A stretch of DNA of 64,000 bases from positions 1,021 through 65,020 of the forward strand of contig JACPRC010000147.1 in NCBI GenBank assembly GCA_016190175.1, given 5' to 3'. This DNA comes from Planctomycetota bacterium. GTDB lineage: Bacteria; Planctomycetota; MHYJ01; JACPRB01. The translations under genes and the position numbers were made by a program. Positions 1-64,000 of the stretch are shown in pieces. The notes under the pieces are model-generated. The model had not been told where the DNA came from, did no database searches, and saw only the letters and a program-made list of their open reading frames with translations. Positions within the stretch are counted from its first letter, which is position 1; every line of letters starts with the position of its first letter.

Positions 1-1713
1 GATCGGCTCTCCGGTCGGGACGCTCCAGATGCGCGCCGTCTTGTCCCAGCCTGCCGTGGCCAGTCGTTTCGAGTCGGGGCTGAACGCGACGCTCTGGACC
101 GTGCCTGAGTGCGGCATGGGCTTTCCGACCGGATCTCCGGTCGAAGCACTCCAGATCCGGGCCGTGCGATCTTTGCTGGCCGTCGCAATCCACAGCCCGT
201 CGGGGCTGAGGATCGCCATCGTGACCGGCTGTTCGTGAACCAGGATCGTCTGGAGTCCCGGCAAGCTCCGCACCGCGCGAACGGCGTTCGCCCGCGCAGG
301 GTCCGAGGCGTGTGCCGAAAAGGACTCGACATGGAAGATCGCCGCCGCGGCATCGTCGCCGGATCCGGCCGCCTGCCGGGCCTGCATGCGATAGACGTGC
401 GAGAGCCGTTCGTTCGCGCGGTCTCTCTCGGTCCGGGTGCGGCGCTGTTCCGCCTCGACCTGTTCCCGCCCTTCCCTCTCCGCCCGCGCCTTCTCCCCCG
501 CGACCCTCGCCGCGTTCTCGGCCTCCCGCTTCGCCCGCAGGAGCTGCCATGTCCCGAACGCCGCCCCGCCCGCGATCGCCAGCACCATCGCCGCCCCGAA
601 CGCCCACAGGAGCGGCTGCTTGCGGATCTTCTTCCCCAGCACGTACGCGAACGTCGGCCGCCGCGCGTGGCGCAGCGGATTGCCGTTCAGGCACGCGTCG
701 AGATCCTCGATCATCTGCGCCGCATCGACGTAGCGGCGCTTCTGGTCCTTCTCCAGCGCCCGGATGATCACCGCCTCCACGTCCGGCGGCGTCGCCGGCG
801 CCAACCGCCGCGGCCACACCAGATCCGCCGTCACCACCTGCGTCAGCACGTCCGCCGAACTCTCCCCCGCGAACGGCGGCCTCCCCGTGAAGAGCTCGTA
901 GAGAATCGCCCCGATCGAGTAGACGTCGCTCTGCGCCGTCGCCTTTCCCCGCGCCTGCTCCGGCGCCATGTAGTTCGGCGTCCCCACCACCACGTTCGTC
1001 CCGGTCAGCGTTTCCCCCTCCACCGACGTCTCCTTCGCCAGCCCGAAATCCATCACGAACACCTGGCCGTTGCGGTCCAGCATCACGTTCGTCGGCTTCA
1101 GGTCCCGGTGGATCACCTTCCGCTCGTGCGCGCACCTCACCGCCTCCGCGATCTTCGCGACGGCGCGCAGCTTCTCCTCCGTCTTCAGCTTCGCCTTCGA
1201 CAACGTCTCCCCGTCCACGAACTGCATCGCGATGAACGGCGACCCGTCCTGCTCCCCGATCTCGTAGATCTTCGCGATGTTCGGATGGTCCAGCGCCGCC
1301 GCGAGCTGCGCCTCCCGCCGGAAGAACGCCCGCGCCTGCTCGTCCCCGATCTGCTTGAGGAACTTCAGCGCCACCCACTGCCGCAGCTCCGGCTCCCATC
1401 CGCGGTAGACAAGCCCCATGCCGCCGGAGCCGAGGGGGGCGACGCGCCAGTAGCGCCCGACGCGGTTCGCCGGGTCCTTCATTGCCTCGGCCGCCTCGGG
1501 TGGGACGGGGCGCGAGGGCGGCTCCTGAAGCTCGCGGAGGCGTTCGGGCGTAAGGGGCAGGTGCGCCAGGAGGCGCGTCCCGGGGTCGCGGTCGCGCGAC
1601 ACCATCGCGGCCTCGACCTGCTCGCGCGTGAGCCACCCGCGATCGACCGCGCGCTTCGCGAGCGCGAAGTCCGCGTCCGAGTCGGGGCCTGTAACGGGAG
1701 CAGTATCGGACAC
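1..1713 (-). CDS. Hanks-type Ser/Thr protein kinase with C-terminal WD40 repeats (partial, runs off window start)
   Basis: Not in the ORF track because it has no stop in the window. Manual minus-strand translation from GTG 1713 gives LGSGGMGLVY, VIHRDLKPTNV, VMDFGLAK, GTPNYMAPEQ, SDVYSIGA, a hydrophobic helix, then a WD40 unit (HSGTVQSVAFSPDSKRLATAGWDKTARIW). Confidence 0.93.
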   Translation of the reverse strand, partial: MSDTAPVTGPDSDADFALAKRAVDRGWLTREQVEAAMVSRDRDPGTRLLAHLPLTPERLRELQEPPSRPVPPEAAEAMKDPANRVGRYWRVAPLGSGGMGLVYRGWEPELRQWVALKFLKQIGDEQARAFFRREAQLAAALDHPNIAKIYEIGEQDGSPFIAMQFVDGETLSKAKLKTEEKLRAVAKIAEAVRCAHERKVIHRDLKPTNVMLDRNGQVFVMDFGLAKETSVEGETLTGTNVVVGTPNYMAPEQARGKATAQSDVYSIGAILYELFTGRPPFAGESSADVLTQVVTADLVWPRRLAPATPPDVEAVIIRALEKDQKRRYVDAAQMIEDLDACLNGNPLRHARRPTFAYVLGKKIRKQPLLWAFGAAMVLAIAGGAAFGTWQLLRAKREAENAARVAGEKARAEREGREQVEAEQRRTRTERDRANERLSHVYRMQARQAAGSGDDAAAAIFHVESFSAHASDPARANAVRAVRSLPGLQTILVHEQPVTMAILSPDGLWIATASKDRTARIWSASTGDPVGKPMPHSGTVQSVAFSPDSKRLATAGWDKTARIWSVPTGEPI

Positions 1714-1901
1714 GATTCGATGGGATTATACCCCGGCAGGGTGCCTTGCGCGGTTCCGGTTCCGGGGATATCATTCCTGGGTCTTTATCCGCAACATCCG
1801 CGCGCCCGATGCGGATACCACTTGGGGTCCGGTGCATTCCCCGATGGGGACGGCAGGGCCGACGGTCGGTTGCGGGCAAGATCCCGCATCAGGGGAGACG
1901 A

Positions 1902-2339
1902 ATGGCGGACGACGCTTCGACGCTCGATCGACGCTCGTTTCTCGCCACGGTCCTGCGCGCCGCCGGCGTGCTGGCGCCCGCTTCGCTCCTCCTGTCCGGC
2001 CGGCTTCCATGGCTCGATGGCGACGAGACCCGGCTGGATGCCGCGCGGGTGCCCGTCTGGCATCCTGAATGCACAGGGACGAACGATCTTCGGTGCGTGA
2101 CCGTCTCCCGCGACCGGGCCGGCGGCTCGCGCTCCGAGATCCGACTCGAGGGCGCGGCGGCCCGCCTCTGGTGCCTCTGCGGCGGACGCTACTCGGAGAC
2201 CGAGCTGGCGGCGCGGGTCGCCGAGGGCGAGCCGTGGGTCGCCCCCTTCCTTTTCGCCCTGTACGCACTCGGGTATCTCGTGCGCCTGAACGCGGAGGAT
2301 CGCGTCGGCCTCTGGAGTCGAGAGGTCGAAATCGCATGA
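1902..2339 (+). CDS. Stand-alone PqqD/RRE-like peptide chaperone with N-terminal twin-arginine (Tat)-like signal
   Basis: ATG 1902 follows GGGGAG. N-terminus has DRRSFL plus a hydrophobic stretch. C-terminus LEGAAARLWCLCGGRYSETELAARV...VAPFLFALYALGYL fits the PqqD winged-helix pattern. ATGA overlap with the next gene. Confidence 0.75.
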   Translation: MADDASTLDRRSFLATVLRAAGVLAPASLLLSGRLPWLDGDETRLDAARVPVWHPECTGTNDLRCVTVSRDRAGGSRSEIRLEGAAARLWCLCGGRYSETELAARVAEGEPWVAPFLFALYALGYLVRLNAEDRVGLWSREVEIA

Positions 2340-3724
2340 CCGACCGGTACGTCCTGACGACCGAGTTCTTCGCGGTCCCGTACTGCGAGGACACGTTCCT
2401 CCTCTACTCGCCGCTCAAGCAGATCCTGATCCTCGCGAACACGGAGATGGTGGACATGGTCGCGGCGCTCCGCGACGGCACGTTCGCCGGCGTGGACGGC
2501 GCCAACATGGACGCGATGCAGCTCCTCCTCGAGTCCGGCGCGATCAACGGCACCCCGGATGAACCGCCGCGGCGTCCGCCGGCGGCCGAGTGGAAGCCCA
2601 CCGAGGTCACGCTCTTCCTCACCAACGCGTGCAACCTCCGCTGCTCCTACTGCTACGCCTCGGGAGGGGATTCCTCCGGCACGATGGAGGTCGCAACCGC
2701 CCTGGCGGCGGTGGACCTCGTCGTCCGCAACGCATCCGAACTGCATGCACCGGAGGTCCGCGTCTCCTACCACGGCGGCGGCGAGCCCACGCTGACATGG
2801 GAAGCGCTGACCGCGAGCGCGCTCCGCGCCGAGGAGTCCGCCGCGCGCCACGGACTGCGCGCTTCGATCAACCTGGCTACCAACGGCGTCATGCCCGCGC
2901 GGAAGGTGGACTGGCTCGTGCGCCACGTCCACGAGTTCTCCGTCTCGTGGGACGGACCCGCGTGGGTGCAGGACCTCCACCGCCCGACGGCCGCGGGCCG
3001 CGGCTCGGCCGAGACGGTCGAGGCCACGATGCGCCATCTCGACAGCCACGGCGCGCGCTGGGGCGTTCGTCTCACCGTCACCGAGACCGGCGTGGACCGA
3101 CTCGAGGAGATCGTCGAGTACCTCCTGCGCCGGTTCTCGCCCTCGACGGTCCACATCGAGCCGCTCTTCGCGCACGGTCGCGCGCGGGAGCGGGGCCTGC
3201 GCGCCCCGCATGCGCGCGCGTTCGTGGAGAACTTCCGGAAGGCGCAGCGCGTCGCCGATCGGCGCGGGATCGACCTCTACTATTCCGGCGCCCGGTCCGA
3301 GCTGGTCACCGACACGTTCTGCGCCGTGCCGGAGGGGACCTTCAACGTCACGCCGGAGGGACTCCTGACGTCGTGCTTCGAAGCCTGCCGTCCGGGCGAC
3401 CCGTTCGTCTACGGCGCGTTCGAAGGCGGCGAATTCAGGATCTCGCGCCCGAAACTCGACGCGCTGGCCGCACACACGGTGGAGGCGCGACCCGAATGCG
3501 CCCGCTGCTTCTGCAAGCGGCACTGCGCCGGCGACTGCGCCGCGAAGAACCTGACGTCGGACCTTCATCCGGACGAGAGACTCAAGGCCGCGCGCTGCGC
3601 GATCAACCAGGAGCTGACCCGCGACCAGCTCGTGCGGCGGCTGCGGGAGAAGAGCCGGATGATGGCGCAGGTAGAGGCCATGCTCGGTGCGCCCCCGGCC
3701 CTCGAGGAGATGCGTCATGCCTGA
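2336..3724 (+). CDS. Radical SAM/SPASM peptide maturase
   Basis: CNLRCSYC (CX3CX2C) and YHGGGEPTL. SPASM cysteines FC..SC..CARCFCKRHCAGDC..RC. N-terminal ~80-aa extension may be an RRE. Confidence 0.93.
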   Translation: MTDRYVLTTEFFAVPYCEDTFLLYSPLKQILILANTEMVDMVAALRDGTFAGVDGANMDAMQLLLESGAINGTPDEPPRRPPAAEWKPTEVTLFLTNACNLRCSYCYASGGDSSGTMEVATALAAVDLVVRNASELHAPEVRVSYHGGGEPTLTWEALTASALRAEESAARHGLRASINLATNGVMPARKVDWLVRHVHEFSVSWDGPAWVQDLHRPTAAGRGSAETVEATMRHLDSHGARWGVRLTVTETGVDRLEEIVEYLLRRFSPSTVHIEPLFAHGRARERGLRAPHARAFVENFRKAQRVADRRGIDLYYSGARSELVTDTFCAVPEGTFNVTPEGLLTSCFEACRPGDPFVYGAFEGGEFRISRPKLDALAAHTVEARPECARCFCKRHCAGDCAAKNLTSDLHPDERLKAARCAINQELTRDQLVRRLREKSRMMAQVEAMLGAPPALEEMRHA

Positions 3725-4094
3725 TCCCAACGACTTCGCGCCGCGCCAGTCCGGGAAGGAGAAGCGCAAGGGCCCGAAGGCCCACGCGTTCGTGAAGCCG
3801 GACCTCGAGGTCCACATCGACGAGCGGCAGCTCCAGCGCAAGGACGACGACCTCGTGCTCGTCTGCCGGTGCGACACCGTCTGCACCTGCAACACGGTCG
3901 TCACCGGCCGCACGCGCTGCCGCTGCGACACGGTGTCGAAGTGCACCTGCGAGGCGGTCCAGACCTGCACCTGCAACACGGTGATGGTCTGCTCCTGCGA
4001 TTCCGTGAAGAAGAGCTCGTGCAGTTGCGACAGCCATTCGCCGGGCGGGGGCGGCTCGCGCGTGTGCCGCTGCGTCCCGGTCCGGGCGCATTGA
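3717..4094 (+). CDS. Putative RiPP precursor (125 aa): charged leader with FVKPDL motif, core with 8 CxC repeats (16 Cys)
   Basis: GAGGAG RBS before ATG 3717 and 8-nt overlap with the rSAM gene. Core units CRCDTV, CTCNTV, CRCDTV, CTCEAV, CTCNTV, CSCDSV, CSCDSH, CRCVPV. Lies between two rSAM/SPASM genes. Confidence 0.85.
   Translation: MPDPNDFAPRQSGKEKRKGPKAHAFVKPDLEVHIDERQLQRKDDDLVLVCRCDTVCTCNTVVTGRTRCRCDTVSKCTCEAVQTCTCNTVMVCSCDSVKKSSCSCDSHSPGGGGSRVCRCVPVRAH
3864..4082 (+). repeat. Eight degenerate 18-bp coding repeats (TGC-NNN-TGC-...) within the precursor core
   Basis: e.g. tgccggtgcgacaccgtc, tgcacctgcaacacggtc, tgccgctgcgacacggtg, tgcacctgcaacacggtg. Confidence 0.85.
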
Positions 4095-4101
4095 GCCGGA
4101 T

Positions 4102-5211
4102 ATGACCAAACCGGGAACGATGGCGAAGGACGGGACGCTCTACGACCCCGTCGCGGACTTCCGCTTCCGCCCCGGCCCGGACGACCGCGCGTGGGACGGA
4201 GGCCGGCTGCGGTTCGACCGCTACCACGCGGCGCAGCGGTTCCGCCCGCATCAGGACGGTCGCGAGGTCAATCTGGAGATCAACTACCTCTGCCGCTACG
4301 CGTGCCGCCACTGCTTCCAATCGCTCCGGCCCGATTCGTATCCCGAGGCGACGCCCGATGCGGCGGCCGTGATCGCCGCGGCGGAGCGCGTCGCGGCGGC
4401 CGAGGAGATCTCGATCACGGGCGGCGACATCTTCCTCCAGCCGGCGGTCTGGGAGGCGCTCGACTTCCTGCAGGAGCGCGCGCCCCGCGCGACGATCCGG
4501 CTCCTCGTGAACGGCGGCGGATTCGACGACGAAGTCCGCCGGCGCCTGGCGCGACTCGAAGGGCGGCGGATCATCGTCAAGTCGGACTTCTACGGGCACA
4601 ATCCCCGCCTCCACGACGAGTTCACCGGCGTGCCGGGTTCGTTCGACCGTCTTGTCCGCATCGCGCGGTTCCTCCGCGAGACCGGGATCGCGTTCGTCGC
4701 CGCGGCGGCGCTGACCCGCGCGGACTTCGAGACGCGCTTCGAGCTGGTCGGATTCCTCGGCGATCTCACCGAGGATCGATTCACCGTCGCGTCCGCGATC
4801 CACCCGGGTCGCTCCGCCGACGAGGCGCGTCTCCTGCCGGAGCAGTTCGCGGAGCTCATGGAGGAGCGGTTCTTCGCGCCGCTGGCCGCGGAGTATCACT
4901 CGTTCGAGCCGCAGTGCGCCGGCGACTGCCAGTTCGCGGTCGTGTCTGCGAACGGAAAGGCGTGGGGTTGCTCGTTCCTGAAGCTCGACTCGGAGCCGAT
5001 CGCCGCCTGGCGCGAGCGGGCCGTCGCGGCCGCGTCCACGGCGGACTGCGCGACCTGCTCGGCCCGCGCCACGTGTCGCCGATGCCCCTCCTTCCTCGCG
5101 GCCCGGGATTCCTATTGCCGCTTCGTGCGGCTCGCGCATCCGGGTCTCCTCGAGCGCGTCCGCCGCGCGCAAGAGGAAGGCTTCGCGTTCGTCCATCCCG
5201 GGAGATCGTGA
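4102..5211 (+). CDS. Second radical SAM/SPASM enzyme (PqqE-like)
   Basis: CRYACRHC, ITGGD and HDEFTGVPGSF. C-terminal CAGDC..GC..CATCSARATCRRC..YC SPASM motif. Confidence 0.9.
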   Translation: MTKPGTMAKDGTLYDPVADFRFRPGPDDRAWDGGRLRFDRYHAAQRFRPHQDGREVNLEINYLCRYACRHCFQSLRPDSYPEATPDAAAVIAAAERVAAAEEISITGGDIFLQPAVWEALDFLQERAPRATIRLLVNGGGFDDEVRRRLARLEGRRIIVKSDFYGHNPRLHDEFTGVPGSFDRLVRIARFLRETGIAFVAAAALTRADFETRFELVGFLGDLTEDRFTVASAIHPGRSADEARLLPEQFAELMEERFFAPLAAEYHSFEPQCAGDCQFAVVSANGKAWGCSFLKLDSEPIAAWRERAVAAASTADCATCSARATCRRCPSFLAARDSYCRFVRLAHPGLLERVRRAQEEGFAFVHPGRS

Positions 5212-5214
5212 ACC

Positions 5215-5460
5215 ATGGCGACACAGGGATCGAACAAGGACGCCGCGCTGGGATGCGGATGTCTGATCCTCATCCTCGTCGCCGTCGTGGTCCTCGTCCT
5301 CAAGGGATGCTCGGGCTGCGGCTGCAGCCGGAAGTCCGAACCCCAATCCAAGTACGAGAACACGCGCAAGGTCGAGCAGGTCCGGGAGGAAGAGCCCGAG
5401 AAGATCCAGAAGAATGAAAGCCGGTACGATCGGGTCCCGCGATCGAAGGTCAAGAAATGA
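5215..5460 (+). CDS. Small single-pass membrane protein with Cys clusters flanking the TM helix
   Basis: GCGC-LILILVAVVVLVLK-GCSGCGC followed by a charged tail. 3-nt gap upstream, ATGA overlap downstream. Confidence 0.7.
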   Translation: MATQGSNKDAALGCGCLILILVAVVVLVLKGCSGCGCSRKSEPQSKYENTRKVEQVREEEPEKIQKNESRYDRVPRSKVKK

Positions 5461-6902
5461 GATGCGCGCTGGTCCGTCCCGCCCACCGCTCCTCGGGCTA
5501 CGACGAGGGGACGCAGGAATGCCTCGGGATCGGCTACGTCGGCGCCGTCCTGCGGGAGCGCGGACACGAGGTCGTCGTCGTGGACGCCGAGATGGAGAAG
5601 CTGGCGGACCGCGAGGCTTTCGAGCGCGTGGCCGCGTCCGATCCCGGCCTGATCGGTTTCTCCGTGATGAGCGAGGACGCGCTGGACAGCCTGCGACGGC
5701 TCGCGCGCGACCTGCGGGAGGCGTTTCCGCGGGCGCATCTCACCGCGGGAGGCAACCTGCCCAGCTTCGACCCCGAGTGGATCCTGCGGCTCTGCCCCGG
5801 CATCGACAGCGTGATCCGATTCGAGGGCGAGCGACCGCTGCTGGAACTCGCCGAACGACTCCGGAGCGGGAGGGACTTCCGGGCCGTTCCGCCGGCGGCA
5901 TCCGTGGACGACCTGGACGCGCTGCCGTTCCCGATCCGCGACACGCTGCCCATCGCGCTGAAGAACGGGTGGATGGCGCCCATCTCGTCGAGCCGCGGGT
6001 GCCACGCGAGGTGCTCCTTCTGCGCCGTGCATCGCTTCAACCTCGATCCCGCACGACCCTGGCGGTTCCGCAGTCCCGCCGGGGTCGCGGACGAGATCGA
6101 CGGGCTCGTCGCGGACTTCGGCGTCCGCGAGGTCAACTTCGTGGACGACGATTTCATCGGCAACCGGAAGCAGGGGCAGCCGCGCGCGCGCGAGCTGGCC
6201 GCCGAGTTGATCCGCCGCGGATTGAAAGTCGGTTTCTCGCTGCAGTGCCGCGCCGAGTGGATCGATCGCGCCACCTTCCGCCCGCTCAAGGCCGCCGGGC
6301 TCCGGATGGTCTTCTTCGGCGTCGAGGCCGTGGACGAGGAGAGCCGCCGGAGATACGGGAAGCCGCAGTCGCGCGAGCTCGTGCGGCGCACGCTGGAGCT
6401 GCTCGACGAGCTGGACGTGTACGCCCACGTCGGCTTCATCATGTTCAACCCCTGGACCCGCCTGGAGGACGTGCGCGAGGCCGTGGAGTTCCTGCGCGAC
6501 ATCGGCCATCTCAACATCCACACCGCGACGAATTTCCTCCAGTTGAGTCCGGGGACGCCGCTGCTGGAACCGCTCGCCGCCGGCGGCATGGCGTTCCGCG
6601 AGCCGCACGGAGGCTACCGCTGGTCGTTCGCCGATCCCCGCACCGCGTCGGTGAAGGCGGTCTTCGATCGCGTGCTCTGGCCGCAGTTCCCCGCCTGGTA
6701 CGAGTCGCTGATGGCGAAGTGGAGCGTGCTGACGGCGCGGCGGTCGGACGAACGATGCGCGCATGACCTGCGCCGCATGGACGACCTCGTCCACGATGTG
6801 GCGATCCGCACGCTCGACGCGATCGAGTCGGACCCCGGGGTCGATCTCTTCGCGCTGGTGCGCGAGCTTTCGGAAAGGACGGCATGCGCAGCGCGCTCCT
6901 GA
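5457..6902 (+). CDS. Cobalamin (B12)-binding radical SAM enzyme (class B methyltransferase-like)
   Basis: N-terminal B12-binding domain (LGIGYVGAVLRERGHEV, GGNLPS, FEGE). SSRGCHARCSFC, FVDDDF, FFGVE, GFIMFNP. Confidence 0.93.
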   Translation: MRCALVRPAHRSSGYDEGTQECLGIGYVGAVLRERGHEVVVVDAEMEKLADREAFERVAASDPGLIGFSVMSEDALDSLRRLARDLREAFPRAHLTAGGNLPSFDPEWILRLCPGIDSVIRFEGERPLLELAERLRSGRDFRAVPPAASVDDLDALPFPIRDTLPIALKNGWMAPISSSRGCHARCSFCAVHRFNLDPARPWRFRSPAGVADEIDGLVADFGVREVNFVDDDFIGNRKQGQPRARELAAELIRRGLKVGFSLQCRAEWIDRATFRPLKAAGLRMVFFGVEAVDEESRRRYGKPQSRELVRRTLELLDELDVYAHVGFIMFNPWTRLEDVREAVEFLRDIGHLNIHTATNFLQLSPGTPLLEPLAAGGMAFREPHGGYRWSFADPRTASVKAVFDRVLWPQFPAWYESLMAKWSVLTARRSDERCAHDLRRMDDLVHDVAIRTLDAIESDPGVDLFALVRELSERTACAARS

Positions 6903-8002
6903 TCGCCTGTCTTCTCGCGCAGGACCCGGCGGAGGATTTCGCGCGGGCCGTCTCCGAGATGAAGGCGAAGCGATGGGAGGAGGGGCGCGCCATCCTGGAC
7001 CGGCTCGTCCGCGCGCGGCCGGACGACCACGAGGCGCGCAACAACCTCGCGGTCTGTCTCATCAAGCTCCGCCGCTACGGCGAGGCGGAGTTCCACCTTC
7101 TGCGGGTTCTCCGGGCGGCGCCCGACAAGGCGGGGAGTCACTTGAACTTGGGCGTGGCTCGCCAGGGGAATTCGCAGACGGATCTGGCGTTGAAGGACAC
7201 GGATCGGGCCGTCGACATGGGCAAGGCGCAGCGGCCGCCGACGCCGGACCAGACCGCGGCCGCGCTCTTCAATCGAGGGTGGCTCCTCGACGAGCTTGAG
7301 CGGTACGAGGACGCGGTCGCGGCCTACAAGGAGGCCCTCGGGCTGCGTCCCGAATATCCCCGCGCGTGGCTCGGACTGGCCGTCGCGTACGCGAAGATGG
7401 GACGGTACAAGGACGCCCGCGAGGCGCTTCGGGAGGCGAAGAGCCGGGAGCGGCTCGATCCCGAGATCGCCCCGCTGATCGAGCGGAACGGAATCGTCAT
7501 CGCGGAGATCGAGACGGAGATCGCCCCCGCTCCGTCCCGAATCGCGATTCCGTCGCCTGATCCGGCCCCCGCGGCCGCCCCGCGCCGCACGTTCTTCGCC
7601 GACGGGATGATCGGCGTGACGGGACTGTGGGATCGATCGAGGGGCTGGTCCGTCTTCGGATACGCGCTGCTCCACTGCGTGCTCCTGGGCGCGGCGCTGG
7701 CGCTGCTCGGGTCGCGGCAGCGCGGCGCCTCCGCGCTCTTCGGGGGCGCGGCCGTCCTGCTATTCCTGACGAGCTGGGGGTTCGCGGGTTGGGGCAAGTG
7801 GGGCGGGCTGCTCCTCGCGGCGGCGGTCAGCGTCGCGGCGGCGGAGCTGATGCGGGCGCGCGCGAGGGCGGCGCCGGTCCCCGCGGCGCCCACCCACATC
7901 GCCTGGGAGTGCGCGGACTGCGGAAGGAAGCTGCGCGCGGCGGCGGAGATGGCGGGCAAGTCGATCCGGTGCCCGCAGTGCGGTTGCGTGAAGAGGTTGT
8001 AG
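6884..8002 (+). CDS. TPR-repeat membrane protein with C-terminal zinc ribbon
   Basis: Signal-like N-terminus, about 5 TPR units (ARNNLAVCL, SHLNLGVA, ALFNRGWL, AWLGLAVA), Pro-rich linker, about 3 TM segments, then CADC...CPQC. Overlaps the B12-rSAM gene by 19 nt. Confidence 0.8.
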   Translation: MRSALLIACLLAQDPAEDFARAVSEMKAKRWEEGRAILDRLVRARPDDHEARNNLAVCLIKLRRYGEAEFHLLRVLRAAPDKAGSHLNLGVARQGNSQTDLALKDTDRAVDMGKAQRPPTPDQTAAALFNRGWLLDELERYEDAVAAYKEALGLRPEYPRAWLGLAVAYAKMGRYKDAREALREAKSRERLDPEIAPLIERNGIVIAEIETEIAPAPSRIAIPSPDPAPAAAPRRTFFADGMIGVTGLWDRSRGWSVFGYALLHCVLLGAALALLGSRQRGASALFGGAAVLLFLTSWGFAGWGKWGGLLLAAAVSVAAAELMRARARAAPVPAAPTHIAWECADCGRKLRAAAEMAGKSIRCPQCGCVKRL

Positions 8003-8003
8003 G

Positions 8004-8360
8004 CTACGTTCGGGACCAGAGCCCGACGCGGTTCCCGTTGGGGTCGCGGAAGATCGCGAAGAAGCCCCACTCGGGCCCCACCTGGGTCTTCTCCTGGACG
8101 ACCGACCCGCCCGCGGCGCGCACCTCGTCCAGCGTCGCAGGAATGTCCGCCACTTTGAGGTAGATGAGGATCCCGCCGTCGACCACCGGCTTCCTCGGAT
8201 CCAGTCCGCCTTCGAGCGAGTTCTCGCCGGTGCGGAAGATGCGGTAGTCGCCCGAAGGCGCGACGGTCCATCCGAAGACCGCGTGGTAGAAAGTCCCGGC
8301 TTTCCCGAGATCGGGTGCGGGGATTTCGAGGTAGCAGATGGGGGCGGGCGCGTCAGCCAT
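8004..8360 (-). CDS. VOC/glyoxalase-bleomycin resistance family protein
   Basis: ICYLEIPAPD..FYHAVFGW..IYLKVADI..AAGG..FRDPNGNRVGL. Confidence 0.9.
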   Translation of the reverse strand: MADAPAPICYLEIPAPDLGKAGTFYHAVFGWTVAPSGDYRIFRTGENSLEGGLDPRKPVVDGGILIYLKVADIPATLDEVRAAGGSVVQEKTQVGPEWGFFAIFRDPNGNRVGLWSRT

Positions 8361-8387
8361 TCCAGTCCTCCTCTCGTGCGTATGCGC

Positions 8388-8825
8388 TCATGCGGCGTTG
8401 CGCTGCGGGATGGGCCAGTTCGCGACCCCGGATATCATGAAGAGGTAGCCGCCCAGCGCGGCCATCGGGTGCAGAATCACGACCGACCTCCCGGATTCCG
8501 GATCGAGCCCCAGCGACGTGATGCCGAGGTCGCGGCCGAACGCGAGGAGAAGGAGACTTGCGGCGACCATCAGGCCGGCCCACAGCGGCGTCGCGGTCCA
8601 GAGGCGGGAGACCGGGCGGAACCTCAGGACGAGGCCCGCCCCGAGGGAAAGAAGGACGGACAGCGCGCTTCCGATGGCGGCCATGAAGGGCATGAGAATC
8701 ATGGAAAGAGGTCCGTCGTAGAACTGCTCGATCCAGGCAACCATATAGACCGCCCAGGCGAGCCAGAACGCCAGCGCGACCGAGATGGAGCGCCACAGCA
8801 GATTCCACCAGGGATCGCCGCGCAT
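8388..8825 (-). CDS. Hypothetical membrane protein (~4 TM)
   Basis: Hydrophobic ORF. Start placed at ATG 8825, 7 nt after a TAGGAT -10-like hexamer. Confidence 0.6.
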   Translation of the reverse strand: MRGDPWWNLLWRSISVALAFWLAWAVYMVAWIEQFYDGPLSMILMPFMAAIGSALSVLLSLGAGLVLRFRPVSRLWTATPLWAGLMVAASLLLLAFGRDLGITSLGLDPESGRSVVILHPMAALGGYLFMISGVANWPIPQRNAA

Positions 8826-8954
8826 CGACGCCATCCTACTGCATGACGGGCAAGATGTCGCCGCTTCCGGAGACCCGATTGGAGGAAGGCACGAATAAGG
8901 GCTTGTCCTGCGTAGCGCCACTGCCCGAGCGAAGCGAGGATGCGCGAAGCAGGA

Positions 8955-9029
8955 TCGGGGCGGCGGGATTTGAACCCACGACCTCTTGGTCCCGAACCAA
9001 GCGCTCTAGCCAGACTGAGCCACGCCCCG
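8955..9029 (-). tRNA. tRNA-Pro (anticodon CGG), CCA not encoded
   Basis: CGGGGCGTGGCTCAGTCTGGCTAGAGCGCTTGGTTCGGGACCAAGAGGTCGTGGGTTCAAATCCCGCCGCCCCGA forms a cloverleaf with GTTCAAATC T-loop and CTTGG/CCAAG anticodon stem. Confidence 0.97.
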
Positions 9030-9045
9030 GTGCCGAGGGAGCCGG

Positions 9046-9074
9046 ATTATAGGCCCGCAGTCGCAGGACTGCAA
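9046..9074 (-). promoter_or_regulatory. sigma70-type promoter of tRNA-Pro
   Basis: TTGCAG-17 nt-TATAAT on the minus strand just upstream of the tRNA. Confidence 0.75.
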
Positions 9075-9106
9075 GCGATAGTCGGCGTCCGCGAGGGCCT
9101 TCGGCA

Positions 9107-9164
9107 ATCAGCCGTCAGCCTTCAGCCCCCCCGCTGATGGCTGAAGGCTGATACCTGACGGCTG
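9107..9164. repeat. Inverted heptamer tandem array (TCAGCC-type)
   Basis: tcagccgtcagccttcagcc ... gctgatggctgaaggctga...ggctga. Confidence 0.8.
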
Positions 9165-9220
9165 AAATAAAACCGCCCAGAAGTACCTGCGCGGGAGAGG
9201 TGTCAGCGTACTCTGGGCGG
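9165..9220 (-). terminator. Intrinsic terminator-like hairpin
   Basis: CCGCCCAGA/TCTGGGCGG stem extended by GTAC pairing, followed by TTTTATTT on the minus strand. Confidence 0.75.
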
Positions 9221-9340
9221 ACAGCTGGGGTGGGGTATAGGCTAAGAAATCCCGGCGACGTCCCCTTTCCGGCACGCGGCGGGGAGAGCCTCAAGGACCG
9301 CGAGCTTCCCTCTCCCCTCCATTCCCGTGCCCCTCTCTAC
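9165..9340 (-). ncRNA. Candidate structured small RNA (~175 nt), family unassigned
   Basis: Bounded by its own promoter (9347-9374) and terminator. Nested stems GGCACG/CGTGCC and GGGGAGAG/CTCTCCCC. Confidence 0.5.
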
Positions 9341-9346
9341 GCCAGA

Positions 9347-9374
9347 AGTATAAACTACGAATTGTATTTGTCAA
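9347..9374 (-). promoter_or_regulatory. Near-consensus sigma70 promoter
   Basis: TTGACA-16 nt-TATACT on the minus strand. The -35 is half of an inverted repeat TGTCAA-N7-TTGACA (9369-9387). Confidence 0.7.
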
Positions 9375-9435
9375 CATATCTTTGACATTTGTGGAAAGTC
9401 GGAGGGAGGCGGAGTCCGGAGGCAAGAGCCGGCGG

Positions 9436-11013
9436 CTACGAAAGGACGACGCTGCGGATGTCGAGCGGCTGCACCGACTTGCGGATCTCCTCCAGCGCGG
9501 CGGCCGTCGCGGCGTCGTCGAGCGTGAGGAGGATCGCCGCCTGCTGGCCGCGCCCCGTCCGCCCCACCTCCATCCGCGCGATGTTGATCCCGTGGTTCCC
9601 CAGGATCGTGCCGACCTTGCCCACGACGCCCGGCACGTCGGGATATTGAATGAAGAGCATGTACTTCGACGGACGCAGGTCGATGTCCAGCGTGTTGATC
9701 TGCGTGATCCGCGGCTCCTTGCCCTCGAAGAGCGTCCCGGCGACCAGCCGCCCTCCGCGGTCCGTCTCCACGCGCACGATCATCTGGCTCTTGTAGTTCC
9801 GCGCGTCCTTGCGGCGCTCCTCGGCCACGGAGACGCCCCGCTCCTTCGCCGTGAGCCGGGCGTTGACCACGGTCACCTCGTCCCCGAGGGCGGGGTGCAG
9901 CACCCCCTTGACCGCCGCCTGCGTGACTGCGTCCACGTCGAATCCCGCGATCTGCCCCATGTACGTGATCTCGACGCCGCGGACCCCGCCGTCGGAGAGC
10001 TGCACGGCCATCGACCCGAGATCCTCCGCGAGCCGCACGTAGAGCGCGATCGACGGGTCGCCGATCGACGCCAGGTTCGTCGCGTTGCGGACGACGCCGC
10101 TGCGGAAATAGTCGACGAACTGATGTGCGATGTCGATCGCCACCTGGAGCTGGGCCTCCTGCGTCGACGCCGCGAGGTGCGGAGTCAGCGTGACCTTCTC
10201 GTTGCCCAGGAGCGGCAGGTCCTTCGGCGGCGGCTCGTTCTCGAAGACGTCGAGAGCCGCGCCCGCGATCTGGCCCGACAGGAGCGCCTCGTGCAGCGCC
10301 TTCTCGTCCACGATCCCGCCGCGCGACGTGTTCACGAGACGCGCCGTCTTCTTCATCCTCGCGAATTCTCCCGCCCCGAACATCCCCTTCGTGCGCTCGT
10401 TCAGCGGGACGTGGATCGTGACGAAGTCCGCCTCCGCGAGGAGTTTGTCGAACTCGAGGAGCTGGACGCCGAGAACCTCCGCGCGCTCGCGGACCAGGAG
10501 CGGATCGTACGCGACGACGCGCATGTGGAACGCCTTCCCGTACGCCGCCATGCAGCCCCCGATCTTCCCGAGTCCGACGATCCCCAGCGTCTTGCCCTCG
10601 AGCTGCACGCCCGTGTGGGTCGACCGCTCCCATCGTCCCGCGCGCATGGACGCGTCCGCGCGCGCGACGTTCCGCGCGTTCGCCAGGAGGAGCGCCAGCG
10701 CGTGCTCCGCCGCCGCGGTGACGTTGCCCAGCGGCGCGTTCATCACGATGATCCCGCGCCGCGTGGCCGCCTCCTGGTCGATGTTGTCCACGCCGATCCC
10801 CGCGCGGCCGACGATCTTGAGGCTCCGTCCCGCCTCGACGATCTCCTTCGTCACCTTGACGGCGCTGCGGACGATGAGCCCCTCGTACGGCGCGACCGCG
10901 AGCTTCAGATCCTCCGGCTTCATCTTTCCGCGGTGATCGCATTCGATCCCCGCCTCCCGGAGGATCCGGGCGCAATCCTCGGCGACTTCGTCGGCGATCA
11001 GGACTTTCGGCAT
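9436..11013 (-). CDS. serA: D-3-phosphoglycerate dehydrogenase (long form, ASB+ACT)
   Basis: GRAGIGVDNID, GIVGLGKIG, LVNTSRGG, ALDVF, TPHLAAST, C-terminal ACT domain (DVPGVVG). Confidence 0.96.
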   Translation of the reverse strand: MPKVLIADEVAEDCARILREAGIECDHRGKMKPEDLKLAVAPYEGLIVRSAVKVTKEIVEAGRSLKIVGRAGIGVDNIDQEAATRRGIIVMNAPLGNVTAAAEHALALLLANARNVARADASMRAGRWERSTHTGVQLEGKTLGIVGLGKIGGCMAAYGKAFHMRVVAYDPLLVRERAEVLGVQLLEFDKLLAEADFVTIHVPLNERTKGMFGAGEFARMKKTARLVNTSRGGIVDEKALHEALLSGQIAGAALDVFENEPPPKDLPLLGNEKVTLTPHLAASTQEAQLQVAIDIAHQFVDYFRSGVVRNATNLASIGDPSIALYVRLAEDLGSMAVQLSDGGVRGVEITYMGQIAGFDVDAVTQAAVKGVLHPALGDEVTVVNARLTAKERGVSVAEERRKDARNYKSQMIVRVETDRGGRLVAGTLFEGKEPRITQINTLDIDLRPSKYMLFIQYPDVPGVVGKVGTILGNHGINIARMEVGRTGRGQQAAILLTLDDAATAAALEEIRKSVQPLDIRSVVLS

Positions 11014-11026
11014 GGCCCGGTGCGCC

Positions 11027-12403
11027 TCACTTTCTCACGGGCGTGACCTCGACCTTCACGGGCTGCCCGTACAGATCCGTGATCCTCGCGCAGAACCGCC
11101 ACTGGTCCGCGTTGTTCTCCACCTTCACGACGAGCAGGTTGCGCCCCTCCCGGAGCGGCATCCGGATGCAGTGGCGATCCGCCTCGAGCCCGCGGTGCTC
11201 GTGCTCGAAGTGCACCGTCTGCCCGTTCAGGAGGACCTTCGCGCTCGCGTCCTCCCCGAGGAAGAGCTTCACCCACTGGCGCTTCTTCGAGTAGACGTGC
11301 GTCGCCGCGTAGTAGATCCCGCGCGGGTTCCCCTTCGCGTGCGCCAGCAGGTCCACGACGTCCGTCCGGCTCTGCGCCAGTTCCCATCCCCGCAGGTCGA
11401 GATCGTCGCTCCCTTCCGCGACCAGCTCCGCCGACAGCCCGCGGTCCTCCCGGTTCTCGAAACGCGGCGAGAGGAGCCAGGTGCGGATGAACGGCGCCTG
11501 CGGCCGGCAGACGACCTCGCGCCACATCTGGGACGTGAAGTGGTCCTCCGCGTAGTGGCGGCGCCACGGGATCTCGTCCGCGCCCTCGACCTTCGGGCCG
11601 CCGTAGCAGGCGTCGTTCCTCATCTGGTTCGCGTCCGGAGCCCACACGACGTCCGGAAGGCCCGCGCGGCGGCGGACGAGCTGCACCGCATCCCACAGCC
11701 AGACCAGGAACTCCCATCCCCCCACGCCGGAATTCGATTCGGCCGCCTGGGCGCTCCACAGGAAGTTCGCATAGAGCATCCCCCGGAAGTTCGGCTCCGC
11801 GCGGAGCTGCCGATCCACGGGGAGTCCCTCCGCGACCAGGAGGTAGACCAGCACCAGGTCGAAATCGCCGTCCTTCAGCCTGGCGAGGCGGTTGCGCTCC
11901 AGGTCGTCGGGGTGCAGCCAGACGCCGGCGTCCGCCGGCGTGAGCGAGCGCACCTCCTCCTCGAGCGACACGACCTTGCCGTCGATCTTGACCATGCCGC
12001 GGGTCGATTCCCACACCGCGCGCTGGAACGCCTCGAACCCCTTCTGCACGTTGCGGGCGGTCGCGTCGGTCACGCGGTACCGGCAGACCTTCTGGTCGGC
12101 CGTCCGGTAGTTGACGTTGCGCGGCAGGAGCGCGAGGACTCGCCACCGGCCCGCCTTCGCCTCGTCCGCGTTCGGCGGGATCCTCTCATGGAGCCGGTGC
12201 AGCCGCCTGCGTGCCTCGATGCGCTCGTCGTTCGTCGCCCGGCAGGCGTCGAAGACCCGCTCGTAGCGGTAGAGCGCATCGGTCAGGCTGTCGGGGTCCT
12301 TTTCGAGGAAGGCGCCGGCCCGGAGGTGAAAAGCGGCGCGCGTCTCGTCCTCCTCCGCGGGGTCCTGGAGGAGGAGCAGGAGAACGGCGAAGGCGCCGGT
12401 CAT
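11027..12403 (-). CDS. Hypothetical exported protein with C-terminal beta-sandwich domain
   Basis: Short hydrophobic N-terminus (LLLLQD). C-terminal YYAATHVYS..LFLGEDASAKVLLNG..LREGRNLLVVKV pattern. Sits tightly between efp and serA. Confidence 0.7.
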   Translation of the reverse strand: MTGAFAVLLLLLQDPAEEDETRAAFHLRAGAFLEKDPDSLTDALYRYERVFDACRATNDERIEARRRLHRLHERIPPNADEAKAGRWRVLALLPRNVNYRTADQKVCRYRVTDATARNVQKGFEAFQRAVWESTRGMVKIDGKVVSLEEEVRSLTPADAGVWLHPDDLERNRLARLKDGDFDLVLVYLLVAEGLPVDRQLRAEPNFRGMLYANFLWSAQAAESNSGVGGWEFLVWLWDAVQLVRRRAGLPDVVWAPDANQMRNDACYGGPKVEGADEIPWRRHYAEDHFTSQMWREVVCRPQAPFIRTWLLSPRFENREDRGLSAELVAEGSDDLDLRGWELAQSRTDVVDLLAHAKGNPRGIYYAATHVYSKKRQWVKLFLGEDASAKVLLNGQTVHFEHEHRGLEADRHCIRMPLREGRNLLVVKVENNADQWRFCARITDLYGQPVKVEVTPVRK

Positions 12404-12406
12404 CCG

Positions 12407-12973
12407 TCACTTCACCGAAACGCGGTCCAGGTATTTGCCCTCGCGCGTGTCCACGCGGATGACAGCGCCGTTCTCGATGAACGGCGGGACCTGCACCACG
12501 GCGCCTGTCTCGAGCTTCGCGGCCTTGTAGACGTTCGTGATCGTCGCCCCCTTGAGGCCCGGCTCCGTCTCGACGACCTTCAGCTCGACGGCCGCAGGCA
12601 GCTCGACGCCGATGACGCGCCCCTCGTAGACCTCGACCTTGCAGAGGATATTCTCCTTGAGCCATTGAGCGTCCTCGCCCAGGAGCTCCTTGTGGATCGA
12701 GATCTGCTCGCAGCTCTCCTGGTTCATGAAGACGTACGTCTCCCCGTCCTGGTACAGATACTCCATTTCGGACGTGTCGATGAAGGCCTGCTCCAGCTTG
12801 TCGCTCGAGGAGAAGCGTTGCTCGATCGCCGCGCCGCTCGTGAGATTGCGCATCTTGATCTGGATCACGGCGCGCAGGTTGCCCGGGGTGTGGTGGTAGA
12901 CGTTCATCACGAACCAGAGATGGTCCTCGTAGCGGACGACCATGCCCTTGCGGACCTCGGTTGCGCCGATCAT
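12407..12973 (-). CDS. efp: Elongation factor P (PGN loop variant)
   Basis: HHTPGNLRA, YLYQDG, FMNQE, KAAKLETGAVVQVPPFI, VDTREGKY; GGAGG RBS. Confidence 0.96.
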   Translation of the reverse strand: MIGATEVRKGMVVRYEDHLWFVMNVYHHTPGNLRAVIQIKMRNLTSGAAIEQRFSSSDKLEQAFIDTSEMEYLYQDGETYVFMNQESCEQISIHKELLGEDAQWLKENILCKVEVYEGRVIGVELPAAVELKVVETEPGLKGATITNVYKAAKLETGAVVQVPPFIENGAVIRVDTREGKYLDRVSVK

Positions 12974-13047
12974 CGCGAGACCTCCATCGTGGGGGCCGGT
13001 AGCCTAGCGGGAGAGCCGCAGGAAGTCAAGGCGCAGGGAAGCCCTGC

Positions 13048-13122
13048 AGTCAGCTTTCAGCGTTCAGCCGTCAGCCGTGCGACCTCTTGCGGCTGAGGGC
13101 TGATGGCTGACTGCTGATCGCT
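13048..13122. repeat. Inverted heptamer tandem array
   Basis: tcagctttcagcgttcagccgtcagcc ... ggctgagggctgatggctgactgctga. Confidence 0.8.
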
Positions 13123-13124
13123 CC

Positions 13125-13751
13125 TCAATTCAGCCCGAAGACCCACAGGACCGCGCGCCAGTGCTTCCACGGCCGGGTCGTACCCGACATGAAGCCCATG
13201 AAGAAGAGCCCCATCGCGATCCCCGCCGCGCGCGCGACGAGTTCCACGGTCGCCGCCCACCACCACCGCAGCCCGTAGACACGCCGCAGATTGACCGTCT
13301 CGACGGCGCCCTGCCAGAGCGCCGTCGCGGCCAGCCCGATCGCCATCGCGCGCTTCACCTTCCAGAGCCCGAGCACGCCCGCCTCGTACACCGCCGCCCC
13401 CAGGAGGCTGAACATCCCCGAAATCGCGAACGTGGAGAGCAGCAGCGGGAAGATCAGCCGCCGACGCTGGAGAACGTCCGACAGGATGTCCGCGAGGACG
13501 ACGTAGAGGAACGTCCCGATCAGGAGCGCCGACGCGATGACCGCGAGGCCGGCCAGAAACGTCCCCTCCGGGATCCGCTCCCAGACCCGGTGCGCCGCAT
13601 AGAGACAGAAGAGCAGCGACGAGAGGAGGAAGAAGATCCCGAACGCGGGGAGGTTCCGGGCGCCCGCGAGCGACCGGTGCATCTCGTCCGCGGCCCGCAT
13701 CGGCCGGAACGGCAGCCGCGCGACCGTGGACCAGCCGGGCAGACTAGGCAT
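13125..13751 (-). CDS. Yip1-like multi-pass membrane protein
   Basis: About 5 hydrophobic helices. FRPMRA and NLRRVYGLRWWWAA resemble the Yip1 architecture. Start uncertain. Confidence 0.6.
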   Translation of the reverse strand: MPSLPGWSTVARLPFRPMRAADEMHRSLAGARNLPAFGIFFLLSSLLFCLYAAHRVWERIPEGTFLAGLAVIASALLIGTFLYVVLADILSDVLQRRRLIFPLLLSTFAISGMFSLLGAAVYEAGVLGLWKVKRAMAIGLAATALWQGAVETVNLRRVYGLRWWWAATVELVARAAGIAMGLFFMGFMSGTTRPWKHWRAVLWVFGLN

Positions 13752-13859
13752 TAGACCATAGGCAATAGGCAATCGAGCCTTGGCGCGCGAGCGTAGTCAC
13801 TCTTGCCGATGGTCCCCCGATCGCTCTGCGCGCTGGTCGCACCGAGGTCTGCCGCTGTT

Positions 13860-15365
13860 CTATTTCCCTGACAGACGTCTTCTTGCGCCACTCACTTGCC
13901 TGAGTTCGTCCTCATAGCGGCTTCGCTCTGGGCTGCCCTCTCGAAGGCCGGCAAGTGTCGCCGTCAAGACGCGCTCAGCGTATTCGAGGAGTCCAAGGCG
14001 TTCGGCTGTCGAACCGGGGTAGCCTTCAGATGTAGCTTGCCTAGCCAGCCCAAGAGCAGCACTTTCGGTAACTCGCGAATCAGGGTCCTCGCACAAGGCT
14101 CGAAGTACCTGCACTCGCGCATCTGTCACTCTCTCCACGGGTGACGGATAGCTGAGAAGCGAAGCTGTTCGCACCTTCACTGATGCGTCTCCCTCTTGGT
14201 TGAGAATCTGGATCCCTAGGCGAGGCGCATTATCAATCTCCATTGAAACGACGTCACTGTAGAACTTCGCAATCTCGATCCCAGCCGGATTGGACTGCCG
14301 TAGTTTCTGCAAGTAGGTCATATAGTTACCATTTGTGACAAAAGCGGCGACTGCTTCGGGGGCCTTACCGCGCAGAAGTGCAAAGATCCACTGACAGAGT
14401 TCAGAGTCGCTATCCGTGGCCATCACTCCCAGCAGTTGATCTGCCCAGCCGGGCGGACGAGTGGAGGTCATGACAATGACCCCTGTATCGCGAAGGGATC
14501 TCGGTGCTCCGGGGTCCATTACAAGCTCACACGCCAAGTCCACGTTGGGCACTCGGGTCTCTTCTTTGGCCAACAAGGAGAACAAGGTGCCTCTTATTCT
14601 CTCGTTGGAGCCTCTGCGCACGATGTCTCGTGCCCGATCTTGGAATTCGTTTGAATCGAGCACACCCAAGCAATTCCAGAACACCAGACCGGTGGAGAGA
14701 TTCAGTCCATTGTTCGCATCACTAGACGGCCTGAATCGCCCGTCGTAGAGTCCACCCGTTCGCTGAAGGACATCGATCCAGAATGCAGCTTGCGCCTTGC
14801 CGTTTGAATCCACAAGAGCGCCAGTCGGTGACTTCTCGAGCGGAACTACTGGGTTCATGATCGCAGATAATACTGCTGCTAGTACGAGGCGTTCGTCGGC
14901 ATGATGGAGGAGTTCCAGACCAACACTAGGCGATGCACTGCGCCAGCCTCCAAGCAAGATCAGGGCAAGGAACCTCGCGGGTCCTTGAGTCTCCTCGTCC
15001 AGTGCCAGCCTATTCAGACTCTCTAGGAGCGCCACCCTGTCTGCGGACACCATCATCTCATGATGGAGCGATTGGAGCAATTCGACGAGCGTGTCACCCG
15101 AGGCGCGATCTTCCAAGACGTCGAGCACGCGCCTAGCTAGTGCTTGAGCTGCCGAATGCCCTGAAAGTGATGGGCCAGTACCGCCACCTTGCCTATGAGC
15201 GTCGGTGGTTGCTGCCGTCCCCTCGGACGGCGGCCTAGCCTGCGGCACTGTTTGGCGTCCGAGGGGATCTCTCCGACCGGCGGGAGCCAGGACCGCCAGT
15301 ACAAGGGCGACTAGAGGAATGCCCAAGAGCGCTGCTCGGATGTGCCACCCAAGAGCGCGTCCCAC
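13860..15365 (-). CDS. Hypothetical membrane-anchored HEAT-repeat-like protein (lower GC)
   Basis: 501-aa ORF with N-terminal TM and HEAT-like motifs (DPDSRVTESAALGL). Atypical codon usage. Confidence 0.7.
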   Translation of the reverse strand: MGRALGWHIRAALLGIPLVALVLAVLAPAGRRDPLGRQTVPQARPPSEGTAATTDAHRQGGGTGPSLSGHSAAQALARRVLDVLEDRASGDTLVELLQSLHHEMMVSADRVALLESLNRLALDEETQGPARFLALILLGGWRSASPSVGLELLHHADERLVLAAVLSAIMNPVVPLEKSPTGALVDSNGKAQAAFWIDVLQRTGGLYDGRFRPSSDANNGLNLSTGLVFWNCLGVLDSNEFQDRARDIVRRGSNERIRGTLFSLLAKEETRVPNVDLACELVMDPGAPRSLRDTGVIVMTSTRPPGWADQLLGVMATDSDSELCQWIFALLRGKAPEAVAAFVTNGNYMTYLQKLRQSNPAGIEIAKFYSDVVSMEIDNAPRLGIQILNQEGDASVKVRTASLLSYPSPVERVTDARVQVLRALCEDPDSRVTESAALGLARQATSEGYPGSTAERLGLLEYAERVLTATLAGLREGSPERSRYEDELRQVSGARRRLSGK

Positions 15366-15402
15366 TCACTCACCTGATGACCAACTAGTGGCCAAGCGAC
15401 GG

Positions 15403-16560
15403 CTATTTCTTGTTGGGAACCCGGCGGACATCCTTACCATTCCACCCGGACCAGGTGGACGGTTCTCCTATCTTGATATTGTCGTTCTTGGCTGCGTCTT
15501 CGAATGGTTTCAGTCCGCTGAAGTCATCATCGGCGCCAGCGGGGAACTTCGTGACGCGACATCGTGAAGGCAACTCTGTAGTGGCGTCGTTCTTCACGGC
15601 CAGTTTCTTGGTGATCGAAATCGTACCCTTGGAAGCCTTCTCGCCGATGACCTGAAGATACTCCGCACCAATGTCCATTCGGTACACAAATCGGTCGGAA
15701 CTCCCATCGTCATCGGTATCGACTCTGGCGTAGGTCGCGAACTCCAGCTTGCGGATTTCCTTATCCCCCTCGTGAACTCGGATGCCCCCCACCGTGGCAA
15801 GAAACTCCTGGCCCTTTTTCTGCGGCCGCGAAGTCCTCTCGTACATCAGCGGAAGATCGAACATGACCATGGCCGTGAACTTCGATTGCTGATTCTCCCG
15901 AAGCCGCCACTGAGCTGGATACACCAGATTGATGTCAAAACGCGGCAACGAGGTCGGCTTCTCCGTTCCAAGCGCGTGATGGGGCTCTGGTTCCCACTGC
16001 CCCCGTATCTTGTCATCCTTGTCGAGCAGCTTCTCTTCAAATGTCGTGATGACTTGAGAGAACGTCCCATTCATGACCCGGGAGCTTACAACGTACGCGA
16101 ACGCGATACCCCATGCCTTGAGAGGTGTCAGGTTCGGATCCGGATCGACATCGACGAAGGGATCCCGGTTCGCAAAGAAGAGCTCCGCAGGATCGGTCTC
16201 GGGTACTACCGTGGAGAAGACCTCCAAGAGGAATTTCGCTCCCTTGTTCGGCGTAACGCCCTGATTCGCACACGGCTCGTTCTCTCCGAACTGCGCGACA
16301 CCCGTGCCACCAAGATCGCGTAGCGCCATAGTGATCTTGCTTCCGCCGGCGAACTTGATGAACATCTCGGATTCGGTAACCCTGACTGCGGCGATGACGC
16401 CCAAGTCGCCAGCGTCGAATGGCCCGAGGACGAAATCAGCCCTACTGTGAGCTGCTTCAGGTGTGGAGATTTTCTGCGCAGAGCACTCATTTTGGGACAT
16501 CAGTGCGAAAAGCGGCACGAACAGAAGGATGCCAACGAGTCTGGAACTGCCTCTTCGCAC
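15403..16560 (-). CDS. Hypothetical secreted protein (lower GC)
   Basis: GTG 16560 follows GAGGG. Signal peptide VRRGSSRLVGILLFVPLFALMSQNECSA. Confidence 0.7.
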   Translation of the reverse strand: MRRGSSRLVGILLFVPLFALMSQNECSAQKISTPEAAHSRADFVLGPFDAGDLGVIAAVRVTESEMFIKFAGGSKITMALRDLGGTGVAQFGENEPCANQGVTPNKGAKFLLEVFSTVVPETDPAELFFANRDPFVDVDPDPNLTPLKAWGIAFAYVVSSRVMNGTFSQVITTFEEKLLDKDDKIRGQWEPEPHHALGTEKPTSLPRFDINLVYPAQWRLRENQQSKFTAMVMFDLPLMYERTSRPQKKGQEFLATVGGIRVHEGDKEIRKLEFATYARVDTDDDGSSDRFVYRMDIGAEYLQVIGEKASKGTISITKKLAVKNDATTELPSRCRVTKFPAGADDDFSGLKPFEDAAKNDNIKIGEPSTWSGWNGKDVRRVPNKK

Positions 16561-16750
16561 GTGACCCTCTTCTGAGTGATCAGGCAATTTGCAATCATAG
16601 CTGCGCGGTGCGAAAATGCAAGGCCAATCCACCTTGCTTCCTCTGGACGTGGCAGGTGAGGCGCGATCGGTCGTCGAGGGAGACAAAGAGGCGCGGAGTC
16701 GGCCATCGGCCGCGCTTCGTCCTGCCTGCGTGAGCCCCATCGCCGATGGC

Positions 16751-17215
16751 CTACGCCCTCTCGGGCCCCTCGTACACCCAGTTCGCGTCCGCCGGCGACC
16801 AGGCGACGACCTCTTCGGGCCTGAAGAAGATCGGGATCTCGCGCTGCGCGGACTCCGGCGAGTCCGACCCGTGGACGAGGTTGAACCCCTTCGACGTCCC
16901 GAAGTCGCCCCGGATCGTTCCGGGCGCCGCGTCGTATCCGAACGTCGCGCCGAGGAGCGCGCGGACCACCTTGATCGCGTACGCGCCCTCGATCACCATC
17001 ACGACGACCGGCGACGACGTGACGAACTTCACGAGGCCGTCGTAGAAGGGCTTGCCCTTGTGGACGGAGTAAAGCTCCGTCGCCTGGGACTCCTTCATCG
17101 AGAGGAGCTTGAGGCCCGCGACGCGGAGCCCCTTCTCCTCGATGCGGTTCACGATGCGGCCCACCAGCCTGCGCTGGACGCCGTCCGGCTTGATCATCAC
17201 GAAGGTGCGTTCCAT
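16751..17215 (-). CDS. ndk: Nucleoside diphosphate kinase
   Basis: MERTFVMIKPDG, HKGKPFY, PGTIRGDF, NLVHGSDS. Confidence 0.97.
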   Translation of the reverse strand: MERTFVMIKPDGVQRRLVGRIVNRIEEKGLRVAGLKLLSMKESQATELYSVHKGKPFYDGLVKFVTSSPVVVMVIEGAYAIKVVRALLGATFGYDAAPGTIRGDFGTSKGFNLVHGSDSPESAQREIPIFFRPEEVVAWSPADANWVYEGPERA

Positions 17216-17216
17216 A

Positions 17217-17362
17217 GTCAGCAATCAGCTATCAGCAATCAGCAATCAGCTATCAGCAATCAGCAACCGGCAACCAATCCCAGGCGCGGGACTCTACCAA
17301 AAGAGCGCGGGGGGCGCAAGACCGGCGGCTGGCTGATGGCCGAAAGCTGAAAGCTGAGGGCT
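17217..17362. repeat. Heptamer tandem arrays (TCAGCAA/TCAGCTA)n with inverted partner (GCTGAAA)n
   Basis: gtcagcaatcagctatcagcaatcagcaatcagctatcagcaatcagcaa directly upstream of the ndk ATG, and gctgatggccgaaagctgaaagctga. Confidence 0.85.
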
Positions 17363-17372
17363 GTCGTACAGC

Positions 17373-20300
17373 TCAAGCCGGACTTTCCGGCCCGTCCCCG
17401 ACGTGTCCAGGAGCATCGTCAGGAGAAGCGCCGTCCTCATGCATCTCTGACGGCGGCTCCGCCTCCGATTCCTCCAGCACCGCCGTCGCCGCGGACTGCT
17501 GCTGCGCGAGCTGCGCCTGCCGCTCGCGCCGCGCCGCGATCTTCTTCTCCCGCAGGAGGTCCAGCCCCGCGTCGCCGTTGAGATCGACCGCCACCTTCTT
17601 GGAAACCCCCGGCGTCTCCATCGTCACGCCGTACATCACGTCCGCCACCGACATCGTCCGCTTGTTGTGCGTGATGATGACGAACTGCGTCTCCTCCACG
17701 AACTCGCTCACCAGCGCCGCGTAGCGGTCCACGTTCTTCTCGTCCAGCGCCGCGTCCGCCTCGTCGAGGACGCAGAACGGGCTCGGGTTCGCCCGGAAGA
17801 GCGCCATGACGAGCGCCAGCGCCGTGAGGGACCGCTCGCCTCCGGAGAGGAGCGAGATCTTCACGAAGTCCTTCGCCGGCGGCTTCGCCATGATCTCCAG
17901 GCCCTGGTCCACGGGGTCCACTCCCTCCGCCTCCTCGACGATGAGGTCCGCCTTCCCGCCGCCGAAGAGCTTCCGGAAGATCGAGTTGAAGTGCTCGCGC
18001 ACGACCCCGAGCGTCCGGTCGAACAGCTCCTTGCTCTCCCGGTTCAGCTTCCGGATCAGGTCTTCGAGCTTCCCCTTCGTCGCGGCGAGGTCCTCCTGCT
18101 GTGCCGTGATCTGCTTCTCCCGCGCCTCCAGCTCCTCGAGCTGGGAGATCGCGTCCACGTTGACCGACCCGAAACTCTGCACCTTGCGACGCAGCCCGTC
18201 CACTTCGGCCGCGAGCGCCCCCCAGTCGGCGCCCGCTTCTTCCGGCGCCTGGTCCGCATCGGAGAGGTCGATGCCCTCTTCGCGGGCCCGCGCCCGGTGT
18301 CCCTCCAGCTTCGCCCGCTGTCCGCCCTCCTCCACCCGGAGGTCCTGGATCCGCTTCTCGACGGCGTCGAGATCCGACTCCGCCGCGCGTGCCGCCGCCT
18401 CGGCCTCCTCGCACACCCGCGCGGCCCCGTCGCGCCGCGCCTGCGCCTCCGCCGCCTCGCCGCGACGGACCTCGATCTCCCCGGCGAGGCGCGACTGCTC
18501 GGCCCGGCGCTCCTCGATCTCCCGCGCCACCGCCTCCAGCCGCCCCGCGACCTCCCGGGCGAGGTCCTCGGTCTTCTGCCGGGCCTCCCGCGCCTCGCGG
18601 AGGCTCTCCCGGAGCATCCCGATCCGGTTCTCGAGCGCCTTCCTCGTCTCCTCCGCCTTCGCGCGCTCCACCCGCGCCTGCGTGACCCGGTCGGCCAGTT
18701 CCTGACGCCCTTCCTCGTAGCGGGCGAGCGTCATGCCGAGCCCCGCGATTTCCCCCGATACGCGGGCCTTGACCGTCTCGATCTCGGCGGCCAGCCGATC
18801 GAGGGACGCCCCGCGCTCCTCCAGCGCCGCGACCTGGACCCGGATCTGTTCCCGCTCGATCCGGGCGTTCTCGATCTCGTCACGCAGGAAGGCCGCGCGC
18901 CCGGTGAGCTGCTCCTCGCGCGAAGCGGCGTCGCGCAGCGCGATGCTCCGGTCGTAGACCTCGTGGCGCAGGCGCTCCAGCGTCTCCTCGGACGTGCGGA
19001 GCATCGCCTCCGTCTCGATCCGGTGCGCCTCCTTCCCGGCGATGATGCGGTCGTAGTCCTCGATCTCCAGTTCGAGCCGCTTCAGCTCCGATTTCCGCGA
19101 GAGGATCCCCGCGCCGCCGCGGGCGCCCGTCAAGACGACGCCGTTCGGCTGGAAGACGTCCCCGTCGCACGTGGCCGCCGCGAGCTGCGCCAGTCCGGAC
19201 TGCAGGATCGAGCCCGCCGTCTCCGGGTCGTCGGCGATCAGGATCCTCCCCAGAAGGGCCTCGATCCAGTCCGCGTGTTCGGGCGCGGTCCGCACCAGGT
19301 CGAAGGCGCGGCGCAGGCCCGCGGGCAGGCGCGCGCCGGGCGCGTCGAGGATCGCGCAGACGTCCCGCGCCAGGACGAGCGTGCGGCCGAGCCTGCGTTC
19401 CTTGACGAAGCGGATCGCCTCGTTCGCGGAGGCGAGCGTGTCGCAGACCACCGCCCCCGCGAGGTCCCCCAGCGCCGCCTCCACGACCGGGAGATCCTCC
19501 GCCGCCACGTCCAGGAAATCCGCGAGGGTGCCCTGCACGCCCGGGAACTGGGCGCGCATCAGCTCCTTCGCGCCCGAGTCGAGCCCCTCCATCTGCAGCT
19601 CGAACTCGCGCAGCGTCTCGCGCCGCGAGGCGCGCCGCTCTCGGTCGTCCCGGAGGCCGCGGATCTCGCGTTCCGTCTCGGCGAGCCCCGACTTGAGCGA
19701 GGCCAGCGTCTCGTCCTCCGACTTCTTGCGCGCCACCAGCGCGGCGATCTCGGCCTCGATCGAGCGCTGCTCGGCCTGCGCCTCGCCGACCCGCGCGAGC
19801 ACCTCTTCGTGCTCCCGCGACACGGCGGCGGCTCGCGCGTCGATCCGGAGCGCCCTCGCGGCGAGCCCCTCCAGGTCCGCCCTCACCTTCTCGCGGTCGC
19901 CGCGGTACTGCGCCTCCTTGTGCGCAAGCTCCATCGCCTCGGACTTGGCGCGCTCCAGCTCGCGCGCGATGCGGGCGCACTCGCGGTTCGCGTCCTCCAG
20001 CGCCGTCTGCGCCTCCTCGACGCCCGTCCGCAGCCGGGCGAGCTCCTCGTCCGCGCGCTCGCGCTCCCTCGTGAGATCCTCGAGCCGCGCGCCGGTCTCC
20101 GTCTCCTTTCGGACCTGCACCTCCGACTCCGACGCGAGCCGGCTCCTTTCGGCGTCCAGCTCTCCGCGCCGCCGCTCGCTCGACTCCACGGACTGCGCGA
20201 GGTAGCCCGCCCGCGATTCGGCGGAGGCGAGTTCGGACGCCAGGGCGGCGCAGCGGGCCTCGATCCCGTCGCGCTCCGCCTCGCGCTCCTCGAGGGCCGA

Positions 20301-21098
20301 CCGCCGGGCCGCGAGGTTGGCCTCGAGCGCCCCCCGGCTCTCCCCGAGATCCGCCAGCCCCCGCGCGATCTCCTCCGCCCGGGTGCGCAGCGTCCGTTCC
20401 TCGTGCAGGAAGAGACGGCGCCGCTTTTCCGCAAGCTCCGCCGAGAGCTCCCGGTAGCGATGGGCGCGGCCGGCATGGACGCGCGTCGAGCGCAGCTCGC
20501 GCTGGACCTCCCGCACGATGTCGTCGAGCCGGAGGAGGTCGTTCGTGACCTTGTCGAGCCGCATCTCGGCCTCGCGTTTCTTCGCGCGGTACCTGGAGAT
20601 GCCGGCCGCCTCGTCGAAGACCAGGCGCCGCTCTCGCGGGTTGGAGAGGACGAGCCGGTCGATCTTCCCCTGCTCGATGACGGAGTAGTTGTCCGTGCCG
20701 ATGCCCGTGCCGTAGAGCATCTCGCGGATGTCCCTGAGGCGGACGGGCGACCGGTTGAGGTAGTACTCGCCCTCGCCGGACCGGTACATCCGCCGCGTGA
20801 TCGTGACCTCCTCGTACTCGACGGGAAGGGTCTTGTCGGAGTTGTCGAGGGTGAGGGAGACCTCCGCGAAGCCCATCGGGGAGACGCCCTCGGCGCCCTT
20901 GAAGATGACGTCGAGCATCTCCTCGCCGCGGACGGCCTTGTACGAGAGGGTGCCGAGGACCCATTTGACCGCATCCACGACGTTGGACTTGCCGCACCCG
21001 TTCGGCCCGACGATGCAGGTCACGCCGGGCTCGAACGCGATCTCGGTGCGCTGCGCGAAGGACTTGAACCCGCAGAGTTCGAGCTTCTTGAGCTGCAT
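17373..21098 (-). CDS. smc: Chromosome segregation protein SMC
   Basis: GFKSFA, GPNGCGKSN Walker A, coiled coils, hinge, LLSGGER signature, VLDEADAALD Walker B, ITHNK. Confidence 0.97.
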   Translation of the reverse strand: MQLKKLELCGFKSFAQRTEIAFEPGVTCIVGPNGCGKSNVVDAVKWVLGTLSYKAVRGEEMLDVIFKGAEGVSPMGFAEVSLTLDNSDKTLPVEYEEVTITRRMYRSGEGEYYLNRSPVRLRDIREMLYGTGIGTDNYSVIEQGKIDRLVLSNPRERRLVFDEAAGISRYRAKKREAEMRLDKVTNDLLRLDDIVREVQRELRSTRVHAGRAHRYRELSAELAEKRRRLFLHEERTLRTRAEEIARGLADLGESRGALEANLAARRSALEEREAERDGIEARCAALASELASAESRAGYLAQSVESSERRRGELDAERSRLASESEVQVRKETETGARLEDLTRERERADEELARLRTGVEEAQTALEDANRECARIARELERAKSEAMELAHKEAQYRGDREKVRADLEGLAARALRIDARAAAVSREHEEVLARVGEAQAEQRSIEAEIAALVARKKSEDETLASLKSGLAETEREIRGLRDDRERRASRRETLREFELQMEGLDSGAKELMRAQFPGVQGTLADFLDVAAEDLPVVEAALGDLAGAVVCDTLASANEAIRFVKERRLGRTLVLARDVCAILDAPGARLPAGLRRAFDLVRTAPEHADWIEALLGRILIADDPETAGSILQSGLAQLAAATCDGDVFQPNGVVLTGARGGAGILSRKSELKRLELEIEDYDRIIAGKEAHRIETEAMLRTSEETLERLRHEVYDRSIALRDAASREEQLTGRAAFLRDEIENARIEREQIRVQVAALEERGASLDRLAAEIETVKARVSGEIAGLGMTLARYEEGRQELADRVTQARVERAKAEETRKALENRIGMLRESLREAREARQKTEDLAREVAGRLEAVAREIEERRAEQSRLAGEIEVRRGEAAEAQARRDGAARVCEEAEAAARAAESDLDAVEKRIQDLRVEEGGQRAKLEGHRARAREEGIDLSDADQAPEEAGADWGALAAEVDGLRRKVQSFGSVNVDAISQLEELEAREKQITAQQEDLAATKGKLEDLIRKLNRESKELFDRTLGVVREHFNSIFRKLFGGGKADLIVEEAEGVDPVDQGLEIMAKPPAKDFVKISLLSGGERSLTALALVMALFRANPSPFCVLDEADAALDEKNVDRYAALVSEFVEETQFVIITHNKRTMSVADVMYGVTMETPGVSKKVAVDLNGDAGLDLLREKKIAARRERQAQLAQQQSAATAVLEESEAEPPSEMHEDGASPDDAPGHVGDGPESPA

Positions 21099-21116
21099 GG
21101 ATCCCTCTCTTTGGCG

Positions 21117-21190
21117 GCCGTCAGCATTCAGCCGTCAGCAGTCAGCCATCAGCAGTCAGCCGTCGGCGTCTTGATGCTGAAGGCTGAATG
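21117..21190. repeat. Heptamer tandem array with short inverted partner
   Basis: gccgtcagcattcagccgtcagcagtcagccatcagcagtcagcc ... gctgaaggctgaa. Confidence 0.85.
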
Positions 21191-21348
21191 TCGCTGGCCG
21201 GCTTCCCTTCTCCTCACGACAGCAGGATTATCGGCATGGCGGGGGGCTTTCTGGACGGGGAGCGCGAGGCGGTTCACGCAGCAGGGAATCGGATTTCGGC
21301 GGCGCGGCGAATTCGCTCAAGAAACCGGCGGGCGAAGCCCGGCCGTCG

Positions 21349-22545
21349 TCACAGCGTGAACCAGGGGCAAACGACCGTCCCTTGCCGGCGAAACGCGCGG
21401 TCTCCGCCGTACACCAACGCCGCGGGCACGTCGGTGCCCGCCCCGAGACTGCGCCAGTAGTCCAGCCCGGAGAAAAAGTCGCCCGCGATCGTCTGGGCGG
21501 ACTTGATCTCGATCGGGATAAGACGGTCTCCGAGATCGACAAGGATGTCGATCTCATGTCCCCCCGAATCGCGCCAGAAGTAGAGGGCCGGCTGTTCCCC
21601 CCGGTGCACGAAATTCTTGTGAAGTTCGGAAACCACGAAGCTCTCGAAGACGGCTCCCCGCGCCGCATGCTGATGCAGTTCGTCCGCGGAGCGCACTCGA
21701 AGGAGGTAGCAGAGGAGCCCCGTGTCCAGGAAATAGAGTTTCGGACTCTTGATGAGGCGCTTCCCCAGGTTCCGGTGGTGAGGCCGCAGGAGCAGCACCA
21801 GGAAGCCGGCTTCCAGGAGGGAAATCCACCGTCGCGCCGTGGTATGAGTGACCCCGCAGTCCGACGCCAGCGAGGACAGGTTCAGCAACTGCCCGTTGCG
21901 TCCTGCGCAGAGCCCCACGAAGCGTCCGAAGGTTTCGAGGTCGCCGACATTCAGCACGTTCCGGACGTCCCGCTCCAGGTACGTCTGATAGTAGCCGGCC
22001 AGCCAGTCCCGCGGCGGGAGCCCCTTGTCGTGAATGCGCGGGTAGAGTCCGGAGAACAGGATCTCCAGCAACCCGCGCCGCGTCTCCGTGCGCACACGAG
22101 GGACGTCCCGCCCCAGCTTCTCCATGGAGACCGCAGGGCGGCCCTCCAACTCGGCCATGGAGAACGGAAGCAGGTGGAGCACCGCGCACCGGCCGGCCAG
22201 GGACTGAGAGATCCGCTCCATGAGCAGGAAGTTGTGCGAGCCGGTCAGGACGAACTTCCCGGGCCGGTCCTGTTCGTCCACCAGGGTCTGGATGTACGAG
22301 AAGATCTCAGGGGCGCGTTGGGCCTCGTCCAGCACAACGGGGCCATCGAACTGGGCGAGAAACCCCCGGGGGTCCTGCAGGGCAAAGGCGCGCTGGTCCG
22401 GGAGTTCGAGCGAGACGTACGCGTGGTTCCCGAATGCGGCCCGCACCAGCGTCGTCTTGCCCGACTGTCGCGGCCCCGTGACGGTGACGACCGGGAACCG
22501 ACCAGCGGCTTCCCGCAGCTTGGCCGCCAGCATGCGGCGGATCAT
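21349..22545 (-). CDS. AAA_14/DUF4143 ATP-binding protein
   Basis: GPRQSGKTT, LDEAQ, LTGS, SLAGR, YLERDV, KSPKLYFLDTG, EID..PIEIK (C-terminal PD-(D/E)xK-like). Confidence 0.92.
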   Translation of the reverse strand: MIRRMLAAKLREAAGRFPVVTVTGPRQSGKTTLVRAAFGNHAYVSLELPDQRAFALQDPRGFLAQFDGPVVLDEAQRAPEIFSYIQTLVDEQDRPGKFVLTGSHNFLLMERISQSLAGRCAVLHLLPFSMAELEGRPAVSMEKLGRDVPRVRTETRRGLLEILFSGLYPRIHDKGLPPRDWLAGYYQTYLERDVRNVLNVGDLETFGRFVGLCAGRNGQLLNLSSLASDCGVTHTTARRWISLLEAGFLVLLLRPHHRNLGKRLIKSPKLYFLDTGLLCYLLRVRSADELHQHAARGAVFESFVVSELHKNFVHRGEQPALYFWRDSGGHEIDILVDLGDRLIPIEIKSAQTIAGDFFSGLDYWRSLGAGTDVPAALVYGGDRAFRRQGTVVCPWFTL

Positions 22546-22722
22546 CGCTGCCTGTGCCGGTTGAACATGCGATATTCAATCTACACGGCACGGACGCGGT
22601 CGTCAAGAGGCATCGCCGGTCTGCGGCCGCGCGGCGGTCCGCACCGTTGGGAGAAGATCGGGTTGTTGTTGTCGTCGCAGTTGTGGTCCGTGATCGTTCC
22701 GACACACCCTGAGAACGGAGAG

Positions 22723-23130
22723 CTACACCTGCTCGTCATACCCTTCCTGCTCCAGTATTTCCCGCGCCTTGACCGCACCCGGCTCAGTCACCACAATTTG
22801 CGCTCGATGCATCGGGCTGCTCCATTTCCAGATCTCCTCCTCGCAAGACCAATCCACGCAATTCGCGAGGTTCTTCGACAACGCAAGCGATTCCCCCATG
22901 GAGAGGGAAATCCACTCGAGGGTGGACCGGGACCGGGCTTGCCCGATCAGTGCGAAACCGAGCGCGATGAGGCCACTCACCGCCTCAGCGACCGCTACAA
23001 CCTCTTCGTGGTCTCCGTGTCGTCTCATCCTGGTGTTTACCAAGCAGACGATGTCTTCTTCACCCCCCTCTTCCAGCAGCTTCAAGATGCTTCGCTGAAC
23101 CCCAGTCAGCCCGGCTTCATGTTTTCTCAC
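22723..23130 (-). CDS. Hypothetical protein (135 aa, lower GC)
   Basis: Open ORF in a compositionally atypical patch. Possible winged helix (QIVVTEPG). Confidence 0.5.
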   Translation of the reverse strand: MRKHEAGLTGVQRSILKLLEEGGEEDIVCLVNTRMRRHGDHEEVVAVAEAVSGLIALGFALIGQARSRSTLEWISLSMGESLALSKNLANCVDWSCEEEIWKWSSPMHRAQIVVTEPGAVKAREILEQEGYDEQV

Positions 23131-23133
23131 GGC

Positions 23134-23211
23134 TCAATCCTTGAGATCGCTCAGAAGCTCCGCATCCGTCACGGGCTGTCCGGAAACGTGTCGCAGTTCG
23201 AAACGCTTCAT
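23134..23211 (-). pseudogene. N-terminal stub resembling HNH endonucleases with homing-endonuclease-associated repeats
   Basis: MKRFELRHVSGQPVTDAELLSDLKD* directly after rsgA, with a GAGGG RBS. Only 25 aa. Confidence 0.5.
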
Positions 23212-23219
23212 CCCTCGCC

Positions 23220-24131
23220 TCACCCCAGCTCCCGCCGCTTCTTGATGAGGTCCTCCCGGATGCGCACGTAGCTCTCGTAGCGCGACCGCGCGATCTCGCC
23301 GCGCTCCAGCGCCTCCACCACCGCGCAGTTCGGCTCCCGCGTGTGCGAGCAGCCGGCGCGAAACTTGCACCGGGGCATCCGCGAGACGAACTCCGGGAAG
23401 TGCGCCGCCAGGTTTTCGATCTCCACGCCCCAGAGCGTGAAGAACTCAAGGCCCGGGGTGTCGATGACGAGCGTTCCCGGCTCCAGCTCCCGCAGTTCCA
23501 CCCACGTCGTCGTGTGGCGCCCCTCGCCCGTGCGCTCGCTTACCTCTCCCACCTTCATCGCGAAATCCGGCCGCAGCGCATTGAGCAGCGACGTCTTGCC
23601 GACGCCCGACGGCCCGAGGAGGACGGACGTCCTGCCGCGCAGCGCCTCCCGCAGCGCCGCGGTGCCGGCCCCCTTCGCCGCGGACGTCAGCACGAGCGGG
23701 AAGCCGATCGACGGATAGTGGGCCACGCTCCCGCGCACGTCCGCAAGGTCCAGCTTGTTGACGCAGACGAGACACGCCAGTCCCGAGGCCTCCCCCATCA
23801 CGGTGCACTTGTCCACCGTGAGGAGGCTCAGGTCCGGCTGCGCCGCCGCGTGGACGACCACAAGCTGGTCCACGTTCGCGGCGATGACCTGCTCGTACCT
23901 CGGACGGAACGCGTCGTGGCGGGAGAGCTTCGAGCGGCGCGGCAGGACCTCCCCGATCGAGCCCTCATCGGCGGCCGAGGGTTCGAACTCGACGTAGTCG
24001 CCCACCGCCGCGAGGCGAAGGACGTGCCGGCGCTCGCGCTTCGCCCTGCCCGTGAAGGCGCAGGAGAAGACGCCGTTCTCGGCGTGAACGACGTATCGGT
24101 TCGCCGCGATCCGGAAGATGCGGCCCTTCAT
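23220..24131 (-). CDS. rsgA: Ribosome small subunit-dependent GTPase A
   Basis: AVGD, IAANVD, NKLDL, GPSGVGKTS, GRHTTT, DTPG, CKFRAGCSHTREPNC zinc finger. Confidence 0.96.
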   Translation of the reverse strand: MKGRIFRIAANRYVVHAENGVFSCAFTGRAKRERRHVLRLAAVGDYVEFEPSAADEGSIGEVLPRRSKLSRHDAFRPRYEQVIAANVDQLVVVHAAAQPDLSLLTVDKCTVMGEASGLACLVCVNKLDLADVRGSVAHYPSIGFPLVLTSAAKGAGTAALREALRGRTSVLLGPSGVGKTSLLNALRPDFAMKVGEVSERTGEGRHTTTWVELRELEPGTLVIDTPGLEFFTLWGVEIENLAAHFPEFVSRMPRCKFRAGCSHTREPNCAVVEALERGEIARSRYESYVRIREDLIKKRRELG

Positions 24132-24132
24132 T

Positions 24133-24210
24133 GTGGTTAGTGGTTAGTGGTTAGTGGCGAGTGAACGTCATCTCTCTTCACCAACCACGAACCACTAGCC
24201 ACCAATCACC
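24133..24210. repeat. Inverted heptamer tandem array (GTGGTTA)n / (AACCAC..)n
   Basis: gtggttagtggttagtggttagtggcgagtg ... accaaccacgaaccactagccaccaatcacc. Confidence 0.85.
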
Positions 24211-24212
24211 TC

Positions 24213-26159
24213 TTAGCGGACGTGCAACTGCCCCGCGGGCGATTCGGAGGCCAGGCGCCGGACGAGGTCGAAGAGATCCGACGCCGAGAGCCGCGCGCGA
24301 TGGACCGGCGAGAGGACGGCGCGCGCCGAGGGCACGAGGGTCTGGAAGCGCCGCTCGACGGCGAGCACGTCCGCGGGCACGTTCTTCTCGGAGGGCCTCG
24401 CGTGCGTCCCCTCCGAATACGCGCCGACCGCTTCGAGGAGTCCGCGCGCCCGCGGGTACATCTGCGCGTCGATCCGCGCGAAGCGGGCCGCCGCGTCCTC
24501 CGAAGGATAGTCCTCCAGCGCCGCCCGCAGGCCGTGCTTCCCGCTCTCCTCCTTCACGCGGAAGAAGAGGTAGGACATGATCCGGAAGGCGAGCCGCTGC
24601 GCGTCCTCGTCCTCCACCATCTCGCGTCCGCGCATGAGGCGCACCACCTCGTTGAGCCCGCAGACGCCGACGACGAACGCGAGGTCGTCGAACCGGAGCG
24701 CGCCCGCGCCGTTGGAGCCCCATCCCAGCTCGTGGCCGAACGTGCGCGTCGGCGCGTGGACGAAGCGCCGCAGGAGCCGCCGCTTCTGGAGGTGGGCCTT
24801 CACCGCGAGGTCGATCCCCGCCTCGAGCTCCGCGTAGAACTCGGAGCCCGCTTCGCTCCGGTAGAACGCCTGCGGCAGGTTCAGGGTCACCGCCTGGGCG
24901 ACGGCGAACCAGTCGTCCGGTCCGCGCGCGCCCCCGAACCGCGAAAGGCGGTCCGCCGACCGGTCGAACAGGAAGAGCATTCCGCCGCGCTCCGCCGCCA
25001 GGCGGCACGCCTCGCGCAGGAGGCGTTCCGACGACCCCGCCACCACCTCCCGGTCCGGCCACTCGGCGCGCCCCGGCACGGCGCGCCACTCCGCGAGGAT
25101 CTCGTCGGCGAAGCGCCCGTCCTCGAGCTCGATCCCCGCGATCGACCCGCCCAGCGCCGGAAGGAGCTGTTCCGCCTCCTCGCCGGCGTTCCCGGGAAGC
25201 CCCGCGTAGGCCGCCCCGAGACGCAGGAACTCGACGCCGCCCGAGAAGTAGCGCCGCGCGTGCTCCGCCACGCTCGCGAGCTGCGCCGTGAGCGCCCGCG
25301 CCGCCGTCGCGGGCTCCTCGAGCGCGCGGAACCCAGGCGCCCGCAGGCCGTGCCGTCGCACGTACCCGACCGACGGCGCCAGCCACCAGAGCTTGAGCGG
25401 CGCCTCGAGGCCGTGGACGTGGATCCGGCCCTCGAGGTGCGCATCCGCGACGTCGCGGCTCAGGATTTCCTGCAGCGCGTACTGCCGCATCGTCGTCTCG
25501 CCGATCGTCCGGCAGAGCCCATCCGGATCGACGTGCGCCACGCCCTCCTCGTCGCCGAAGAGGAGCCCGAGATCGTATTTCGGGAGGCCCACGACGAGCT
25601 GCTTGCGGAGCTTCGATCCGAACCCGCGGTCGATCAGTTCGTGGTTCACGAGCTCGCGGATGAGGGTGGAGGCGACGCGGTGCATCCCCAGGCGGAAGAT
25701 CCTCTGCTCGACCGCCGCGGCGATCTCGTCGGCGGCGGTCGGATCGAGTCCGGCCTCCTTGGCGAGCGCGGAGCTGATCCTCCCCCGGCCCCACGTGCTC
25801 AGCTCGTCGCGGCTGGCCCCTTCCACGAGGAGCGAGTTCGCCGGGAACAGCTCGGCCGGGACCGGCGCGGCGCCGTCCTGCGGCGGCTTCCGCATGAACG
25901 TCCGCGCGATCGCCTCGTTCCCCGTCTGGAGCAGGACCTTCTCGACGAGCTGCCGGATGTCGTCGCTCGACGGCACTTCCGCGCCGCCGTGCCGCTCGAG
26001 GTAGAGCGTCACGACCCCGGCGAGGTCCCGCCCGACGGAGGGCTGCTCCTGGCCCGCGGCCCGGGCCGCGCGCGCGATCGCCTCCGCGATCTTGGCCTCG
26101 TCGTACGCGACGACGTGCCCGTCCCGCTTCCGGATCCGGTCGATCTTCCGAAGGGTCAT
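24213..26159 (-). CDS. NrdD (class III RNR)-like protein with two ATP-cone-like domains, lacking catalytic motifs
   Basis: IRKRDGHVVAYDEAKI ATP cone, a second cone (STLIRELVNHEL), VADAHLEGRIHVH, VTLNLP, GVCGLNE, ARFARID, YSEGTH. No C-terminal CxxC/CxxC zinc site and no RxxGY glycyl-radical motif. Confidence 0.8.
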   Translation of the reverse strand: MTLRKIDRIRKRDGHVVAYDEAKIAEAIARAARAAGQEQPSVGRDLAGVVTLYLERHGGAEVPSSDDIRQLVEKVLLQTGNEAIARTFMRKPPQDGAAPVPAELFPANSLLVEGASRDELSTWGRGRISSALAKEAGLDPTAADEIAAAVEQRIFRLGMHRVASTLIRELVNHELIDRGFGSKLRKQLVVGLPKYDLGLLFGDEEGVAHVDPDGLCRTIGETTMRQYALQEILSRDVADAHLEGRIHVHGLEAPLKLWWLAPSVGYVRRHGLRAPGFRALEEPATAARALTAQLASVAEHARRYFSGGVEFLRLGAAYAGLPGNAGEEAEQLLPALGGSIAGIELEDGRFADEILAEWRAVPGRAEWPDREVVAGSSERLLREACRLAAERGGMLFLFDRSADRLSRFGGARGPDDWFAVAQAVTLNLPQAFYRSEAGSEFYAELEAGIDLAVKAHLQKRRLLRRFVHAPTRTFGHELGWGSNGAGALRFDDLAFVVGVCGLNEVVRLMRGREMVEDEDAQRLAFRIMSYLFFRVKEESGKHGLRAALEDYPSEDAAARFARIDAQMYPRARGLLEAVGAYSEGTHARPSEKNVPADVLAVERRFQTLVPSARAVLSPVHRARLSASDLFDLVRRLASESPAGQLHVR

Positions 26160-26175
26160 CGGGGGTCCCGCCGCC

Positions 26176-26625
26176 CTACTTGAGCATCGGCTGCAGCTCG
26201 CGCATGAACTCCGCCACGTCCTGGAACTCGCGGTAGACGGAGGCGAACCGCACGTACGCCACGTGGTCCAGCGTTTTGAGCTCGCGCATCACGAGGTTGC
26301 CGATCGCCTTCGACTTCACCTCGCGGTCGTGCTTCTGGTACAGCTCCATCTCGATCTTGTTGACGATGTCGTCGATGCGCTGCACCGCGACCGGCCGCTT
26401 CTTGCACGCCGTCAGGAGCCCGCGGCGGATCTTCTCCCGGTCGAACACCTCCCGGCGGCCGTCCTTCTTGATCACGTAGAGCGTGATCTGCTCCACCTGC
26501 TCGTACGTCGTGAACCGCTTGCGGCAGGAGAGGCACACGCGGCGCCGCCGCACGGCACGGCCGTCGCCGGACGACCGCGAATCGATGACGCGATCGTCGT
26601 CCTTCTTGCAGAACGGGCATCTCAT
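26176..26625 (-). CDS. nrdR: Transcriptional repressor NrdR
   Basis: MRCPFC..VIDSR..VRRRRVCLSC..RFTTYE..VIKKDGRRE..VAYVRFASVYREF. Confidence 0.97.
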   Translation of the reverse strand: MRCPFCKKDDDRVIDSRSSGDGRAVRRRRVCLSCRKRFTTYEQVEQITLYVIKKDGRREVFDREKIRRGLLTACKKRPVAVQRIDDIVNKIEMELYQKHDREVKSKAIGNLVMRELKTLDHVAYVRFASVYREFQDVAEFMRELQPMLK

Positions 26626-26725
26626 CGGCTGGGACAACTCTATCAGCGGGCGCGCAAAAGTCAATGTCCGCCCCGCCGCGGAGGCACGGAGACTCCCATC
26701 TCCAGGGAGCGGAACCGGGCCAGGG

Positions 26726-26968
26726 TCAGCACAGGAGCCAGCGCACGCCGAAACAGGCCCATGCGGCCGCCAGCGCCGCCGCCGCGAGATCCAGCGCCGC
26801 GCCCACGCGCATCATGCGCGGGATCGAGACGTACCCGCTCCCGAAGACGATCGCGTACGCCGGACACGCGTCGAACCTCGGGACGTGATGCAGCGGCGTG
26901 TCGAGGAGGAGGAGCGCGGAGAACGCCGCGAGCCCCGCGGCCAGGCCCGCGATCTTCCCGCGCGTCAT
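26726..26968 (-). pseudogene. Internally deleted DASS/SLC13 (Na+:dicarboxylate/sulfate) permease remnant
   Basis: 80-aa ORF joining an N-terminal TM to the DASS C-terminal signature AIVFGSGYVSIPRMMRVGAALD. Confidence 0.65.
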
Positions 26969-27654
26969 CGCTTGGAGCTCACGTGCTCCCGGAGGACGCG
27001 CAGGACCGCGGCGGGGTCTGCGGCGAGCACCACGAAGACGAAGGAGCGGCCCGCCGCCGCCGCCACGCCCGCCCGCGGCGAGGGCGAGCGCGAAAGCCAG
27101 GAGAGCATCTCGGCCGATGCCGCGGGACTCACGATCTCGCCGCGCCCGAGCGAATCGAGGAGGCGTCCGTACTCGCGCGGCACCCCGGCCCCGCCCGCCT
27201 CCGAGCGCTCCATCCCGGCGGAGCGCATGCGCCGGGCGACGCCTTCCGGACCTCCCGCCTGATGGACGAGGTTGCCCCGCGCGACCGGGTCGCCCGCGAT
27301 CATCAGGTCGATCATGCGCCGGATCGACGCCTTCTTCCCGAGGAGGGCCGCGACCTCCGGTCCGGGCTCGGCGCCGGGCACGGCGTCCACCGTGCGCTCG
27401 TCGTCGAGTCGGTAGCGTCCCTCCGCCGAATCGCGGACCACGGCGACGAGCACCGGAATCGCGATCGCATCGCCGGCGGGAAGCGCGTCCTCGCCGCGGA
27501 TCTCGATGGTCTCCCCGTCCTGGAGATCGCGGTAGAAGACCCCTCCCCCCGTCTCGCCGAGCGCCGCGTGGAGGTTGCGTCCGAGCGCCCCCAGCGACTC
27601 CATGGGGGAAGGCGGATTGCATCCCGCGAGCAGGAGGAGCAGGATGCGCCGCAT
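26965..27654 (-). CDS. Class A beta-lactamase-like lipoprotein, catalytic motifs degenerate
   Basis: Lipobox LLAGC and GVFYRDLQDGETI. PAGDAIAIPV where PAASxxK is expected, MIAGDPVA where SDN is expected, no KTG. Confidence 0.7.
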   Translation of the reverse strand: MRRILLLLLAGCNPPSPMESLGALGRNLHAALGETGGGVFYRDLQDGETIEIRGEDALPAGDAIAIPVLVAVVRDSAEGRYRLDDERTVDAVPGAEPGPEVAALLGKKASIRRMIDLMIAGDPVARGNLVHQAGGPEGVARRMRSAGMERSEAGGAGVPREYGRLLDSLGRGEIVSPAASAEMLSWLSRSPSPRAGVAAAAGRSFVFVVLAADPAAVLRVLREHVSSKR

Positions 27655-27668
27655 GGGACCGTATCCTA

Positions 27669-28904
27669 CTATTTGCCGATGCAGAAGCGGGAGAAAATCC
27701 GGGAGAGGACCTCGTCCGCGACGGAGCGCCCCGTCACCGCCCCGATCGCATCCGCCGCGGCCCGCAGGTCCGCCGCGCGCAGCGCCGGATCCGGCGCCTC
27801 CTCCGCGCGCGCGAGCGCCGCCGCCGCCTCGCGCAGAGAGGCCGCCTGCCGGAGGCCCGCATGGACCCCCGATCCGTCGCGCGTCTCGCGCAGCCGGCGA
27901 CCGAGTTCGGCCCGCAGTTCCGCGACGCCCTCGCCCGTCTTCGCCGAGACGCGCAGACCGCCGGGCACGCGTGCGAGGTCGCACTTGTTCACGACCCGCA
28001 GCGAAGGCCGATCGACCGGCGGGGGAAGGTCGGCCGGCCGCGTCGCGTCGACGACGACGAGGATGAGGTCCGCCTCCGCGAGCGCCGCACGGGCGCGATC
28101 GACTGCCGCGGCATCGGCCCCCGCCGCCTCCTGGGCCCCCGCGGCGTCGAGGATCCGGATGCCGTCGACCTCGCCATCGAGGACGTCGCGGGTGGTGCCC
28201 GGGACGTCCGACACGATGGCGTCCGATCCCGTAAGCCGGTTGAAGAGGAGCGTCTTGCCGACGTTGGGGACGCCCCAGAGCAGGACCGAAGGACGCGGCT
28301 CCTCCGCCCCCCGCTCCGCGCATACGAGCGGGGCGAGCCGCTCCCGGAGTTCCCGGATCCGCGCGTCCGGCCGGACGTCCTCCTCCGCGAAGTCGAGGGA
28401 GGCCTCGATGCCGGCGCACAGGTCGAGGAGGTCCTCCTCGATCCGGCGCAGCGGGCGGGAGAGCTCGCCGTCGAGCCGGGCGCGCGCGGCGCGCGCCTCG
28501 TGGGCGTCCCGGGCCGCGATGAGGGCCTGCACCGCCTCCGCCTGCGCGAGATCGATCCGCCCGTTCCGGTACGCGCGCAACGTGAATTCGCCGGGTCCGG
28601 CGGGGCGGGCTCCGGCGGAAACGAGGGTGTCGACGAGGAGACGCAGGACCGGCGGCGAACCGGGCACGTGGAGTTCCGCCACGTCTTCGCCCGTGTAGGA
28701 GGCGGGACCGGGCGTGAACCAGGCGGACGCGGGGAGCGTGAGACCGCCGGGGAGCCGGAGGGAGGTCCGCGCGACGGTCCGGCCGCGCGGGGACGCGCCG
28801 ACGACGCCGCTCGCAAGCTCGAACGCGCGCGGCCCGCTCAGGCGGACGATCCCGCGCGCTCCGCCGCCCGGCGGAGAGGCGATGGCGACGATCGTGTCGG
28901 ACAT
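27669..28904 (-). CDS. mnmE: tRNA modification GTPase MnmE/TrmE
   Basis: DTIVAIAS, SYTGEDVAE, GEFTLRAYRNGRIDLAQAEAV, GVPNVGKT, PGTTRD, NKCD, IFSRFCIGK. Confidence 0.96.
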   Translation of the reverse strand: MSDTIVAIASPPGGGARGIVRLSGPRAFELASGVVGASPRGRTVARTSLRLPGGLTLPASAWFTPGPASYTGEDVAELHVPGSPPVLRLLVDTLVSAGARPAGPGEFTLRAYRNGRIDLAQAEAVQALIAARDAHEARAARARLDGELSRPLRRIEEDLLDLCAGIEASLDFAEEDVRPDARIRELRERLAPLVCAERGAEEPRPSVLLWGVPNVGKTLLFNRLTGSDAIVSDVPGTTRDVLDGEVDGIRILDAAGAQEAAGADAAAVDRARAALAEADLILVVVDATRPADLPPPVDRPSLRVVNKCDLARVPGGLRVSAKTGEGVAELRAELGRRLRETRDGSGVHAGLRQAASLREAAAALARAEEAPDPALRAADLRAAADAIGAVTGRSVADEVLSRIFSRFCIGK

Positions 28905-28958
28905 GCAGCCACCAGCCTTCAGCCTTCAGCCTTCAGCCATCAGCCATCAGCTATCGGC
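28905..28958. repeat. Heptamer tandem array (CAGCCTT/CAGCCAT)n abutting the mnmE start
   Basis: cagccaccagccttcagccttcagccttcagccatcagccatcagctatc. Confidence 0.85.
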
Positions 28959-29004
28959 GACCATCCCTCCGAGGGCTGACGGCCCCCTGCTCGCCGCGCG
29001 GTTC

Positions 29005-29517
29005 CTACTTGAGGAACTGAAGCAGCTTGTCGCGCGACTCCTCGTCGACGGAGTCGAACTTCACCGCGAGGGCGAACTCGTCCTCGTTGTCCGAGAAGCG
29101 CACGAGCTTGCACCGGCACCGGAAGCCCTTGAGCTTGGGCCCGCCGATCTCGACGTCCAGCTTGAACCGGTCCATCGGAAGCGTGTGCTTCTTCGTCTCG
29201 AAGGAGCGCAGGAGCATGCCGGACATGGAGATCTCGTCCACCTCGACGGTGCCCTCGTCGTAGACCGTGTTGGTCCCGATGACGACGCGGACCCTCCCGT
29301 CCAGCCCGGCCTTCTTCCGGACCGACTCGCGGCGGTTCGTGGTCACGAGGGCGGGGTGAAGATACCCCAGCTCGCGCGAGACCTTGAAGACCTTCCGGAC
29401 CGTCTCCTCCGCGAACGAGTCGCGGGTGTCCTTGTTCAGGATGCGGGAGACGGACCCCTGGTCGATCTTGCACACCCGCGCGATGTCCTCCTGCGTGACC
29501 TTCCTCTTTCCTTCCAT
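29005..29517 (-). CDS. LacI-type HTH fused to PilZ-like domain
   Basis: VTQEDIARVCKIDQGSVSRILN..ELGY HTH. RESVR (RxxxR), EISMSG and a PilZ-like beta barrel ending LAVKFDSVDEESRDKLLQFL. Confidence 0.8.
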   Translation of the reverse strand: MEGKRKVTQEDIARVCKIDQGSVSRILNKDTRDSFAEETVRKVFKVSRELGYLHPALVTTNRRESVRKKAGLDGRVRVVIGTNTVYDEGTVEVDEISMSGMLLRSFETKKHTLPMDRFKLDVEIGGPKLKGFRCRCKLVRFSDNEDEFALAVKFDSVDEESRDKLLQFLK

Positions 29518-29666
29518 CCTTTCCTCCGACTATGTGCCCGCTTTCGGAAGTCTGTGCAGGGCCGCCGGGGCGGCCCCGGACGAACGCGACCCGCAGGGTC
29601 GCATCCGTGTCGGGTTCCGCTCCTTCGGATCGGGCGGAACCCGATACGGATTTCCGAACGCGAGCA

Positions 29667-31400
29667 CTATGGCGTCTTCGATCCTTCCTTGGGCAGGAAG
29701 AACTTCTTGATCAGCTTGGTCTCCCCCATGCTGAGGAGCGAGTTGACGAAGAAGTAGAAGCTCAACCCGGAGGCCAGGCTGTAGCACATGACGCCGAAGA
29801 CGACCGGCATGAACATCATCATCTTCTGCTGCGCCGCCATCTGCGGGTCGTCGGACCGCGGGGCGAAGTAGGACTGGAGGAACCAGGTCACCGTCATGAT
29901 GATCGGCAGGAGGTTGAGGGCGTCGACGGTGAAGAAGAGCAGGTCCATCCCGGCCTGAAAGCTCACGAGACGGTCGGGCATCGACAGGTCGTGGATCCAG
30001 AGGTAGAACGGCGTCTGGCGCAGGTCGTAGGCGCTGTCGAGCACGCCGTACATCCCGATGAAGATCGGGAGCTGGAGGAGCATCGGGAAGCACCCGGACA
30101 TCGGGTTGATCTTCTGCTCGCGGAAGAGCTTCATCTGCTCCTGCCCGAACCGCTCCCGGTCGTCCTTGTACCGCTCCCGGAGGATCGCCAGCTTGGGACC
30201 GAGCTGCTGGATGCGGTACATCGACACCTGGCTCTTTTTCGAGAGCGGGAAGAGGAGCAGGCGGATCACGATCGTGGTGAAGAGGATCGCGATGCCGTAG
30301 TTCTTGAAGAGGGAGAAGCCGACGTTGAGGACGAAGAGGATGCCGACCGCGATGAAGTTGAAACCCGAGGGATCGTAGATCTCCGAGAGCCCGCGCGGGA
30401 CCTCGGACAGCTCCTGGCTGCGGATCGGCCCCAGGTAGACCGTGAACTCGAAGGCCTCGGCCTGCTTGCCGAGAATGAAGGGCTTCAGGGGGACGCTCGT
30501 CGTGATGTTGCGCTTTTCCCCCGTCTGCTTCCAGACGTTCCAGGGCAGGCACGCGAAGCGGAAGTCCTCCACGGCCTTGACGTCCCGGTCGCCGGCGGGC
30601 ACGAACACCGCCGCGAAGTAGCGGTTCTTGAGCCCCATCCAGTCGTTCCGGCCCTCCTGGACGACCTTCGGCTTGGCCGGGTCGTAGCCGACGTCCTTCG
30701 TCGAGATCGTCTCGAGGCTCCAACTGTCCGACTTCCTCAGCCCCACGAGCGCCTGGCAGTACTCTTCGTACCGGTAGTCGCTGTCGTGCGCGATGCCGCC
30801 GAAGGGGAGGATCTCCGGCTTGAGCTCCAGGGGCAGGGATTCCGGGTGGAGGTTGCGGAACTCGATGAGGAGCCGGAAGGCGCACCGCTTCTCGTCGAAC
30901 GTGAAGACCTTCGAGAAAAGCCAGCGGTCCTGGACGGCATATTCGAACCGGATCTGCAGTTTCTCCCGGTCCACGGAGACCCGCCAGTGGACCTGTTCGA
31001 GGGGGACCCCCGCCTGCGGCACCCGCACCGCGAAGTGGGGCCGGTCGGGCATGATGGGGACGAGGATCGGCACCGTGCCGCGGTCCGTCCGGAACAGGAC
31101 GCGGTCCAGACCTCCGCCCTTGGACGTGTACGCGACCTCGTACCGCCCGAGGGTGACCATGCCCGAGACCGCGTCGAGCTCGCGCGGCTTGGAGACTTCC
31201 GGTGTGATCGTGGGCTTGCCCCCCTGGACCCGGCCGGCCAGGAGCGCGGGTTTCTCCGGCGCGGGCTGCGGGGCCGGTTTCGTCTGCGGGGTCGGAGAGG
31301 CGGGCTTCTCGGGAGGCCAGATCCACGGGGAGATCACGCCGATCCAGAGAAAGAACAGGAGCGTGCAGACGACGATCGTGATCAGGCCGCGCTTTTCCAC
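29667..31400 (-). CDS. yidC: Membrane protein insertase YidC
   Basis: NYGIAILFTTIVIRLLLFPL, INPMSGCFPMLLQLPIF, WIHDLSMPD, ASGLSFYF. Confidence 0.96.
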   Translation of the reverse strand: MEKRGLITIVVCTLLFFLWIGVISPWIWPPEKPASPTPQTKPAPQPAPEKPALLAGRVQGGKPTITPEVSKPRELDAVSGMVTLGRYEVAYTSKGGGLDRVLFRTDRGTVPILVPIMPDRPHFAVRVPQAGVPLEQVHWRVSVDREKLQIRFEYAVQDRWLFSKVFTFDEKRCAFRLLIEFRNLHPESLPLELKPEILPFGGIAHDSDYRYEEYCQALVGLRKSDSWSLETISTKDVGYDPAKPKVVQEGRNDWMGLKNRYFAAVFVPAGDRDVKAVEDFRFACLPWNVWKQTGEKRNITTSVPLKPFILGKQAEAFEFTVYLGPIRSQELSEVPRGLSEIYDPSGFNFIAVGILFVLNVGFSLFKNYGIAILFTTIVIRLLLFPLSKKSQVSMYRIQQLGPKLAILRERYKDDRERFGQEQMKLFREQKINPMSGCFPMLLQLPIFIGMYGVLDSAYDLRQTPFYLWIHDLSMPDRLVSFQAGMDLLFFTVDALNLLPIIMTVTWFLQSYFAPRSDDPQMAAQQKMMMFMPVVFGVMCYSLASGLSFYFFVNSLLSMGETKLIKKFFLPKEGSKTP

Positions 31401-31404
31401 CCGT

Positions 31405-31659
31405 CTATTTCCTCACATAGCGGAAGACAGCGCCGCACTTGCCGCACTTGAGCTCGTCGTCGTTCCAGTCCCGCTGGGTCGAGCACTTCGGGCACGGCCG
31501 CCGGGCCTCGTCGATCAGCATGATCGGGATGTCGTCCTTGATCGCGTAGATCAGTCCGCACTCCGCGTTCGCGCAGTGCAGCTCCTCCCCCTCGAGGCGC
31601 AGCTCGCTCTTGCAGAGCGCGCAGGCCATGATCTCCAGGAGGTCCTTCGGTATCGGCAT
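31405..31659 (-). CDS. Trm112-like protein with an extra zinc ribbon
   Basis: LLEIMACALCKSEL..C...CGLIYAIKDDIPIMLIDEAR followed by CPKC..CGKC. Confidence 0.88.
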   Translation of the reverse strand: MPIPKDLLEIMACALCKSELRLEGEELHCANAECGLIYAIKDDIPIMLIDEARRPCPKCSTQRDWNDDELKCGKCGAVFRYVRK

Positions 31660-31691
31660 TCTCCTCTCCCTTCCGGTTCCGACGGCCATAA

Positions 31692-31719
31692 ACTATAGTC
31701 GATTCACCCATAAATGCAA
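31692..31719 (-). promoter_or_regulatory. sigma70-like promoter for trm112-yidC
   Basis: TTGCAT-16 nt-TATAGT in an AT-rich patch. Confidence 0.55.
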
Positions 31720-31760
31720 TAGGATATGCACTTGTTCGGATGCAGAATGGGCCGCGGCGG

Positions 31761-32228
31761 CTACCGCAGGTCCGCGACGCCCTCGAGCCGCAGGAGGCTC
31801 CGCTTGAGCTCCGGACCGCCCCCGAAGCCGCCCAGCCGCCCACCGGCGGCGATGACGCGGTGTCAGGGGACCGCGAGACAGATCCGGTTGGCGCCCATCG
31901 CCTGCCCCACGGCGCGCGCGGACCCCCGCCCCGCCCGTGCGGCGACCTCCCCGTACGTGAGGAGCCGGCCGCGCGGGATCGACATGACGACGTCGTAGAC
32001 GGCCCGCCGGAACGGCGTGGCCCAGGAGAGATCGAGCGGCACGCGGGGAAACTCACCGCTCTCGAAATAGCCCTCGACCGCCTTCCGGAAACGCCGCACG
32101 GTCCCCGGGTCGCGCCGGGCGTCCGGATCGCGCTTCGGCCGGAACGACAGTTCCACGAGAGCGCCGTCCTCGACGACGACGAGACACTCCCCCACGGGCG
32201 TAGAGAACCGGTCGAAGGCCCGATCCAT
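31761..32228 (-). CDS. ogt: O6-methylguanine-DNA methyltransferase, probable selenoprotein (UGA at the catalytic Cys)
   Basis: TPFRRAVY, TYGEVA, ARAVGQAMGAN, then P-TGA-HRVIAAGGRLGGFGGGPELKRSLLRLEG continuing in frame to TAG 31761-31763. Confidence 0.88.
31835..31850 (-). promoter_or_regulatory. Bacterial SECIS-like hairpin
   Basis: GCCGCC-GGUG-GGCGGC starts 12 nt after the UGA at 31863-31865. The apical loop begins GG. Confidence 0.7.
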
Positions 32229-32289
32229 GACGCGCGGATCATATCAACCGCGGCCCCCCGCGCCAAGCGTTGCGGTAGAATGGCGATCG

Positions 32290-32781
32290 ATGCAGGCGAT
32301 CCGCTGGCTCCTCACCGCGGCCCTCGGCTATCTCGCCATCGTGGCGTACACCTGCGCGTTCGCGGCGGCGTGCTTTCGCGTCTCCCCGGAGTTCGCGGGG
32401 GATTTCTTCAGCGCGTATCGGCCCGTCCAGGCTCTGGTCAAGGGATTCGAGGTCGGTTCCTACGCGGGCTTCCTGGGCGGGCCGCTCCTCGGCTTCATCG
32501 TCCTGGCAAAGGTGAACGAAGCCATGGAGCGGCCGGAGGACGACCGCGGATGGTGGCCCGTGGTCAACATACAGGCGATCGTCATGCTGCTCTCGATGAC
32601 CGCAGTCGGATCGCTCATGGGAGGCGGTGGAGCGATCCTCGCCGCCCTCAAGGGTCGTCCGGCGGAGACGATCCTCTACCATGCTTGCGTAGGCGCCCAC
32701 GTGGGATCGGTCGTCGGCGTCCTCCTCTACATCGCGACAGGAACCGTTCGGTGGAGGCGGAGGCCCGCCGAGCACCGGTGA
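32290..32781 (+). CDS. Hypothetical membrane protein (~4 TM)
   Basis: Hydrophobic ORF. TAGAAT lies 8 nt before ATG 32290. Confidence 0.65.
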   Translation: MQAIRWLLTAALGYLAIVAYTCAFAAACFRVSPEFAGDFFSAYRPVQALVKGFEVGSYAGFLGGPLLGFIVLAKVNEAMERPEDDRGWWPVVNIQAIVMLLSMTAVGSLMGGGGAILAALKGRPAETILYHACVGAHVGSVVGVLLYIATGTVRWRRRPAEHR

Positions 32782-32944
32782 CGCAGCATATCGGGCGGGA
32801 CGGCGATGCGCCGGATGCCGGCGCCGTCGGCCGGAATCGGGCGCTGATCGTTCACGGAGGCACCGCCACGCCCGGTACTCTACGGAAACTACCCGCAGCA
32901 GACAAGAGCCACAGGCATCCGACTTCGCCCGCCTGCGGCGGGCC

Positions 32945-33505
32945 CTACATCCTTTCCTCCTCGAAGCTGAAATACCCCGTCTCTCCCACGATCAGATGGT
33001 CCACGAACCGCAGGCCGGCGAGAGTGCACACCTCCCGCAACCGGCGTGTCACGCGCACGTCCTCGGGGCTGGGCACGGCCGTCCCCGACGGGTGGTTGTG
33101 GACGCACAGGATGCCGGACGCCGCCTCCCGGATGGCCTCCACGAGCACGTCCCGCGGCACCACGAGCGCCGCGTCCAGCGTGCCCACGGACGCGGTCACC
33201 TCGCGCAGGATCCGGTTCCGGCCGTCGAGGAGAAGGACGAGGAACTCCTCCCGGAACGCGCCTTGGAAGCGCGGCCGCAGCCGGTCGGCCAGGAGGGGCG
33301 GGCTCTCTACCGGGTCGCCGCGCGGAAGCGGCGCCCTCGACAGCCTACGCACAAGCTCCAGGAGGGCCTCGAGCCTCCGCGCGGCCGGTCCCCGGCCGGT
33401 CTCTCGAAGTCGCGGCGGCCCTTCGAGAGAGAGGCGATGCAGCGGCACCTCGACGCGGGCGCCGATGAGGACCTCCAGGAGTTCGTCGTCCGTCACGGGC
33501 TCCAC
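32945..33505 (-). CDS. radC: RadC/UPF0758 JAB-domain protein (short N-terminus, start uncertain)
   Basis: DELLEVLI, EEFLVLLLD, GTLDAALVVPRDV, HNHPSG..PSPED, FVDHLIVG. Confidence 0.88.
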   Translation of the reverse strand: MEPVTDDELLEVLIGARVEVPLHRLSLEGPPRLRETGRGPAARRLEALLELVRRLSRAPLPRGDPVESPPLLADRLRPRFQGAFREEFLVLLLDGRNRILREVTASVGTLDAALVVPRDVLVEAIREAASGILCVHNHPSGTAVPSPEDVRVTRRLREVCTLAGLRFVDHLIVGETGYFSFEEERM

Positions 33506-33562
33506 GGCGGGAACGGCGCAATTCGCGTGCCGGCCGTATCCACTGCTCCATGGAGGGGCCGC

Positions 33563-33603
33563 GTTACGTTTCGTAACATGGGACGTTACGATTCGTAACG
33601 TCC
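33563..33603. promoter_or_regulatory. Tandem palindromic operator-like boxes GTTACG-N3-CGTAAC
   Basis: gttacgtttcgtaac (33563-33577) and ggacgttacgattcgtaacgtcc (33581-33603), upstream of radC. Confidence 0.6.
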
Positions 33604-33695
33604 ACCTGCTCCAGGCGGGCGCCACCTGTACTACTTACTAGCAACTTCTTGCTGCCGCGAGGAGATACTTGGTGACGCGCGCGGACCCGCGCAAG

Positions 33696-33766
33696 GGACG
33701 GGGGGACGGGGCGACTTGGGGACGGGGCGAGGCCCCAGGTCTCCCGGTCCTCGGGTCTCCTGGTCG
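33696..33766. repeat. Degenerate octamer tandem array with inverted partner
   Basis: ggggacggggcgacttggggacggggcga ... ccccaggtctcccggtcctcgggtctcctggtc. Confidence 0.55.
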
Positions 33767-33957
33767 GTTGCGGGCGAAGCCCGCGCCGTGGGAACTACTT
33801 GCGCCGCCCGACCTCGAGGAGCCGGTCCGCTTCGACGGCCTGCATCGCCGAGACGATCATGACCCACGTGGGCGTAAACCAGGGTGGCGACGCCGCGGCG
33901 AAGGCGGCCGACGAGGCCGCGTGGGCGCTGATTCAGAGTCACCAGAAGAAGTGACGC

Positions 33958-34725
33958 TCACTTCTTGCGCACGCAGCCCTTGAAGAACCGCACGATGAGG
34001 GCCGGGGCCTCGGCGGCATACGTGTGGTCCCCGGGGTGGATGAAGGAGACGAAGGGCGCGTCCTTCTTCGAGGCGTAGATCAGACATCCCTTGTCCCACT
34101 CCTCGCCCTTCTCCTCGCACCCGTTCGATTCGCGCACCGCCTCCATCGCCTTCTTCTGCGCCTCGAACGGCACGACCGTGTCTTTCTCCCCCGCGACGTG
34201 GAGCGCCGGCTTCGGCGCGAGGTCCCGCGCGTTCCTCCCCGCGGCCGCCGAAGGGGCGAAGGCGGCGAAGACGTCGGCGCGGCTGGACCACAACAGGTAC
34301 GTGAATCCCCCGCCGTTGGAGTGACCGGTCGCGTAGACGCGGTCCTCGTCGATGGAATGGTCCTTCCGGAGCGTGGCCAGCACCGCGTCGAAAAACTTCA
34401 GGTCGCGGTCGCCCTGATCGCCGGTCTGCTTCTGCCATCCCGGCTTCCGCCCTTCGGGGTCGGTCATCCCCGGCGTCGGAAGGCCCTGCATGTAGACGAC
34501 GATCGCCTCGGGCCAGAGCTTGTGGAGACGGAACTTCGCGGCCGCGTTGCGTGCGGTCCCGCCGTGTCCGTGGAACGCGAAGACGACCGGAGCCGCGGCG
34601 GGCGATTTCCGGTCCCGTGCGGGAAGGTGCAGGAGCGCCTCCCGGGAGACATCCTCCACTTTCCATTCCCGGCGTGTCAGCCCCGCGTCCGCCTGTGCCA
34701 GGATCGCCCAGAGAAGAGCCGTCAT
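33958..34725 (-). CDS. Alpha/beta-hydrolase, LpqC/PHB-depolymerase-like esterase
   Basis: FAFHGHG, IDEDRVYATGHSNGGGF (GxSxG), GEKDTVV, GDH. Confidence 0.88.
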   Translation of the reverse strand: MTALLWAILAQADAGLTRREWKVEDVSREALLHLPARDRKSPAAAPVVFAFHGHGGTARNAAAKFRLHKLWPEAIVVYMQGLPTPGMTDPEGRKPGWQKQTGDQGDRDLKFFDAVLATLRKDHSIDEDRVYATGHSNGGGFTYLLWSSRADVFAAFAPSAAAGRNARDLAPKPALHVAGEKDTVVPFEAQKKAMEAVRESNGCEEKGEEWDKGCLIYASKKDAPFVSFIHPGDHTYAAEAPALIVRFFKGCVRKK

Positions 34726-34816
34726 CTCACGCCTTCCCTCGATGATACCCGCGGCAGGGCGGCATTGTTCCGCGGAAGCGGCGCGCGCGGCGATCCTCGC
34801 GGGGCGCGGCCCGGCT

Positions 34817-36250
34817 CTACCGCCCGTCCCTCGCGATCAAGGAACGGCTGCCCGGCCCGGAGCATCCCGGCACGACGCTCACCCGGAGCAACCTCGCAAG
34901 CCTCTGACGCCGCGACAGGAGCGCAAGGACGAGGAGGGCCTCGAGTCCGACCATCCCGCACCCTCCCCCGCCGCCGCCTCCGGTCTCGTTTGCGGGCGCG
35001 GCCGGCGCCGGAGCGCTGCCGGCTCCAACTTCGTCCGCTCCGACGTCGAGGGCCCCGTCCGTCCGCGCGCCGCCGTCCAGATCGTCCGTGGGAGCGATCT
35101 TGCCGCCGAGCGCGCCGACCCCGGCGTCGATCGCGGGGCTGCCCGCGATCAGCCGATGGTCGCCTCCGTAGACCGCGCCGGGCGTCGACGCAAACGAATG
35201 CGCGTCGTACCCCATCGCCTTCCACTGGGTCAAGGTGAGATAGCTCGCGTCGTCGTCGGCCGTCACCGCGTTCGGGTTGACGGTGAAGACGTTGTAGTCC
35301 GAAACGGTGCCCGTCGAACTCGCGAGGTCCTCGAAGTGGAGGCTCCCGCGCGACGCGTGTTTCGTCAGCAGGATGTTGTTGAAGATCACGTTGCCCGAGG
35401 CGCCGGCGCCCACGTGGATCGCCCACCGCCCGTCCGAGGCGACTTCGATCGTGTTGTTGACCACGGCGTTGTTCGAGGAGGCCAGCGCGCCGTCGATCTG
35501 GAAGAGGGTGATCCCGTTCGCATGGTTGTCGTAGAGGAGATTGTTGCGGATCACGCTCGTCGCGACGCCGTCGAGGTTGATTGCGGCCCCTCCCCCCGCG
35601 CCGTTGCCGTAGACGACGTTCCGTTCGATCACCGCGTCGCTGATGGTCCCGTCGCCCCCCATCGAGAGGTCGGCGTTGAGCTGGATCCCGCACGCGTTGT
35701 TCCCGTGCGCCACGTTCCCGCGCACGACCGGCCGGTCGCCGCTGTTCGAGACGTAGATCCCGTGCTCGAGCCCGCTTCCGTAGCACTCGTTGTTCTCGAG
35801 GAGCAGGTCGTCCGAGAAGTCGGTGAAGATCCCCCACCGCGCGTTGTTTCCGAAGACGCCGTTACGCACCGTCACATGATGGCTGTTGTCGATCCGCACC
35901 GCCGCGCGGTTCGCGTTGAACGACCGCAGGCCCTCGAGGACGACGTAGGCCGAGTACGTGACGAAGATCGTGTCCGTCCCTCCCGGGCTCACGACGACGC
36001 CGGAACCTTCCGCCTTCACGACGAACGGCGCCGCGGCGGTCCCGGTTTTCTGAATCACGAGCCCTCCCGCATAGGTGCCGTCGAGGACGTGCACCGTGTC
36101 GCCGGCCCCGGCGACCGTGATCGCGCGGGAGATCTGCCGGAACGGCTGCGCCTGCGTGCCGGGGTTCGCGTCGTTCCCCTGCGGCCCCACCCAGTAGTCG
36201 TTCGCGGACGCGGCGGAGAGCATCGCCAGGACGAGGGTCGCGGTTCTCAT
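34817..36250 (-). CDS. Secreted right-handed parallel beta-helix protein with Gly-rich C-terminal sorting signal
   Basis: Signal peptide, YWVGPQGNDANPGT..PFRQI, PbH1 repeats (EHGIYVSNSGD), GSPAIDAG, DVGADE, GGGGGGGCGMVGLEALLVLALLSRR. Confidence 0.85.
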   Translation of the reverse strand: MRTATLVLAMLSAASANDYWVGPQGNDANPGTQAQPFRQISRAITVAGAGDTVHVLDGTYAGGLVIQKTGTAAAPFVVKAEGSGVVVSPGGTDTIFVTYSAYVVLEGLRSFNANRAAVRIDNSHHVTVRNGVFGNNARWGIFTDFSDDLLLENNECYGSGLEHGIYVSNSGDRPVVRGNVAHGNNACGIQLNADLSMGGDGTISDAVIERNVVYGNGAGGGAAINLDGVATSVIRNNLLYDNHANGITLFQIDGALASSNNAVVNNTIEVASDGRWAIHVGAGASGNVIFNNILLTKHASRGSLHFEDLASSTGTVSDYNVFTVNPNAVTADDDASYLTLTQWKAMGYDAHSFASTPGAVYGGDHRLIAGSPAIDAGVGALGGKIAPTDDLDGGARTDGALDVGADEVGAGSAPAPAAPANETGGGGGGGCGMVGLEALLVLALLSRRQRLARLLRVSVVPGCSGPGSRSLIARDGR

Positions 36251-36342
36251 GGACACCTCCTGTCGCACGGAGAGTGGCGCATCCCCCGCGCGTTGCGACA
36301 AAAAAATCGCGCCGCAAACGGAGGCGCTAGAATCACCCTCCT

Positions 36343-36819
36343 ATGTGGACGGAGGCCGCGTTTCGCGAGCGGGTGGAGCGTTACTCCCGCGCGCTCCTCG
36401 CGCGCCTCTTCGGCTGAACGCGCGAGATGTCCTCGGCCGAGGACCTGGCGCAGGAGACGCTGATGCGCGCATGGAGCGGGCTGGCGCGGCTGCGGGACGA
36501 CCGTTCTTTCGGTAGCTGGCTCCTCTCGACGGCGGACAACGTCTGCCGCGAGTGGATCCGGAAGAAGCAGACGCGCGAGCGGCACCGCGGTGCGGTGGCC
36601 GCTCCGGCCGCGACGGCGCCCCCGGGAGACCCCGATCCGCGGCTGGCGGAGGCGGTGGCGGCGCTCGCGCCCGACGCGCAGCAGATCCTCGCGCTGCGCC
36701 ACGACCGCGGGATGACGTGCGAGGAGATCGCGCGCGAGCTCGGCCGCCCGACGGGGACGGTCACGAAGACGCTCTCGCGCGCGTACGCGGAGCTGCGCGA
36801 GAGACTGGGTTCGGCATGA
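36343..36819 (+). CDS. ECF sigma factor with an in-frame UGA at codon 25 (recoded, pseudogene or sequence error)
   Basis: MWTEAAFRERVERYSRALLARLFG-TGA-TREMSSAEDLAQETLMRAW..FGSWL..GMTCEEIARELGRPTGTVTKTLSRA. TAGAAT lies 9 nt before ATG 36343. Confidence 0.8.
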
Positions 36820-38171
36820 ACGACGAACTGGAACGGAAACTGGACGAGATGTATCGGCGTCTCGACGCGCCGGCCCGGCGACTCGATCGGCGCTGGCGGG
36901 CGAGGCGCCCGCGGACCCGCACGCGGAACTTCGCCGCCTGGATCGCCGTCGGCGCCGTCTCCGCGGCCGCGCTGATCCTCGTCCTCCTCCACCGGCCGTC
37001 GACGGATCGCCCCGCGCCGGTTCCCCGCCGCGAGCCGGTCGCACTTCGAAGTGAGCCGCCCCCCCGGTTCAAGAAGGAAGAAGTTCGACCCCGAGCCCGC
37101 CCGCCGGTCCCGCGCACCGACCTTCCCGCGCGCGTCCCCGACGAGCCGCCGCCCAAGCGGGAGGATCCTCCGCGGCGGGACGAACCGAAGCGCGACAGGC
37201 CGCCCGAGCCGAGGAGCACCGAGGCCGAACCCGCGATCGTGACGTTCCTCGAGGTCGACGGCGCCATCGACGTGGCCGGCCGCAGCATCCGGGGCAAGTC
37301 GAAGGACGTCCGGGTCCGCGCGGGCGAGCGGCTGACGGCCGCGTCCGCGACGAAGCTCGTCCTCTCCGAGCGCCGGTTCCTCGTCCTGGCTCCCAAGAGC
37401 GCGATTTCCTTCGCCGTCGAGGGCAAGGCGGTAGCGGCGCGGCTCGATCACGGTGAAGTGCTCGCCGAACTGATCGGTCCCGGTCCGGAGATCCGCGTCG
37501 TCACGGGCGCGTGCTCCGTGCGCCCGCTCGGCACCGTCTTCGACGTCCGCATCGAGGGGACACGCACGACGATCGTCGTGGAGGAGGGCTCCGTGGAGTG
37601 CTCGGCCGGGGGCCGGAGCGTCCGGGTGCGCCCCGGTCAGCAGATCGCCGTCGCGCCGGACGCGCCGCTCCCCGCGCCCACGCCTGCGGACCTGCGGCGC
37701 CTGGCCTGGGCGCGCGGCCACCGCGCGGCGGAGCGGCGCCTGTTCGCGGAGGACTTCTCGAAGCCGGGCGGCTGGGAGGCCGCGGTGGAGGGCGGCGCCG
37801 CCAAGGGGATCCCCGACCCGCCATGGTGCGCCGGCAAGGTGCGGCTCGAATCGGCGGACCCGCTCTTCGCGGTGCCGGTCCGCGGTCGGATCACGATCGT
37901 CTGCCGCACCGACCGCCCCGCGAACCTCGTCCTCCAGATCCACGCCCGCGAGCCGAAGCTGAACTTCATGCAGGAGTTCCGGATCGCGCGGGCCGGCGCG
38001 TGGGTGACGCTGACGGCCGAGTTCGACCGCTTCGTTCCCCGCGACAAGTCGCGGAAGGAGGCCCTCGTCCCCGGCGCGCCCGTGAGCGAGATCTATCTCC
38101 AGTACGGCGAGGACGGGGAGAAGGGCGCGTTCTGGGTGGACTCGATCGTCGTCACGGAGGTCCGGCCCTGA
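36816..38171 (+). CDS. FecR-domain anti-sigma factor
   Basis: ATGA overlap with the sigma gene, TM helix, Pro-rich linker, FecR motifs (LDHGEV, VRPLGTVFDV, VEEGSVEC, VRPGQ), C-terminal beta-sandwich. Confidence 0.85.
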   Translation: MNDELERKLDEMYRRLDAPARRLDRRWRARRPRTRTRNFAAWIAVGAVSAAALILVLLHRPSTDRPAPVPRREPVALRSEPPPRFKKEEVRPRARPPVPRTDLPARVPDEPPPKREDPPRRDEPKRDRPPEPRSTEAEPAIVTFLEVDGAIDVAGRSIRGKSKDVRVRAGERLTAASATKLVLSERRFLVLAPKSAISFAVEGKAVAARLDHGEVLAELIGPGPEIRVVTGACSVRPLGTVFDVRIEGTRTTIVVEEGSVECSAGGRSVRVRPGQQIAVAPDAPLPAPTPADLRRLAWARGHRAAERRLFAEDFSKPGGWEAAVEGGAAKGIPDPPWCAGKVRLESADPLFAVPVRGRITIVCRTDRPANLVLQIHAREPKLNFMQEFRIARAGAWVTLTAEFDRFVPRDKSRKEALVPGAPVSEIYLQYGEDGEKGAFWVDSIVVTEVRP

Positions 38172-38955
38172 CGTCGAACTCCGCCGGATCGTGCGCGCAG
38201 AAGCGGCGCACCTCGGGCGGAACCGCGCGCAGCCGATCGAACGAGCGCCGCCTCTCGCGCGCGTCCCACTGGATCGCCCACTGGAAGACCGCGAGGCCCG
38301 GCGGGCAGCGCGGTTCGGGCGCGAACTGCCCGTGGTGGAAGTAGGCGTCGCCGCAGTGCAGGATCCACCCGTCGTCGCCGCGGACGGCCACCCCGCAATG
38401 GCCGGGACTGTGGCCGGACAGCGGGACCAGGCGCACCTCGTCCGCCAGGGCGCGGATGCGGTGCGTGCCGGCCATCCCGAACCACTCCTCCCCCGCGCCC
38501 CCGTAGGTCTCCCAGCGGGGGCCATGGCCCCACTGGCGCCGCACGTACCGGAGCCGCGCGCGCCACGACGGCGCCACCACGGCGGCCGCGTGCTCGCCCG
38601 CATCCACGTGCACGCGCGCGCGCGGGAAATCCGCGATTCCCCCCGCGTGGTCGAGGTCGAGGTGCGTGACCACGATGTCCGTCACGTCCTCGGGGCGGAA
38701 CCCGAGGGCCGCAACGCGCGCGACGGCGGTGTCCGCAGGATCGTAGACGGGACCGGCGAAGAGGCGGAACGCCATCCCCAGATTCCCGAGGTCGGCCGTC
38801 CCGATGCCGGCGTCGACGAGCACGAGGCCCCCGTGCGTCTCCAGGAGGAGGCAGTGGCAGACGAGCCTCCCGCGGCGGAGCCACGGGCCGGTCCCGTTCG
38901 AAAGGCGGGCGCAGAGGGGCCGGAGCGACCCGCAATCCAGGTGGTGGATTCTCAT
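38152..38955 (-). CDS. MBL-fold metallo-hydrolase
   Basis: LVDAGIG, THLDLDHAGG, GHSPGH, CGDAY, CAHD. Confidence 0.92.
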   Translation of the reverse strand: MRIHHLDCGSLRPLCARLSNGTGPWLRRGRLVCHCLLLETHGGLVLVDAGIGTADLGNLGMAFRLFAGPVYDPADTAVARVAALGFRPEDVTDIVVTHLDLDHAGGIADFPRARVHVDAGEHAAAVVAPSWRARLRYVRRQWGHGPRWETYGGAGEEWFGMAGTHRIRALADEVRLVPLSGHSPGHCGVAVRGDDGWILHCGDAYFHHGQFAPEPRCPPGLAVFQWAIQWDARERRRSFDRLRAVPPEVRRFCAHDPAEFDVRAGPP

Positions 38956-39181
38956 TCGAGCGGCCCGCAGCCCGAATACAGGTGAGGCCCGCTCCTACGC
39001 CTTCCTGTTCCGGATGGACGCGGAGGCAAGGACGGCCGACCTGAGGTTCATCGCCGACTCCTGCACGAAAGAGGTTCGTCGTTCGGTTCGAAGACGACTC
39101 CCGCGACGAGCGACGTGCGGATTCTCATGAGGCCCCTTGGACGAATCCAGGGTGGGATCTTGAAGCCCCCCCCACCCCGGC

Positions 39182-40102
39182 CTACAGCCCGAACACGCTC
39201 AGCACGGCCACGGGGTACGAGACGATCGCCACCAGCGGCACCGCCCAGCGGCTCGTCGCGTGCACCTTCTGCGCCTCGTCCTTCGCACCCTTCATCCACA
39301 GCCGCATCATCCGCACGCACTGGAGGACGTGGAACCCGACCGTGACGTACGTCGCCATGACCACGCGGTCGGCGAGCGTGAGGTAACCGAGCGGCGGCAG
39401 CGACGAGATGATCGCGACGTGGAACATGACGCTCGCGATGAGCATCCCCGTGTTCGTCCCGAGCCGCTTGTCGTACGACTCCGGCGCGAGCATCAACGTG
39501 ATGAAGCTGACCGTCAGGAAGCAGACGAGAGGGATGAACACCTTGAGCACCGCCGTGATCCCGCTCCGCTTGAGGTCGAGGGAGAGCACGTACTGGTGGT
39601 AGTTCTCGTTGTCGGGGTATGCGTGGACCCGCGTCCTTTCACGGACGGCCGCGACGTCCCACCCGATGACGACGACCTCGGGATCGAGGCCCGTGTCCTT
39701 CGGGCTCGGCACGTACTCGAGCAGCACGTTGCTCTGCCGCTTGTCCTCGATCTGGATGACGAGCGCCTGCCGGTCGAACGGATAGCGCCGGAGGTCGATC
39801 GGGACATAGAGATTCGCCAGGATCCGGTACTCGGCCCGGTTCGGCGCGCTCTTGATCCGCTCGACGTTGCTCGCGCGGCCGTTGATGAACTCGAACGCCA
39901 TCTCGGAGGCCTTGTCCGTGTTGTAGCCCGGCGGCAGGTCGCCGTGCGATTCGAACGTCAGATAGAAGTCGACCGTGTAGCTGCCGCTGGCGAGGTCGAA
40001 CTTCCCGAGGTTGATGATGTACGCGCCCACGCGGACCGTCGCCGGCGCCTTCGCCTCCTCGCCGCCGGTCAGGGCCGCGGCGAGCAGGATCGCGGCGGTC
40101 AC
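39182..40102 (-). CDS. Pentameric ligand-gated ion channel subunit (GLIC/ELIC-like), copy 2
   Basis: VGAYIINLGKFDLASGSYTVDFYL, FEFING, DLRRYPFDRQ (Pro-loop), KVFIP, 4 TM with LPPLGYLTLAD. GTGA overlap with copy 1. Confidence 0.88.
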   Translation of the reverse strand: MTAAILLAAALTGGEEAKAPATVRVGAYIINLGKFDLASGSYTVDFYLTFESHGDLPPGYNTDKASEMAFEFINGRASNVERIKSAPNRAEYRILANLYVPIDLRRYPFDRQALVIQIEDKRQSNVLLEYVPSPKDTGLDPEVVVIGWDVAAVRERTRVHAYPDNENYHQYVLSLDLKRSGITAVLKVFIPLVCFLTVSFITLMLAPESYDKRLGTNTGMLIASVMFHVAIISSLPPLGYLTLADRVVMATYVTVGFHVLQCVRMMRLWMKGAKDEAQKVHATSRWAVPLVAIVSYPVAVLSVFGL

Positions 40103-41034
40103 AGGTTCATCCCCGCGAGGATCGCGACCGGGTAGGCGATCGCGGCGGCCAGCGGCACGAGGGTCAGAGACTGCTTGTAGACCGTCATCGCCGCATCCTT
40201 CTGGTCGCTCACGGCGAGCCGGAACATCCGGACGGACTGGAGCAGACTCGCTCCGATGACCACGTACGTTGCGATGCACACCCAGTCGGCCAGGGTGATG
40301 TACCCCAGCGGCGGCAGCGAACCCATGACGCCGGTGACGTGGTAGGTCACCGCGCCGACGAGGAGCAGCGTGTTCGTCGTGAGCCGCCCCTCCGCCGAAC
40401 CCGGCCGCAGGAGCAGCGTGATCCCCATGACCATCAGGAAGCAGGCAAGCGGGACGAACACCTTGAGGGGAGACGAGAATCCCGCCCTCTTGAGCTTCGT
40501 CGTCATGACGAAGCGGTGGAAGCTGTCGTCGTCGCCCGTGTACTTCTGCTCCGTCGCCGCGTGGTCCCACCCGGTGATCTTCCAGCCCGTCAGGACGATC
40601 TTCGGGTCGATCCCCGCGTCGCTCTTGTTCGGGGTGAATTGGAGTTCCTTCATCCCGAGCCTCTTGTCCTCGAGCTGGATCGTCAGGGTCTGCGTGTCGA
40701 ACGGGTAATGGTGGAAGTCGAATTGCTCGTAGAGACTCGCCTGGACGCGGTACTCCGCGACCGTATCGGTCCGCTTGATGGGGTCCCGCCCTCCGCGCCC
40801 GTTCATGAACTCGAAGTCGAGCTTGTCCAGATCCTCCTTCGCCCCGCGGAACGTGAGGTACATGTCGACCGTGTAGCTCCCGGTGGCGAGGTCGAACTGG
40901 CCGAGGCTCATGATGTAGGCCCCGACCTTGATCTGATGGGCGTCGGCCGGCGGCGCGGATTCCGGCACGTGCGCGAGGACGGGGGCGGCGAGGAAGGGGA
41001 CGACCGCGATGGCGGCGCGGAGCAGGTTCTTCAT
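40099..41034 (-). CDS. Pentameric ligand-gated ion channel subunit (GLIC/ELIC-like), copy 1
   Basis: Signal peptide, VGAYIMSLGQFDLATGSYTVDMYL, FEFMNG, DFHHYPFDTQ, KVFVP, LPPLGYITLAD, 4 TM. Confidence 0.88.
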   Translation of the reverse strand: MKNLLRAAIAVVPFLAAPVLAHVPESAPPADAHQIKVGAYIMSLGQFDLATGSYTVDMYLTFRGAKEDLDKLDFEFMNGRGGRDPIKRTDTVAEYRVQASLYEQFDFHHYPFDTQTLTIQLEDKRLGMKELQFTPNKSDAGIDPKIVLTGWKITGWDHAATEQKYTGDDDSFHRFVMTTKLKRAGFSSPLKVFVPLACFLMVMGITLLLRPGSAEGRLTTNTLLLVGAVTYHVTGVMGSLPPLGYITLADWVCIATYVVIGASLLQSVRMFRLAVSDQKDAAMTVYKQSLTLVPLAAAIAYPVAILAGMNL

Positions 41035-41067
41035 GGAGGGAAAACGTATCATCCGCGCCGGGAGCCG

Positions 41068-42366
41068 TCAATCAATCGGCAGCAGCACCAGGCCGGGCAG
41101 TTCGCGCAACTCCGCGAGGTCCGGGGTGGCGACGCCCGAGGCAGCGCGCGAGGAGCGCGAGGTCCAGCCGTACGCGAACCGCGGCGTCCGCATGAGTTTG
41201 CGCCGGAAGTAGCGGTAGGTCGCGTCTTCGGGTTCGGCGGCTCCGGCCGGCGGTCCGCCCCCGTCGCCCAACCGCGTGACGCGGGAGCCGTCCACGACGC
41301 CGGCGTCGAACAGCCGCCTCGCGAGGGTCGCGCCATCCGGGGCGATCTCCACGGGGACGGTGGGCGCCGGCGCGACGCAGGTGAAGAGGCGCCACTCGTC
41401 CGCGGCGAGCGACAGGCCCGCGATCCGCGACGTCCCCTTCCCCACGTGCAGCTCCGCTCGGTCGAGCGTCGCCGCCTGGAACGACGGGTAAACCGGTTTC
41501 ACGAGCCCCGGGAATTCCACGTCGCACGCGCCCGGTTTCGTGCGCCGCACGAAATAGACGTCGAGTCTCGCGCTCGGGATCTCGCAGGAGCGGCGGGAGA
41601 TCGCGACGGTGCCGCGCGGGAAGAGCGCGAAGAAGGCCGCCACCCCCGCGGCCGAGAGCGCGAGGACGGCGACCCAGGCCCAACGCGCGCGCCGCGCCAG
41701 GAGCGAGAGCGCCGCGACGCCCGCGGCCAGGTAGATCCCGACGAACCAGAGCGTCGCCCGCCGCTTCGACTCGACCCACGGCTCCTGCGGCGCAAGGCGG
41801 CACAACGGCGCGTCCACGGGCTCGAACCACCGCGTCTCGAACTTCCCGCGGGCCTCGATCCCGCGAAGGGCGTCGGGCAGGTCGGCCGCCACGATCCCGC
41901 CCATCGCGGCGTACCCCTCGGGCGCGGTCCCGACGACCGCGTCGACGCCCTCGAGCCATTCGAGTTCCGCGCCCTTGAGATCGAACAGGACCGTCCGCTC
42001 GTCCGGAGGAGTCCCGCGCGCGAGGATGAGCCGGTCGCTCTGGTAGAGCCCCCGACCCAGGGAGCGCCGCCGGTAGCGCGCCAGGATCTGCCCGTCGCGC
42101 CGGAAAAGCACCTCCAAGGGCGCGTCGATCGCGAGGGCGAGGACGGGGACGACGGGATCCGGTCGGCCGAGGCCGGCCTCGACGGCCTTCACGACCGCGA
42201 TCCCCGCGTCGGTGCGGACGACGAGTTCGCCGGCGAGCGCTTCGGCGCCGCGGACGCGGACCTCGAGGGGCGTCCAGTGTCCCGGCCGGAAGGCGCCGCC
42301 GGTGAGCAGCTCGGCGCGTTCAATCACCGGCGCCTCCTGCATCAGGAGGACGATCAGGGCGAGCAC
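41068..42366 (-). CDS. Hypothetical membrane protein
   Basis: Signal-like start, FRPGHWTPLEV, two central TM helices. TAGAAT lies 6 nt before the GTG. Confidence 0.65.
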   Translation of the reverse strand: MLALIVLLMQEAPVIERAELLTGGAFRPGHWTPLEVRVRGAEALAGELVVRTDAGIAVVKAVEAGLGRPDPVVPVLALAIDAPLEVLFRRDGQILARYRRRSLGRGLYQSDRLILARGTPPDERTVLFDLKGAELEWLEGVDAVVGTAPEGYAAMGGIVAADLPDALRGIEARGKFETRWFEPVDAPLCRLAPQEPWVESKRRATLWFVGIYLAAGVAALSLLARRARWAWVAVLALSAAGVAAFFALFPRGTVAISRRSCEIPSARLDVYFVRRTKPGACDVEFPGLVKPVYPSFQAATLDRAELHVGKGTSRIAGLSLAADEWRLFTCVAPAPTVPVEIAPDGATLARRLFDAGVVDGSRVTRLGDGGGPPAGAAEPEDATYRYFRRKLMRTPRFAYGWTSRSSRAASGVATPDLAELRELPGLVLLPID

Positions 42367-42419
42367 TCGCGCATTCTACCCCGGCCGGCCGCCTTTTTCG
42401 CCGGACGGATCGCTCGCGG

Positions 42420-42602
42420 CTGCGGATCGAGAAGAGGTTCTTCTCCGACCTGTCGCTCGACCCCGCGTTCGGCGGAGGCGGCGCGATCGAGATCGACCCG
42501 GGCACGGGTGGGGACCGGGCGCGGAGCATCGCCTACTCGGGCGGCGTGATCTACGTCGCCGGCAACGATCGCGTCCCGGGCAACGAGGCGTTCTTCAGGT
42601 AG
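42420..42602 (+). pseudogene. Fragment of a delta-60-type beta-propeller repeat protein
   Basis: Start-less frame LRIEKRFFSDLSLDPAFGGGGAIEIDPGTGGDRARSIAYSGGVIYVAGNDRVPGNEAFFR*. Confidence 0.55.
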
Positions 42603-42745
42603 TTCCCCTTCCGGGAGCCCCGGGCCGCGCGGCTCGGGGCCTGCTCCGGTCGTCTCACCGCGGCACGCAAGGGGACGGACCGGCGCATTCAAAATGGACT
42701 TGCCCGAACGAAGATGCCGGGCTACACTTTCACCGGATAGGAGGA

Positions 42746-43681
42746 ATGATGATGAGGACACTCCCCCCCCCCCGCGGGCGCGCTCTCCTGACCGCGGGTT
42801 TGGCTTCCTTGGTCGTCCTTTCACTCCAATCGGCGGACACGCACGCACTCCCCCAGCAAGGGGGCAAACCCGCAGACCCGCACGTCTACTTCGCGAAGCT
42901 CGGTACGATCAGCGAACGGGCTGAGGTGGACGGCAACGAGCTATGGCCGGTCCCGCAGGGCCCGGAGGAACTGCTGCTCAGGAAGGAAAACCGGACCAAG
43001 ACGACGGCGAGGTACTGGCAATTGATGTATGATGGAAGCGCAATAGGACGCGTCGCGGTCCGAGGAGAGGACACCTCCGCGCTGTGGGACAGGTGGAACA
43101 TGGTCCGGGAGGGATACCTGGCCGCCGGTCGAGAGGCGCCGCGGTGCCACGGCACGGAGGCGCGCGCGAACGCATTCGTCAGGGCCTTCTCGACCGTCGA
43201 GCACGTCGTCGGGTTCGGAGAAAACGAGAAATTCGAGACCGAACACGGCAGCAGCGCGCATCCGTTGCGCTCCAGGATAGAGTATTTCGTCGACCAGTGC
43301 GGGTCGCCGATCTGGATCGAAAGCAACCTGCGGTTCTTCGTGAAGGTGGAGTGGAAGTCAATACCCAAGAAGAACAACGGGTTCGACTTGGTCGGCAAGT
43401 CTACCGGCATCATCGTCACGGAGACCCTCGTCAACGGAGGCGTGGTGGATCTCAAGTTCGAGGATCCGGTAGAGCAGAGCGTGGGCAAGATGTACGAGGA
43501 TGCGCGCTTCCATAGTCTGGACTTCAAGTCCCACTTTCTGATAGGCACCTGGCTCGAGGTCTCGAACCTGGCCGCGGTGGCCGCAACCATCCATCAGACC
43601 GAAGCCTCCCAGCCCGTCTTGGGCGCCTACGGTGAGGGGATCACAGTCGACAGCTACGTCCGTGACCTGGGAGACCCATGA
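42746..43681 (+). CDS. Hypothetical secreted protein
   Basis: AGGAGG RBS, signal peptide ending THA, somewhat atypical composition. Confidence 0.7.
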   Translation: MMMRTLPPPRGRALLTAGLASLVVLSLQSADTHALPQQGGKPADPHVYFAKLGTISERAEVDGNELWPVPQGPEELLLRKENRTKTTARYWQLMYDGSAIGRVAVRGEDTSALWDRWNMVREGYLAAGREAPRCHGTEARANAFVRAFSTVEHVVGFGENEKFETEHGSSAHPLRSRIEYFVDQCGSPIWIESNLRFFVKVEWKSIPKKNNGFDLVGKSTGIIVTETLVNGGVVDLKFEDPVEQSVGKMYEDARFHSLDFKSHFLIGTWLEVSNLAAVAATIHQTEASQPVLGAYGEGITVDSYVRDLGDP

Positions 43682-44865
43682 GATCCGGCGCTGCTCGCTG
43701 GTGGATCGCGCTCGCGTCGCTCTGTACCATGACGCCGGCGATGGGGAGCGATCGAGCGCAGGACTCCGACCCCGAACTCGCGAAGCGAGTGGACGATGCG
43801 CTCCGGGCCGACCTGGGCTGGTCGGCGTCGGAGTCGGCCGGGCTTCGCAAGGCGATCCTCGCCGGGTTCGCCGCCGTGCCGTCGGCCCCCGCCCAGCGGA
43901 AGGACGAGGCGCTCCGGAGCCTGCCCACATTACTCTCGTGGTGGGAACCGGGCGTCCAGCCGATCTTCCCGGAGGACTACGCCCATCTCAACGAACGCTA
44001 TCCTGTCCCGCCCGTGCTCCGGGAGAGGGAATTCTACGCGACCGCCAACTTGTTCGCGACGGTGATCGAGGAGGGGCTCAGGAGGTCTCCCCCCACGGAG
44101 GCGGAGGCGCGGCTCATCCGCTCTCAAATCGACGCAGGCTACGATCTGACCAAGCGGTTGCTGCGGGCGGGAGTCAGCGGGGACGAAGCGGAGAAGGAGA
44201 TCGAATGGGCCGTGGAGAGTTCGAGGTCCATCGCTCACTCCTCCGTGGGCCATTCATTTACCTTGGGGATGGACCGACCGCTCACCAAGGAAGAGATGGA
44301 GGAAGCGCTGGGCACCGCGCAAACGGAGGCGGCGAAGCTGAACGGACTGGTCCTCCCGCGGGCGATCCCCAATTGGGAGCGGATGGACGAGGCGATTCTC
44401 AAGGCCAGGCGGGAACGGGCCGAGCATGTCGCCCTCGTCTGCGATGCGGGATCGGCATTTGGTCGCTGTCGGTGGAGTCTCCACCCACAGGCTCACCGCG
44501 CGCTCGGGGCTCTCGAGGCCGTTCAGGGCGAATACAAGGAGTGGAGGCGTCTCCAGTCGCGCCAAAGCCAGGACGAATCCAAGGCGAGGAGGGAGGCGAT
44601 CCTGGCGGGACTTCAGGAGGAGGCGAAGCGGCGGGCGGCGAGCGAACCTCGTCCTCCGAGAACGTCGTCTTTCCGCGCGGACCCGGAGCCCGTGTCGAAC
44701 GGGATGTCCCCCGCGAGAAGGCCGGCAACGCCGCAGCGCGACGACGGACTCGCGCGCCTCCGTATCGCGATCGTCGTACTGGCCGTGCTGATCGTTGTCG
44801 CCGCGATCGTCGTGCCCATTCTGCGACGGCGCCGGGACCGTGGTACGCGGACGGCTGATCGCTGA
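43678..44865 (+). CDS. Hypothetical exported helical protein with C-terminal TM anchor
   Basis: ATGA overlap, signal peptide, C-terminal IAIVVLAVLIVVAAIVVPILRRRR. Confidence 0.7.
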   Translation: MRSGAARWWIALASLCTMTPAMGSDRAQDSDPELAKRVDDALRADLGWSASESAGLRKAILAGFAAVPSAPAQRKDEALRSLPTLLSWWEPGVQPIFPEDYAHLNERYPVPPVLREREFYATANLFATVIEEGLRRSPPTEAEARLIRSQIDAGYDLTKRLLRAGVSGDEAEKEIEWAVESSRSIAHSSVGHSFTLGMDRPLTKEEMEEALGTAQTEAAKLNGLVLPRAIPNWERMDEAILKARRERAEHVALVCDAGSAFGRCRWSLHPQAHRALGALEAVQGEYKEWRRLQSRQSQDESKARREAILAGLQEEAKRRAASEPRPPRTSSFRADPEPVSNGMSPARRPATPQRDDGLARLRIAIVVLAVLIVVAAIVVPILRRRRDRGTRTADR

Positions 44866-44899
44866 TCGCTCATCGCTGATTGCTGATTGCTGATCGCTT
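44854..44899. repeat. Heptamer tandem array (GCTGATC/GCTGATT)n
   Basis: gctgatcgctgatcgctcatcgctgattgctgattgctgatcgct between convergent genes. Confidence 0.85.
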
Positions 44900-44903
44900 C
44901 TTC

Positions 44904-45662
44904 TCACGCCGCCGCGCTCTGCGTCTTCTTCAGGAACGCCGGCCCCAAGAGCAGCCCCACCGCCGCCGCGCCGAAGATCGCGCACTGGATCAGCGCCGTG
45001 GGCTCCGCGTCAAGCCGCGACGCCGCCCAGAACGGCGAGAAGATGCCGAGGAAGCCCAGCGGGGCCCCGGTGAACTCCAGGACGAGATAATAGAGGAAGG
45101 GCAGCCCCGCGCACGAGAGGAAGAATCCGAGGTAGTACGCCGGCGCCGCACGCCACTTCCGGTCCGCGGCCAGCGAGAAGAGCGCCGCGACGAAGCACGC
45201 CAGCACCGCCACCTGGAGTTGCCCCTTGAAGAACGTCCACAGCCCCAGGTTCGAGATGTTCTGGCAGATGAACGCGAGCGGCAGCACGAAGACGAACAGG
45301 AGCACGACCTGGAGCATCAGAATGTGCACCTGCCCTTGACACGGCGCCGCGCCGCTTTGCGGTGCGCCGCCTCCGGCGGCGCGGTCCGCAGGACCGCGCG
45401 CCGCGTCAAGGGCCTGCCCGGACTCCGCGGTCACCGGGGGCGCCTCCCGGTCCTCGCTCAGGATTCTCGGGATGAAGAGCGGCCAGAGCGCCAGGACGAA
45501 GAACAGCTCCGAGTAGAGGAGAAAGTTGTACAGGTTCTCCGGCCGGACGTACGCCGACAGCACCGGAGCGATGTCGGAGAGGACGAGCACGAGGCCCGTG
45601 CCGATGAACCCGAGCCAGGCGAGGTAGACGACGATCGTCCGCTGGAGGTTCACGCGCGCCAT
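44904..45662 (-). CDS. Hypothetical multi-pass membrane protein
   Basis: About 6 TM segments, FSPFWAA. Follows the ftsQ-like gene. Confidence 0.7.
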   Translation of the reverse strand: MARVNLQRTIVVYLAWLGFIGTGLVLVLSDIAPVLSAYVRPENLYNFLLYSELFFVLALWPLFIPRILSEDREAPPVTAESGQALDAARGPADRAAGGGAPQSGAAPCQGQVHILMLQVVLLFVFVLPLAFICQNISNLGLWTFFKGQLQVAVLACFVAALFSLAADRKWRAAPAYYLGFFLSCAGLPFLYYLVLEFTGAPLGFLGIFSPFWAASRLDAEPTALIQCAIFGAAAVGLLLGPAFLKKTQSAAA

Positions 45663-45678
45663 GGGCCCCCCTCTCATG

Positions 45679-45750
45679 GGGATGGGGAGATCGGGAGATC
45701 CCATCGTCTCGACCTTCTCATCTCCCTATCTCCCCATCTCCCTATCTCCC
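45679..45750. repeat. Octamer tandem array (ATCTCCC[TC])n with inverted partner
   Basis: ggggagatcgggagat ... atctccctatctccccatctccctatctcccc. Confidence 0.75.
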
Positions 45751-46658
45751 CGCGGCCGCCCGCGGTCCGTCGTTCGACTGTCCTTCTCCAGCACCGCGGG
45801 CTTCTCGAAGTAGACCTTCGCGTACTGGAGTCCGTCAAGGTTCGGATATGCCTCCAGGACGAGCCTCAGGTTCCCGATCTTCTGCGCGACGGTCAGCTCG
45901 CCGAACTTCCGGCTCGATTCCGGCCGGCCCCAGTAGACGATGCAGCCCGACGACGTCAGCATCGCGATCTCGCTCTTCTTCGGGTTGACCCTTCCGCCGA
46001 GGTTCGCGACGTCGATCGCCGTCACGCCCGCCTTCGCCAGGAGCGGCTCGCGGCCGACGAGTTCCGCCGTCTCGATGCCGGCGGCCAGCGCCGGGTCGTC
46101 CCACATCCTCCCCGCCTCCGGCGCGGAGCCGAGCCCGACGAGGTCCGCTTCGAGCGCCCGGGGCGGCCGCTCCTTCCAGACGCCGGGGAGGCGCACGCGG
46201 TCGCGGTCCACGGCGATCCAGCCTTCGCCCGTGCGCACCGTGACGTGCGGCGTCCGGAACTCGTAGCGCACGCGGAGCCGGTTCGGGAACTCCCGCTGCA
46301 CGGAGGTGACGCGCCGGACCCACGGGTTCTTCTCGAAGGCCCGCCCCACGCGCGCCGGCGCCTCGTCGTCGAAGGCGCTCCAGCCGTCCGGCCCCAGATC
46401 CACGTCGACCGCGTTGCGGCCGCCGGTCCATTTCGGCGCCAGCGCGACGCGGAGAGACTCCGGCGTGACGACGTACTCCTTCCGCCCGGCGACCAGGCTG
46501 TAGACCTCCTTGTGCACGAGGAGGACGACGAGCGTGAGGGCGCCGATCCCGGCGGAGATCTTGCCTGCGCGCAGGAGGCCCGCGCGGTGCTCGCCCGCCC
46601 ACGCGCGAACCTTGAGGTCGGGCAGGCGGACCTGCTTCAGCCTCTTGAAGAGGGTCAT
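45726..46658 (-). CDS. ftsQ: FtsQ/DivIB-like cell division protein
   Basis: Basic N-terminus, single TM, POTRA-like FEKNPWVRRVTSVQREFPNRLRVRYEFRTP. Downstream of ddl in dcw order. Confidence 0.7.
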   Translation of the reverse strand: MTLFKRLKQVRLPDLKVRAWAGEHRAGLLRAGKISAGIGALTLVVLLVHKEVYSLVAGRKEYVVTPESLRVALAPKWTGGRNAVDVDLGPDGWSAFDDEAPARVGRAFEKNPWVRRVTSVQREFPNRLRVRYEFRTPHVTVRTGEGWIAVDRDRVRLPGVWKERPPRALEADLVGLGSAPEAGRMWDDPALAAGIETAELVGREPLLAKAGVTAIDVANLGGRVNPKKSEIAMLTSSGCIVYWGRPESSRKFGELTVAQKIGNLRLVLEAYPNLDGLQYAKVYFEKPAVLEKDSRTTDRGRPRGDREMGR

Positions 46659-46747
46659 CCAAGTATCTATCGGCACGGTCGCGCCCGCTTTATCGTACAA
46701 TCGGGCACCGACCCGGGTGGTCCGCACTTGTTGTGGCGGACCACCCA

Positions 46748-46976
46748 GAGAGGACGGAGAGCAAAGAACAAAGAGGAAAGGAGGCGGGGAAGCCTCCCCC
46801 GCTTGCGCGCCTTCGCGACGCCGTAGCCGCCGCTTCGGCGGCGCAGGCGCGGCCGTAGCCGCGGCCGCTTTCCGCCTCCGCGCTTCGGCGTGACCACGCC
46901 GTAGCTCGCCGGAGGCGAGCGAAGGCGGGCGGCGTGGCGAAGGCCCGGCCGCTTTGTTCTTCGTTCTCGGTTCTTT
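46748..46976. repeat. Composite element: (AAAGAAC)-type array, GTAG-REP-like hairpins, (GTTCTT)-type inverted array
   Basis: agagcaaagaacaaagaggaaag ... three ccgtagc motifs with gcgaagg partners ... tttgttcttcgttctcggttcttt. Confidence 0.65.
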
Positions 46977-47037
46977 CCGGCCGGCCCGATCCGACAAGTA
47001 CGGACCGGCCAGGGCACCGACAGCGGGGGGATACAGC

Positions 47038-48591
47038 ATGAATGAAGGGGATCCGTTCCTCCGGACCTTCCTCAATCGAAACTCCGCCGTCGCCTGGATG
47101 ATCCTCGAGTCCGCGGGCGACGGGATCTTCGGGCTCGACACCGAGGGACGGATCACGTTCACCAACAGCGCGGCCGCGGCGCTCCTCGGGTACGAACCGG
47201 CGGATTTCGTCGGCCGTCACTCGCACTCGACCTACCATTATTCGCGGGCGGACGGAACCCCCTACCCGGCCGAGGAGTGTCCGATCTACGCCGCGTACCG
47301 GACGGGGACGGTCCACCGGTCGGACGCGGACGTCTTCTGGCGGAAGGACGGCACTTCGTTCGACGTCGAGTACACGAGCACCCCGATCCTGGAGGACGGA
47401 CGGATCACCGGGGCCGTCGTCGTCTTCCGCGACATCTCGGAGCGGCGGCGGTTCCGGGAACGGATGAGCCAGGTGGAGAAGATGACCGCGGTCGGCCGCC
47501 TCGCGGGCGGCGTCGCCCACGACTTCAACAACATCCTCACCGTCATCAACGGCTACTGCCAGCTCCTGCTCACGCGGATGGACCCGCGCGATCCCTGGCG
47601 GCCGATGGTCGAGGAGGTCAACGCGGCGGGGGAGCGCGCCGCGACCCTCACGCGGCAGCTCCTCGTCTTCAGCCGCAAGCAGGAGATCGCTCCGCGGGTC
47701 CTCGACGTCGCCTCGATCGTCGCCGGCATGGAGAAGATGCTCCGCCGGCTGATCGGCGAGGACGTCGATCTGACCGTCGCGACCCCGAGCCCGGGTCGCG
47801 TCAGGGCCGATCCCGGACAGATCGAACAGGTCGTGATGAACCTGGTCGTCAATGCCCGCGACGCGATGCCGGGCGGGGGACAGATCACGATCGAGGTGGA
47901 GGAGGTCGAACTGGATGCGGGCTATGCGGCGGCGCACCCCGGCGCCCGCCCCGGACCGCACGTCCTGCTGACCGTGACGGACACCGGCGGGGGGATGAGC
48001 GAGGAGGTCCGGGCGCACCTCTTCGAGCCGTTCTTCACGACGAAGGAGAAGGGCACGGGACTGGGGCTTTCGACGGTCTACGGGATCGTCCGGCGTTTCG
48101 ACGGCCACATCTCCGTCACCAGCGAGCCGGGCCGGGGAACGACGATGCGGGCGTACCTGCCCCGCGCCGAGGCCGGCGAGGTCCCCGCCGCCCCCGCTCC
48201 GCCTCCCCCCGTCGCGCGCGGGAAGGAGACCGTGCTCCTCGTCGAGGACGAGGAGGCCGTGCGGCGGCTCGCGCGGGTGATCCTCGAGAGCCAGGGGTAT
48301 GCGGTGATCGAGGCCGCCGACGCGCGCGAGGCGCTCCATGCGATCGAGACCGGCCCCGCGGCGATCCACCTCTTGCTCACGGATACCGTCATGCCGGGCA
48401 TGGGCGGCCTTCAGCTCGCCCGCGAGGCGCGCGACCGGCGGCCGGACCTGCGGATTCTCCTGATGTCGGGATACACGGACCGGACGCTCGTCGACCGCGA
48501 GCCCGAGGCCGCGGACCTCCCCTTCCTCCAGAAGCCCTTCACCGTCGCCGGGCTGGCCTCGAAAGTCCGCGAGGTGCTCGACCGCTCGTGA
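47038..48591 (+). CDS. PAS-domain hybrid sensor histidine kinase/response regulator (CckA-like)
   Basis: PAS/PAC, GGVAHDFNNIL H-box, NLVVNARDAM, DTGGGM, FEPFFTTK, GTGLGL, receiver (LLVEDE, TDTVMP, KPF). Confidence 0.95.
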   Translation: MNEGDPFLRTFLNRNSAVAWMILESAGDGIFGLDTEGRITFTNSAAAALLGYEPADFVGRHSHSTYHYSRADGTPYPAEECPIYAAYRTGTVHRSDADVFWRKDGTSFDVEYTSTPILEDGRITGAVVVFRDISERRRFRERMSQVEKMTAVGRLAGGVAHDFNNILTVINGYCQLLLTRMDPRDPWRPMVEEVNAAGERAATLTRQLLVFSRKQEIAPRVLDVASIVAGMEKMLRRLIGEDVDLTVATPSPGRVRADPGQIEQVVMNLVVNARDAMPGGGQITIEVEEVELDAGYAAAHPGARPGPHVLLTVTDTGGGMSEEVRAHLFEPFFTTKEKGTGLGLSTVYGIVRRFDGHISVTSEPGRGTTMRAYLPRAEAGEVPAAPAPPPPVARGKETVLLVEDEEAVRRLARVILESQGYAVIEAADAREALHAIETGPAAIHLLLTDTVMPGMGGLQLAREARDRRPDLRILLMSGYTDRTLVDREPEAADLPFLQKPFTVAGLASKVREVLDRS

Positions 48592-48613
48592 TCGCGCGTC
48601 GTATAATCGCCGT

Positions 48614-50179
48614 ATGAATCTCCTCACGCTCCTCTGCCTCCTCCAGGTCGCCGACCCCGCCTCGAAGGACAACGGCGCCGACTACCTGATCGTCGCGCCC
48701 GCGGAGTTCGTCCCGGCCATCGCCCCTCTCGCCGACTACCGGGCGAAGCAGGGGTATCGCGTCGCGGTCGCGACGACCGAGTCGATCGCGAAGCCGTGGA
48801 AGGACGCGCGCGCGTTCGTGCGTTTCGCCGCGAAGGAGTGGAAGGCCCCGGCGCCGAGATTCCTGCTCCTCGTCGGGGACTCCGACCGCATCCCCTCGAT
48901 CGAGCGCCGGTCCGCGTACCAGACGAAGAGGTTCGCCAACGACGACGATCTCGGGACGGACCACCTGTACGGCGTCCTCGACGACGGGCTCGACGCCGCG
49001 ATCGCGGTCGGCCGCTTCCCCGCGGACACGGCCGACGAGGTGCGGGCGATGGTCGAGAAGACGATCGAGTACGAGCGCGACCTCAAGCCGGGCGCGTGGC
49101 AGAAGAAGATCGACTTCATCACGGGCGAGGGCGGCTTCTCGCCCTTCATCGACCAGTTCATCGAGGCGCAGTTCACGGCGCTCGTCGCGGAGAACATCCC
49201 TGCGGCGTACGATCTCGAGGTCGCGTACTCGAAGACGACCTCCCGCTACTCCCCCTTCCCGCCGAGGTTCAACGAGAACGCGGTGCGGCTCCTGAACGAG
49301 GGGTCCCTCTTCTACGTCTACGTGGGCCACGGCCACCGGACGGGGTTCGACCAGCTCCGCTGGCAGAAGAAGACGTACCCCATCTTCGACGCGGCCAACG
49401 CGAAGGACATCGACGTCAGGAACGGGCTCCCGATCATGTTCGTCGTCGCGTGCACGACGGGCTTCTACGACTTCCGCGGGGGCGACTGCGTCGGCGAGGA
49501 TCTCTTCAAGCGGCGCCGCGGGCCGGTCGCGTACATCGGCGGCTCGCGCATCATCCAGCCCTACCCGAGCGCGCTGCTGAGCAAGGGGCTCATCGAGGAG
49601 GTCTTCCACGCGCGGCGGGAGACGATGGGCTGGGCGCTCGTCGAGGCGAAGAAGAAGCTGCTCGCGCCGGACGAGTCGAAGTTCCGCAAGACGGCCGACA
49701 CGATGGCGGGCGGGGTGCAGGGGGCGGACAACCTCGAGCCGATGCGGAAGGACTGCGTGCTGCACTACAACCTGTTCGGCGACCCGGCGCTGCGGCTGCG
49801 TCGGCCGGACGAGGGGGTGAAGCTGGAGTTCGCGGAGTCGGTCGCGCCCGGCGGCACGATCCAGGTCGCGGGCCGCTCGCCCGTGAAGGACGGCCGGGCC
49901 CGCGTGGCGCTCGAGTCGCTCCGCACGAAGTTCGCGCGGCCGCTCCCGCGCGTCGTCCTCGGGGCGGACGATTTCGAGAGGCAGATCACGGAGCGCTACA
50001 AGGCGGCGAACGACAAGACGATCGTCTTCATCGAGGTGGAGGCGAAGGGCGGCGAGTTCCGCGCGGCGCTCCCCGTGCCGCACGACCTGGAGGCGGGCGA
50101 CTACGTCCTCAAGGTGACGGTGCTGGGCGAAGGCGGGACGGCGCTGGGGGCGGGGGCGGTGAAGTGCGCCGCGAAGTAG
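48614..50179 (+). CDS. C25 (gingipain-family) cysteine peptidase
   Basis: DYLIVAP, LLLVGD, AVGRFP, YVGHG (His), VVACTTG (Cys), YNLFGDPAL. Confidence 0.9.
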   Translation: MNLLTLLCLLQVADPASKDNGADYLIVAPAEFVPAIAPLADYRAKQGYRVAVATTESIAKPWKDARAFVRFAAKEWKAPAPRFLLLVGDSDRIPSIERRSAYQTKRFANDDDLGTDHLYGVLDDGLDAAIAVGRFPADTADEVRAMVEKTIEYERDLKPGAWQKKIDFITGEGGFSPFIDQFIEAQFTALVAENIPAAYDLEVAYSKTTSRYSPFPPRFNENAVRLLNEGSLFYVYVGHGHRTGFDQLRWQKKTYPIFDAANAKDIDVRNGLPIMFVVACTTGFYDFRGGDCVGEDLFKRRRGPVAYIGGSRIIQPYPSALLSKGLIEEVFHARRETMGWALVEAKKKLLAPDESKFRKTADTMAGGVQGADNLEPMRKDCVLHYNLFGDPALRLRRPDEGVKLEFAESVAPGGTIQVAGRSPVKDGRARVALESLRTKFARPLPRVVLGADDFERQITERYKAANDKTIVFIEVEAKGGEFRAALPVPHDLEAGDYVLKVTVLGEGGTALGAGAVKCAAK

Positions 50180-50182
50180 CGC

Positions 50183-51135
<953 letters not shown>

Positions 51136-51139
<4 letters not shown>

Positions 51140-51981
51140 GGTTTCCCCCAGACCACGACTTCCAGTTCCAGTTCGATGCCGGTGCGGCGCCGGACCTGGT
51201 CGCGCACGAGGTCGATGAGCCGGAAGACGTCCGACGCCGTCGCGATGCCGTCATTGACGAAAAAGTTCGCGTGCTTGCGGGAGACGCGGGCGCCCCCGAC
51301 GCCGGCGCCCTTGAGACCGGCCTCGTCGATCAGCCGTCCCGCGCTCAGGCCGGGCGGATTGCGGAACATGCAGCCGGAGTTGCTGCAGCCGAGCGGCTGC
51401 GTCGCCTTTTTCGCCGCGAGGATCTCCTCGTAGCGCGCGCGCGCGGCCGGGTCGGGCCGCAGGTCGAACTCGACACCGACGACGATGCGATCGGCGAGCG
51501 CGGTCCCGCGGTAGCGGAAGCCGACCTCGTCGTGGGAGAGTCGGCGGATGCGGCCGTCCTCGAGGACGTCGACGAAGCGGACGGCGTCGCCGATCTCGCC
51601 GTGGCGACCGCCCGCGTTCATCGCGACGGCGCCGCCCACGGTCGCGGGGACGCCCGCGAGACACTCCAGTCCCCCGAGCCCTTCGGCGACGGTCTCCTTG
51701 ACGAGGTTGGGAAGGTTCGCGCCGGCCTCGACGTAAAGCCCGCGGCGGGCGTGCATGCGGGTCAGCCGGACGACCAGGTCGGGCACCCCCCCATCGTTCA
51801 CGAGGAGATCGGCTCCGGCGCCGAGGACGCGGATGGGGACGCCGAGGGAGGTGGCGGCGGCGAGTTCGTCGAGCGTGCGCGGCTCGGCGAAGAACGCGGC
51901 CGGGCCCCCGACCTTCATGGTGGTCAGGGGCCCGAGCGGCACGTTCCGTCGCAGCCCGAGGTCCGAGCACGCGAGCGGCAT
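51136..51981 (-). CDS. murB: UDP-N-acetylenolpyruvoylglucosamine reductase
   Basis: TTMKVGGPA, GLECLAGVPATVGGAVAMNAG, FRYR, GCMFRNP, SRKHANF, LELEV. Confidence 0.95.
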
Positions 51982-52008
51982 CTTCCCCCCGTCTCCCCTC
52001 CGAGATAA

Positions 52009-52037
52009 ACTATAAAGTGTAAATTATAAAAAGGCAA
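52009..52037 (-). promoter_or_regulatory. Internal sigma70-like promoter upstream of murB
   Basis: TTGCCT-17 nt-TATAGT in a very AT-rich patch. Confidence 0.55.
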
Positions 52038-52203
52038 GGAAATTCCGCGGCAATTCCGGACGGTCTGCAATTGCTGCAGTCGGACTACCCCGCGAGGAAC
52101 CGCAGCGCCACCGCCTTCGCACGCCGGAGCGGATCGGAGACACCAAGAGTTGACAGGGAGCTTTTGGTGCAGACGAGCTTCGGAGGGGCGCCCTGGTGGA
52201 TGA

Positions 52204-53535
52204 CTACCTCGCCAGGAACCGCCGGGCCACCTCGTCCACGTTCCCCGCCCCCATCGTGACGACGAGGCAGTCGGGCGGCGCCTTCTCCCGCAGGAACTCC
52301 ACGACCGAGTCGAACGTCGGCAGGAAGAGCGCGGCCTTGCCGTTCTGGTCCAGGAGCTTCGCCAGGTCCGCGCTCGAGATCGCCTTCGATTCCTCGTCCC
52401 GCGCCTCGTAGATCTCCGGCAGCAGCACGAGGCTCGCGTCCGAGAACGCCTTCGCGAACTCCTTGAGCAGGATCCGCGTCCGCGCCCGCTGGTGCGGCTG
52501 GAAGACGCACCAGATCTTCCGCTCCGGGTACCGCTCGCGCGCCGCCCGCAGGGTCGCCTGGACCTCCGTCGGGTGGTGCCCGTAGTCGTCGACGACGGGC
52601 ACGCCCCCGCGCTCGCCCACGAGCTGGAACCTCCGCGCCGCGCCGGCGAACTCCGAGAGCGCCACCTGGATGATCTCCCGCCCCACGCCCGCCCACGTCG
52701 CCGCCGCCGTCGCCGCCAGCGCGTTCGAGACGTTGTGGATCCCGGGCACCGAGATCTGGAACTCCCCGAACGGCTTGCCGTACTTCACGATCTCGAACGT
52801 CCAGCGGCCGTCCTTTACCTCGACGTTGCGCGCCCTCCAGTCCGCGTCCCGTTCGATCGAGTACGCCTCGTCCCTCCCCTTCCGCTCGACCACGATCGAC
52901 GCCGAGCCCGCGTTGTCCAGTGAGCCGATCACGATCTCGCTCGCCCGCGCCGCGAACTCGCGGTAGGCCTGCGTGATCTCCGCAAGGTCCCTGTAGTAGT
53001 CGAGGTGGTCCTCCTCGACGTTCGTGATCACGGCGCAGCGCGGCGAGAGGTTGTGGAACGAGCGGTCGTACTCGCACGCCTCCGTGACGAAGTGCCTCCC
53101 CTTCCCGAGCGCCGCGTTGGAGCCGAGCTGCGGGACCACGCCCCCGATCACGAAGCCGGGCTCGAATCCCGCGCGCGACAGGACGTACGCGCTCATCGAC
53201 GAGGTCGTCGTCTTCCCGTGGCATCCGGCGACCGCGATCCCCGCGCGGTCCTGCGTCAGCCGCCCGAGCATCTGCGCGTACTTCACGACCTCGATGTTCC
53301 GCTCGCGCGCGGCGACGACTTCGGGGTTGTCGTCGCGGACGGCCGCCGAACGCACGACGAGCTCGGCGCCGGCGACGTTCTTCGGATCGTGGCCGACCGC
53401 GACCGGAATGCCGAGCGACTCGGTGAGCGCGTTCGGCTTCAGATCGGAACCGGTCAAGGTGTGTCCCTGCGCGGCGAGGCACCGCGCCAGGCCGCTCATG
53501 CCGATCCCGCCGATGCCGATCAGGTGAATGTTCAT
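52204..53535 (-). CDS. murC: UDP-N-acetylmuramate--L-alanine ligase
   Basis: IGIGGIGMSGLA, GCHGKTTTS, EACEYD, DHLD, DDYGHHPTE, FQPH, MGAG. Confidence 0.96.
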   Translation of the reverse strand: MNIHLIGIGGIGMSGLARCLAAQGHTLTGSDLKPNALTESLGIPVAVGHDPKNVAGAELVVRSAAVRDDNPEVVAARERNIEVVKYAQMLGRLTQDRAGIAVAGCHGKTTTSSMSAYVLSRAGFEPGFVIGGVVPQLGSNAALGKGRHFVTEACEYDRSFHNLSPRCAVITNVEEDHLDYYRDLAEITQAYREFAARASEIVIGSLDNAGSASIVVERKGRDEAYSIERDADWRARNVEVKDGRWTFEIVKYGKPFGEFQISVPGIHNVSNALAATAAATWAGVGREIIQVALSEFAGAARRFQLVGERGGVPVVDDYGHHPTEVQATLRAARERYPERKIWCVFQPHQRARTRILLKEFAKAFSDASLVLLPEIYEARDEESKAISSADLAKLLDQNGKAALFLPTFDSVVEFLREKAPPDCLVVTMGAGNVDEVARRFLAR

Positions 53536-53541
53536 CCAGAA

Positions 53542-53572
53542 GCCGTTAGCCGTTAGCCGTTAGCCATTAGCC
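53542..53572. repeat. Heptamer tandem array (GCCGTTA)n
   Basis: gccgttagccgttagccgttagccattagcc just upstream of the murC ATG. Confidence 0.85.
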
Positions 53573-53616
53573 CTTGGCGGCCCGCCTCATGCCGGCTGAC
53601 TGCCAGGGGCAAAGAG

Positions 53617-54594
53617 CTAAATGCTGCTCAGGTCTTCGGCGATGGTCCGCGCCGCCTCGGGGCGGGCGAACCGCTGGAGGGCTCGGCCCCTATTATGGAC
53701 TTCGGGGTCGGCCGAGACAAGCTTCGCGACGATCTCCGCGATGCGCCCGATCTCCGACTCCTCCACGACCCAGACCGCGTCACCCAATGCCCGCGCGTTC
53801 GCCCGCTGGTGGTCGTCGGCCGCGTGCGGATACGGGACGAGCACCGTCGGGAGGCCGAAGCACGCCAGCTCCGCGATCGCAAGCGCCCCGGCGCGCGAGA
53901 CCGCGAGGTCCGCCGCCGAGTACGCAAGCTCCATCTCATCCAGGTATTCGAGGACGACCGTGCCCCGCGCCGTCCGTCCCCTTCCCGTGATCCGGATCGT
54001 CTGGACGTCGAGATCCAGCGCGTTGAGCGCCCCGGCGCCCTGACTGCCTCCGAGGACGAGGACGGTCGGCCGGTCCGGGTCGAGCCCGAGCCGCGCGCAC
54101 GCCTGCGACTTCGGAATGCGCCGCAGCCCCGGCCGGATCGGGCTTCCCGCCGCGACCACGCGGCCCGGGAGCCGCGTCTCGCGCCACTGCGCGTAGACGC
54201 GCGCCGCCATCGGCGCCAGCGCCCGGTTCGCCTTCCCCGGCCGGATGTTCTGTTCGAGAAGCACGTACGGAATCCCGAGCAGCATCGCCGCCGCGACCGG
54301 CGGCACGCTCCCGTAGCCGCCGAGGCCGACGAGGACGTCGGGACGGAACTCGCGCAGGGCCCGCAGCGACTCCGCCACCGCGCGGCCGAACCGGACGGGG
54401 AAGGACGGGGAGAGCCGCGGCGAAGGCAGGACGCGGTACGGGAGGCGCGCCGCGTCGAGCGCCGAGCGGTCGAACGGACGTTCCGTGCAAAGGAAGAGGC
54501 GGCGCCCGCTCAGGCTCTGCGCCAGCGCGATGCCGGGATAGAGATGTCCGCCGGTGCCTCCGCCGGCGAAGAGGATTCCCCGCTCTCGGACCAC
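53617..54594 (-). CDS. murG: MurG N-acetylglucosaminyl transferase
   Basis: GGGTGGHLYP, GGYGS, EQN, GGSQGA, SRAGA, HQRANA. Confidence 0.95.
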   Translation of the reverse strand: MVRERGILFAGGGTGGHLYPGIALAQSLSGRRLFLCTERPFDRSALDAARLPYRVLPSPRLSPSFPVRFGRAVAESLRALREFRPDVLVGLGGYGSVPPVAAAMLLGIPYVLLEQNIRPGKANRALAPMAARVYAQWRETRLPGRVVAAGSPIRPGLRRIPKSQACARLGLDPDRPTVLVLGGSQGAGALNALDLDVQTIRITGRGRTARGTVVLEYLDEMELAYSAADLAVSRAGALAIAELACFGLPTVLVPYPHAADDHQRANARALGDAVWVVEESEIGRIAEIVAKLVSADPEVHNRGRALQRFARPEAARTIAEDLSSI

Positions 54595-54744
54595 TACCGC
54601 CCCCTCTCACGGGGAGTATACGCCGCGTCGCCGTGATCGGGAAGGGAAAGCCGAAAGGCAAGCGTTCAGCCTTCAGCCGTCCGCTCTCAGCGCGGCGGCC
54701 GCAACCGTACGCGGGAGCAGCACCCGGGCCGCCGCGCCTAAAGG

Positions 54745-55902
54745 TTATGAGGACGTGTGATCGAGCCGGACCGGCTCCTGCGCGGGCGCTGCGGGGCGCT
54801 CGTTCCCCTCTCCCTCGTCGGCGATCCGCACGATCACGCCGATGCCGATCATCGTGAAGAACAGGGAGCTGCCGCCGAAGCTCAGGAGGGGCAGCGGGAT
54901 CCCCTTCGCCGGCACCGTGGCCGTCACGACCGCCACGTTGAGCGCCGCCTGGAGCAGGATGAGCCAGGTCATCGCGACCGGGAAGAGAAAGCCGAAGGGG
55001 CTCTTCGCGTTCCGGGCGATCCGCCACCCCGCGACGCCGAGAAGCACGTACAGGAGCAGGACCCCCGCGGCGCCGACGAAGCCGACCTCCTCGCCGATGA
55101 CGGGGAAGAGGAAATCCGCGTGGACCTCGGGAAGGTAGTAGAGCTTCTGGAGGCCGCGCCCGAGTCCCTCCCCCCAGAGGCCTCCCGAGCCGAGAGCGAC
55201 GAGGGACTGCTTCACCTGAAGCCCCTTGCCGAGCGGGTCGTGGTCCGGATGGAGCCACGTCTGGATCCGCGCCCGGACGTGCTCCATGTGCGTGAAGAAG
55301 TACCAGCCTCCCGCCGCCGTCGCCGCGAGCGCCCCCGGCAGCAGGTGCAGGAGACGCACGCCGGCCGCGAAGAGCACCAGTCCCATCGTCAGCCCGAGGA
55401 AGATCGCGGTCCCCGCGTCCGGCTGCTTCGCGATGAGGGCGCAGGCGATCGCGAGGGCCCCGAAGGTCGGGAGGAACCCGCGGAAGAACGTGCGGAGTCT
55501 CTGCGGATCGGCGGCCGCGTAGGAGCAGAGGAAGAGGGCGAGCGCGAGCTTGGCGGCCTCGGACGGCTGGAGCGACATCCCCCGGAGATCGAGCCAGCGC
55601 TGGGCGCCGTGGCCCTCGCGGCCGCGCCCGACCCCCGGGACGAGGACGAGCCCGAGCAGGACGAACGCCGCGACGAGGAGCGGGACCTTCGCCCTCTCCC
55701 ACCACCGGGTGGGCACGTGCGCCGCGACGAGCATCGCGGCCACGGAGAGGACGGTCCAGAGGAGCTGCTTGCGGAAGAAGAAGAAGGCGTCGCCGGAGCG
55801 GCCGTGCTCGCAGCGCGCCGCGGTCGCGGAGTAGAGGAAGACGAGCCCGACGCCCAGGAGCGCGGAGACGACGGCGATGAGAAACCAGGCGCGACGCGAC
55901 AT
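54745..55902 (-). CDS. ftsW: SEDS family peptidoglycan polymerase FtsW
   Basis: GAQRW, QPSEAAK, QPDAGT, GSGGLWGEG, LPEVHADF, EEVG, PAKGIPLPLLSFGGSS. Confidence 0.95.
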   Translation of the reverse strand: MSRRAWFLIAVVSALLGVGLVFLYSATAARCEHGRSGDAFFFFRKQLLWTVLSVAAMLVAAHVPTRWWERAKVPLLVAAFVLLGLVLVPGVGRGREGHGAQRWLDLRGMSLQPSEAAKLALALFLCSYAAADPQRLRTFFRGFLPTFGALAIACALIAKQPDAGTAIFLGLTMGLVLFAAGVRLLHLLPGALAATAAGGWYFFTHMEHVRARIQTWLHPDHDPLGKGLQVKQSLVALGSGGLWGEGLGRGLQKLYYLPEVHADFLFPVIGEEVGFVGAAGVLLLYVLLGVAGWRIARNAKSPFGFLFPVAMTWLILLQAALNVAVVTATVPAKGIPLPLLSFGGSSLFFTMIGIGVIVRIADEGEGNERPAAPAQEPVRLDHTSS

Positions 55903-55978
55903 CGTGTCCCCGAAGCAGCGCATATGTATTTCGGCAGGATGGGCGGGGAGGTGAGCCGGAAATCCGACGGGCACGCCG

Positions 55979-57640
55979 CTACTTCCCCCCCAGCCTGCGC
56001 AGCGCCTCCTCGGCGTGCTTGCGGTACTCCCAATCGGGCGGCGCCAGATCGAGGGACGCGCGGAAGTCCGCGATCGCGCCCTCGACGTCGTCCAGCGCCC
56101 GCCGGGAGCGGGCGCGGCTGTAGTACGCGTCCGGGAACTTCGGGTCGACCGCGATCGCCGCGGTGAAGTCCTCGATCGCGCCGCGGAAGTCCCTCTTCTC
56201 GTGGCGCGCAAGCCCGCGGTTGTAGAAGGCGCTCGCATACGTCGGGCGGAGCTCGATCGCGCGCCCGTAGTCCGCGATCGCACCGTCGAAGTCCTTCTTC
56301 TCGTGCTTCGACGCCCCGCGATTGAACCAGGCCGCCGGGGACTTCGGGTCCGCCTGGATGGCCTTCGTGAAGTCCTCGATCGCCGCGTCGAACTGTTTGA
56401 GGTCGTGCTTCGCGAGCCCCCTGCCCACGAAGGCGAGCGCGTAGTCCGGCTTGATCTCGATCGCCTGCGAGTGGTCCGCCATGGCCCCCTTGAAGTCCTT
56501 CTTGGCCCGCCGTGCCCGGCCCCGGGCGTACCATCCCTCGGGGTCCTTCGGACACATCCGGATGTAGCGGTCGAAGTCCTCGATCGCCCCGTCGTGGTCG
56601 CCGAGGGCCTGGCGCAGAAGGCCGCGGTTGTAGTGCGCGTTGGCGAACTTCGGGTCGCACTCGATCGCCCTGGCGTAGTCCTCGAGCGCGAGGTCGGGCT
56701 TCCCCTGCGCCTCCCGCGCCAGGGCGCGGTTGTACCAGGCTTGCGCGTGCTTGGGATCGAGTTCCAGGACGCGCGTGTAGTCCGCCACGGCGCCGTCGTA
56801 GTTCTTGCGATCGAACCTCGCGAGGCCGCGGTTGTACCACGCGGAGACGTGCTTCGGATCGAGTTCGATCGCGCGGGTGTAGTCGGCCAGCGCCGCGTCG
56901 TGCTCCTTCCGGTCGAAGCGCGCCTTGCCCCGGGCGATGAGGGCGACGACGTAGTCCCCGTTGAGGCGGATCGCCTGGTCGAAGTCGGAGATCGCGCCGT
57001 CCCATTGGACTCGCGCCTCTTCGAGGCGCTCGCTCAGGGCAAGCTTGTCGCCTTTCGCCCGGCGCGCCCGGCCCCGGTGGTACCACCCCTCTGGGTCCTT
57101 GGGGGCCAGCTCGACGTACCTCCCCAGGTCCGCGACCGCCCCGTCGTGGTCCTGCCGGCCCAGCCGGAGGAGACCGCGATTGAACCAGGAGTTCGCGTAC
57201 TTGGGATCGCACTCGATCGCCTTCGCGTAGTCCTCGAGCGCCTCATCGATCTTCCCCTGCGCCTCGCGCGTGAGCGCGCGGTCGTACCAGGCGTAGACGT
57301 ACTTCGGGTCCAGCTCGATCGCCTTCGTGTAGTCCGCGGCCGCGCCGTCGTAGTCCCTCTTGTCGTGCTTCGCGAGGCCGCGGGAGACGAAGGCCGACTT
57401 GTCGCCGGGCCGGAGTTCGATCGCTTTCGTGCAGTCCGCGATCGAGCCGTCGTAGTCCCGCTTCGCCCGGCGCGCCCGGGCGCGGCGGAGGTACGGAACG
57501 GGCAGGTTCGGGCCGAGTTCGATCGCCTTCGTGTAGTCCGCGATCGCGCCGTCGTAGTCGCGGGCGGCCATCTTGGAGTCGCCGCTCCGGACGAGGGCGC
57601 CGGCATCCTGAAGGAGCGCCGCGGCGACCAGGAAGATCAT
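55979..57640 (-). CDS. Exported tetratricopeptide repeat protein (long TPR array)
   Basis: Short signal followed by many AWYNRGLA..GAIADYTKAIELDP units. Confidence 0.92.
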   Translation of the reverse strand: MIFLVAAALLQDAGALVRSGDSKMAARDYDGAIADYTKAIELGPNLPVPYLRRARARRAKRDYDGSIADCTKAIELRPGDKSAFVSRGLAKHDKRDYDGAAADYTKAIELDPKYVYAWYDRALTREAQGKIDEALEDYAKAIECDPKYANSWFNRGLLRLGRQDHDGAVADLGRYVELAPKDPEGWYHRGRARRAKGDKLALSERLEEARVQWDGAISDFDQAIRLNGDYVVALIARGKARFDRKEHDAALADYTRAIELDPKHVSAWYNRGLARFDRKNYDGAVADYTRVLELDPKHAQAWYNRALAREAQGKPDLALEDYARAIECDPKFANAHYNRGLLRQALGDHDGAIEDFDRYIRMCPKDPEGWYARGRARRAKKDFKGAMADHSQAIEIKPDYALAFVGRGLAKHDLKQFDAAIEDFTKAIQADPKSPAAWFNRGASKHEKKDFDGAIADYGRAIELRPTYASAFYNRGLARHEKRDFRGAIEDFTAAIAVDPKFPDAYYSRARSRRALDDVEGAIADFRASLDLAPPDWEYRKHAEEALRRLGGK

Positions 57641-57706
57641 CGCGACATTCTAATCGGCCCCACGGGACTTGTCACGCCCGGACGAGGATGGTATGTTTCC
57701 CCGGCC

Positions 57707-58600
57707 ATGTCCGCCGACGACCGGCTGATCCGCCTCGCGCTCAAGCTGCGCTTCGTCACCCAGGCGCAGGTGGACGAGGCGCGCAAGCTCCAGTCCCTGC
57801 TGGGCCAGAACGGTCTCCAGCTCGAGGTCCCGGAGATCCTGGTCAAGAAGGAGTTCATCGACGCGGAGCAGTTCCGCCTCCTGAAGGTCGCGACGCAGCA
57901 GGAGGAGGTCCGGGAGGAAGACCAGGCCGTCGCGCAGTTCCTGATCCGCGGGGGCTTCCTTGCGGAGGACAAGGTGCGGGAGGCGCTGGCGGCGCAGGAG
58001 TCCCTCTACCAGGAGGGGAGGCCCGTGCCCCGGCTCCAGGAGATCCTCCAGCAGAAGGGGCTGCTGAATCCGGAGCAGACCCAGATCATCCAGCGCGCGC
58101 GGCAGCAGATCGAGGGCGCGAAGGCGCTGCCGAAGTCGAGCGCGGCGAAGCCCCCGTCGGAGGCGTCGATCCCCTCGGTGCGGCCCGGGGCGTCCTCCCG
58201 TCGGCCCGCCGGCGGCCAGATCGCGGAGAACTGCCGGGTCGCTCTGCGGAAGTCGCCGATCAGGGACCCCGCGGGACAGGAGCGGACGGTCTATCTCGTG
58301 GACGTGGAGGGCGCGCTCGACGGCCACACCTTCCGCTTCTTCGACGAGTACGTGAACGGCCTCATCGACGAGGGGCGGTCGAACCTGATCCTGAACTGCG
58401 AGAAGCTGGAGTACGTGTCGAGCGCGGGGATCGGCGTCCTGGCGGGGGCGGTGAAGCGCTGCCGGGACGCGAAGGGGGACCTGCGGCTCTGCGCGGTGCA
58501 GGAGCGGGTGAAGAAGATCGTCAACCTCGTGGGGCTGCAGTCGATGCTGCGGATCTACGAGAACGAGCGCGGGGCGCTGGTGTCGTTCAAGTACATGTAG
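57707..58600 (+). CDS. MshEN-like helical repeats fused to a STAS anti-sigma-factor antagonist domain
   Basis: Repeated ExLxxxGxL motifs (PRLQEILQQKGLL). C-terminal VEGALDG..LILNCEKLEYVSSAGIGVL..GDLRLC STAS signature. Confidence 0.85.
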   Translation: MSADDRLIRLALKLRFVTQAQVDEARKLQSLLGQNGLQLEVPEILVKKEFIDAEQFRLLKVATQQEEVREEDQAVAQFLIRGGFLAEDKVREALAAQESLYQEGRPVPRLQEILQQKGLLNPEQTQIIQRARQQIEGAKALPKSSAAKPPSEASIPSVRPGASSRRPAGGQIAENCRVALRKSPIRDPAGQERTVYLVDVEGALDGHTFRFFDEYVNGLIDEGRSNLILNCEKLEYVSSAGIGVLAGAVKRCRDAKGDLRLCAVQERVKKIVNLVGLQSMLRIYENERGALVSFKYM

Positions 58601-58607
58601 CGGGCGG

Positions 58608-61370
58608 TCACTTCAGCCTCTCCAGCACCTCGCGGACGATCCGAAGCGTCGACTCGATGCGGTCGCGGGGAGGCCAGCCCGCGGGAGCGAGGTCGAGGGC
58701 GCGCTCCAGATCGACCGCGGCTGCTCGAAGGTGTTCTCGCGCGCGCCGCGAGTCCCGCTTGGCCTGATCCGCGCGGGCGAGACCCCGAGCGGCGTATGCG
58801 TCGGCCCGGCGCGGATCGATTCCAATCGCCTTCGTGCAGTCTTCGATCGCTCCGGGGAGATCGGCGGTGGCCTTGCGGACGATGCCCCGGCCCGTGTACG
58901 CCTCCGCGCACCGCGGGTCGAGCCCGATCGCCCTCGTGTAGTCCTCGATCGCTCCCATGAGATCGCCGATGTCCTTTCGCGCATCGGCGCGGTTGTTGTA
59001 GGCCGCCGCGCAGCGGGCGTCGAGCCGGATGGCCCGCGTGTAGTCCTCGATCGCGCCCCGGAGGTCGCCGGCCTTCCCGCGCGTGAGACCCCGATTGTTG
59101 TAGGCCATCGGATACCGGGACCGGATCTCGATCGCCCGTGAATAGTCGCTGATCGCGCCGGCGGCGTCTCCCAGGTCGTCACGCACGCATCCGCGGTTGT
59201 AGCATGCCTCCGCAAAGGGCGAGTCCAGTTCGATCGCCCTCGTGCAATCCACGATCGCGCCGGAAAGGTCGCCGGCCTTCGCACGCGCCGCCCCGCGTTT
59301 GTTGTGGGCCATCGCATGCCGCGGGTCGATCGCGATCGCCTTCGTGTGGTCCTCGATCGCGCCCGGGAAGTCTCCGCGATCCGCGCGCGCGTTCCCGCGG
59401 TTGTAGTACGCATCCGCGCGTCGCGGATCGATCTCGATCACCCGCGTGCAATCCTCGATCGCACTCGCATGGTCTCCCTGCCGCGCGCGCACGCTGCCGC
59501 GTTCGAGGTACGCCTCCGCAAACCCGGGGAGGATCAGGATCGCCTTCTCGTAGTCCGCGACGGCACGGGAATAGTCCTTGCTCTCGCCGTACGCGAGGCC
59601 GCGCCAGAAGAACGCCTCCGCGAACGAGGGTCGCGCCTTCAACGCCTCCGTCGCCTCCTCGATCATCCGCCCGGGGTGCGCCAGGCCCCGGATGAGGTGA
59701 AACTCCTCCCGGAAATCCGCCCCCTTCCACTTCTCCAGCATCCGGATACAGTGATCTCCCGCCGATTCGAGGCGAATCACGAGGCCGTACCCCATGGCCA
59801 GATCCAGTTCGATGGGCTCCAGCGCGCCCGACGCGATTCCGCGCGAGAGGAGTTTCTCCGCTTCCTTGAGTTTCTCTTCCGCACCTGGTCGGACCTCCCC
59901 CTTCGCAAACCGCCGCAGCAGCGCCTGCTCGACAAGCAACCGCGCCTTGTACAGGAGGCACGGGCCGTGGTCGGGCCGGGCCTTCAACCCCTCCTCGTAG
60001 GCGACCAGCGCGGCGGTCCGATCCCCCAGCACGTGTTTCGTACGACCGATCACCCACCACCCGTCCGCCGACGGGCCCGTCGTCTCCATCTGGCGGCGGC
60101 ACCGGCCCATGACCTGCTCATGCTTCCGCATCTCCTCTTTCGTGAGCGTCCAGTCCGCCCGGTACGTCCGCAGCCGCAGCGCGTGGAGCTCGCGCTTCGC
60201 CTCCTCGTACACCGCCGCCGCGGCCTTCTCTCTCTCCGCCTTCTCCTTCCCCTGCTCCGCCGCCGCCGTTCCCACGATCGCTTTCTTCTTGCCGAGGAAC
60301 TTCGCGATCCGGTACGCCGCCGACGGAGGATGCGCCTCGATGGCCTCCGCGGCCAGGTACCGGATCAAGTCTTCGGCGAGCGCCAGCGCGCTCGCGTACC
60401 GACGGCCCGGCGCCTTCTCCAGGCACTTCATCACGATCGTCTCGATGTCCCGGTCGATCCGGGGGTTCGCCTTGCGCACCGGTTTCGGGTCCTCTTCCGC
60501 GATCCGACGCAGGAGCCGCACCACGTCCGTGTCCCGGAACGGCGGCCGGTCGGTCAGGAGCTCGTAGAGCGTCGCGCCGAGGGAGTAGACGTCCGTCCGC
60601 GCGTCGAGTCCGTGGATGTCCCCGCGCGCCTGCTCCGGCGACATGTACGCCGGCGTCCCCACGATCAGGCCCGACTGCGAGAGGGCCGAGTCGACCTTCG
60701 TGGGCTTGGCCAGCCCGAAGTCCATCACATAGACCCGGAGGGAGCGTTCCGACTTCTCCACCATCAGGTTCTCGGGCTTCAGGTCGCGGTGGATCACCCC
60801 CTGCTCGTGCGCCGCGTGGACCGCCAGCGCCGCGTCGCGGATCAACCCGACGAGAAGCCTGCGATCGTCGCGGGGGAACGTCGCCAGCGTCTGCCCGTCG
60901 ACGAACTGCATCGCGATGAAGTTCTCCCGCGACTCGTACACGGCCGCGATCCCGGGGTGGTTGAGCGTCGCGGCGGTCTGGGCTTCGCGCCGGAAGCGGG
61001 CGAATTCCTCGGGGTCCTTGAGGAACTTGAGCGCGACCCAGCGGCGCAGTTCGGTGTCCCACGCCTTCCACACCTCTCCCATCCCGCCGGCCCCGAGCTT
61101 CGCGACCCGGACGTACTTGCCGATGCGCTCGCCCCCCGCCGCATCGGGCGGAAGATCCTCGGGAGGCGGAGACGCCTGCCGGAGCCCGGCCGCCGTGAGG
61201 TAGCCCTTCCGCACGAGGATCTCGCCCAGGCGCGGAAGGGGCGAGACGCCGCGCGAGGCGAGGTCGGCCAGAAGCCGCAGGCACTCCTCGACCCGCTCGG
61301 GCGCGGCGAGCCGCTGTTCGACGACGAGGCGCGCCAGAAGCAGGTCGGAGTCCGGGGTGGAACCCTTCAC
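58608..61370 (-). CDS. Hanks-type Ser/Thr protein kinase with C-terminal TPR array
   Basis: GTG 61370. LGAGGMGEV, VALK, HRDLKPEN, DFGLAK, GTPAYMSPEQ, DVYSLG, then many TPRs. Confidence 0.93.
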   Translation of the reverse strand: MKGSTPDSDLLLARLVVEQRLAAPERVEECLRLLADLASRGVSPLPRLGEILVRKGYLTAAGLRQASPPPEDLPPDAAGGERIGKYVRVAKLGAGGMGEVWKAWDTELRRWVALKFLKDPEEFARFRREAQTAATLNHPGIAAVYESRENFIAMQFVDGQTLATFPRDDRRLLVGLIRDAALAVHAAHEQGVIHRDLKPENLMVEKSERSLRVYVMDFGLAKPTKVDSALSQSGLIVGTPAYMSPEQARGDIHGLDARTDVYSLGATLYELLTDRPPFRDTDVVRLLRRIAEEDPKPVRKANPRIDRDIETIVMKCLEKAPGRRYASALALAEDLIRYLAAEAIEAHPPSAAYRIAKFLGKKKAIVGTAAAEQGKEKAEREKAAAAVYEEAKRELHALRLRTYRADWTLTKEEMRKHEQVMGRCRRQMETTGPSADGWWVIGRTKHVLGDRTAALVAYEEGLKARPDHGPCLLYKARLLVEQALLRRFAKGEVRPGAEEKLKEAEKLLSRGIASGALEPIELDLAMGYGLVIRLESAGDHCIRMLEKWKGADFREEFHLIRGLAHPGRMIEEATEALKARPSFAEAFFWRGLAYGESKDYSRAVADYEKAILILPGFAEAYLERGSVRARQGDHASAIEDCTRVIEIDPRRADAYYNRGNARADRGDFPGAIEDHTKAIAIDPRHAMAHNKRGAARAKAGDLSGAIVDCTRAIELDSPFAEACYNRGCVRDDLGDAAGAISDYSRAIEIRSRYPMAYNNRGLTRGKAGDLRGAIEDYTRAIRLDARCAAAYNNRADARKDIGDLMGAIEDYTRAIGLDPRCAEAYTGRGIVRKATADLPGAIEDCTKAIGIDPRRADAYAARGLARADQAKRDSRRAREHLRAAAVDLERALDLAPAGWPPRDRIESTLRIVREVLERLK

Positions 61371-61449
61371 CGGGAGGATTGTACCCCATCTTCCAAGGGC
61401 GTCCGTTTTTTGCGCTTCCGTTTGCGACGCCGAACCGTACAATTCTCCC

Positions 61450-62295
61450 ATGCCGCCCGCCCGCCTCCCGCCGCGCGCGCCCGACGCGCACAAGGGCGAC
61501 TTCGGGACCGTCCTCGTCGTCGCGGGCTCGCGCGGCATGATGGGCGCCGCCGTCCTCGCCTCGACCGCGGCCCTCCGCAGCGGCGCGGGGCTCGCCGTCC
61601 TCGTCGTCCCCGATTCGCTCGTCCCCGTCGCGATGTCGCTCCAGGTCTGCGCCACCGTCCGCGGCGTCGCCGACGCCGGATCGGGCACCCTCGCCGCGGG
61701 CGCCGCCGCGGAAATCCAGTCGATCCCCGGCGACGTCGCGGTCATCGGCCCCGGACTCGGCGCGTCGAACCCCACCGTCATCGCGGTCCGCGAGCTCGTG
61801 CCGGCCCTCACGATCCCGATGGTCCTCGACGCGGACGGGCTCAACATCTTCGAGAAGGAGCCGGACCTCCTCGCGCAGGCGAAGGCGCCGAAGATCCTCA
61901 CCCCGCATCCGGGCGAGATGTCGCGGCTCGTGGGCCGGCCGACCGCCGAGATCCAGGCGGACCGCGAGAACGTCGCGCGCGCGGCGGCGAAGCGCTTCGG
62001 TGCGGTCGTCGTCCTCAAGGGTCACCGCACCGTCGTGAGCGACGGCGAGCGGACGTGGGTCAACGAGACGGGCAACGCGGGGATGGCCACGGGCGGGAGC
62101 GGCGACGTCCTCTCCGGCGTCATCGGCGGGCTCCTCGGCCAGAGACTTCCACCCTGGGATGCCGCGTGCCTCGGCGCGCACGTCCACGGCCTGGCCGGCG
62201 ACCTCGCCGCGCGCGAACGGGGCGAGATCTCGCTCATCGCGACGGACATCCTCGACGCGCTCCCGCGCGCGTTCCGCAGTCTGGAGGCGACATGA
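61450..62295 (+). CDS. nnrD: ADP/ATP-dependent NAD(P)HX dehydratase
   Basis: HKGDFG, GSRGMMGAA, GPGLG, LDADGL, LTPHPGE, VLKG, MATGGSGDVLSG. Confidence 0.94.
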   Translation: MPPARLPPRAPDAHKGDFGTVLVVAGSRGMMGAAVLASTAALRSGAGLAVLVVPDSLVPVAMSLQVCATVRGVADAGSGTLAAGAAAEIQSIPGDVAVIGPGLGASNPTVIAVRELVPALTIPMVLDADGLNIFEKEPDLLAQAKAPKILTPHPGEMSRLVGRPTAEIQADRENVARAAAKRFGAVVVLKGHRTVVSDGERTWVNETGNAGMATGGSGDVLSGVIGGLLGQRLPPWDAACLGAHVHGLAGDLAARERGEISLIATDILDALPRAFRSLEAT

Positions 62296-63215
62296 TCACC
62301 CGGCGCGAGTTCCTCGCCGCGACCGCCGCCGTGCCGGCCGCGGCCCGCCTCCCCATCTCCTTCCTCTCCTCCATCCCCTGCGTCATCAGCACCTGGGAGT
62401 TCGGGAAGAAGGCGAACGCGGACGCGTGGGGCGTGCTCGGTGCCGGCGGAAGCGCCATCGACGCCGTCGAGAAGGGGATCAACAACGCGGAGCTGGACCC
62501 CGAGAACACGAGCGTCGGCTTCGGCGGCCTGCCCGACGAGGACGGCGAGGTCACCAACGACGCGATGATCATGTGGGGGCCGAAGCACGCGGCGGGCGCG
62601 GTCGGCTGCCTCAAGCGGATCAAGCGGCCCATCAGCGTCGCGCGGAAGGTGCTGGAGAAGACGAAGCACACGATGCTCGTGGGCGACGACGCCACGCGCT
62701 TCGCGACGAAGTTCGGCTTCAAGGAGGAGCCGCTCCTCACGGAGAAGGCGCGGCGCATCTGGGAGGAATGGAAGAAGGACCCGAAGCGGCGGGACTTCTG
62801 GAACCACGACACGATCGGGATGGTTGCGATCGACCGGAACGGCGACGTCTGCGCGGGCTGCTCGACGAGCGGCCTCGCGTGGAAGATCCGCGGGCGCGTC
62901 GGCGATTCCCCCATCGTCGGCTCGGGCGCGTACTGCGACAACGACGTGGGCGGCGCGGCGGCGACGGGGAACGGCGACGTCATGATGCGCTTCTGTCCGA
63001 CGCTCGTCGCCGTGGAGCTCATGCGCGAGGGCGCGTCGCCCGCCGACGCGTGCGCCGGGAGCCTGAAGCGGATCTCCGACAAGGGCTACCGCGTCTCGGC
63101 GTGCCTCGTGGCGGTCGACAAGAAGGGCGAGTTCGGCGCGGCGAAGATCGGGGAGCGGGAGTTCCCGTTCGCCGTGCGGAACGCCGAGGCCGACGAGGTG
63201 CGGAGGATCCGGTGA
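62292..63215 (+). CDS. Tat-exported glycosylasparaginase / isoaspartyl peptidase (Ntn hydrolase)
   Basis: MITRREFL Tat motif, VGFGGLPD, HDTIG (catalytic Thr), GRVGDSP, ATGNGD. ATGA overlap with nnrD. Confidence 0.92.
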   Translation: MITRREFLAATAAVPAAARLPISFLSSIPCVISTWEFGKKANADAWGVLGAGGSAIDAVEKGINNAELDPENTSVGFGGLPDEDGEVTNDAMIMWGPKHAAGAVGCLKRIKRPISVARKVLEKTKHTMLVGDDATRFATKFGFKEEPLLTEKARRIWEEWKKDPKRRDFWNHDTIGMVAIDRNGDVCAGCSTSGLAWKIRGRVGDSPIVGSGAYCDNDVGGAAATGNGDVMMRFCPTLVAVELMREGASPADACAGSLKRISDKGYRVSACLVAVDKKGEFGAAKIGEREFPFAVRNAEADEVRRIR

Positions 63216-63994
63216 CGGAAAGAACACAGAACAAAGAACCAAGAAGAAAGGGACGGGGGATGCCTCCCCCGTACCCCCTCCTCACCGACGCGCGACGGGA
63301 AGAGAGGGGGCGCGGGGGATCCTTCCCCCGCCCCCTTTGTTCTTTGTTCTTCGTTCTTTGTTCTTTCTTCGCCTCGTGCGTGCCCCAGCGCCCCCAGGAC
63401 ATCCCCACCGCGAAGCTCGACGCCGCCTTCGCCGAGGTGACGACGATGAAGGCGTTCGTCCACGCGACGATCCACGGCTTCGAGAAGTCGGGCGGCTTCG
63501 ACGCGCAGGTCGTCTGGCGCGCGCCGTTCGACCTCCGCGTCCGCAGCTCCCGATTCGAGTTCGCCTGCGGCGAGGGGCGGTTCCAGCTCTGGATCCCGGA
63601 CGAGAAGAAGTTCATTCGCGGGAGCCTCGACGATTTCCGCAAGTCGGAGCGCGGCGCGCTCATCCACCTCTTCCAGGGGGTGCTCCCGCGGCGGCCGAAG
63701 TTCATCGCGTTCGCGTCGAAGGACCTCCACTTCTACGGCATCGCGGAAGACTCCGTCGTCCGCTTCAGCGGCACGACGCCCGTGGACCGGACGGGAGCGG
63801 TCCACGTCCGGTACGAGGAGATGGCCGACGGCGTGCCCGTGCAGGTCGTCGCGCGCACGGACTCGAAGGCGTTGCACGTCGCGATGGACCCGACGAAGCT
63901 CAAGACGAACGTCCCGGTGCGCGACGAGCTGTTCGAGATGTCGCCGCCCGAGGGGGCGATCGTCGAGGAGTTCTCTCCAAAGGAACCGAAGTGA
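63212..63994 (+). CDS. Putative lipoprotein (LolA/DUF4292-like fold)
   Basis: GTGA overlap, LCSLFFVLCSFFAS-C lipobox-like sequence, C-terminal NVPVRDELFEMSPPEGA typical of LolA-like proteins. Confidence 0.65.
   Translation: MTERTQNKEPRRKGRGMPPPYPLLTDARREERGRGGSFPRPLCSLFFVLCSFFASCVPQRPQDIPTAKLDAAFAEVTTMKAFVHATIHGFEKSGGFDAQVVWRAPFDLRVRSSRFEFACGEGRFQLWIPDEKKFIRGSLDDFRKSERGALIHLFQGVLPRRPKFIAFASKDLHFYGIAEDSVVRFSGTTPVDRTGAVHVRYEEMADGVPVQVVARTDSKALHVAMDPTKLKTNVPVRDELFEMSPPEGAIVEEFSPKEPK
63216..63370. repeat. Inverted heptamer arrays (AAAGAAC)n / (CTTTGTT)n inside the CDS
   Basis: aaagaacacagaacaaagaaccaagaagaaag ... ctttgttctttgttcttcgttctttgttctttc. Confidence 0.8.
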
Positions 63995-64000
63995 TTCTAC

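What the first reader, a model, noticed from the sequence alone, without database searches (positions are those of the whole stretch)
1902..8002. Candidate new RiPP system: CxC-repeat precursor, two rSAM/SPASM enzymes, a B12-rSAM, a Tat-RRE and membrane partners
Seen: seven co-oriented genes joined by ATGA overlaps (2336-2339, 5457-5460), short overlaps (8 and 19 nt) or 3-7 nt gaps, so very likely one operon. Three radical SAM enzymes surround a short Cys-rich peptide gene. Established: RRE/PqqD domains deliver leader peptides to rSAM/SPASM maturases, which form thioether or C-C crosslinks in sactipeptides, ranthipeptides and PQQ. B12-rSAMs typically C-methylate unactivated carbons. Inference: the product is a multiply crosslinked, methylated peptide. 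I do not recognise this precursor motif or gene combination as a described class. No leader peptidase or ABC exporter is present.
Basis: partly seen in the sequence, partly recalled or inferred. Interest (0 to 1): 0.93.

Follow-up and report, generated by a model that had tools for sequence, protein, structure and literature searches.

The report
Tat-linked radical-SAM CxC-repeat peptide operon
Seven tightly packed genes encode a cysteine-repeat peptide and three radical SAM enzymes that most likely cross-link it, and they belong to a widespread, so far undescribed family that looks tied to the Tat export route for folded proteins.

Summary
Seven co-oriented genes (1902-8002) have exactly the stated overlaps and gaps. 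They encode an RR-signal PqqD-like protein, two radical SAM enzymes with SPASM-type Cys patterns, a 125-aa peptide with eight CxC[D/N/E]xV units, a small membrane protein, a B12-radical SAM enzyme and a TPR membrane protein.

No protein passes any curated NCBIfam cut-off. Motif and keyword searches found no description in print.

The cluster is not a one-off. The peptide has 12 metagenome homologs, and a Planctomycetota MAG keeps genes 2-7 in order. CxC[D/N]xV repeats lie beside homologs of gene 2 in 17 of 18 loci from about eight phyla. An enzyme-first search found two more genomes, and both have the peptide.

In most relatives the repeats form the C-terminus of a protein with a twin-arginine signal, often containing WD40 repeats. 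There a leader-like motif sits 14-17 residues before the RR. Here the RR signal sits on the RRE protein instead.

The closest characterised enzymes are thioether formers (PapB, CteB, QhpD, CrpC), so Cys-to-Asp/Asn/Glu and Cys-to-Val bridges at i+3 are my inferred chemistry. Tat-coupled export is also inferred. Both are untested.

Verdict: a real feature and a new variant of a known kind.

The parts
1902..2339 (+). g1, 145 aa. Twin-arginine signal (DRRSFL, then a hydrophobic stretch at residues 13-32) followed by a PqqD/RRE-like domain.
   Evidence: Start ATG 1902 follows GGGGAG. No Pfam or NCBIfam hit for g1 itself. Its 38%-identical homolog P0015 passes Pfam PqqD (28.9 bits against a cut-off of 23.4). 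In the alignment of 12 sequences (11 from the searches plus the L006 protein) the two Arg are nearly invariant. The AF2 model has pLDDT 76. Foldseek finds RREs among the top hits (TruD, TbiB1 with TM-target 0.70, PbtF), but no hit has E<=0.001 and rank 1 is GdmN, which its PDB title does not describe as an RRE protein.
2336..3724 (+). g2, 462 aa. Radical SAM enzyme with CX3CX2C and a SPASM-type C-terminal Cys pattern. Presumed core maturase.
   Evidence: PF04055. Best NCBIfam hits are PapB (114.3 bits, cut-off 340), nif11 maturase, QhpD (94.4, cut-off 453) and SCIFF maturase (89.6, cut-off 425), all below cut-off. Best solved structure by sequence is 5wgg/5why, E 3.4e-14. Homologs sit in 17 of 18 CxC loci.
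3717..4094 (+). g3, 125-aa precursor. Leader is about residues 1-49 (nt 3717-3863). Core is residues 50-125 with 8 CxC[D/N/E]xV-type units, a GGGG linker and the tail CRCVPVRAH.
   Evidence: Translation. 12 homologs with a conserved leader, core and tail. No Pfam or NCBIfam hit. No hydrophobic segment. No DNA tandem repeat.
4102..5211 (+). g4, 369 aa. Second radical SAM enzyme with a C-terminal 8-Cys SPASM/twitch-like pattern and no N-terminal extension.
   Evidence: PF04055. Best NCBIfam hit is the GeoRSP radical SAM protein, 53.9 bits against a cut-off of 400. PDB matches are weak. Atlas neighbours are generic radical SAM/SPASM proteins. A homolog was found only in L003.
5215..5460 (+). g5, 81 aa. 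One transmembrane helix flanked by GCGC and CSGCGC, with a charged C-terminal tail.
   Evidence: Hydropathy. Conserved in L003 (E 4.6e-16; 39% identity). No family passes a cut-off.
5457..6902 (+). g6, 481 aa. B12-binding radical SAM enzyme (class B).
   Evidence: PF02310 at 74.6 bits and PF04055 at 66.7 bits. No curated NCBIfam cut-off is met (best BchE, 110 against 481). Best PDB match is OxsB 5ul2. Homologs occur only in loci whose peptide ends C.C[V/A]PV..H.
6884..8002 (+). g7, 372 aa. TPR repeats (about residues 11-200), two hydrophobic helices (254-302) and a C-terminal CxxC...CxxC zinc-ribbon-like end.
   Evidence: Pfam TPR families. Hydropathy. Weak zinc-ribbon hit at residues 340-368, E 0.0047. 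Homolog in L003. The TPR proteins of L011 and L017 match the L003 homolog weakly.

Best explanation
The seven genes form one operon that matures a ribosomal Cys-repeat peptide.

Shown: the gene content, the conserved synteny, and the tight two-way co-occurrence of CxC[D/N/E]xV repeats with g2-type radical SAM enzymes.

Inferred, step 1 (recognition and first bridges). g2 recognises the g3 leader. The leader contains a short beta-strand-like motif of the P-x-[IVA]-x-x-[FIV]-[VI] kind that is shared across the superfamily. Using 5'-deoxyadenosyl radical chemistry, g2 bridges Cys sulfur to a side-chain carbon of a residue three positions downstream. Each unit offers two such pairs: C1 to D/N/E4, and C3 to V6. 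This would give overlapping small thioether rings along the 76-residue core.

Inferred, step 2 (further tailoring). g4 has no leader-binding extension and would be served in trans by the g1 RRE. It installs the second ring type or another cross-link. The B12-radical SAM enzyme g6 tailors the conserved tail C-x-C-V-P-V-x-x-H, probably by C-methylation.

Inferred, step 3 (export, least certain). The rigid product leaves the cytoplasm folded through Tat. g3 has no signal of its own, so the RR-signal RRE protein g1 would hold its leader and carry it across as a hitchhiker. In most relatives the Tat signal is fused to the substrate itself. g5 and g7 would be membrane partners.

My odds. Maturation operon with g3 as substrate of g2: about 0.85. 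Non-alpha thioether chemistry: about 0.6. Tat-coupled export through g1: about 0.35.
For: Operon structure.

Synteny: L003 keeps g2-g7 at 67, 62, 57, 39, 66 and 40% identity.

Peptide-first co-occurrence: g2 homologs (E<1e-4) occur in 17 of 18 loci found with the repeat alone. The miss is a 1.9-kb contig.

Enzyme-first co-occurrence: in 5 genomes, all 8 g2-like hits (E<=1e-20) lie in the CxC locus. Two of 400 other genomes of one Bacillota order have close homologs, and both carry an adjacent 11-unit CxC peptide.

Motif: across 255 units in 30 proteins, position 4 is D/N/E/Q in 218 and position 6 is V in 179. Unit spacing is 6 or 8 residues in 166 of 226 intervals.

Chemistry lead: the best family hits are thioether formers, namely PapB, QhpD and the SCIFF maturase, and the best solved structure is 5wgg/5why. 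In the published CrpC/CrpA system the -2 Da modifications localised to motifs including CAVD and CPLV, and a CxxQ/D repeat motif is noted (PMC13692751, sections 8 and 12).

g1 as an RRE with an RR signal.

Tat link in relatives:
- 13 of 17 precursors carry RR-x-F plus a hydrophobic stretch. The exceptions are three short Bacillota peptides and one N-truncated ORF.
- In 11 of them a leader-like motif lies 14-17 residues before the RR.
- L006 has two TatC genes next to an RR-signal RRE-like protein.
- Six WD40-type loci carry an RR-motif protein with an RRE fold. Foldseek's top hits for it are TbiB1, lasso B1 and PqqD. hhalign against the g1 family gives 62.8% probability, E 7e-5.
- The window's own genome has TatC.

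B12 enzyme: g6 homologs occur in 4 of 4 other loci with the VPV..H/APVH tail that were searched for them (L003, L006, L011, L017) and in 0 of the 14 loci with other tails.
Against: No chemistry was or can be tested here.

Every radical SAM family hit is far below its curated cut-off, so function transfer is weak.

Sequence cannot separate alpha (sactionine) from beta/gamma (ranthionine) linkage. It also cannot exclude C-C or other cross-links.

g1 itself hits no PqqD model. Its Foldseek E-values are all >=0.007, and the first-ranked hit is not described as an RRE protein.

g2's N-terminal domain shows no profile similarity to the g1 family. Its RRE nature was not tested.

The RRE-like partners in L011 and L017 lack an RR signal, so an RR signal on the RRE is not universal among short-peptide loci.

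The RR-motif proteins of the WD40-type loci have a short, fairly polar segment after the RR. That is atypical for an export signal.

g7 topology is unresolved. Only two helices pass the hydropathy threshold, and the N-terminus is too short to call a signal peptide.

Class B radical SAM enzymes also do non-methylation chemistry. The best hits, BchE and OxsB, are examples.

No protease is present, so a released small peptide product is not assured.
Confidence: 0.6

Rival explanations
1. The maturation pathway is the same, but the product is not exported by hitchhiking. The RR-plus-hydrophobic N-terminus of g1 acts as a membrane anchor or assembly tag. It holds the leader-binding domain, and with it g2, g4 and g6, at the membrane beside g5 and g7. 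The product stays cell-associated or leaves by an unlinked route.
For: g5 and g7 are membrane proteins encoded in the operon. The RRE-like partners of L011 and L017 work without any RR signal. The RR proteins of WD40-type loci have a weakly hydrophobic segment after the RR. No export component is encoded in the window's unit.
Against: The g1 family has a canonical motif (R10 and R11 nearly invariant) and a 20-residue hydrophobic stretch. L006 places two TatC genes directly beside its RR-signal RRE protein. In 13 of 17 relatives the substrate itself carries a Tat-type signal, which argues that the modified module works outside the cytoplasm.
Confidence: 0.22
2. The Cys-repeat module is not a natural product. 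It is a protein-derived cofactor or structural subunit of an extracytoplasmic enzyme, analogous to the gamma subunit of quinohemoprotein amine dehydrogenase. The window's short peptide would be a stand-alone version that docks onto a partner encoded elsewhere.
For: QhpD is among g2's best hits (94.4 bits). QhpC carries three Cys-to-Asp/Glu thioethers made in the cytoplasm before translocation to the periplasm (PMC7876137, passages). In most relatives the repeats are fused to Tat-exported WD40 beta-propeller-type proteins that end in an aromatic H-Y-W-Y-P-N tail. No leader protease is present in the window.
Against: g2 is far below the QhpD cut-off of 453 bits. The operon has no dehydrogenase, cytochrome, flavoprotein monooxygenase or subtilisin-like protease. 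The window's peptide has no Trp. A variable repeat number (5-15 units) fits a repeat scaffold better than a single cofactor site.
Confidence: 0.1
3. The Cys residues stay largely free and bind metal or Fe-S clusters, as in a metallothionein-like peptide. The radical SAM enzymes would do other tailoring, such as epimerisation, C-methylation of Val or Thr, or C-C links, rather than thioether formation.
For: CxC is a classic metal-binding spacing (my recall). The tail ends in His, and a GGGG linker precedes it. Only about half of the 16 Cys could pair with D/N/E acceptors. The conserved Val and Thr could be targets of the B12 enzyme or of a Val-modifying SPASM enzyme. A poly-cyclopropylglycine precedent exists (PMC9062424, seen only in a search listing and abstract start).
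Against: Every best-scoring characterised relative of g2 forms thioethers from Cys. Both invariant Cys have a conserved partner at i+3, matching modified motifs of CrpA. Metal-binding peptides need no leader or RRE logic.
Confidence: 0.08

Closest known systems
Ranthipeptide maturases PapB (freyrasin) and CteB/SCIFF maturases
   Same: Radical SAM enzyme with CX3CX2C and a SPASM-type Cys pattern, next to a Cys-rich precursor with repeated Cys...Asp-type motifs. PapB is the best-scoring curated family for g2 and for all 7 g2-like enzymes of related loci that I scanned. 5wgg/5why is the best solved structure by sequence; that this entry is CteB follows PMC13692751.
   Different: Scores are 67-127 bits against a cut-off of 340, so this is not a member. 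The repeat is a 6- or 8-residue CxC[D/N/E]xV unit with two Cys per unit, not CX3D (the PapB motif is my recall). The system also has a second SPASM-type enzyme, a B12 enzyme, an RR-signal RRE and membrane partners.
CrpA/CrpC of Methanococcus voltae (TIGR04463 family; PMC13692751, sections 8 and 12 read)
   Same: A radical SAM/SPASM enzyme installs ranthionine-type bridges on a long, repetitive Cys-rich substrate with an N-terminal leader-like region. Modified motifs include CAVD and CPLV, which have i+3 spacing as proposed here.
   Different: g2 scores 59.1 bits against a cut-off of 525 for TIGR04463. CrpA has a 17-residue motif repeated 10 times. Crp is archaeal, and the sections I read mention no Tat signal or B12 enzyme. 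That paper's Supplemental Data set 1, which lists RS-associated Cys-rich proteins in bacteria, could not be opened and might list members of the present family.
Quinohemoprotein amine dehydrogenase maturation (QhpC/QhpD; PMC7876137, passages read)
   Same: Cys-to-Asp/Glu thioethers are made by a radical SAM enzyme in the cytoplasm on a leader-bearing small subunit that then functions in the periplasm.
   Different: QhpC is exported by an ABC transporter after cleavage by a subtilisin-like protease, not by Tat. It carries a tryptophylquinone. g2 scores 94.4 bits against a cut-off of 453 for QhpD. None of the other qhp genes is present.
Discrete RRE/PqqD proteins (PqqD, lasso peptide B1 such as TbiB1)
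   Same: The small winged-helix leader-binding fold. A g1 homolog passes Pfam PqqD. The structural best matches include TbiB1, lasso B1, TruD and PbtF RREs.
   Different: g1 carries an N-terminal twin-arginine signal and a conserved P-x-W-H-P-x-C-S-G motif. My search found no paper among the 20 listed that combines 'twin-arginine' with RRE terms.
Tat hitchhiker export and signal-binding proofreading chaperones (hydrogenase small/large subunits, TorD/DmsD type; recalled, no call)
   Same: A protein without a signal crosses with a partner that has one. Chaperones hold Tat signal peptides until cofactor loading is complete. The leader motif at a fixed distance before the RR in relatives suggests similar gating.
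   Different: No sequence relationship was tested or expected. This is an analogy of mechanism only.

Membership tests
PapB-family ranthipeptide maturase (NF047865) | Whole-protein score at or above the curated cut-off (340 bits) | tested here: not met
   g2 scores 114.3 bits. Seven g2-like enzymes of related loci score 67-127 bits.
PapB-family ranthipeptide maturase (NF047865) | Radical SAM CX3CX2C motif plus a SPASM seven-Cys auxiliary-cluster motif | tested here: met
   C-NLR-C-SY-C, then C-x13-G-x4-C ... C-x2-C-x5-C-x3-C ... C, read in the g2 translation. The PapB model aligns over positions 4-323 of 330. Pfam's SPASM model itself did not report.
PapB-family ranthipeptide maturase (NF047865) | Thioether from Cys sulfur to a beta or gamma carbon of the acceptor | not testable with these tools
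   Needs MS/MS and NMR of the modified peptide.
SCIFF maturase (TIGR03974) | Curated cut-off of 425 bits and a roughly 45-residue six-Cys precursor | tested here: not met
   g2 scores 89.6 bits. The precursor is 125 aa with 16 Cys.
QhpD (TIGR03906) | Curated cut-off of 453 bits and a qhp gene neighbourhood | tested here: not met
   g2 scores 94.4 bits. No qhp-like genes are in the operon.
TIGR04463 (CrpC-type) maturase | Curated cut-off of 525 bits | tested here: not met
   g2 scores 59.1 bits.
GeoRSP system radical SAM protein (TIGR04303) | Curated cut-off of 400 bits | tested here: not met
   g4 scores 53.9 bits.
PqqD/RRE domain (PF05402) | Pfam gathering score (23.4 bits) | tested here: inconclusive
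   g1 has no hit even at E<=1. Its 38%-identical homolog P0015 scores 28.9 bits. The L006 counterpart is faint (E 0.055).
PqqD/RRE domain (PF05402) | Winged-helix fold: three-stranded sheet plus three helices | tested here: inconclusive
   The AF2 model has pLDDT 76, with strands at residues 49-83 followed by three helices. Foldseek matches RREs TbiB1 (TM-target 0.70, rmsd 2.6), TruD and PbtF, but E is 0.007-0.07 and rank 1 is GdmN.
PqqD/RRE domain (PF05402) | Binds the precursor's leader peptide | not testable with these tools
   Needs a binding assay with purified g1 and the g3 leader.
Tat (twin-arginine) signal peptide | S/T-R-R-x-F-L-K-type motif followed by a moderately hydrophobic stretch (consensus recalled) | tested here: met
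   g1 has D-R-R-S-F-L-A, then a hydrophobic stretch at residues 13-32. The two Arg are nearly invariant in the 12-sequence alignment. TatC is present in the genome.
Tat (twin-arginine) signal peptide | Tat-dependent translocation | not testable with these tools
   Needs reporter fusions in tat+ and tat-deletion hosts.
Class B (B12-binding) radical SAM enzymes | N-terminal B12-binding domain plus a radical SAM core | tested here: met
   g6: PF02310 at 74.6 bits (cut-off 32.1) and PF04055 at 66.7 bits (cut-off 29.5).
RiPP C-methyltransferases (TIGR03975, ApyD NF050148) | Curated cut-offs (281.85 and 750 bits) | tested here: not met
   g6 scores 47.0 and 71.7 bits.

The most novel reading that the evidence does not exclude
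CxC[D/N]xV repeats mark a previously unrecognised, phylum-spanning class of radical-SAM cross-linked modules that are matured in the cytoplasm and exported folded through Tat.

The RiPP-style leader motif lies a fixed 14-17 residues upstream of the twin-arginine motif in the same N-terminal region. RR-bearing RRE proteins couple completion of cross-linking to export, either by gating the signal or, as in this window, by carrying a signal-less peptide across as a hitchhiker.

That would be a new export logic for ribosomal peptide products and a new kind of post-translationally built extracytoplasmic protein domain.
Probability: 0.3. Interest if true: 0.85.

Novelty: new variant of a known kind. 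Interest (0 to 1): 0.72.

Why it matters
Radical SAM/SPASM thioether chemistry on Cys-rich substrates is known. This precursor family, its gene set and its systematic tie to twin-arginine signals are described neither in the curated family libraries nor in the papers I could search.

If the proposed chemistry holds, the core would carry overlapping small rings at high density: two Cys per six residues, over 5-15 units. That would be a new scaffold type.

If the Tat link holds, it gives a testable answer to how rigid, cytoplasmically cross-linked peptides and protein domains reach the cell envelope without a dedicated ABC exporter. It would also extend RiPP-type maturation to domains of full-size lipoproteins in Bacteroidota, Chloroflexota and other phyla.

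The family also offers a natural experiment. The B12 enzyme co-varies with one tail motif. That pairing makes enzyme-substrate assignment tractable.

Tried and rejected

Complex prediction. g1 (residues 40-145, alignment A4) with the g3 leader (residues 1-52, alignment A2) gave 'no answer', scores 0.01 and 0.00. This is no evidence either way.

Expression. The look-up of sequencing runs listed 4 DNA runs of one groundwater-metagenome study and no RNA holder. Nothing follows for expression.

Metagenome contig scan. It returned only the record already held as L003.

ESM Atlas. For g3 there was no usable feature hit, and structure rows were below TM 0.4 on a poor model. For g4 the neighbours were generic radical SAM/SPASM proteins.

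DNA repeats. Tandem Repeats Finder found none under the peptide repeats. The repeats are kept at protein level.

Promoter and terminator scan. Nothing useful inside the unit. The two terminator-like hits are fewer than the shuffles give.

Profile comparison. The g1 family against g2-type N-termini showed no similarity. I therefore do not claim that g2's N-terminal domain is an RRE.

Curated families rejected as memberships: CXXX-repeat, Cys-every-fifth, CcpM, Clo7bot, GeoRSP, HxsB/C, mycofactocin, geopeptide.

Literature. The motif strings YWYPN, HYWYPN, CTCDTV, CTCNTV, CxCDxV and CXCXXV gave one irrelevant paper. Keyword searches gave nothing on this family. PMC10288494, PMC10352776 and PMC7159879 were checked by term search only and were irrelevant. 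Supplemental Data set 1 of PMC13692751 may bear on the novelty claim.

Rows dropped.
- P0018 (3090 aa) and P0026 (959 aa) were left out of alignment A4 because they are long multi-domain proteins.
- P0009-P0013 were left out of A2 to obtain conserved columns.
- L032 and L033, found later, were never searched for g6 homologs.

Full report
**Observation**

One search lists the ORFs of 1-12000. I chose gene starts by agreement with homolog alignments and, for g1, by a GGGGAG just upstream of ATG 1902.

The unit is g1 1902-2339, g2 2336-3724, g3 3717-4094, g4 4102-5211, g5 5215-5460, g6 5457-6902 and g7 6884-8002, all on the + strand.

The neighbours lie on the other strand. A Ser/Thr kinase with WD40 repeats ends at 1713. 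Downstream are a glyoxalase-family gene (8004-8360), a membrane protein, tRNA-Pro (8955-9029) and a D-3-phosphoglycerate dehydrogenase-type gene (9436-11013). The seven genes are therefore a delimited, translationally coupled unit. No peptidase or ABC exporter lies in it or beside it.

**What the genes are**

*The three radical SAM enzymes.* Pfam finds Radical_SAM on g2, g4 and g6, B12-binding on g6, and TPR families on g7.

NCBIfam gives many radical SAM maturase hits, all far under their curated cut-offs:

| Protein | Family | Bits | Cut-off |
|---|---|---|---|
| g2 | PapB | 114.3 | 340 |
| g2 | QhpD | 94.4 | 453 |
| g2 | SCIFF maturase | 89.6 | 425 |
| g2 | TIGR04463 | 59.1 | 525 |
| g4 | GeoRSP radical SAM | 53.9 | 400 |
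| g6 | BchE | 110 | 481 |

g2 carries C-x3-C-x2-C and a complete SPASM-type Cys pattern. g4 carries C-x3-C-x2-C and eight C-terminal Cys in a similar pattern. I read both from the translations. Pfam's SPASM model itself did not report at E<=0.01.

By sequence, the nearest solved structure to g2 is 5wgg/5why at E 3.4e-14. PMC13692751 names 5WHY as CteB. The nearest solved structure to g6 is OxsB. g4 has only weak matches.

*The precursor g3.* It is 125 aa and has no hydrophobic segment. It has a 49-residue N-terminal part without Cys, then 76 residues with 16 Cys in eight C-x-C units. Most units are followed by D/N/E, any residue, then V. A GGGG linker and the tail CRCVPVRAH close the sequence.

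*The small proteins.* g5 is a single-helix membrane protein whose helix is flanked by GCGC and CSGCGC. g7 has TPR repeats, two hydrophobic helices and a zinc-ribbon-like end. Its topology is unresolved.

*g1.* It matches no family model, even at E<=1.
- An exhaustive HMMER search of 1.84 billion representatives found 12 proteins at E<=0.001, including g1 itself.
- The word-index search found one further homolog, P0015. It is 38% identical and passes Pfam PqqD at 28.9 bits against a cut-off of 23.4.
- Alignment A4 has 12 sequences: g1 itself, ten homologs from those searches and the L006 protein. I left out two long multi-domain hits. In A4 the twin arginines are nearly invariant. A P-x-W-H-P-x-C-S-G motif and an A-R-L-W-C-L-C-G-G helix start are conserved.
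- The stretch after the RR (residues 13-32) is hydrophobic.
- The AlphaFold2 model (pLDDT 76) has four strands followed by three helices.
- Foldseek against the PDB gave no hit at E<=0.001. Rank 1 is GdmN, which its PDB title does not describe as an RRE protein. RRE domains fill much of the top of the list: TruD, TbiB1 (TM-target 0.70, rmsd 2.6 over 85 columns), PbtF and a lasso B1 protein.

I accept 'RR-signal plus RRE-like domain' as the best reading of g1, on indirect evidence.

**Is it conserved?**

g3 has 12 homologs among 5.8 billion clustered proteins. The leader (P-N-D-F-x-P-K ... F-V-K-P-x-[LM]-E-V-x-I-D-E), the repeats and the tail are conserved, while the number of units varies.

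A scan of one genome per species with two repeat patterns gave 18 loci.
- L003 is a Planctomycetota MAG. It keeps g2-g7 in order at 67, 62, 57, 39, 66 and 40% identity. Its contig ends inside g2, so g1 cannot be seen there.
- The other 17 loci come from Bacteroidota, Bacillota, Chloroflexota, Methylococcaceae, Polyangiaceae, Acidobacteriota/Aminicenantes, Calditrichota and one unclassified bacterium. These names are from record titles. Some lineages were checked; the rest is my recall.
- Homologs of g2 (E<1e-4) lie next to the repeat ORF in 17 of 18 loci. The miss, L015, is a 1.9-kb contig. Many loci have two or three paralogs.

The window's own genome is an incomplete MAG (64%) with no second copy of g3. 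The window's stretch is held by four groundwater metagenome runs of one study.

- In five genomes that hold a CxC locus, all 8 g2-like matches at E<=1e-20 lie in that locus.
- In 400 other genomes of the order of the Lachnospiraceae MAG, 2 have a close homolog of its maturase (64-74% identity). Both have an adjacent peptide with 11 CxC units ending CSCVPVH.
- In 400 other genomes of the window's own phylum, 3 have a g2 homolog at E<=1e-40. These are distant (33-38% identity). The same-genus and same-family genomes have none.
- Of those three, none has the canonical repeat. One (L028) has a Cys-rich peptide ending CQCDCQCVAHRHR directly upstream of the enzyme.

So close homologs go with the peptide and distant ones need not. 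The system is rare and patchy within lineages.

**Two architectures**

*Short-peptide type.* This covers the window, L003, three Bacillota loci (L006, L011, L017) and the two found enzyme-first. It has a 125-190-aa precursor without a signal that ends C-x-C-[V/A]-P-V-(0-2 residues)-H.

g6 homologs occur in L003, L006, L011 and L017 and in none of the 14 loci with other tails. L032 and L033 were not searched for g6. A TPR membrane or lipoprotein partner recurs. The Bacillota loci add a peptidase-U32-family gene.

*Fused type.* This covers 13 loci. The repeats are the C-terminus of a larger protein that starts with a leader-like motif, then RR-x-F and a hydrophobic stretch, often followed by a Cys that looks like a lipobox. 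Most contain WD40 repeats and end in H-Y-W-Y-P-N or a close variant. These loci share three g2-like paralogs, a MoaA-like small radical SAM enzyme (10 loci) and two further conserved genes.

*Counts.* RR-x-F occurs in the first 140 residues of 13 of 17 precursors. The four without it are the three Bacillota short peptides and the N-truncated L015. In 11 of the 13, the motif P-[EKQA]-[IVL]-[YFIKS]-x-[IVLF] starts 14-17 residues before the RR, and exactly 16 in eight of them. The same kind of motif is in the Bacillota leaders (P-E-I-x-[VI]-I). A looser version (P-K-A-H-A-F-V) is in the window's leader.

**RR-bearing RRE proteins recur**

- L006 encodes a 127-aa protein with a canonical RR signal. 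It matches the g1-family HMM, although it is itself a row of A4, the alignment behind that HMM. It has a faint PqqD hit. Two TatC genes lie immediately upstream (Pfam 99 and 87 bits).
- Six fused-type loci encode a conserved 140-150-aa protein with an invariant R-R-x-F-F. Its model (pLDDT 77.7) has TbiB1, lasso B1 and PqqD as best structural matches (TM-target 0.59-0.75, E 0.0035-0.012). Its profile aligns to the g1 family over 124 columns at 62.8% probability, E 7e-5.
- Against this, the segment after the RR in these six proteins is short and rather polar.
- The RRE-like partners of L011 and L017 have no RR at all.
- The window's genome encodes TatC on another contig.

**Likely mechanism**

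*Repeat statistics.* Across 255 C-x-C units in 30 proteins, position 2 is T/S/R, position 4 is D/N/E/Q in 218, position 5 is mostly T/S and position 6 is V in 179. Successive units are 6 or 8 residues apart in 166 of 226 intervals. Each of the two invariant Cys therefore has a conserved residue three positions downstream: C1 to D/N/E4, and C3 to V6.

*Fit to published work.* That spacing matches motifs in which CrpC-dependent -2 Da modifications were localised in CrpA (CAVD, PCAGD, CPLVL/CPLV). The same paper notes a C-x-x-Q/D repeat motif (PMC13692751, sections 8 and 12). QhpD makes Cys-to-Asp/Glu thioethers (PMC7876137, passages). The [D/N]-x-x-C reading towards the next unit is also possible. 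An NxxC-type beta-thioether precedent is my recall only.

*What I commit to.* Thioether rings on side-chain carbons, made by g2. g4 adds a second ring type or another link. g6 modifies the tail with which it co-varies. This is inference from family resemblance and motif conservation. Every family hit is sub-threshold, and the linkage carbon cannot be read from sequence.

*Export.* Radical SAM enzymes work in the cytoplasm. In 13 of 17 relatives the substrate has a Tat-type signal, which fits export of an already cross-linked, folded module.

The window's peptide has no signal, but the RRE-like protein encoded first in the operon has one. The simplest reading is that g1 holds the leader and takes the finished peptide through Tat. 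A second reading is that the RR segment anchors or docks the maturation complex at the membrane or at TatBC.

The fixed distance between the leader motif and the RR in fused precursors suggests that leader binding and Tat targeting are coordinated, as with signal-binding proofreading chaperones. That analogy is my recall and is untested.

**Comparison with what is known**

The system works like ranthipeptide, SCIFF, QhpC and CrpA maturation. It fails every curated membership threshold tested. The precursor motif, the RR-signal RRE, the pairing of the B12 enzyme with the tail, and the fused Tat-WD40 substrates were not found in the literature I could search.

I rate it a new variant of a known kind. 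It is a real, conserved, uncharacterised family, not a chance arrangement and not an isolated oddity.

**Limits**

- No chemistry, binding or localisation was tested.
- The complex prediction gave no verdict.
- No RNA data were found.
- Genomic context of the metagenome homologs of g1 and g3 could not be fetched.

Noticed in passing
L004 8792-10198; also L005, L007-L010, L012, L016, L019, L020 (precursor ORFs listed): Full-size proteins with a leader-like motif, a Tat-type RR signal (often followed by a lipobox-like Cys), WD40 repeats, a C-terminal run of CxC[D/N]xV units and an H-Y-W-Y-P-N-type tail. They sit beside three g2-like radical SAM paralogs, a MoaA-like radical SAM enzyme and an RR-motif RRE-fold protein. 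The aromatic tail and beta-propeller recall quinoprotein subunits, but that was not tested.
   Followed up: partly
L006 5486-6160 and 6153-6704: Two adjacent TatC genes (Pfam 99 and 87 bits) lie directly upstream of the Acutalibacteraceae version of the cluster, which also has an RR-signal RRE-like protein.
   Followed up: partly
L006 12745-14292; L011 4797-5711; L017 10645-11661: A peptidase-U32-family gene follows the B12-radical SAM gene in all three Bacillota loci. It may be a leader protease or, like some U32 relatives (my recall), an oxygen-independent hydroxylase.
   Followed up: no
L028 9539-9952 (-), from genome G376 of the window's phylum: A Cys-rich ORF ending CPACPCQCDCQCVAHRHR lies directly upstream of a distant g2 homolog (37% identity). 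It may be a sister precursor family with contiguous C-x-C-x-C spacing.
   Followed up: no
window 5215-5460: The small membrane protein g5 itself carries GCGC and CSGCGC on either side of its helix, echoing the CxC theme. It could be a second substrate or a metal or cluster site.
   Followed up: no
window 1-1713 (-): A Ser/Thr protein kinase with C-terminal WD40 repeats is transcribed divergently from the operon and runs off the window's start. A link to the cluster is not shown.
   Followed up: no
window 8955-9029 (-): tRNA-Pro (CGG) lies about 950 nt downstream of the operon. Together with the patchy distribution of the cluster (absent from the same-genus and same-family genomes searched), this may hint at acquisition by transfer. 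No integrase or repeats were looked for.
   Followed up: no
L027 (G092:C448), 2497-10402 (-): Three g2-like paralogs occur on one 10.9-kb contig of another genome of the window's phylum. No ORF with three or more CxC units was found. The substrate may be off the contig or of another type.
   Followed up: partly

What the first reader, a model, noticed from the sequence alone, without database searches (positions are those of the whole stretch)
3717..4094. Precursor design: FxxPxL leader and eight C-x-C-[D/N/E]-[T/S/A]-V-like units
Seen: a 49-aa Cys-free charged leader containing FVKPDL, then 16 Cys all in CxC pairs, seven of eight followed by D/N/E. The last unit (CRCVPV) is set off by a PGGGG linker. 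Established: [Y/F/W]xxPxL-like motifs are RRE-binding sites in lasso/PqqA-type leaders, and ranthipeptide enzymes (PapB, NxxcB, QhpD) link Cys to side-chain carbons of Asp/Asn/Glu. Inference: each unit could receive Cys-to-Asp/Asn thioethers, perhaps one Cys per SPASM enzyme, with Val/Thr methylated by the B12 enzyme. Alternatively it is a metallothionein-like metal-binding peptide, since CxC is also a metallothionein motif.
Basis: partly seen in the sequence, partly recalled or inferred. Interest (0 to 1): 0.85.

Follow-up and report, generated by a model that had tools for sequence, protein, structure and literature searches.

The report
Cysteine-pair repeat peptide for radical enzymes
This is a real, conserved gene for a small cysteine-rich peptide that sits inside an operon of three radical-SAM enzymes and a peptide chaperone, so it is most likely the substrate of an undescribed peptide-crosslinking pathway in a groundwater planctomycete.

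Summary
Window 3717-4094 (+) encodes a 125-aa peptide with a 49-aa Cys-free leader (FVKPDL at residues 25-30) and 16 Cys, all in eight CxC pairs. Seven pairs are followed by D/N/E, and the last unit follows a GGGG linker.

It is a real gene: GC3 is 0.95, dN/dS is 0.31 against a 62%-identical homologue, and 12 relatives exist.

It lies in a tightly coupled operon:
- a PqqD-like chaperone with a twin-arginine N-terminus
- a CteB/PapB-like rSAM/SPASM enzyme
- the precursor
- a second SPASM-type rSAM
- a small membrane ORF
- a B12-rSAM
- a TPR membrane protein

The enzyme-precursor order holds in all 5 related loci, as far as each contig reaches.

No curated family matches the peptide, and no enzyme reaches a curated family-specific NCBIfam cut-off. 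My literature searches found no description.

Most likely it is a ranthipeptide-like, multiply thioether-bridged repeat peptide. Each Cys has a conserved residue at i+3 (Cys1 to D/N/E, Cys2 to Val). The chemistry is inferred, not shown.

A profile search found a wider superfamily, including WD40 proteins with an RRxF twin-arginine (Tat-like) motif that end in the same repeats. This suggests Tat export, possibly escorted by the chaperone. I rate it a new variant of a known kind, interest 0.7.

The parts
1902..2339 (+). 145-aa PqqD-like (RRE) chaperone. Its N-terminus carries a twin-arginine motif (DRRSFL) followed by a hydrophobic stretch.
   Evidence: Five of 5 orthologues keep R-R-x-F (invariant R10, R11, F13). 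PF05402 PqqD scores 45 bits (cut-off 23.4) in the L005 and L007 copies and is on record for P0015. The window's own copy gets no Pfam hit. A profile of the five hits PqqD (5sxy, 7.9e-5) and the lasso chaperone TbiB1 (3.4e-4). Its stop overlaps the next ATG as ATGA.
2336..3724 (+). 462-aa radical SAM/SPASM peptide maturase (rSAM1) with a roughly 90-aa N-terminal extension that looks RRE-like by eye.
   Evidence: PF04055 4.4e-13. Best NCBIfam match is PapB, 6.9e-33 and 114 bits, below its cut-off of 340. Nif11 maturase, QhpD-type and SCIFF maturases follow. Closest solved chain is CteB 5wgg, 3.4e-14, aligned over residues 92-411 including the C-terminal Cys cluster region.
3717..4094 (+). 125-aa precursor: 49-aa leader with two boxes (PNDFAPR at 4-10; PKAHAFVKPDLEV at 20-32), then 8 C-x-C-[DNE/V]-x-V units, a GGGG linker and the terminal CRCVPVRAH.
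4102..5211 (+). 369-aa second radical SAM enzyme (rSAM2) with a SPASM-like C-terminal Cys set.
   Evidence: PF04055 5.1e-11. Best NCBIfam match is the GeoRSP rSAM/SPASM family, 2e-14, below cut-off. In the 11-sequence alignment A4, C64/C68/C71 and C272, C276, G285, C290, C316, C325, C328, C339 are invariant and C319 nearly so. The AF2 model has pLDDT 75.4. Foldseek's top hits are BlsE, SuiB, CteB, viperin-like enzymes (ranks 4, 8, 12), anSME and SkfB, with TMq 0.46-0.57. It is shorter than its orthologues (428-453 aa).
5215..5460 (+). 81-aa small membrane ORF with GCGC and GCSGCGC flanking a hydrophobic helix and a charged tail.
   Evidence: A homologous ORF sits at the same place in L002 (tblastx 1.4e-11). 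It starts 4 nt after the rSAM2 stop and overlaps the B12 start as ATGA. No Pfam family. L005 and L006 have no room for it, because rSAM2 and B12 abut there.
5457..6902 (+). 481-aa B12-binding (class B) radical SAM enzyme.
   Evidence: PF02310 7.5e-21 and PF04055 3.5e-18, both over cut-off. Nearest NCBIfam models are BchE, HpnR and other B12-rSAM families, all below cut-off. Closest solved chain is OxsB 5ul2, 1.4e-13. Orthologues follow rSAM2 in L002, L005 and L006.
6884..8002 (+). 372-aa TPR protein with a hydrophobic N-terminus, C-terminal hydrophobic segments and a CxxC...CxxC ribbon-like end.
   Evidence: Many TPR Pfam families match. TPR genes follow the B12 gene in L002 (39.6% identity) and L005 (30.9%), and by eye in L006. 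It overlaps the B12 gene end by 19 nt.

Best explanation
The ORF is the precursor of an uncharacterised family of radical-SAM-modified, cysteine-pair repeat peptides.

Shown:
- It is a conserved coding gene.
- It is embedded in a translationally coupled operon: Tat-motif PqqD chaperone, CteB/PapB-like rSAM/SPASM, precursor, second SPASM-type rSAM, small membrane ORF, B12-rSAM, TPR protein.
- The enzyme-precursor order is kept in every related locus as far as the contigs reach.
- The leader has two conserved boxes.
- The core is built of C-x-C-[D/N/E, sometimes V]-x-V units spaced mostly 6 or 8 residues apart.

Inferred mechanism:
- The leader boxes dock on the RRE-type domains: the N-terminal domain of rSAM1 and the separate PqqD protein, which would serve rSAM2 and the B12 enzyme.
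- The two SPASM enzymes abstract a hydrogen from a side-chain carbon and join it to a Cys sulfur. Each unit would get two overlapping i-to-i+3 thioether rings: Cys1 to D/N/E at position 4, and Cys2 to Val at position 6. In the last unit CRCVPV both acceptors are Val.
- The B12 enzyme adds a further modification, most simply C-methylation.

The cluster has no protease or ABC exporter. The chaperone carries a conserved twin-arginine motif, so the product is probably a long, stapled peptide or small protein delivered to the cell envelope by the Tat pathway, not a short secreted antibiotic.
For: Gene reality.

Enzyme identities.

Synteny by tblastn:
- rSAM1 lies next to the precursor in 5 of 5 loci (L002, L005, L006, L007, L008; L006 holds only its last 42 aa at the contig edge).
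- rSAM2 follows in 4 of 4 loci with downstream DNA.
- The B12-rSAM follows in 3 of 3.
- The TPR gene follows in 2 of 3 by tblastn, and in the third by eye.

Leader conservation: P9, P20 and P28 are invariant in 11 sequences. The box P[KQE][IV][YF]x[FIL].. is shared by three subtypes.

Unit statistics:
- Position 4 is D/N/E in 68 of 80 units of the close group and 80 of 119 of the distant group.
- Position 6 is Val in 67 of 80 and 94 of 119.

Precedents read in papers:
- PapB makes Cys-Asp thioethers with 0-6 intervening residues; 1-5 go to completion (PMC9413430, passages).
- CrpC, a SPASM rSAM, modifies a repeat-rich Cys protein at the motifs CAVD, CPLV(L) and (A)CAGM, narrowed for two of them to the four residues CAGM and CPLV. 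These span Cys to i+3, Val included (PMC13692751, sections 8 and 12).

PqqD domain and RR motif. TatC is present in the same genome at 1.2e-63.
Against: - No chemistry was measured.
- rSAM1 is far below every equivalog cut-off: PapB 114 of 340 bits, SCIFF 89.6 of 425, QhpD-type 94.4 of 453.
- Only 1 of the 6 CteB 'catalytic site proximity' positions is identical (Ser). The others map to Y, H or Y, A, F and E, against F, F, T, H and Q in CteB (with PMC10288494 passages). Ranthionine versus sactionine versus other chemistry therefore cannot be called.
- rSAM2 resembles SPASM/twitch enzymes only generically.
- The B12 enzyme's best matches are not RiPP methyltransferases: BchE, HpnR and OxsB.
- Even unit spacing, with Cys on one face and D/V on the other, would also fit a beta-structure that binds metal.
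- The window's own PqqD copy gets no Pfam hit, and its AF2 model is poor (pLDDT 45).
- Expression was not shown.
Confidence: 0.6

Rival explanations
1. It is a substrate of the rSAM enzymes, but the chemistry is not side-chain thioether formation. Options include sactionine (S to C-alpha) bridges, Cys or Val epimerisation, Val-to-cyclopropylglycine conversion, Cys oxidation, or another B12-dependent reaction.
For: - rSAM1 shares only 1 of 6 active-site-lining positions with CteB.
- Weak matches also go to sactisynthases and cyclophane formers.
- SkfB, SuiB and anSME rank among the nearest folds of rSAM2.
- Val is the best conserved non-Cys residue. RS-SPASM enzymes that turn Val into cyclopropylglycine in repeat peptides are in print (PMC9062424 and PMC10878394, search listings and abstracts only).
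Against: - The best whole-protein matches of rSAM1 are thioether formers: PapB, QhpD-type, SCIFF and CteB.
- Paired Cys with D/N/E at i+3 is the pattern that those enzymes use.
- Sixteen invariant Cys are hard to explain if Cys is not the reacting group.
Confidence: 0.25
2. It is a metallothionein-like or metal/Fe-S cluster-binding peptide. Its Cys stay free, and the neighbouring enzymes act on something else or only help load a cofactor.
For: - CxC is a classic metal-thiolate motif (recalled, no call).
- Spacing is mostly even, 6 or 8, which would put all thiols on one face of an extended chain.
- Tat export, hinted at by the RR motifs, is typical of cofactor-loaded proteins (general knowledge).
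- The CrpA paper links its Cys-rich proteins to growth on pyrite (PMC13692751, section 8).
Against: - A conserved 49-aa two-box leader, PqqD/RRE domains and rSAM genes accompany the peptide in 5 of 5 loci.
- No metallothionein or other Pfam/NCBIfam family matches.
- The conserved D/N/E and Val at i+3 of each Cys have no obvious role in thiolate clusters.
- Metal binding by the modified product would be compatible with the main explanation, not a rival to it.
Confidence: 0.1
3. It is a chance open frame in 70% GC DNA and is not translated.
For: High-GC DNA gives long ORFs in all frames. No RNA run holding the stretch was listed, which is no evidence either way.
Against: GC3 is 0.95 in this frame only. 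dN/dS is 0.31, and 33 synonymous codon changes fall among 80 identical residues. There are 12 homologues at 29-72% identity, 49 profile hits, a Shine-Dalgarno-like word and overlapping gene junctions.
Confidence: 0.02

Closest known systems
Ranthipeptide systems PapA/PapB (freyrasin), CteA/CteB (SCIFF, thermocellin) and QhpC/QhpD
   Same: - An rSAM/SPASM maturase lies next to a Cys-rich precursor with a leader.
- The best NCBIfam match of rSAM1 is PapB, and its closest solved structure is CteB.
- Cys is followed a few residues later by Asp/Asn/Glu.
- PapB accepts 0-6 intervening residues (PMC9413430).
   Different: - The scores are far below every family cut-off.
- Cys come in strict CxC pairs, 8-14 per peptide, not single CX3D motifs.
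- A conserved Val lies at i+3 of the second Cys.
- There are two SPASM enzymes plus a B12-rSAM.
- The PqqD protein is separate and carries a twin-arginine motif.
- The C-terminus C-x-C-V-P-V-(x0-2)-H is conserved.
- No protease or exporter gene is present.
CrpA/CrpC of Methanococcus voltae (TIGR04463 rSAM; PMC13692751)
   Same: - A large repeat-rich Cys substrate with a leader-like N-terminus.
- A SPASM rSAM with an RRE.
- Crosslinks localised to Cys-x-x-[D/M/V] motifs, the same i+3 geometry proposed here.
   Different: - CrpA has a 17-residue repeat with C-X-X-Q/D, not CxC pairs.
- It is archaeal.
- A single rSAM acts, with no B12 enzyme.
- rSAM1 scores 59 bits against TIGR04463, whose cut-off is 525.
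PqqD-type chaperones and their leaders (PqqA/PqqD, lasso B1 proteins, the GeoRSP and SynChlorMet PqqD proteins)
   Same: - A small separate PqqD-fold protein sits next to an rSAM/SPASM enzyme.
- The leader box F-V-K-P-D-L fits the aromatic-x-x-P-x-L pattern reported for actinobacterial lasso leaders (PMC6784204 passage). The likeness to PqqA is recalled and comes from no call.
   Different: - The chaperone has a conserved N-terminal R-R-x-F-[LV] motif plus a hydrophobic stretch in 5 of 5 orthologues.
- Among the 15 best of 104 papers listed, none held 'twin-arginine' together with PqqD or 'RiPP recognition element'.
Bacterial and eukaryotic metallothioneins
   Same: High Cys content and CxC motifs.
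   Different: This peptide has a conserved leader, a strict repeat with D/N/E and Val, obligatory rSAM neighbours and no metallothionein family match.

Membership tests
Ranthipeptide (rSAM/SPASM non-alpha thioether RiPP) | Radical SAM core with a CxxxCxxC cluster motif in the adjacent maturase | tested here: met
   PF04055 4.4e-13. CNLRCSYC aligns to the CteB motif.
Ranthipeptide (rSAM/SPASM non-alpha thioether RiPP) | SPASM domain with auxiliary-cluster cysteines | tested here: met
   The alignment to CteB runs to residue 411 through the C-terminal Cys-rich region (...CARCFCKRHCAGDCAA). The PapB model is covered at positions 4-323 of 330. The 7-Cys SPASM pattern itself is recalled.
Ranthipeptide (rSAM/SPASM non-alpha thioether RiPP) | The maturase reaches the curated score of a characterised family (PapB, SCIFF/CteB, QhpD) | tested here: not met
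   114 of 340, 89.6 of 425 and 94.4 of 453 bits.
Ranthipeptide (rSAM/SPASM non-alpha thioether RiPP) | Active-site-lining residues like known ranthisynthases (catalytic site proximity profile) | tested here: inconclusive
   Only the CteB profile could be compared, and 1 of 6 positions is identical. The profiles of the other enzymes are in supplementary figures that I could not see.
Ranthipeptide (rSAM/SPASM non-alpha thioether RiPP) | The precursor has Cys with a downstream Asp/Glu/Asn acceptor | tested here: met
   Seven of 8 units here and 68 of 80 in the close group have D/N/E at position 4.
Ranthipeptide (rSAM/SPASM non-alpha thioether RiPP) | A thioether from Cys sulfur to a beta or gamma carbon in the product | not testable with these tools
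   Needs MS/MS and NMR of the modified peptide.
TIGR04463 / CrpC-type maturases of Cys-rich proteins | The maturase reaches the family cut-off | tested here: not met
   59.1 bits against a cut-off of 525.
PqqD / RRE chaperone (upstream 145-aa protein) | Match to PF05402, or to solved PqqD-fold proteins | tested here: inconclusive
   The window's copy gets no Pfam or NCBIfam hit. The L005 and L007 orthologues score 45 bits (cut-off 23.4), and P0015 (38% identical) carries PF05402. A five-sequence profile hits PqqD at 7.9e-5 and TbiB1 at 3.4e-4. The AF2 model is low-confidence, but its element order is beta-beta-alpha-alpha-alpha.
Twin-arginine (Tat) signal peptide on the PqqD protein | An S/T-R-R-x-F-L-type motif followed by a hydrophobic region, recognised by the curated model | tested here: inconclusive
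   R-R-x-F is invariant in 5 of 5 orthologues, each with a hydrophobic stretch. TIGR01409 gives 13.8 bits (cut-off 16.7) for the L005 copy and nothing for the window's copy. Topology and export were not tested.
Class B (cobalamin-binding) radical SAM enzymes | An N-terminal B12-binding domain plus a radical SAM domain | tested here: met
   PF02310 at 74.6 bits and PF04055 at 66.7 bits, both over cut-off.
Metallothionein | A free-standing Cys-rich metal-binding protein, with no leader and no maturase linkage, matching a metallothionein family | tested here: not met
   Zero Pfam or NCBIfam families match. The leader is conserved. An rSAM neighbour is present in 5 of 5 loci. Metal binding itself is not testable here.

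The most novel reading that the evidence does not exclude
The CxC-[D/N]-x-V repeat is the hallmark of a broad, unnamed superfamily of radical-SAM-stapled envelope proteins in which Tat export is built in.

- In one branch the substrate is a whole protein: leader box, its own twin-arginine signal, a WD40 propeller, then the CxC repeats ending in ...GGG-HYWYPN.
- In the branch found here the substrate is a signal-less peptide. The twin-arginine motif sits on the PqqD/RRE chaperone instead.
- The chaperone would first present the leader to the cytoplasmic rSAM enzymes. It would then carry the finished, crosslinked peptide across the membrane as a Tat 'hitchhiker'.

That would be a new export route for RiPP-like products and a second job for an RRE.
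Probability: 0.2. Interest if true: 0.85.

Novelty: new variant of a known kind. Interest (0 to 1): 0.7.

Why it matters
Radical-SAM thioether peptides are a source of new enzyme chemistry and of stable macrocycles. This family would add three things:
- A very dense repeat architecture, with up to 16-28 Cys and possibly two interlocked rings per six residues.
- Three radical enzymes acting on one substrate.
- Substrates that range from 92-aa peptides to 500-aa WD40 proteins, which blurs the line between RiPPs and protein modification.

The twin-arginine motif on the peptide chaperone, and on the fused relatives, gives a testable idea for how such products leave the cell without a dedicated transporter.

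The family is rare. The precursor profile found it in none of 400 other sampled Planctomycetota genomes, bar one spurious match. It has no curated model, so a family definition would improve annotation and genome mining.

Tried and rejected
- **Complex prediction.** Complex prediction of leader residues 1-49 (alignment A2) with the PqqD domain (A3, residues 45-145) scored 0.00 in both runs. That is no verdict, neither for nor against binding.
- **Sequencing runs.** The look-up of sequencing runs listed 4 DNA runs of one groundwater-metagenome study that hold the stretch. No RNA holder was listed, and read laying was not used.
- **ESM Atlas.** It gave no usable feature hit. Its own model of the peptide has pLDDT 0.38, and all structure rows are below TM 0.4.
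- **AF2 of the PqqD protein.** Mean pLDDT was 45, too poor for a fold search.
- **Repeats and signals.** Tandem Repeats Finder found nothing in 3700-4110. The promoter/terminator scan of 1600-9100 found 0 promoter-like sites and 2 terminator-like sites, no more than in shuffles.
- **Phylum scans.** Scans of 400 other Planctomycetota genomes with the three subtype profiles found only the window's own gene. The one exception, G018 (E 4.6e-5, a TGA inside), has no CxC units in its ORFs and is spurious. I therefore could not see the genomic context of the HYWYPN/WD40 subtype, nor of most CAPVH-type peptides. Only L008 shows a subtype-B-like locus.
- **Nearest genomes.** rSAM1 has no orthologue in the 20 nearest genomes searched, including the same-genus G125 (92% complete). 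The best other hits are 25-37% identical over part of the protein.
- **Profile hits dropped.** Of the 49 hits, I set aside six as unrelated low-complexity repeat proteins, by eye: P0029, P0046, P0047, P0056, P0058 and P0067. Three have other C-termini (P0031, P0040, P0065).
- **Literature.** Five searches found no paper describing this peptide family, its end motifs or a Tat-motif PqqD:
  - ranthipeptide / CxC / radical SAM
  - Planctomycet / radical SAM / precursor peptide / thioether
  - CXC motif / RiPP / SPASM / B12-dependent
  - YWYPN, HYWYP, CVPVIH, CAPVH, matched anywhere
  - twin-arginine / PqqD / RiPP recognition element / hitchhik
  
  These cover only the held open-access library.
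- **Supplements closed.** Two files I could not see may bear on this: Supplemental Data set 1 of PMC13692751 (CrpA homologues) and Figures S11-S12 of PMC10288494 (residue profiles).
- **Rejected reading.** Thr at position 5 is not a conserved target, because it is not conserved in distant relatives.
Full report
**Observation**

Window 3717-4094 (+) translates to a 125-aa peptide that ends in TGA.
- Residues 1-49 contain no Cys and include FVKPDL at 25-30.
- Residues 50-125 contain 16 Cys, all in eight CxC pairs: CRCDTV, CTCNTV, CRCDTV, CTCEAV, CTCNTV, CSCDSV, CSCDSH, CRCVPV.
- Seven pairs are followed by D/N/E, and seven have Val at position 6.
- The last unit is set off by SPGGGGSRV.

Shuffling the core gives 3.1 CxC on average. 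Eight or more occurred in 351 of 200,000 shuffles. There is no DNA-level tandem repeat.

**Is it a gene?**

Yes.
- GC at the third codon position is 0.95 in this frame, against 0.58 and 0.53 at the other two positions.
- Against the 62%-identical homologue in L002, dN/dS is 0.31 (core 0.25, leader 0.37).
- 33 of 80 identical residues use different codons.
- A GAGGAG word precedes the ATG, which overlaps the upstream gene by 8 nt.
- The 5.8-billion-protein search found 12 relatives.
  - Nine are close (61-72% identity; two are fragments).
  - Three are distant (29-36% identity, 171-177 aa) with 10-14 CxC units and the same ending.
- In the 11-sequence alignment, the Cys of the shared units, leader prolines P9, P20 and P28, and V-C-x-C-V-P-V...H at the C-terminus are invariant.

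**Surroundings**

The window belongs to a 64%-complete MAG. Its nearest named relative locus is from a Planctomycetota MAG. DNA runs that hold the stretch are groundwater metagenomes.

On the + strand there is a tightly packed operon (junctions):
- **1902-2339: a 145-aa protein.** Its orthologues carry the PqqD domain (PF05402, 45 bits in the L005 and L007 copies). A profile of five orthologues hits PqqD 5sxy at 7.9e-5 and the lasso chaperone TbiB1 at 3.4e-4. The N-terminal R-R-x-F motif plus a hydrophobic stretch is invariant in 5 of 5.
- **2336-3724: rSAM1.** Its best NCBIfam match is PapB (6.9e-33, 114 bits, cut-off 340), followed by the Nif11 maturase, QhpD-type and SCIFF maturases. Its closest solved chain is CteB (3.4e-14, residues 92-411).
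- **3717-4094: the precursor.**
- **4102-5211: rSAM2.** CxxxCxxC is invariant, as are eight C-terminal Cys in a SPASM-like pattern, with a ninth (C319) nearly so. The AF2 model has pLDDT 75. The nearest folds are BlsE, SuiB, CteB, viperin-like enzymes, anSME and SkfB.
- **5215-5460: an 81-aa membrane ORF.** It is conserved in L002 (tblastx 1.4e-11).
- **5457-6902: a B12-binding rSAM**.
- **6884-8002: a TPR membrane protein**.

A Ser/Thr kinase-WD40 gene lies divergently upstream. It is not conserved in the other loci (no rows). No protease or transporter gene is conserved next to the operon.

**Related loci**

Five distinct loci were recovered (L004 is the same contig as L002). By tblastn:
- rSAM1 is adjacent in 5 of 5. 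In L006 only the last 42 aa are on the contig.
- rSAM2 follows in 4 of 4 loci with downstream DNA.
- The B12 enzyme follows in 3 of 3.
- A TPR gene follows in 2 of 3, and by eye in the third.
- The RR-motif PqqD gene precedes rSAM1 in the window, L005, L007 and L008. These are all four places where upstream DNA exists.

The cluster is patchy:
- The precursor profile found no true match in 400 other Planctomycetota genomes.
- rSAM1 has no orthologue in the 20 nearest genomes, including one of the same genus.
- GC content does not differ from the flanks.

**A wider superfamily**

A profile search of 1.84 billion representatives gave 49 hits. I set six aside as unrelated repeat proteins. I classified the 47 newly retrieved hits (P0025-P0071) together with the 13 sequences (the query included), 60 in all:
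- 37 end in C-x-C-[V/A/H]-P-V-(0-2 residues)-H. None of these 37 has an internal RRxF motif.
- 13 end in ...[H/T/S]-Y-W-Y-P-N or close variants. Seven of these 13 carry RR-x-F-[LIV] plus a hydrophobic stretch after a leader-like box. An eighth has RKDFL.
- Six of those RR- or RK-bearing proteins are 419-505 aa. All six have a WD40 propeller between the signal and the CxC repeats.
- The remaining 10 are the six set aside, one fragment (P0009) and three with other C-termini (P0031, P0040, P0065).

Two leader boxes recur in all three subtypes: P-[N/D]-D-[R/F]-x-P-[K/R], and then, about 10 residues on, P-[K/Q/E]-[I/V]-[Y/F]-x-[F/I/L].

Unit statistics are similar throughout. Position 4 is D/N/E in 54-85% of units. 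Position 6 is Val in 56-84%. Spacing is mostly 6 or 8.

None of these proteins matches an NCBIfam model, apart from a Tat-signal model on P0061 and three chance-level matches on P0039.

**How it most likely works**

Shown:
- The gene is real.
- The enzyme classes are as listed.
- The linkage to the enzymes is conserved.
- The leader and the repeat units are conserved.

Inferred:
- The leader docks on RRE-type domains.
- The two SPASM enzymes make Cys thioethers.

I propose two overlapping i-to-i+3 rings per unit.
- The two conserved non-Cys positions are exactly i+3 of the two Cys: C1-x-C-D and C3-D-x-V.
- The odd last unit CRCVPV then still has an acceptor for each Cys (V4, V6).
- PapB processes Cys-Asp pairs with 1-5 intervening residues to completion (PMC9413430).
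- CrpC modifies CAVD, CPLV(L) and (A)CAGM motifs, narrowed for two of them to the four residues CAGM and CPLV, in a repeat-rich Cys protein (PMC13692751).

The B12 enzyme probably methylates. Its target cannot be named.

PapB can also link Cys to a C-terminal residue in artificial substrates ending in D- or beta-amino acids (PMC12373016, abstract). So the invariant C-terminal His is another possible acceptor. This is speculative.

The genome encodes TatC. The RR motif sits on the chaperone here and on the substrate itself in the WD40 branch. This suggests Tat export, possibly by hitchhiking, but nothing here tests it.

**What argues against**

- All enzyme matches are below the family cut-offs.
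- Only 1 of 6 CteB active-site-lining positions is identical.
- The window's PqqD copy is too divergent for Pfam.
- Even spacing with the Cys on one face would also suit a metal-binding beta structure.
- Expression is unknown.

**Verdict**

- This is a new variant of the known kind 'rSAM/SPASM-modified Cys-rich RiPP'. It has an unusual architecture and an unreported Tat-motif chaperone.
- Confidence in the main explanation is 0.6, and interest is 0.7.

Noticed in passing
window 5215-5460 (+); L002 about 3361-3603: An 81-aa ORF fills the apparent 245-nt gap between rSAM2 and the B12-rSAM. It has GCGC and GCSGCGC (again CxC) flanking a hydrophobic helix, and a charged tail. It is conserved in L002 (tblastx 1.4e-11) and ATGA-coupled to the B12 gene. 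No Pfam family matches. L005 and L006 have no room for it.
   Followed up: partly
window 1902-2339 (+); L005 4796-5182; L007 1099-1482; L008 1831-2244; P0015: The PqqD-like chaperone carries an invariant R-R-x-F-[LV] motif and a hydrophobic stretch at its N-terminus in all 5 orthologues. In L007 the stretch after it is very basic, so the topology is uncertain: it could be a Tat signal or a membrane anchor.
   Followed up: partly
proteins P0039, P0042, P0052, P0057, P0064, P0070: These 419-505-aa proteins carry a leader-like box, an RRxF signal, a WD40 propeller and a C-terminal CxC-[D/N]-x-V repeat ending in GGG-HYWYPN. Shorter forms without the propeller also exist (P0041, P0043, P0051, P0061). 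Their genomic context could not be fetched.
   Followed up: partly
window 1-1713 (-): A Ser/Thr protein kinase with a WD40 C-terminus runs off the window, divergent from the operon. WD40 also occurs fused to CxC repeats in distant relatives. This neighbour is not conserved in the other loci, so the adjacency may be chance.
   Followed up: partly
proteins P0027, P0030: Two distant relatives of the precursor (265 and 267 aa) carry an N-terminal SHD1 domain (PF03983, 9.2e-19 and 1.2e-13) ahead of the leader boxes.
   Followed up: no
window 4102-5211 (+): The window's rSAM2 is 369 aa, against 428-453 aa in eight close orthologues. It lacks about 40 N-terminal residues, a 21-residue insert in the SPASM region and the tail. 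All invariant Cys are kept.
   Followed up: partly
window 6884-8002 (+) and 11027-12403 (-): The TPR protein and an unannotated 458-aa protein both start with a short hydrophobic stretch followed by L-x-Q-D-P-A-E-[E/D]. This could be a shared sorting or signal motif. Seen by eye only.
   Followed up: no
window 8955-9029 (-): A tRNA-Pro (CGG) lies about 950 nt downstream of the operon's last gene. GC content of the operon (0.70) matches its flanks, so nothing marks it as a recent island.
   Followed up: no
window about 14000-17000: GC drops to 0.57 at 14-16 kb and 0.63 at 16-18 kb, against about 0.69 elsewhere. Two minus-strand ORFs of 501 and 445 aa lie there. Possibly foreign DNA.
   Followed up: no
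G000 contigs C115:18035-18997, C74:16396-16911, C228:38945-39982: The same genome holds three further SPASM-type rSAM relatives, 28-35% identical to rSAM1 over part of its length. These may be other peptide-modification loci.
   Followed up: no
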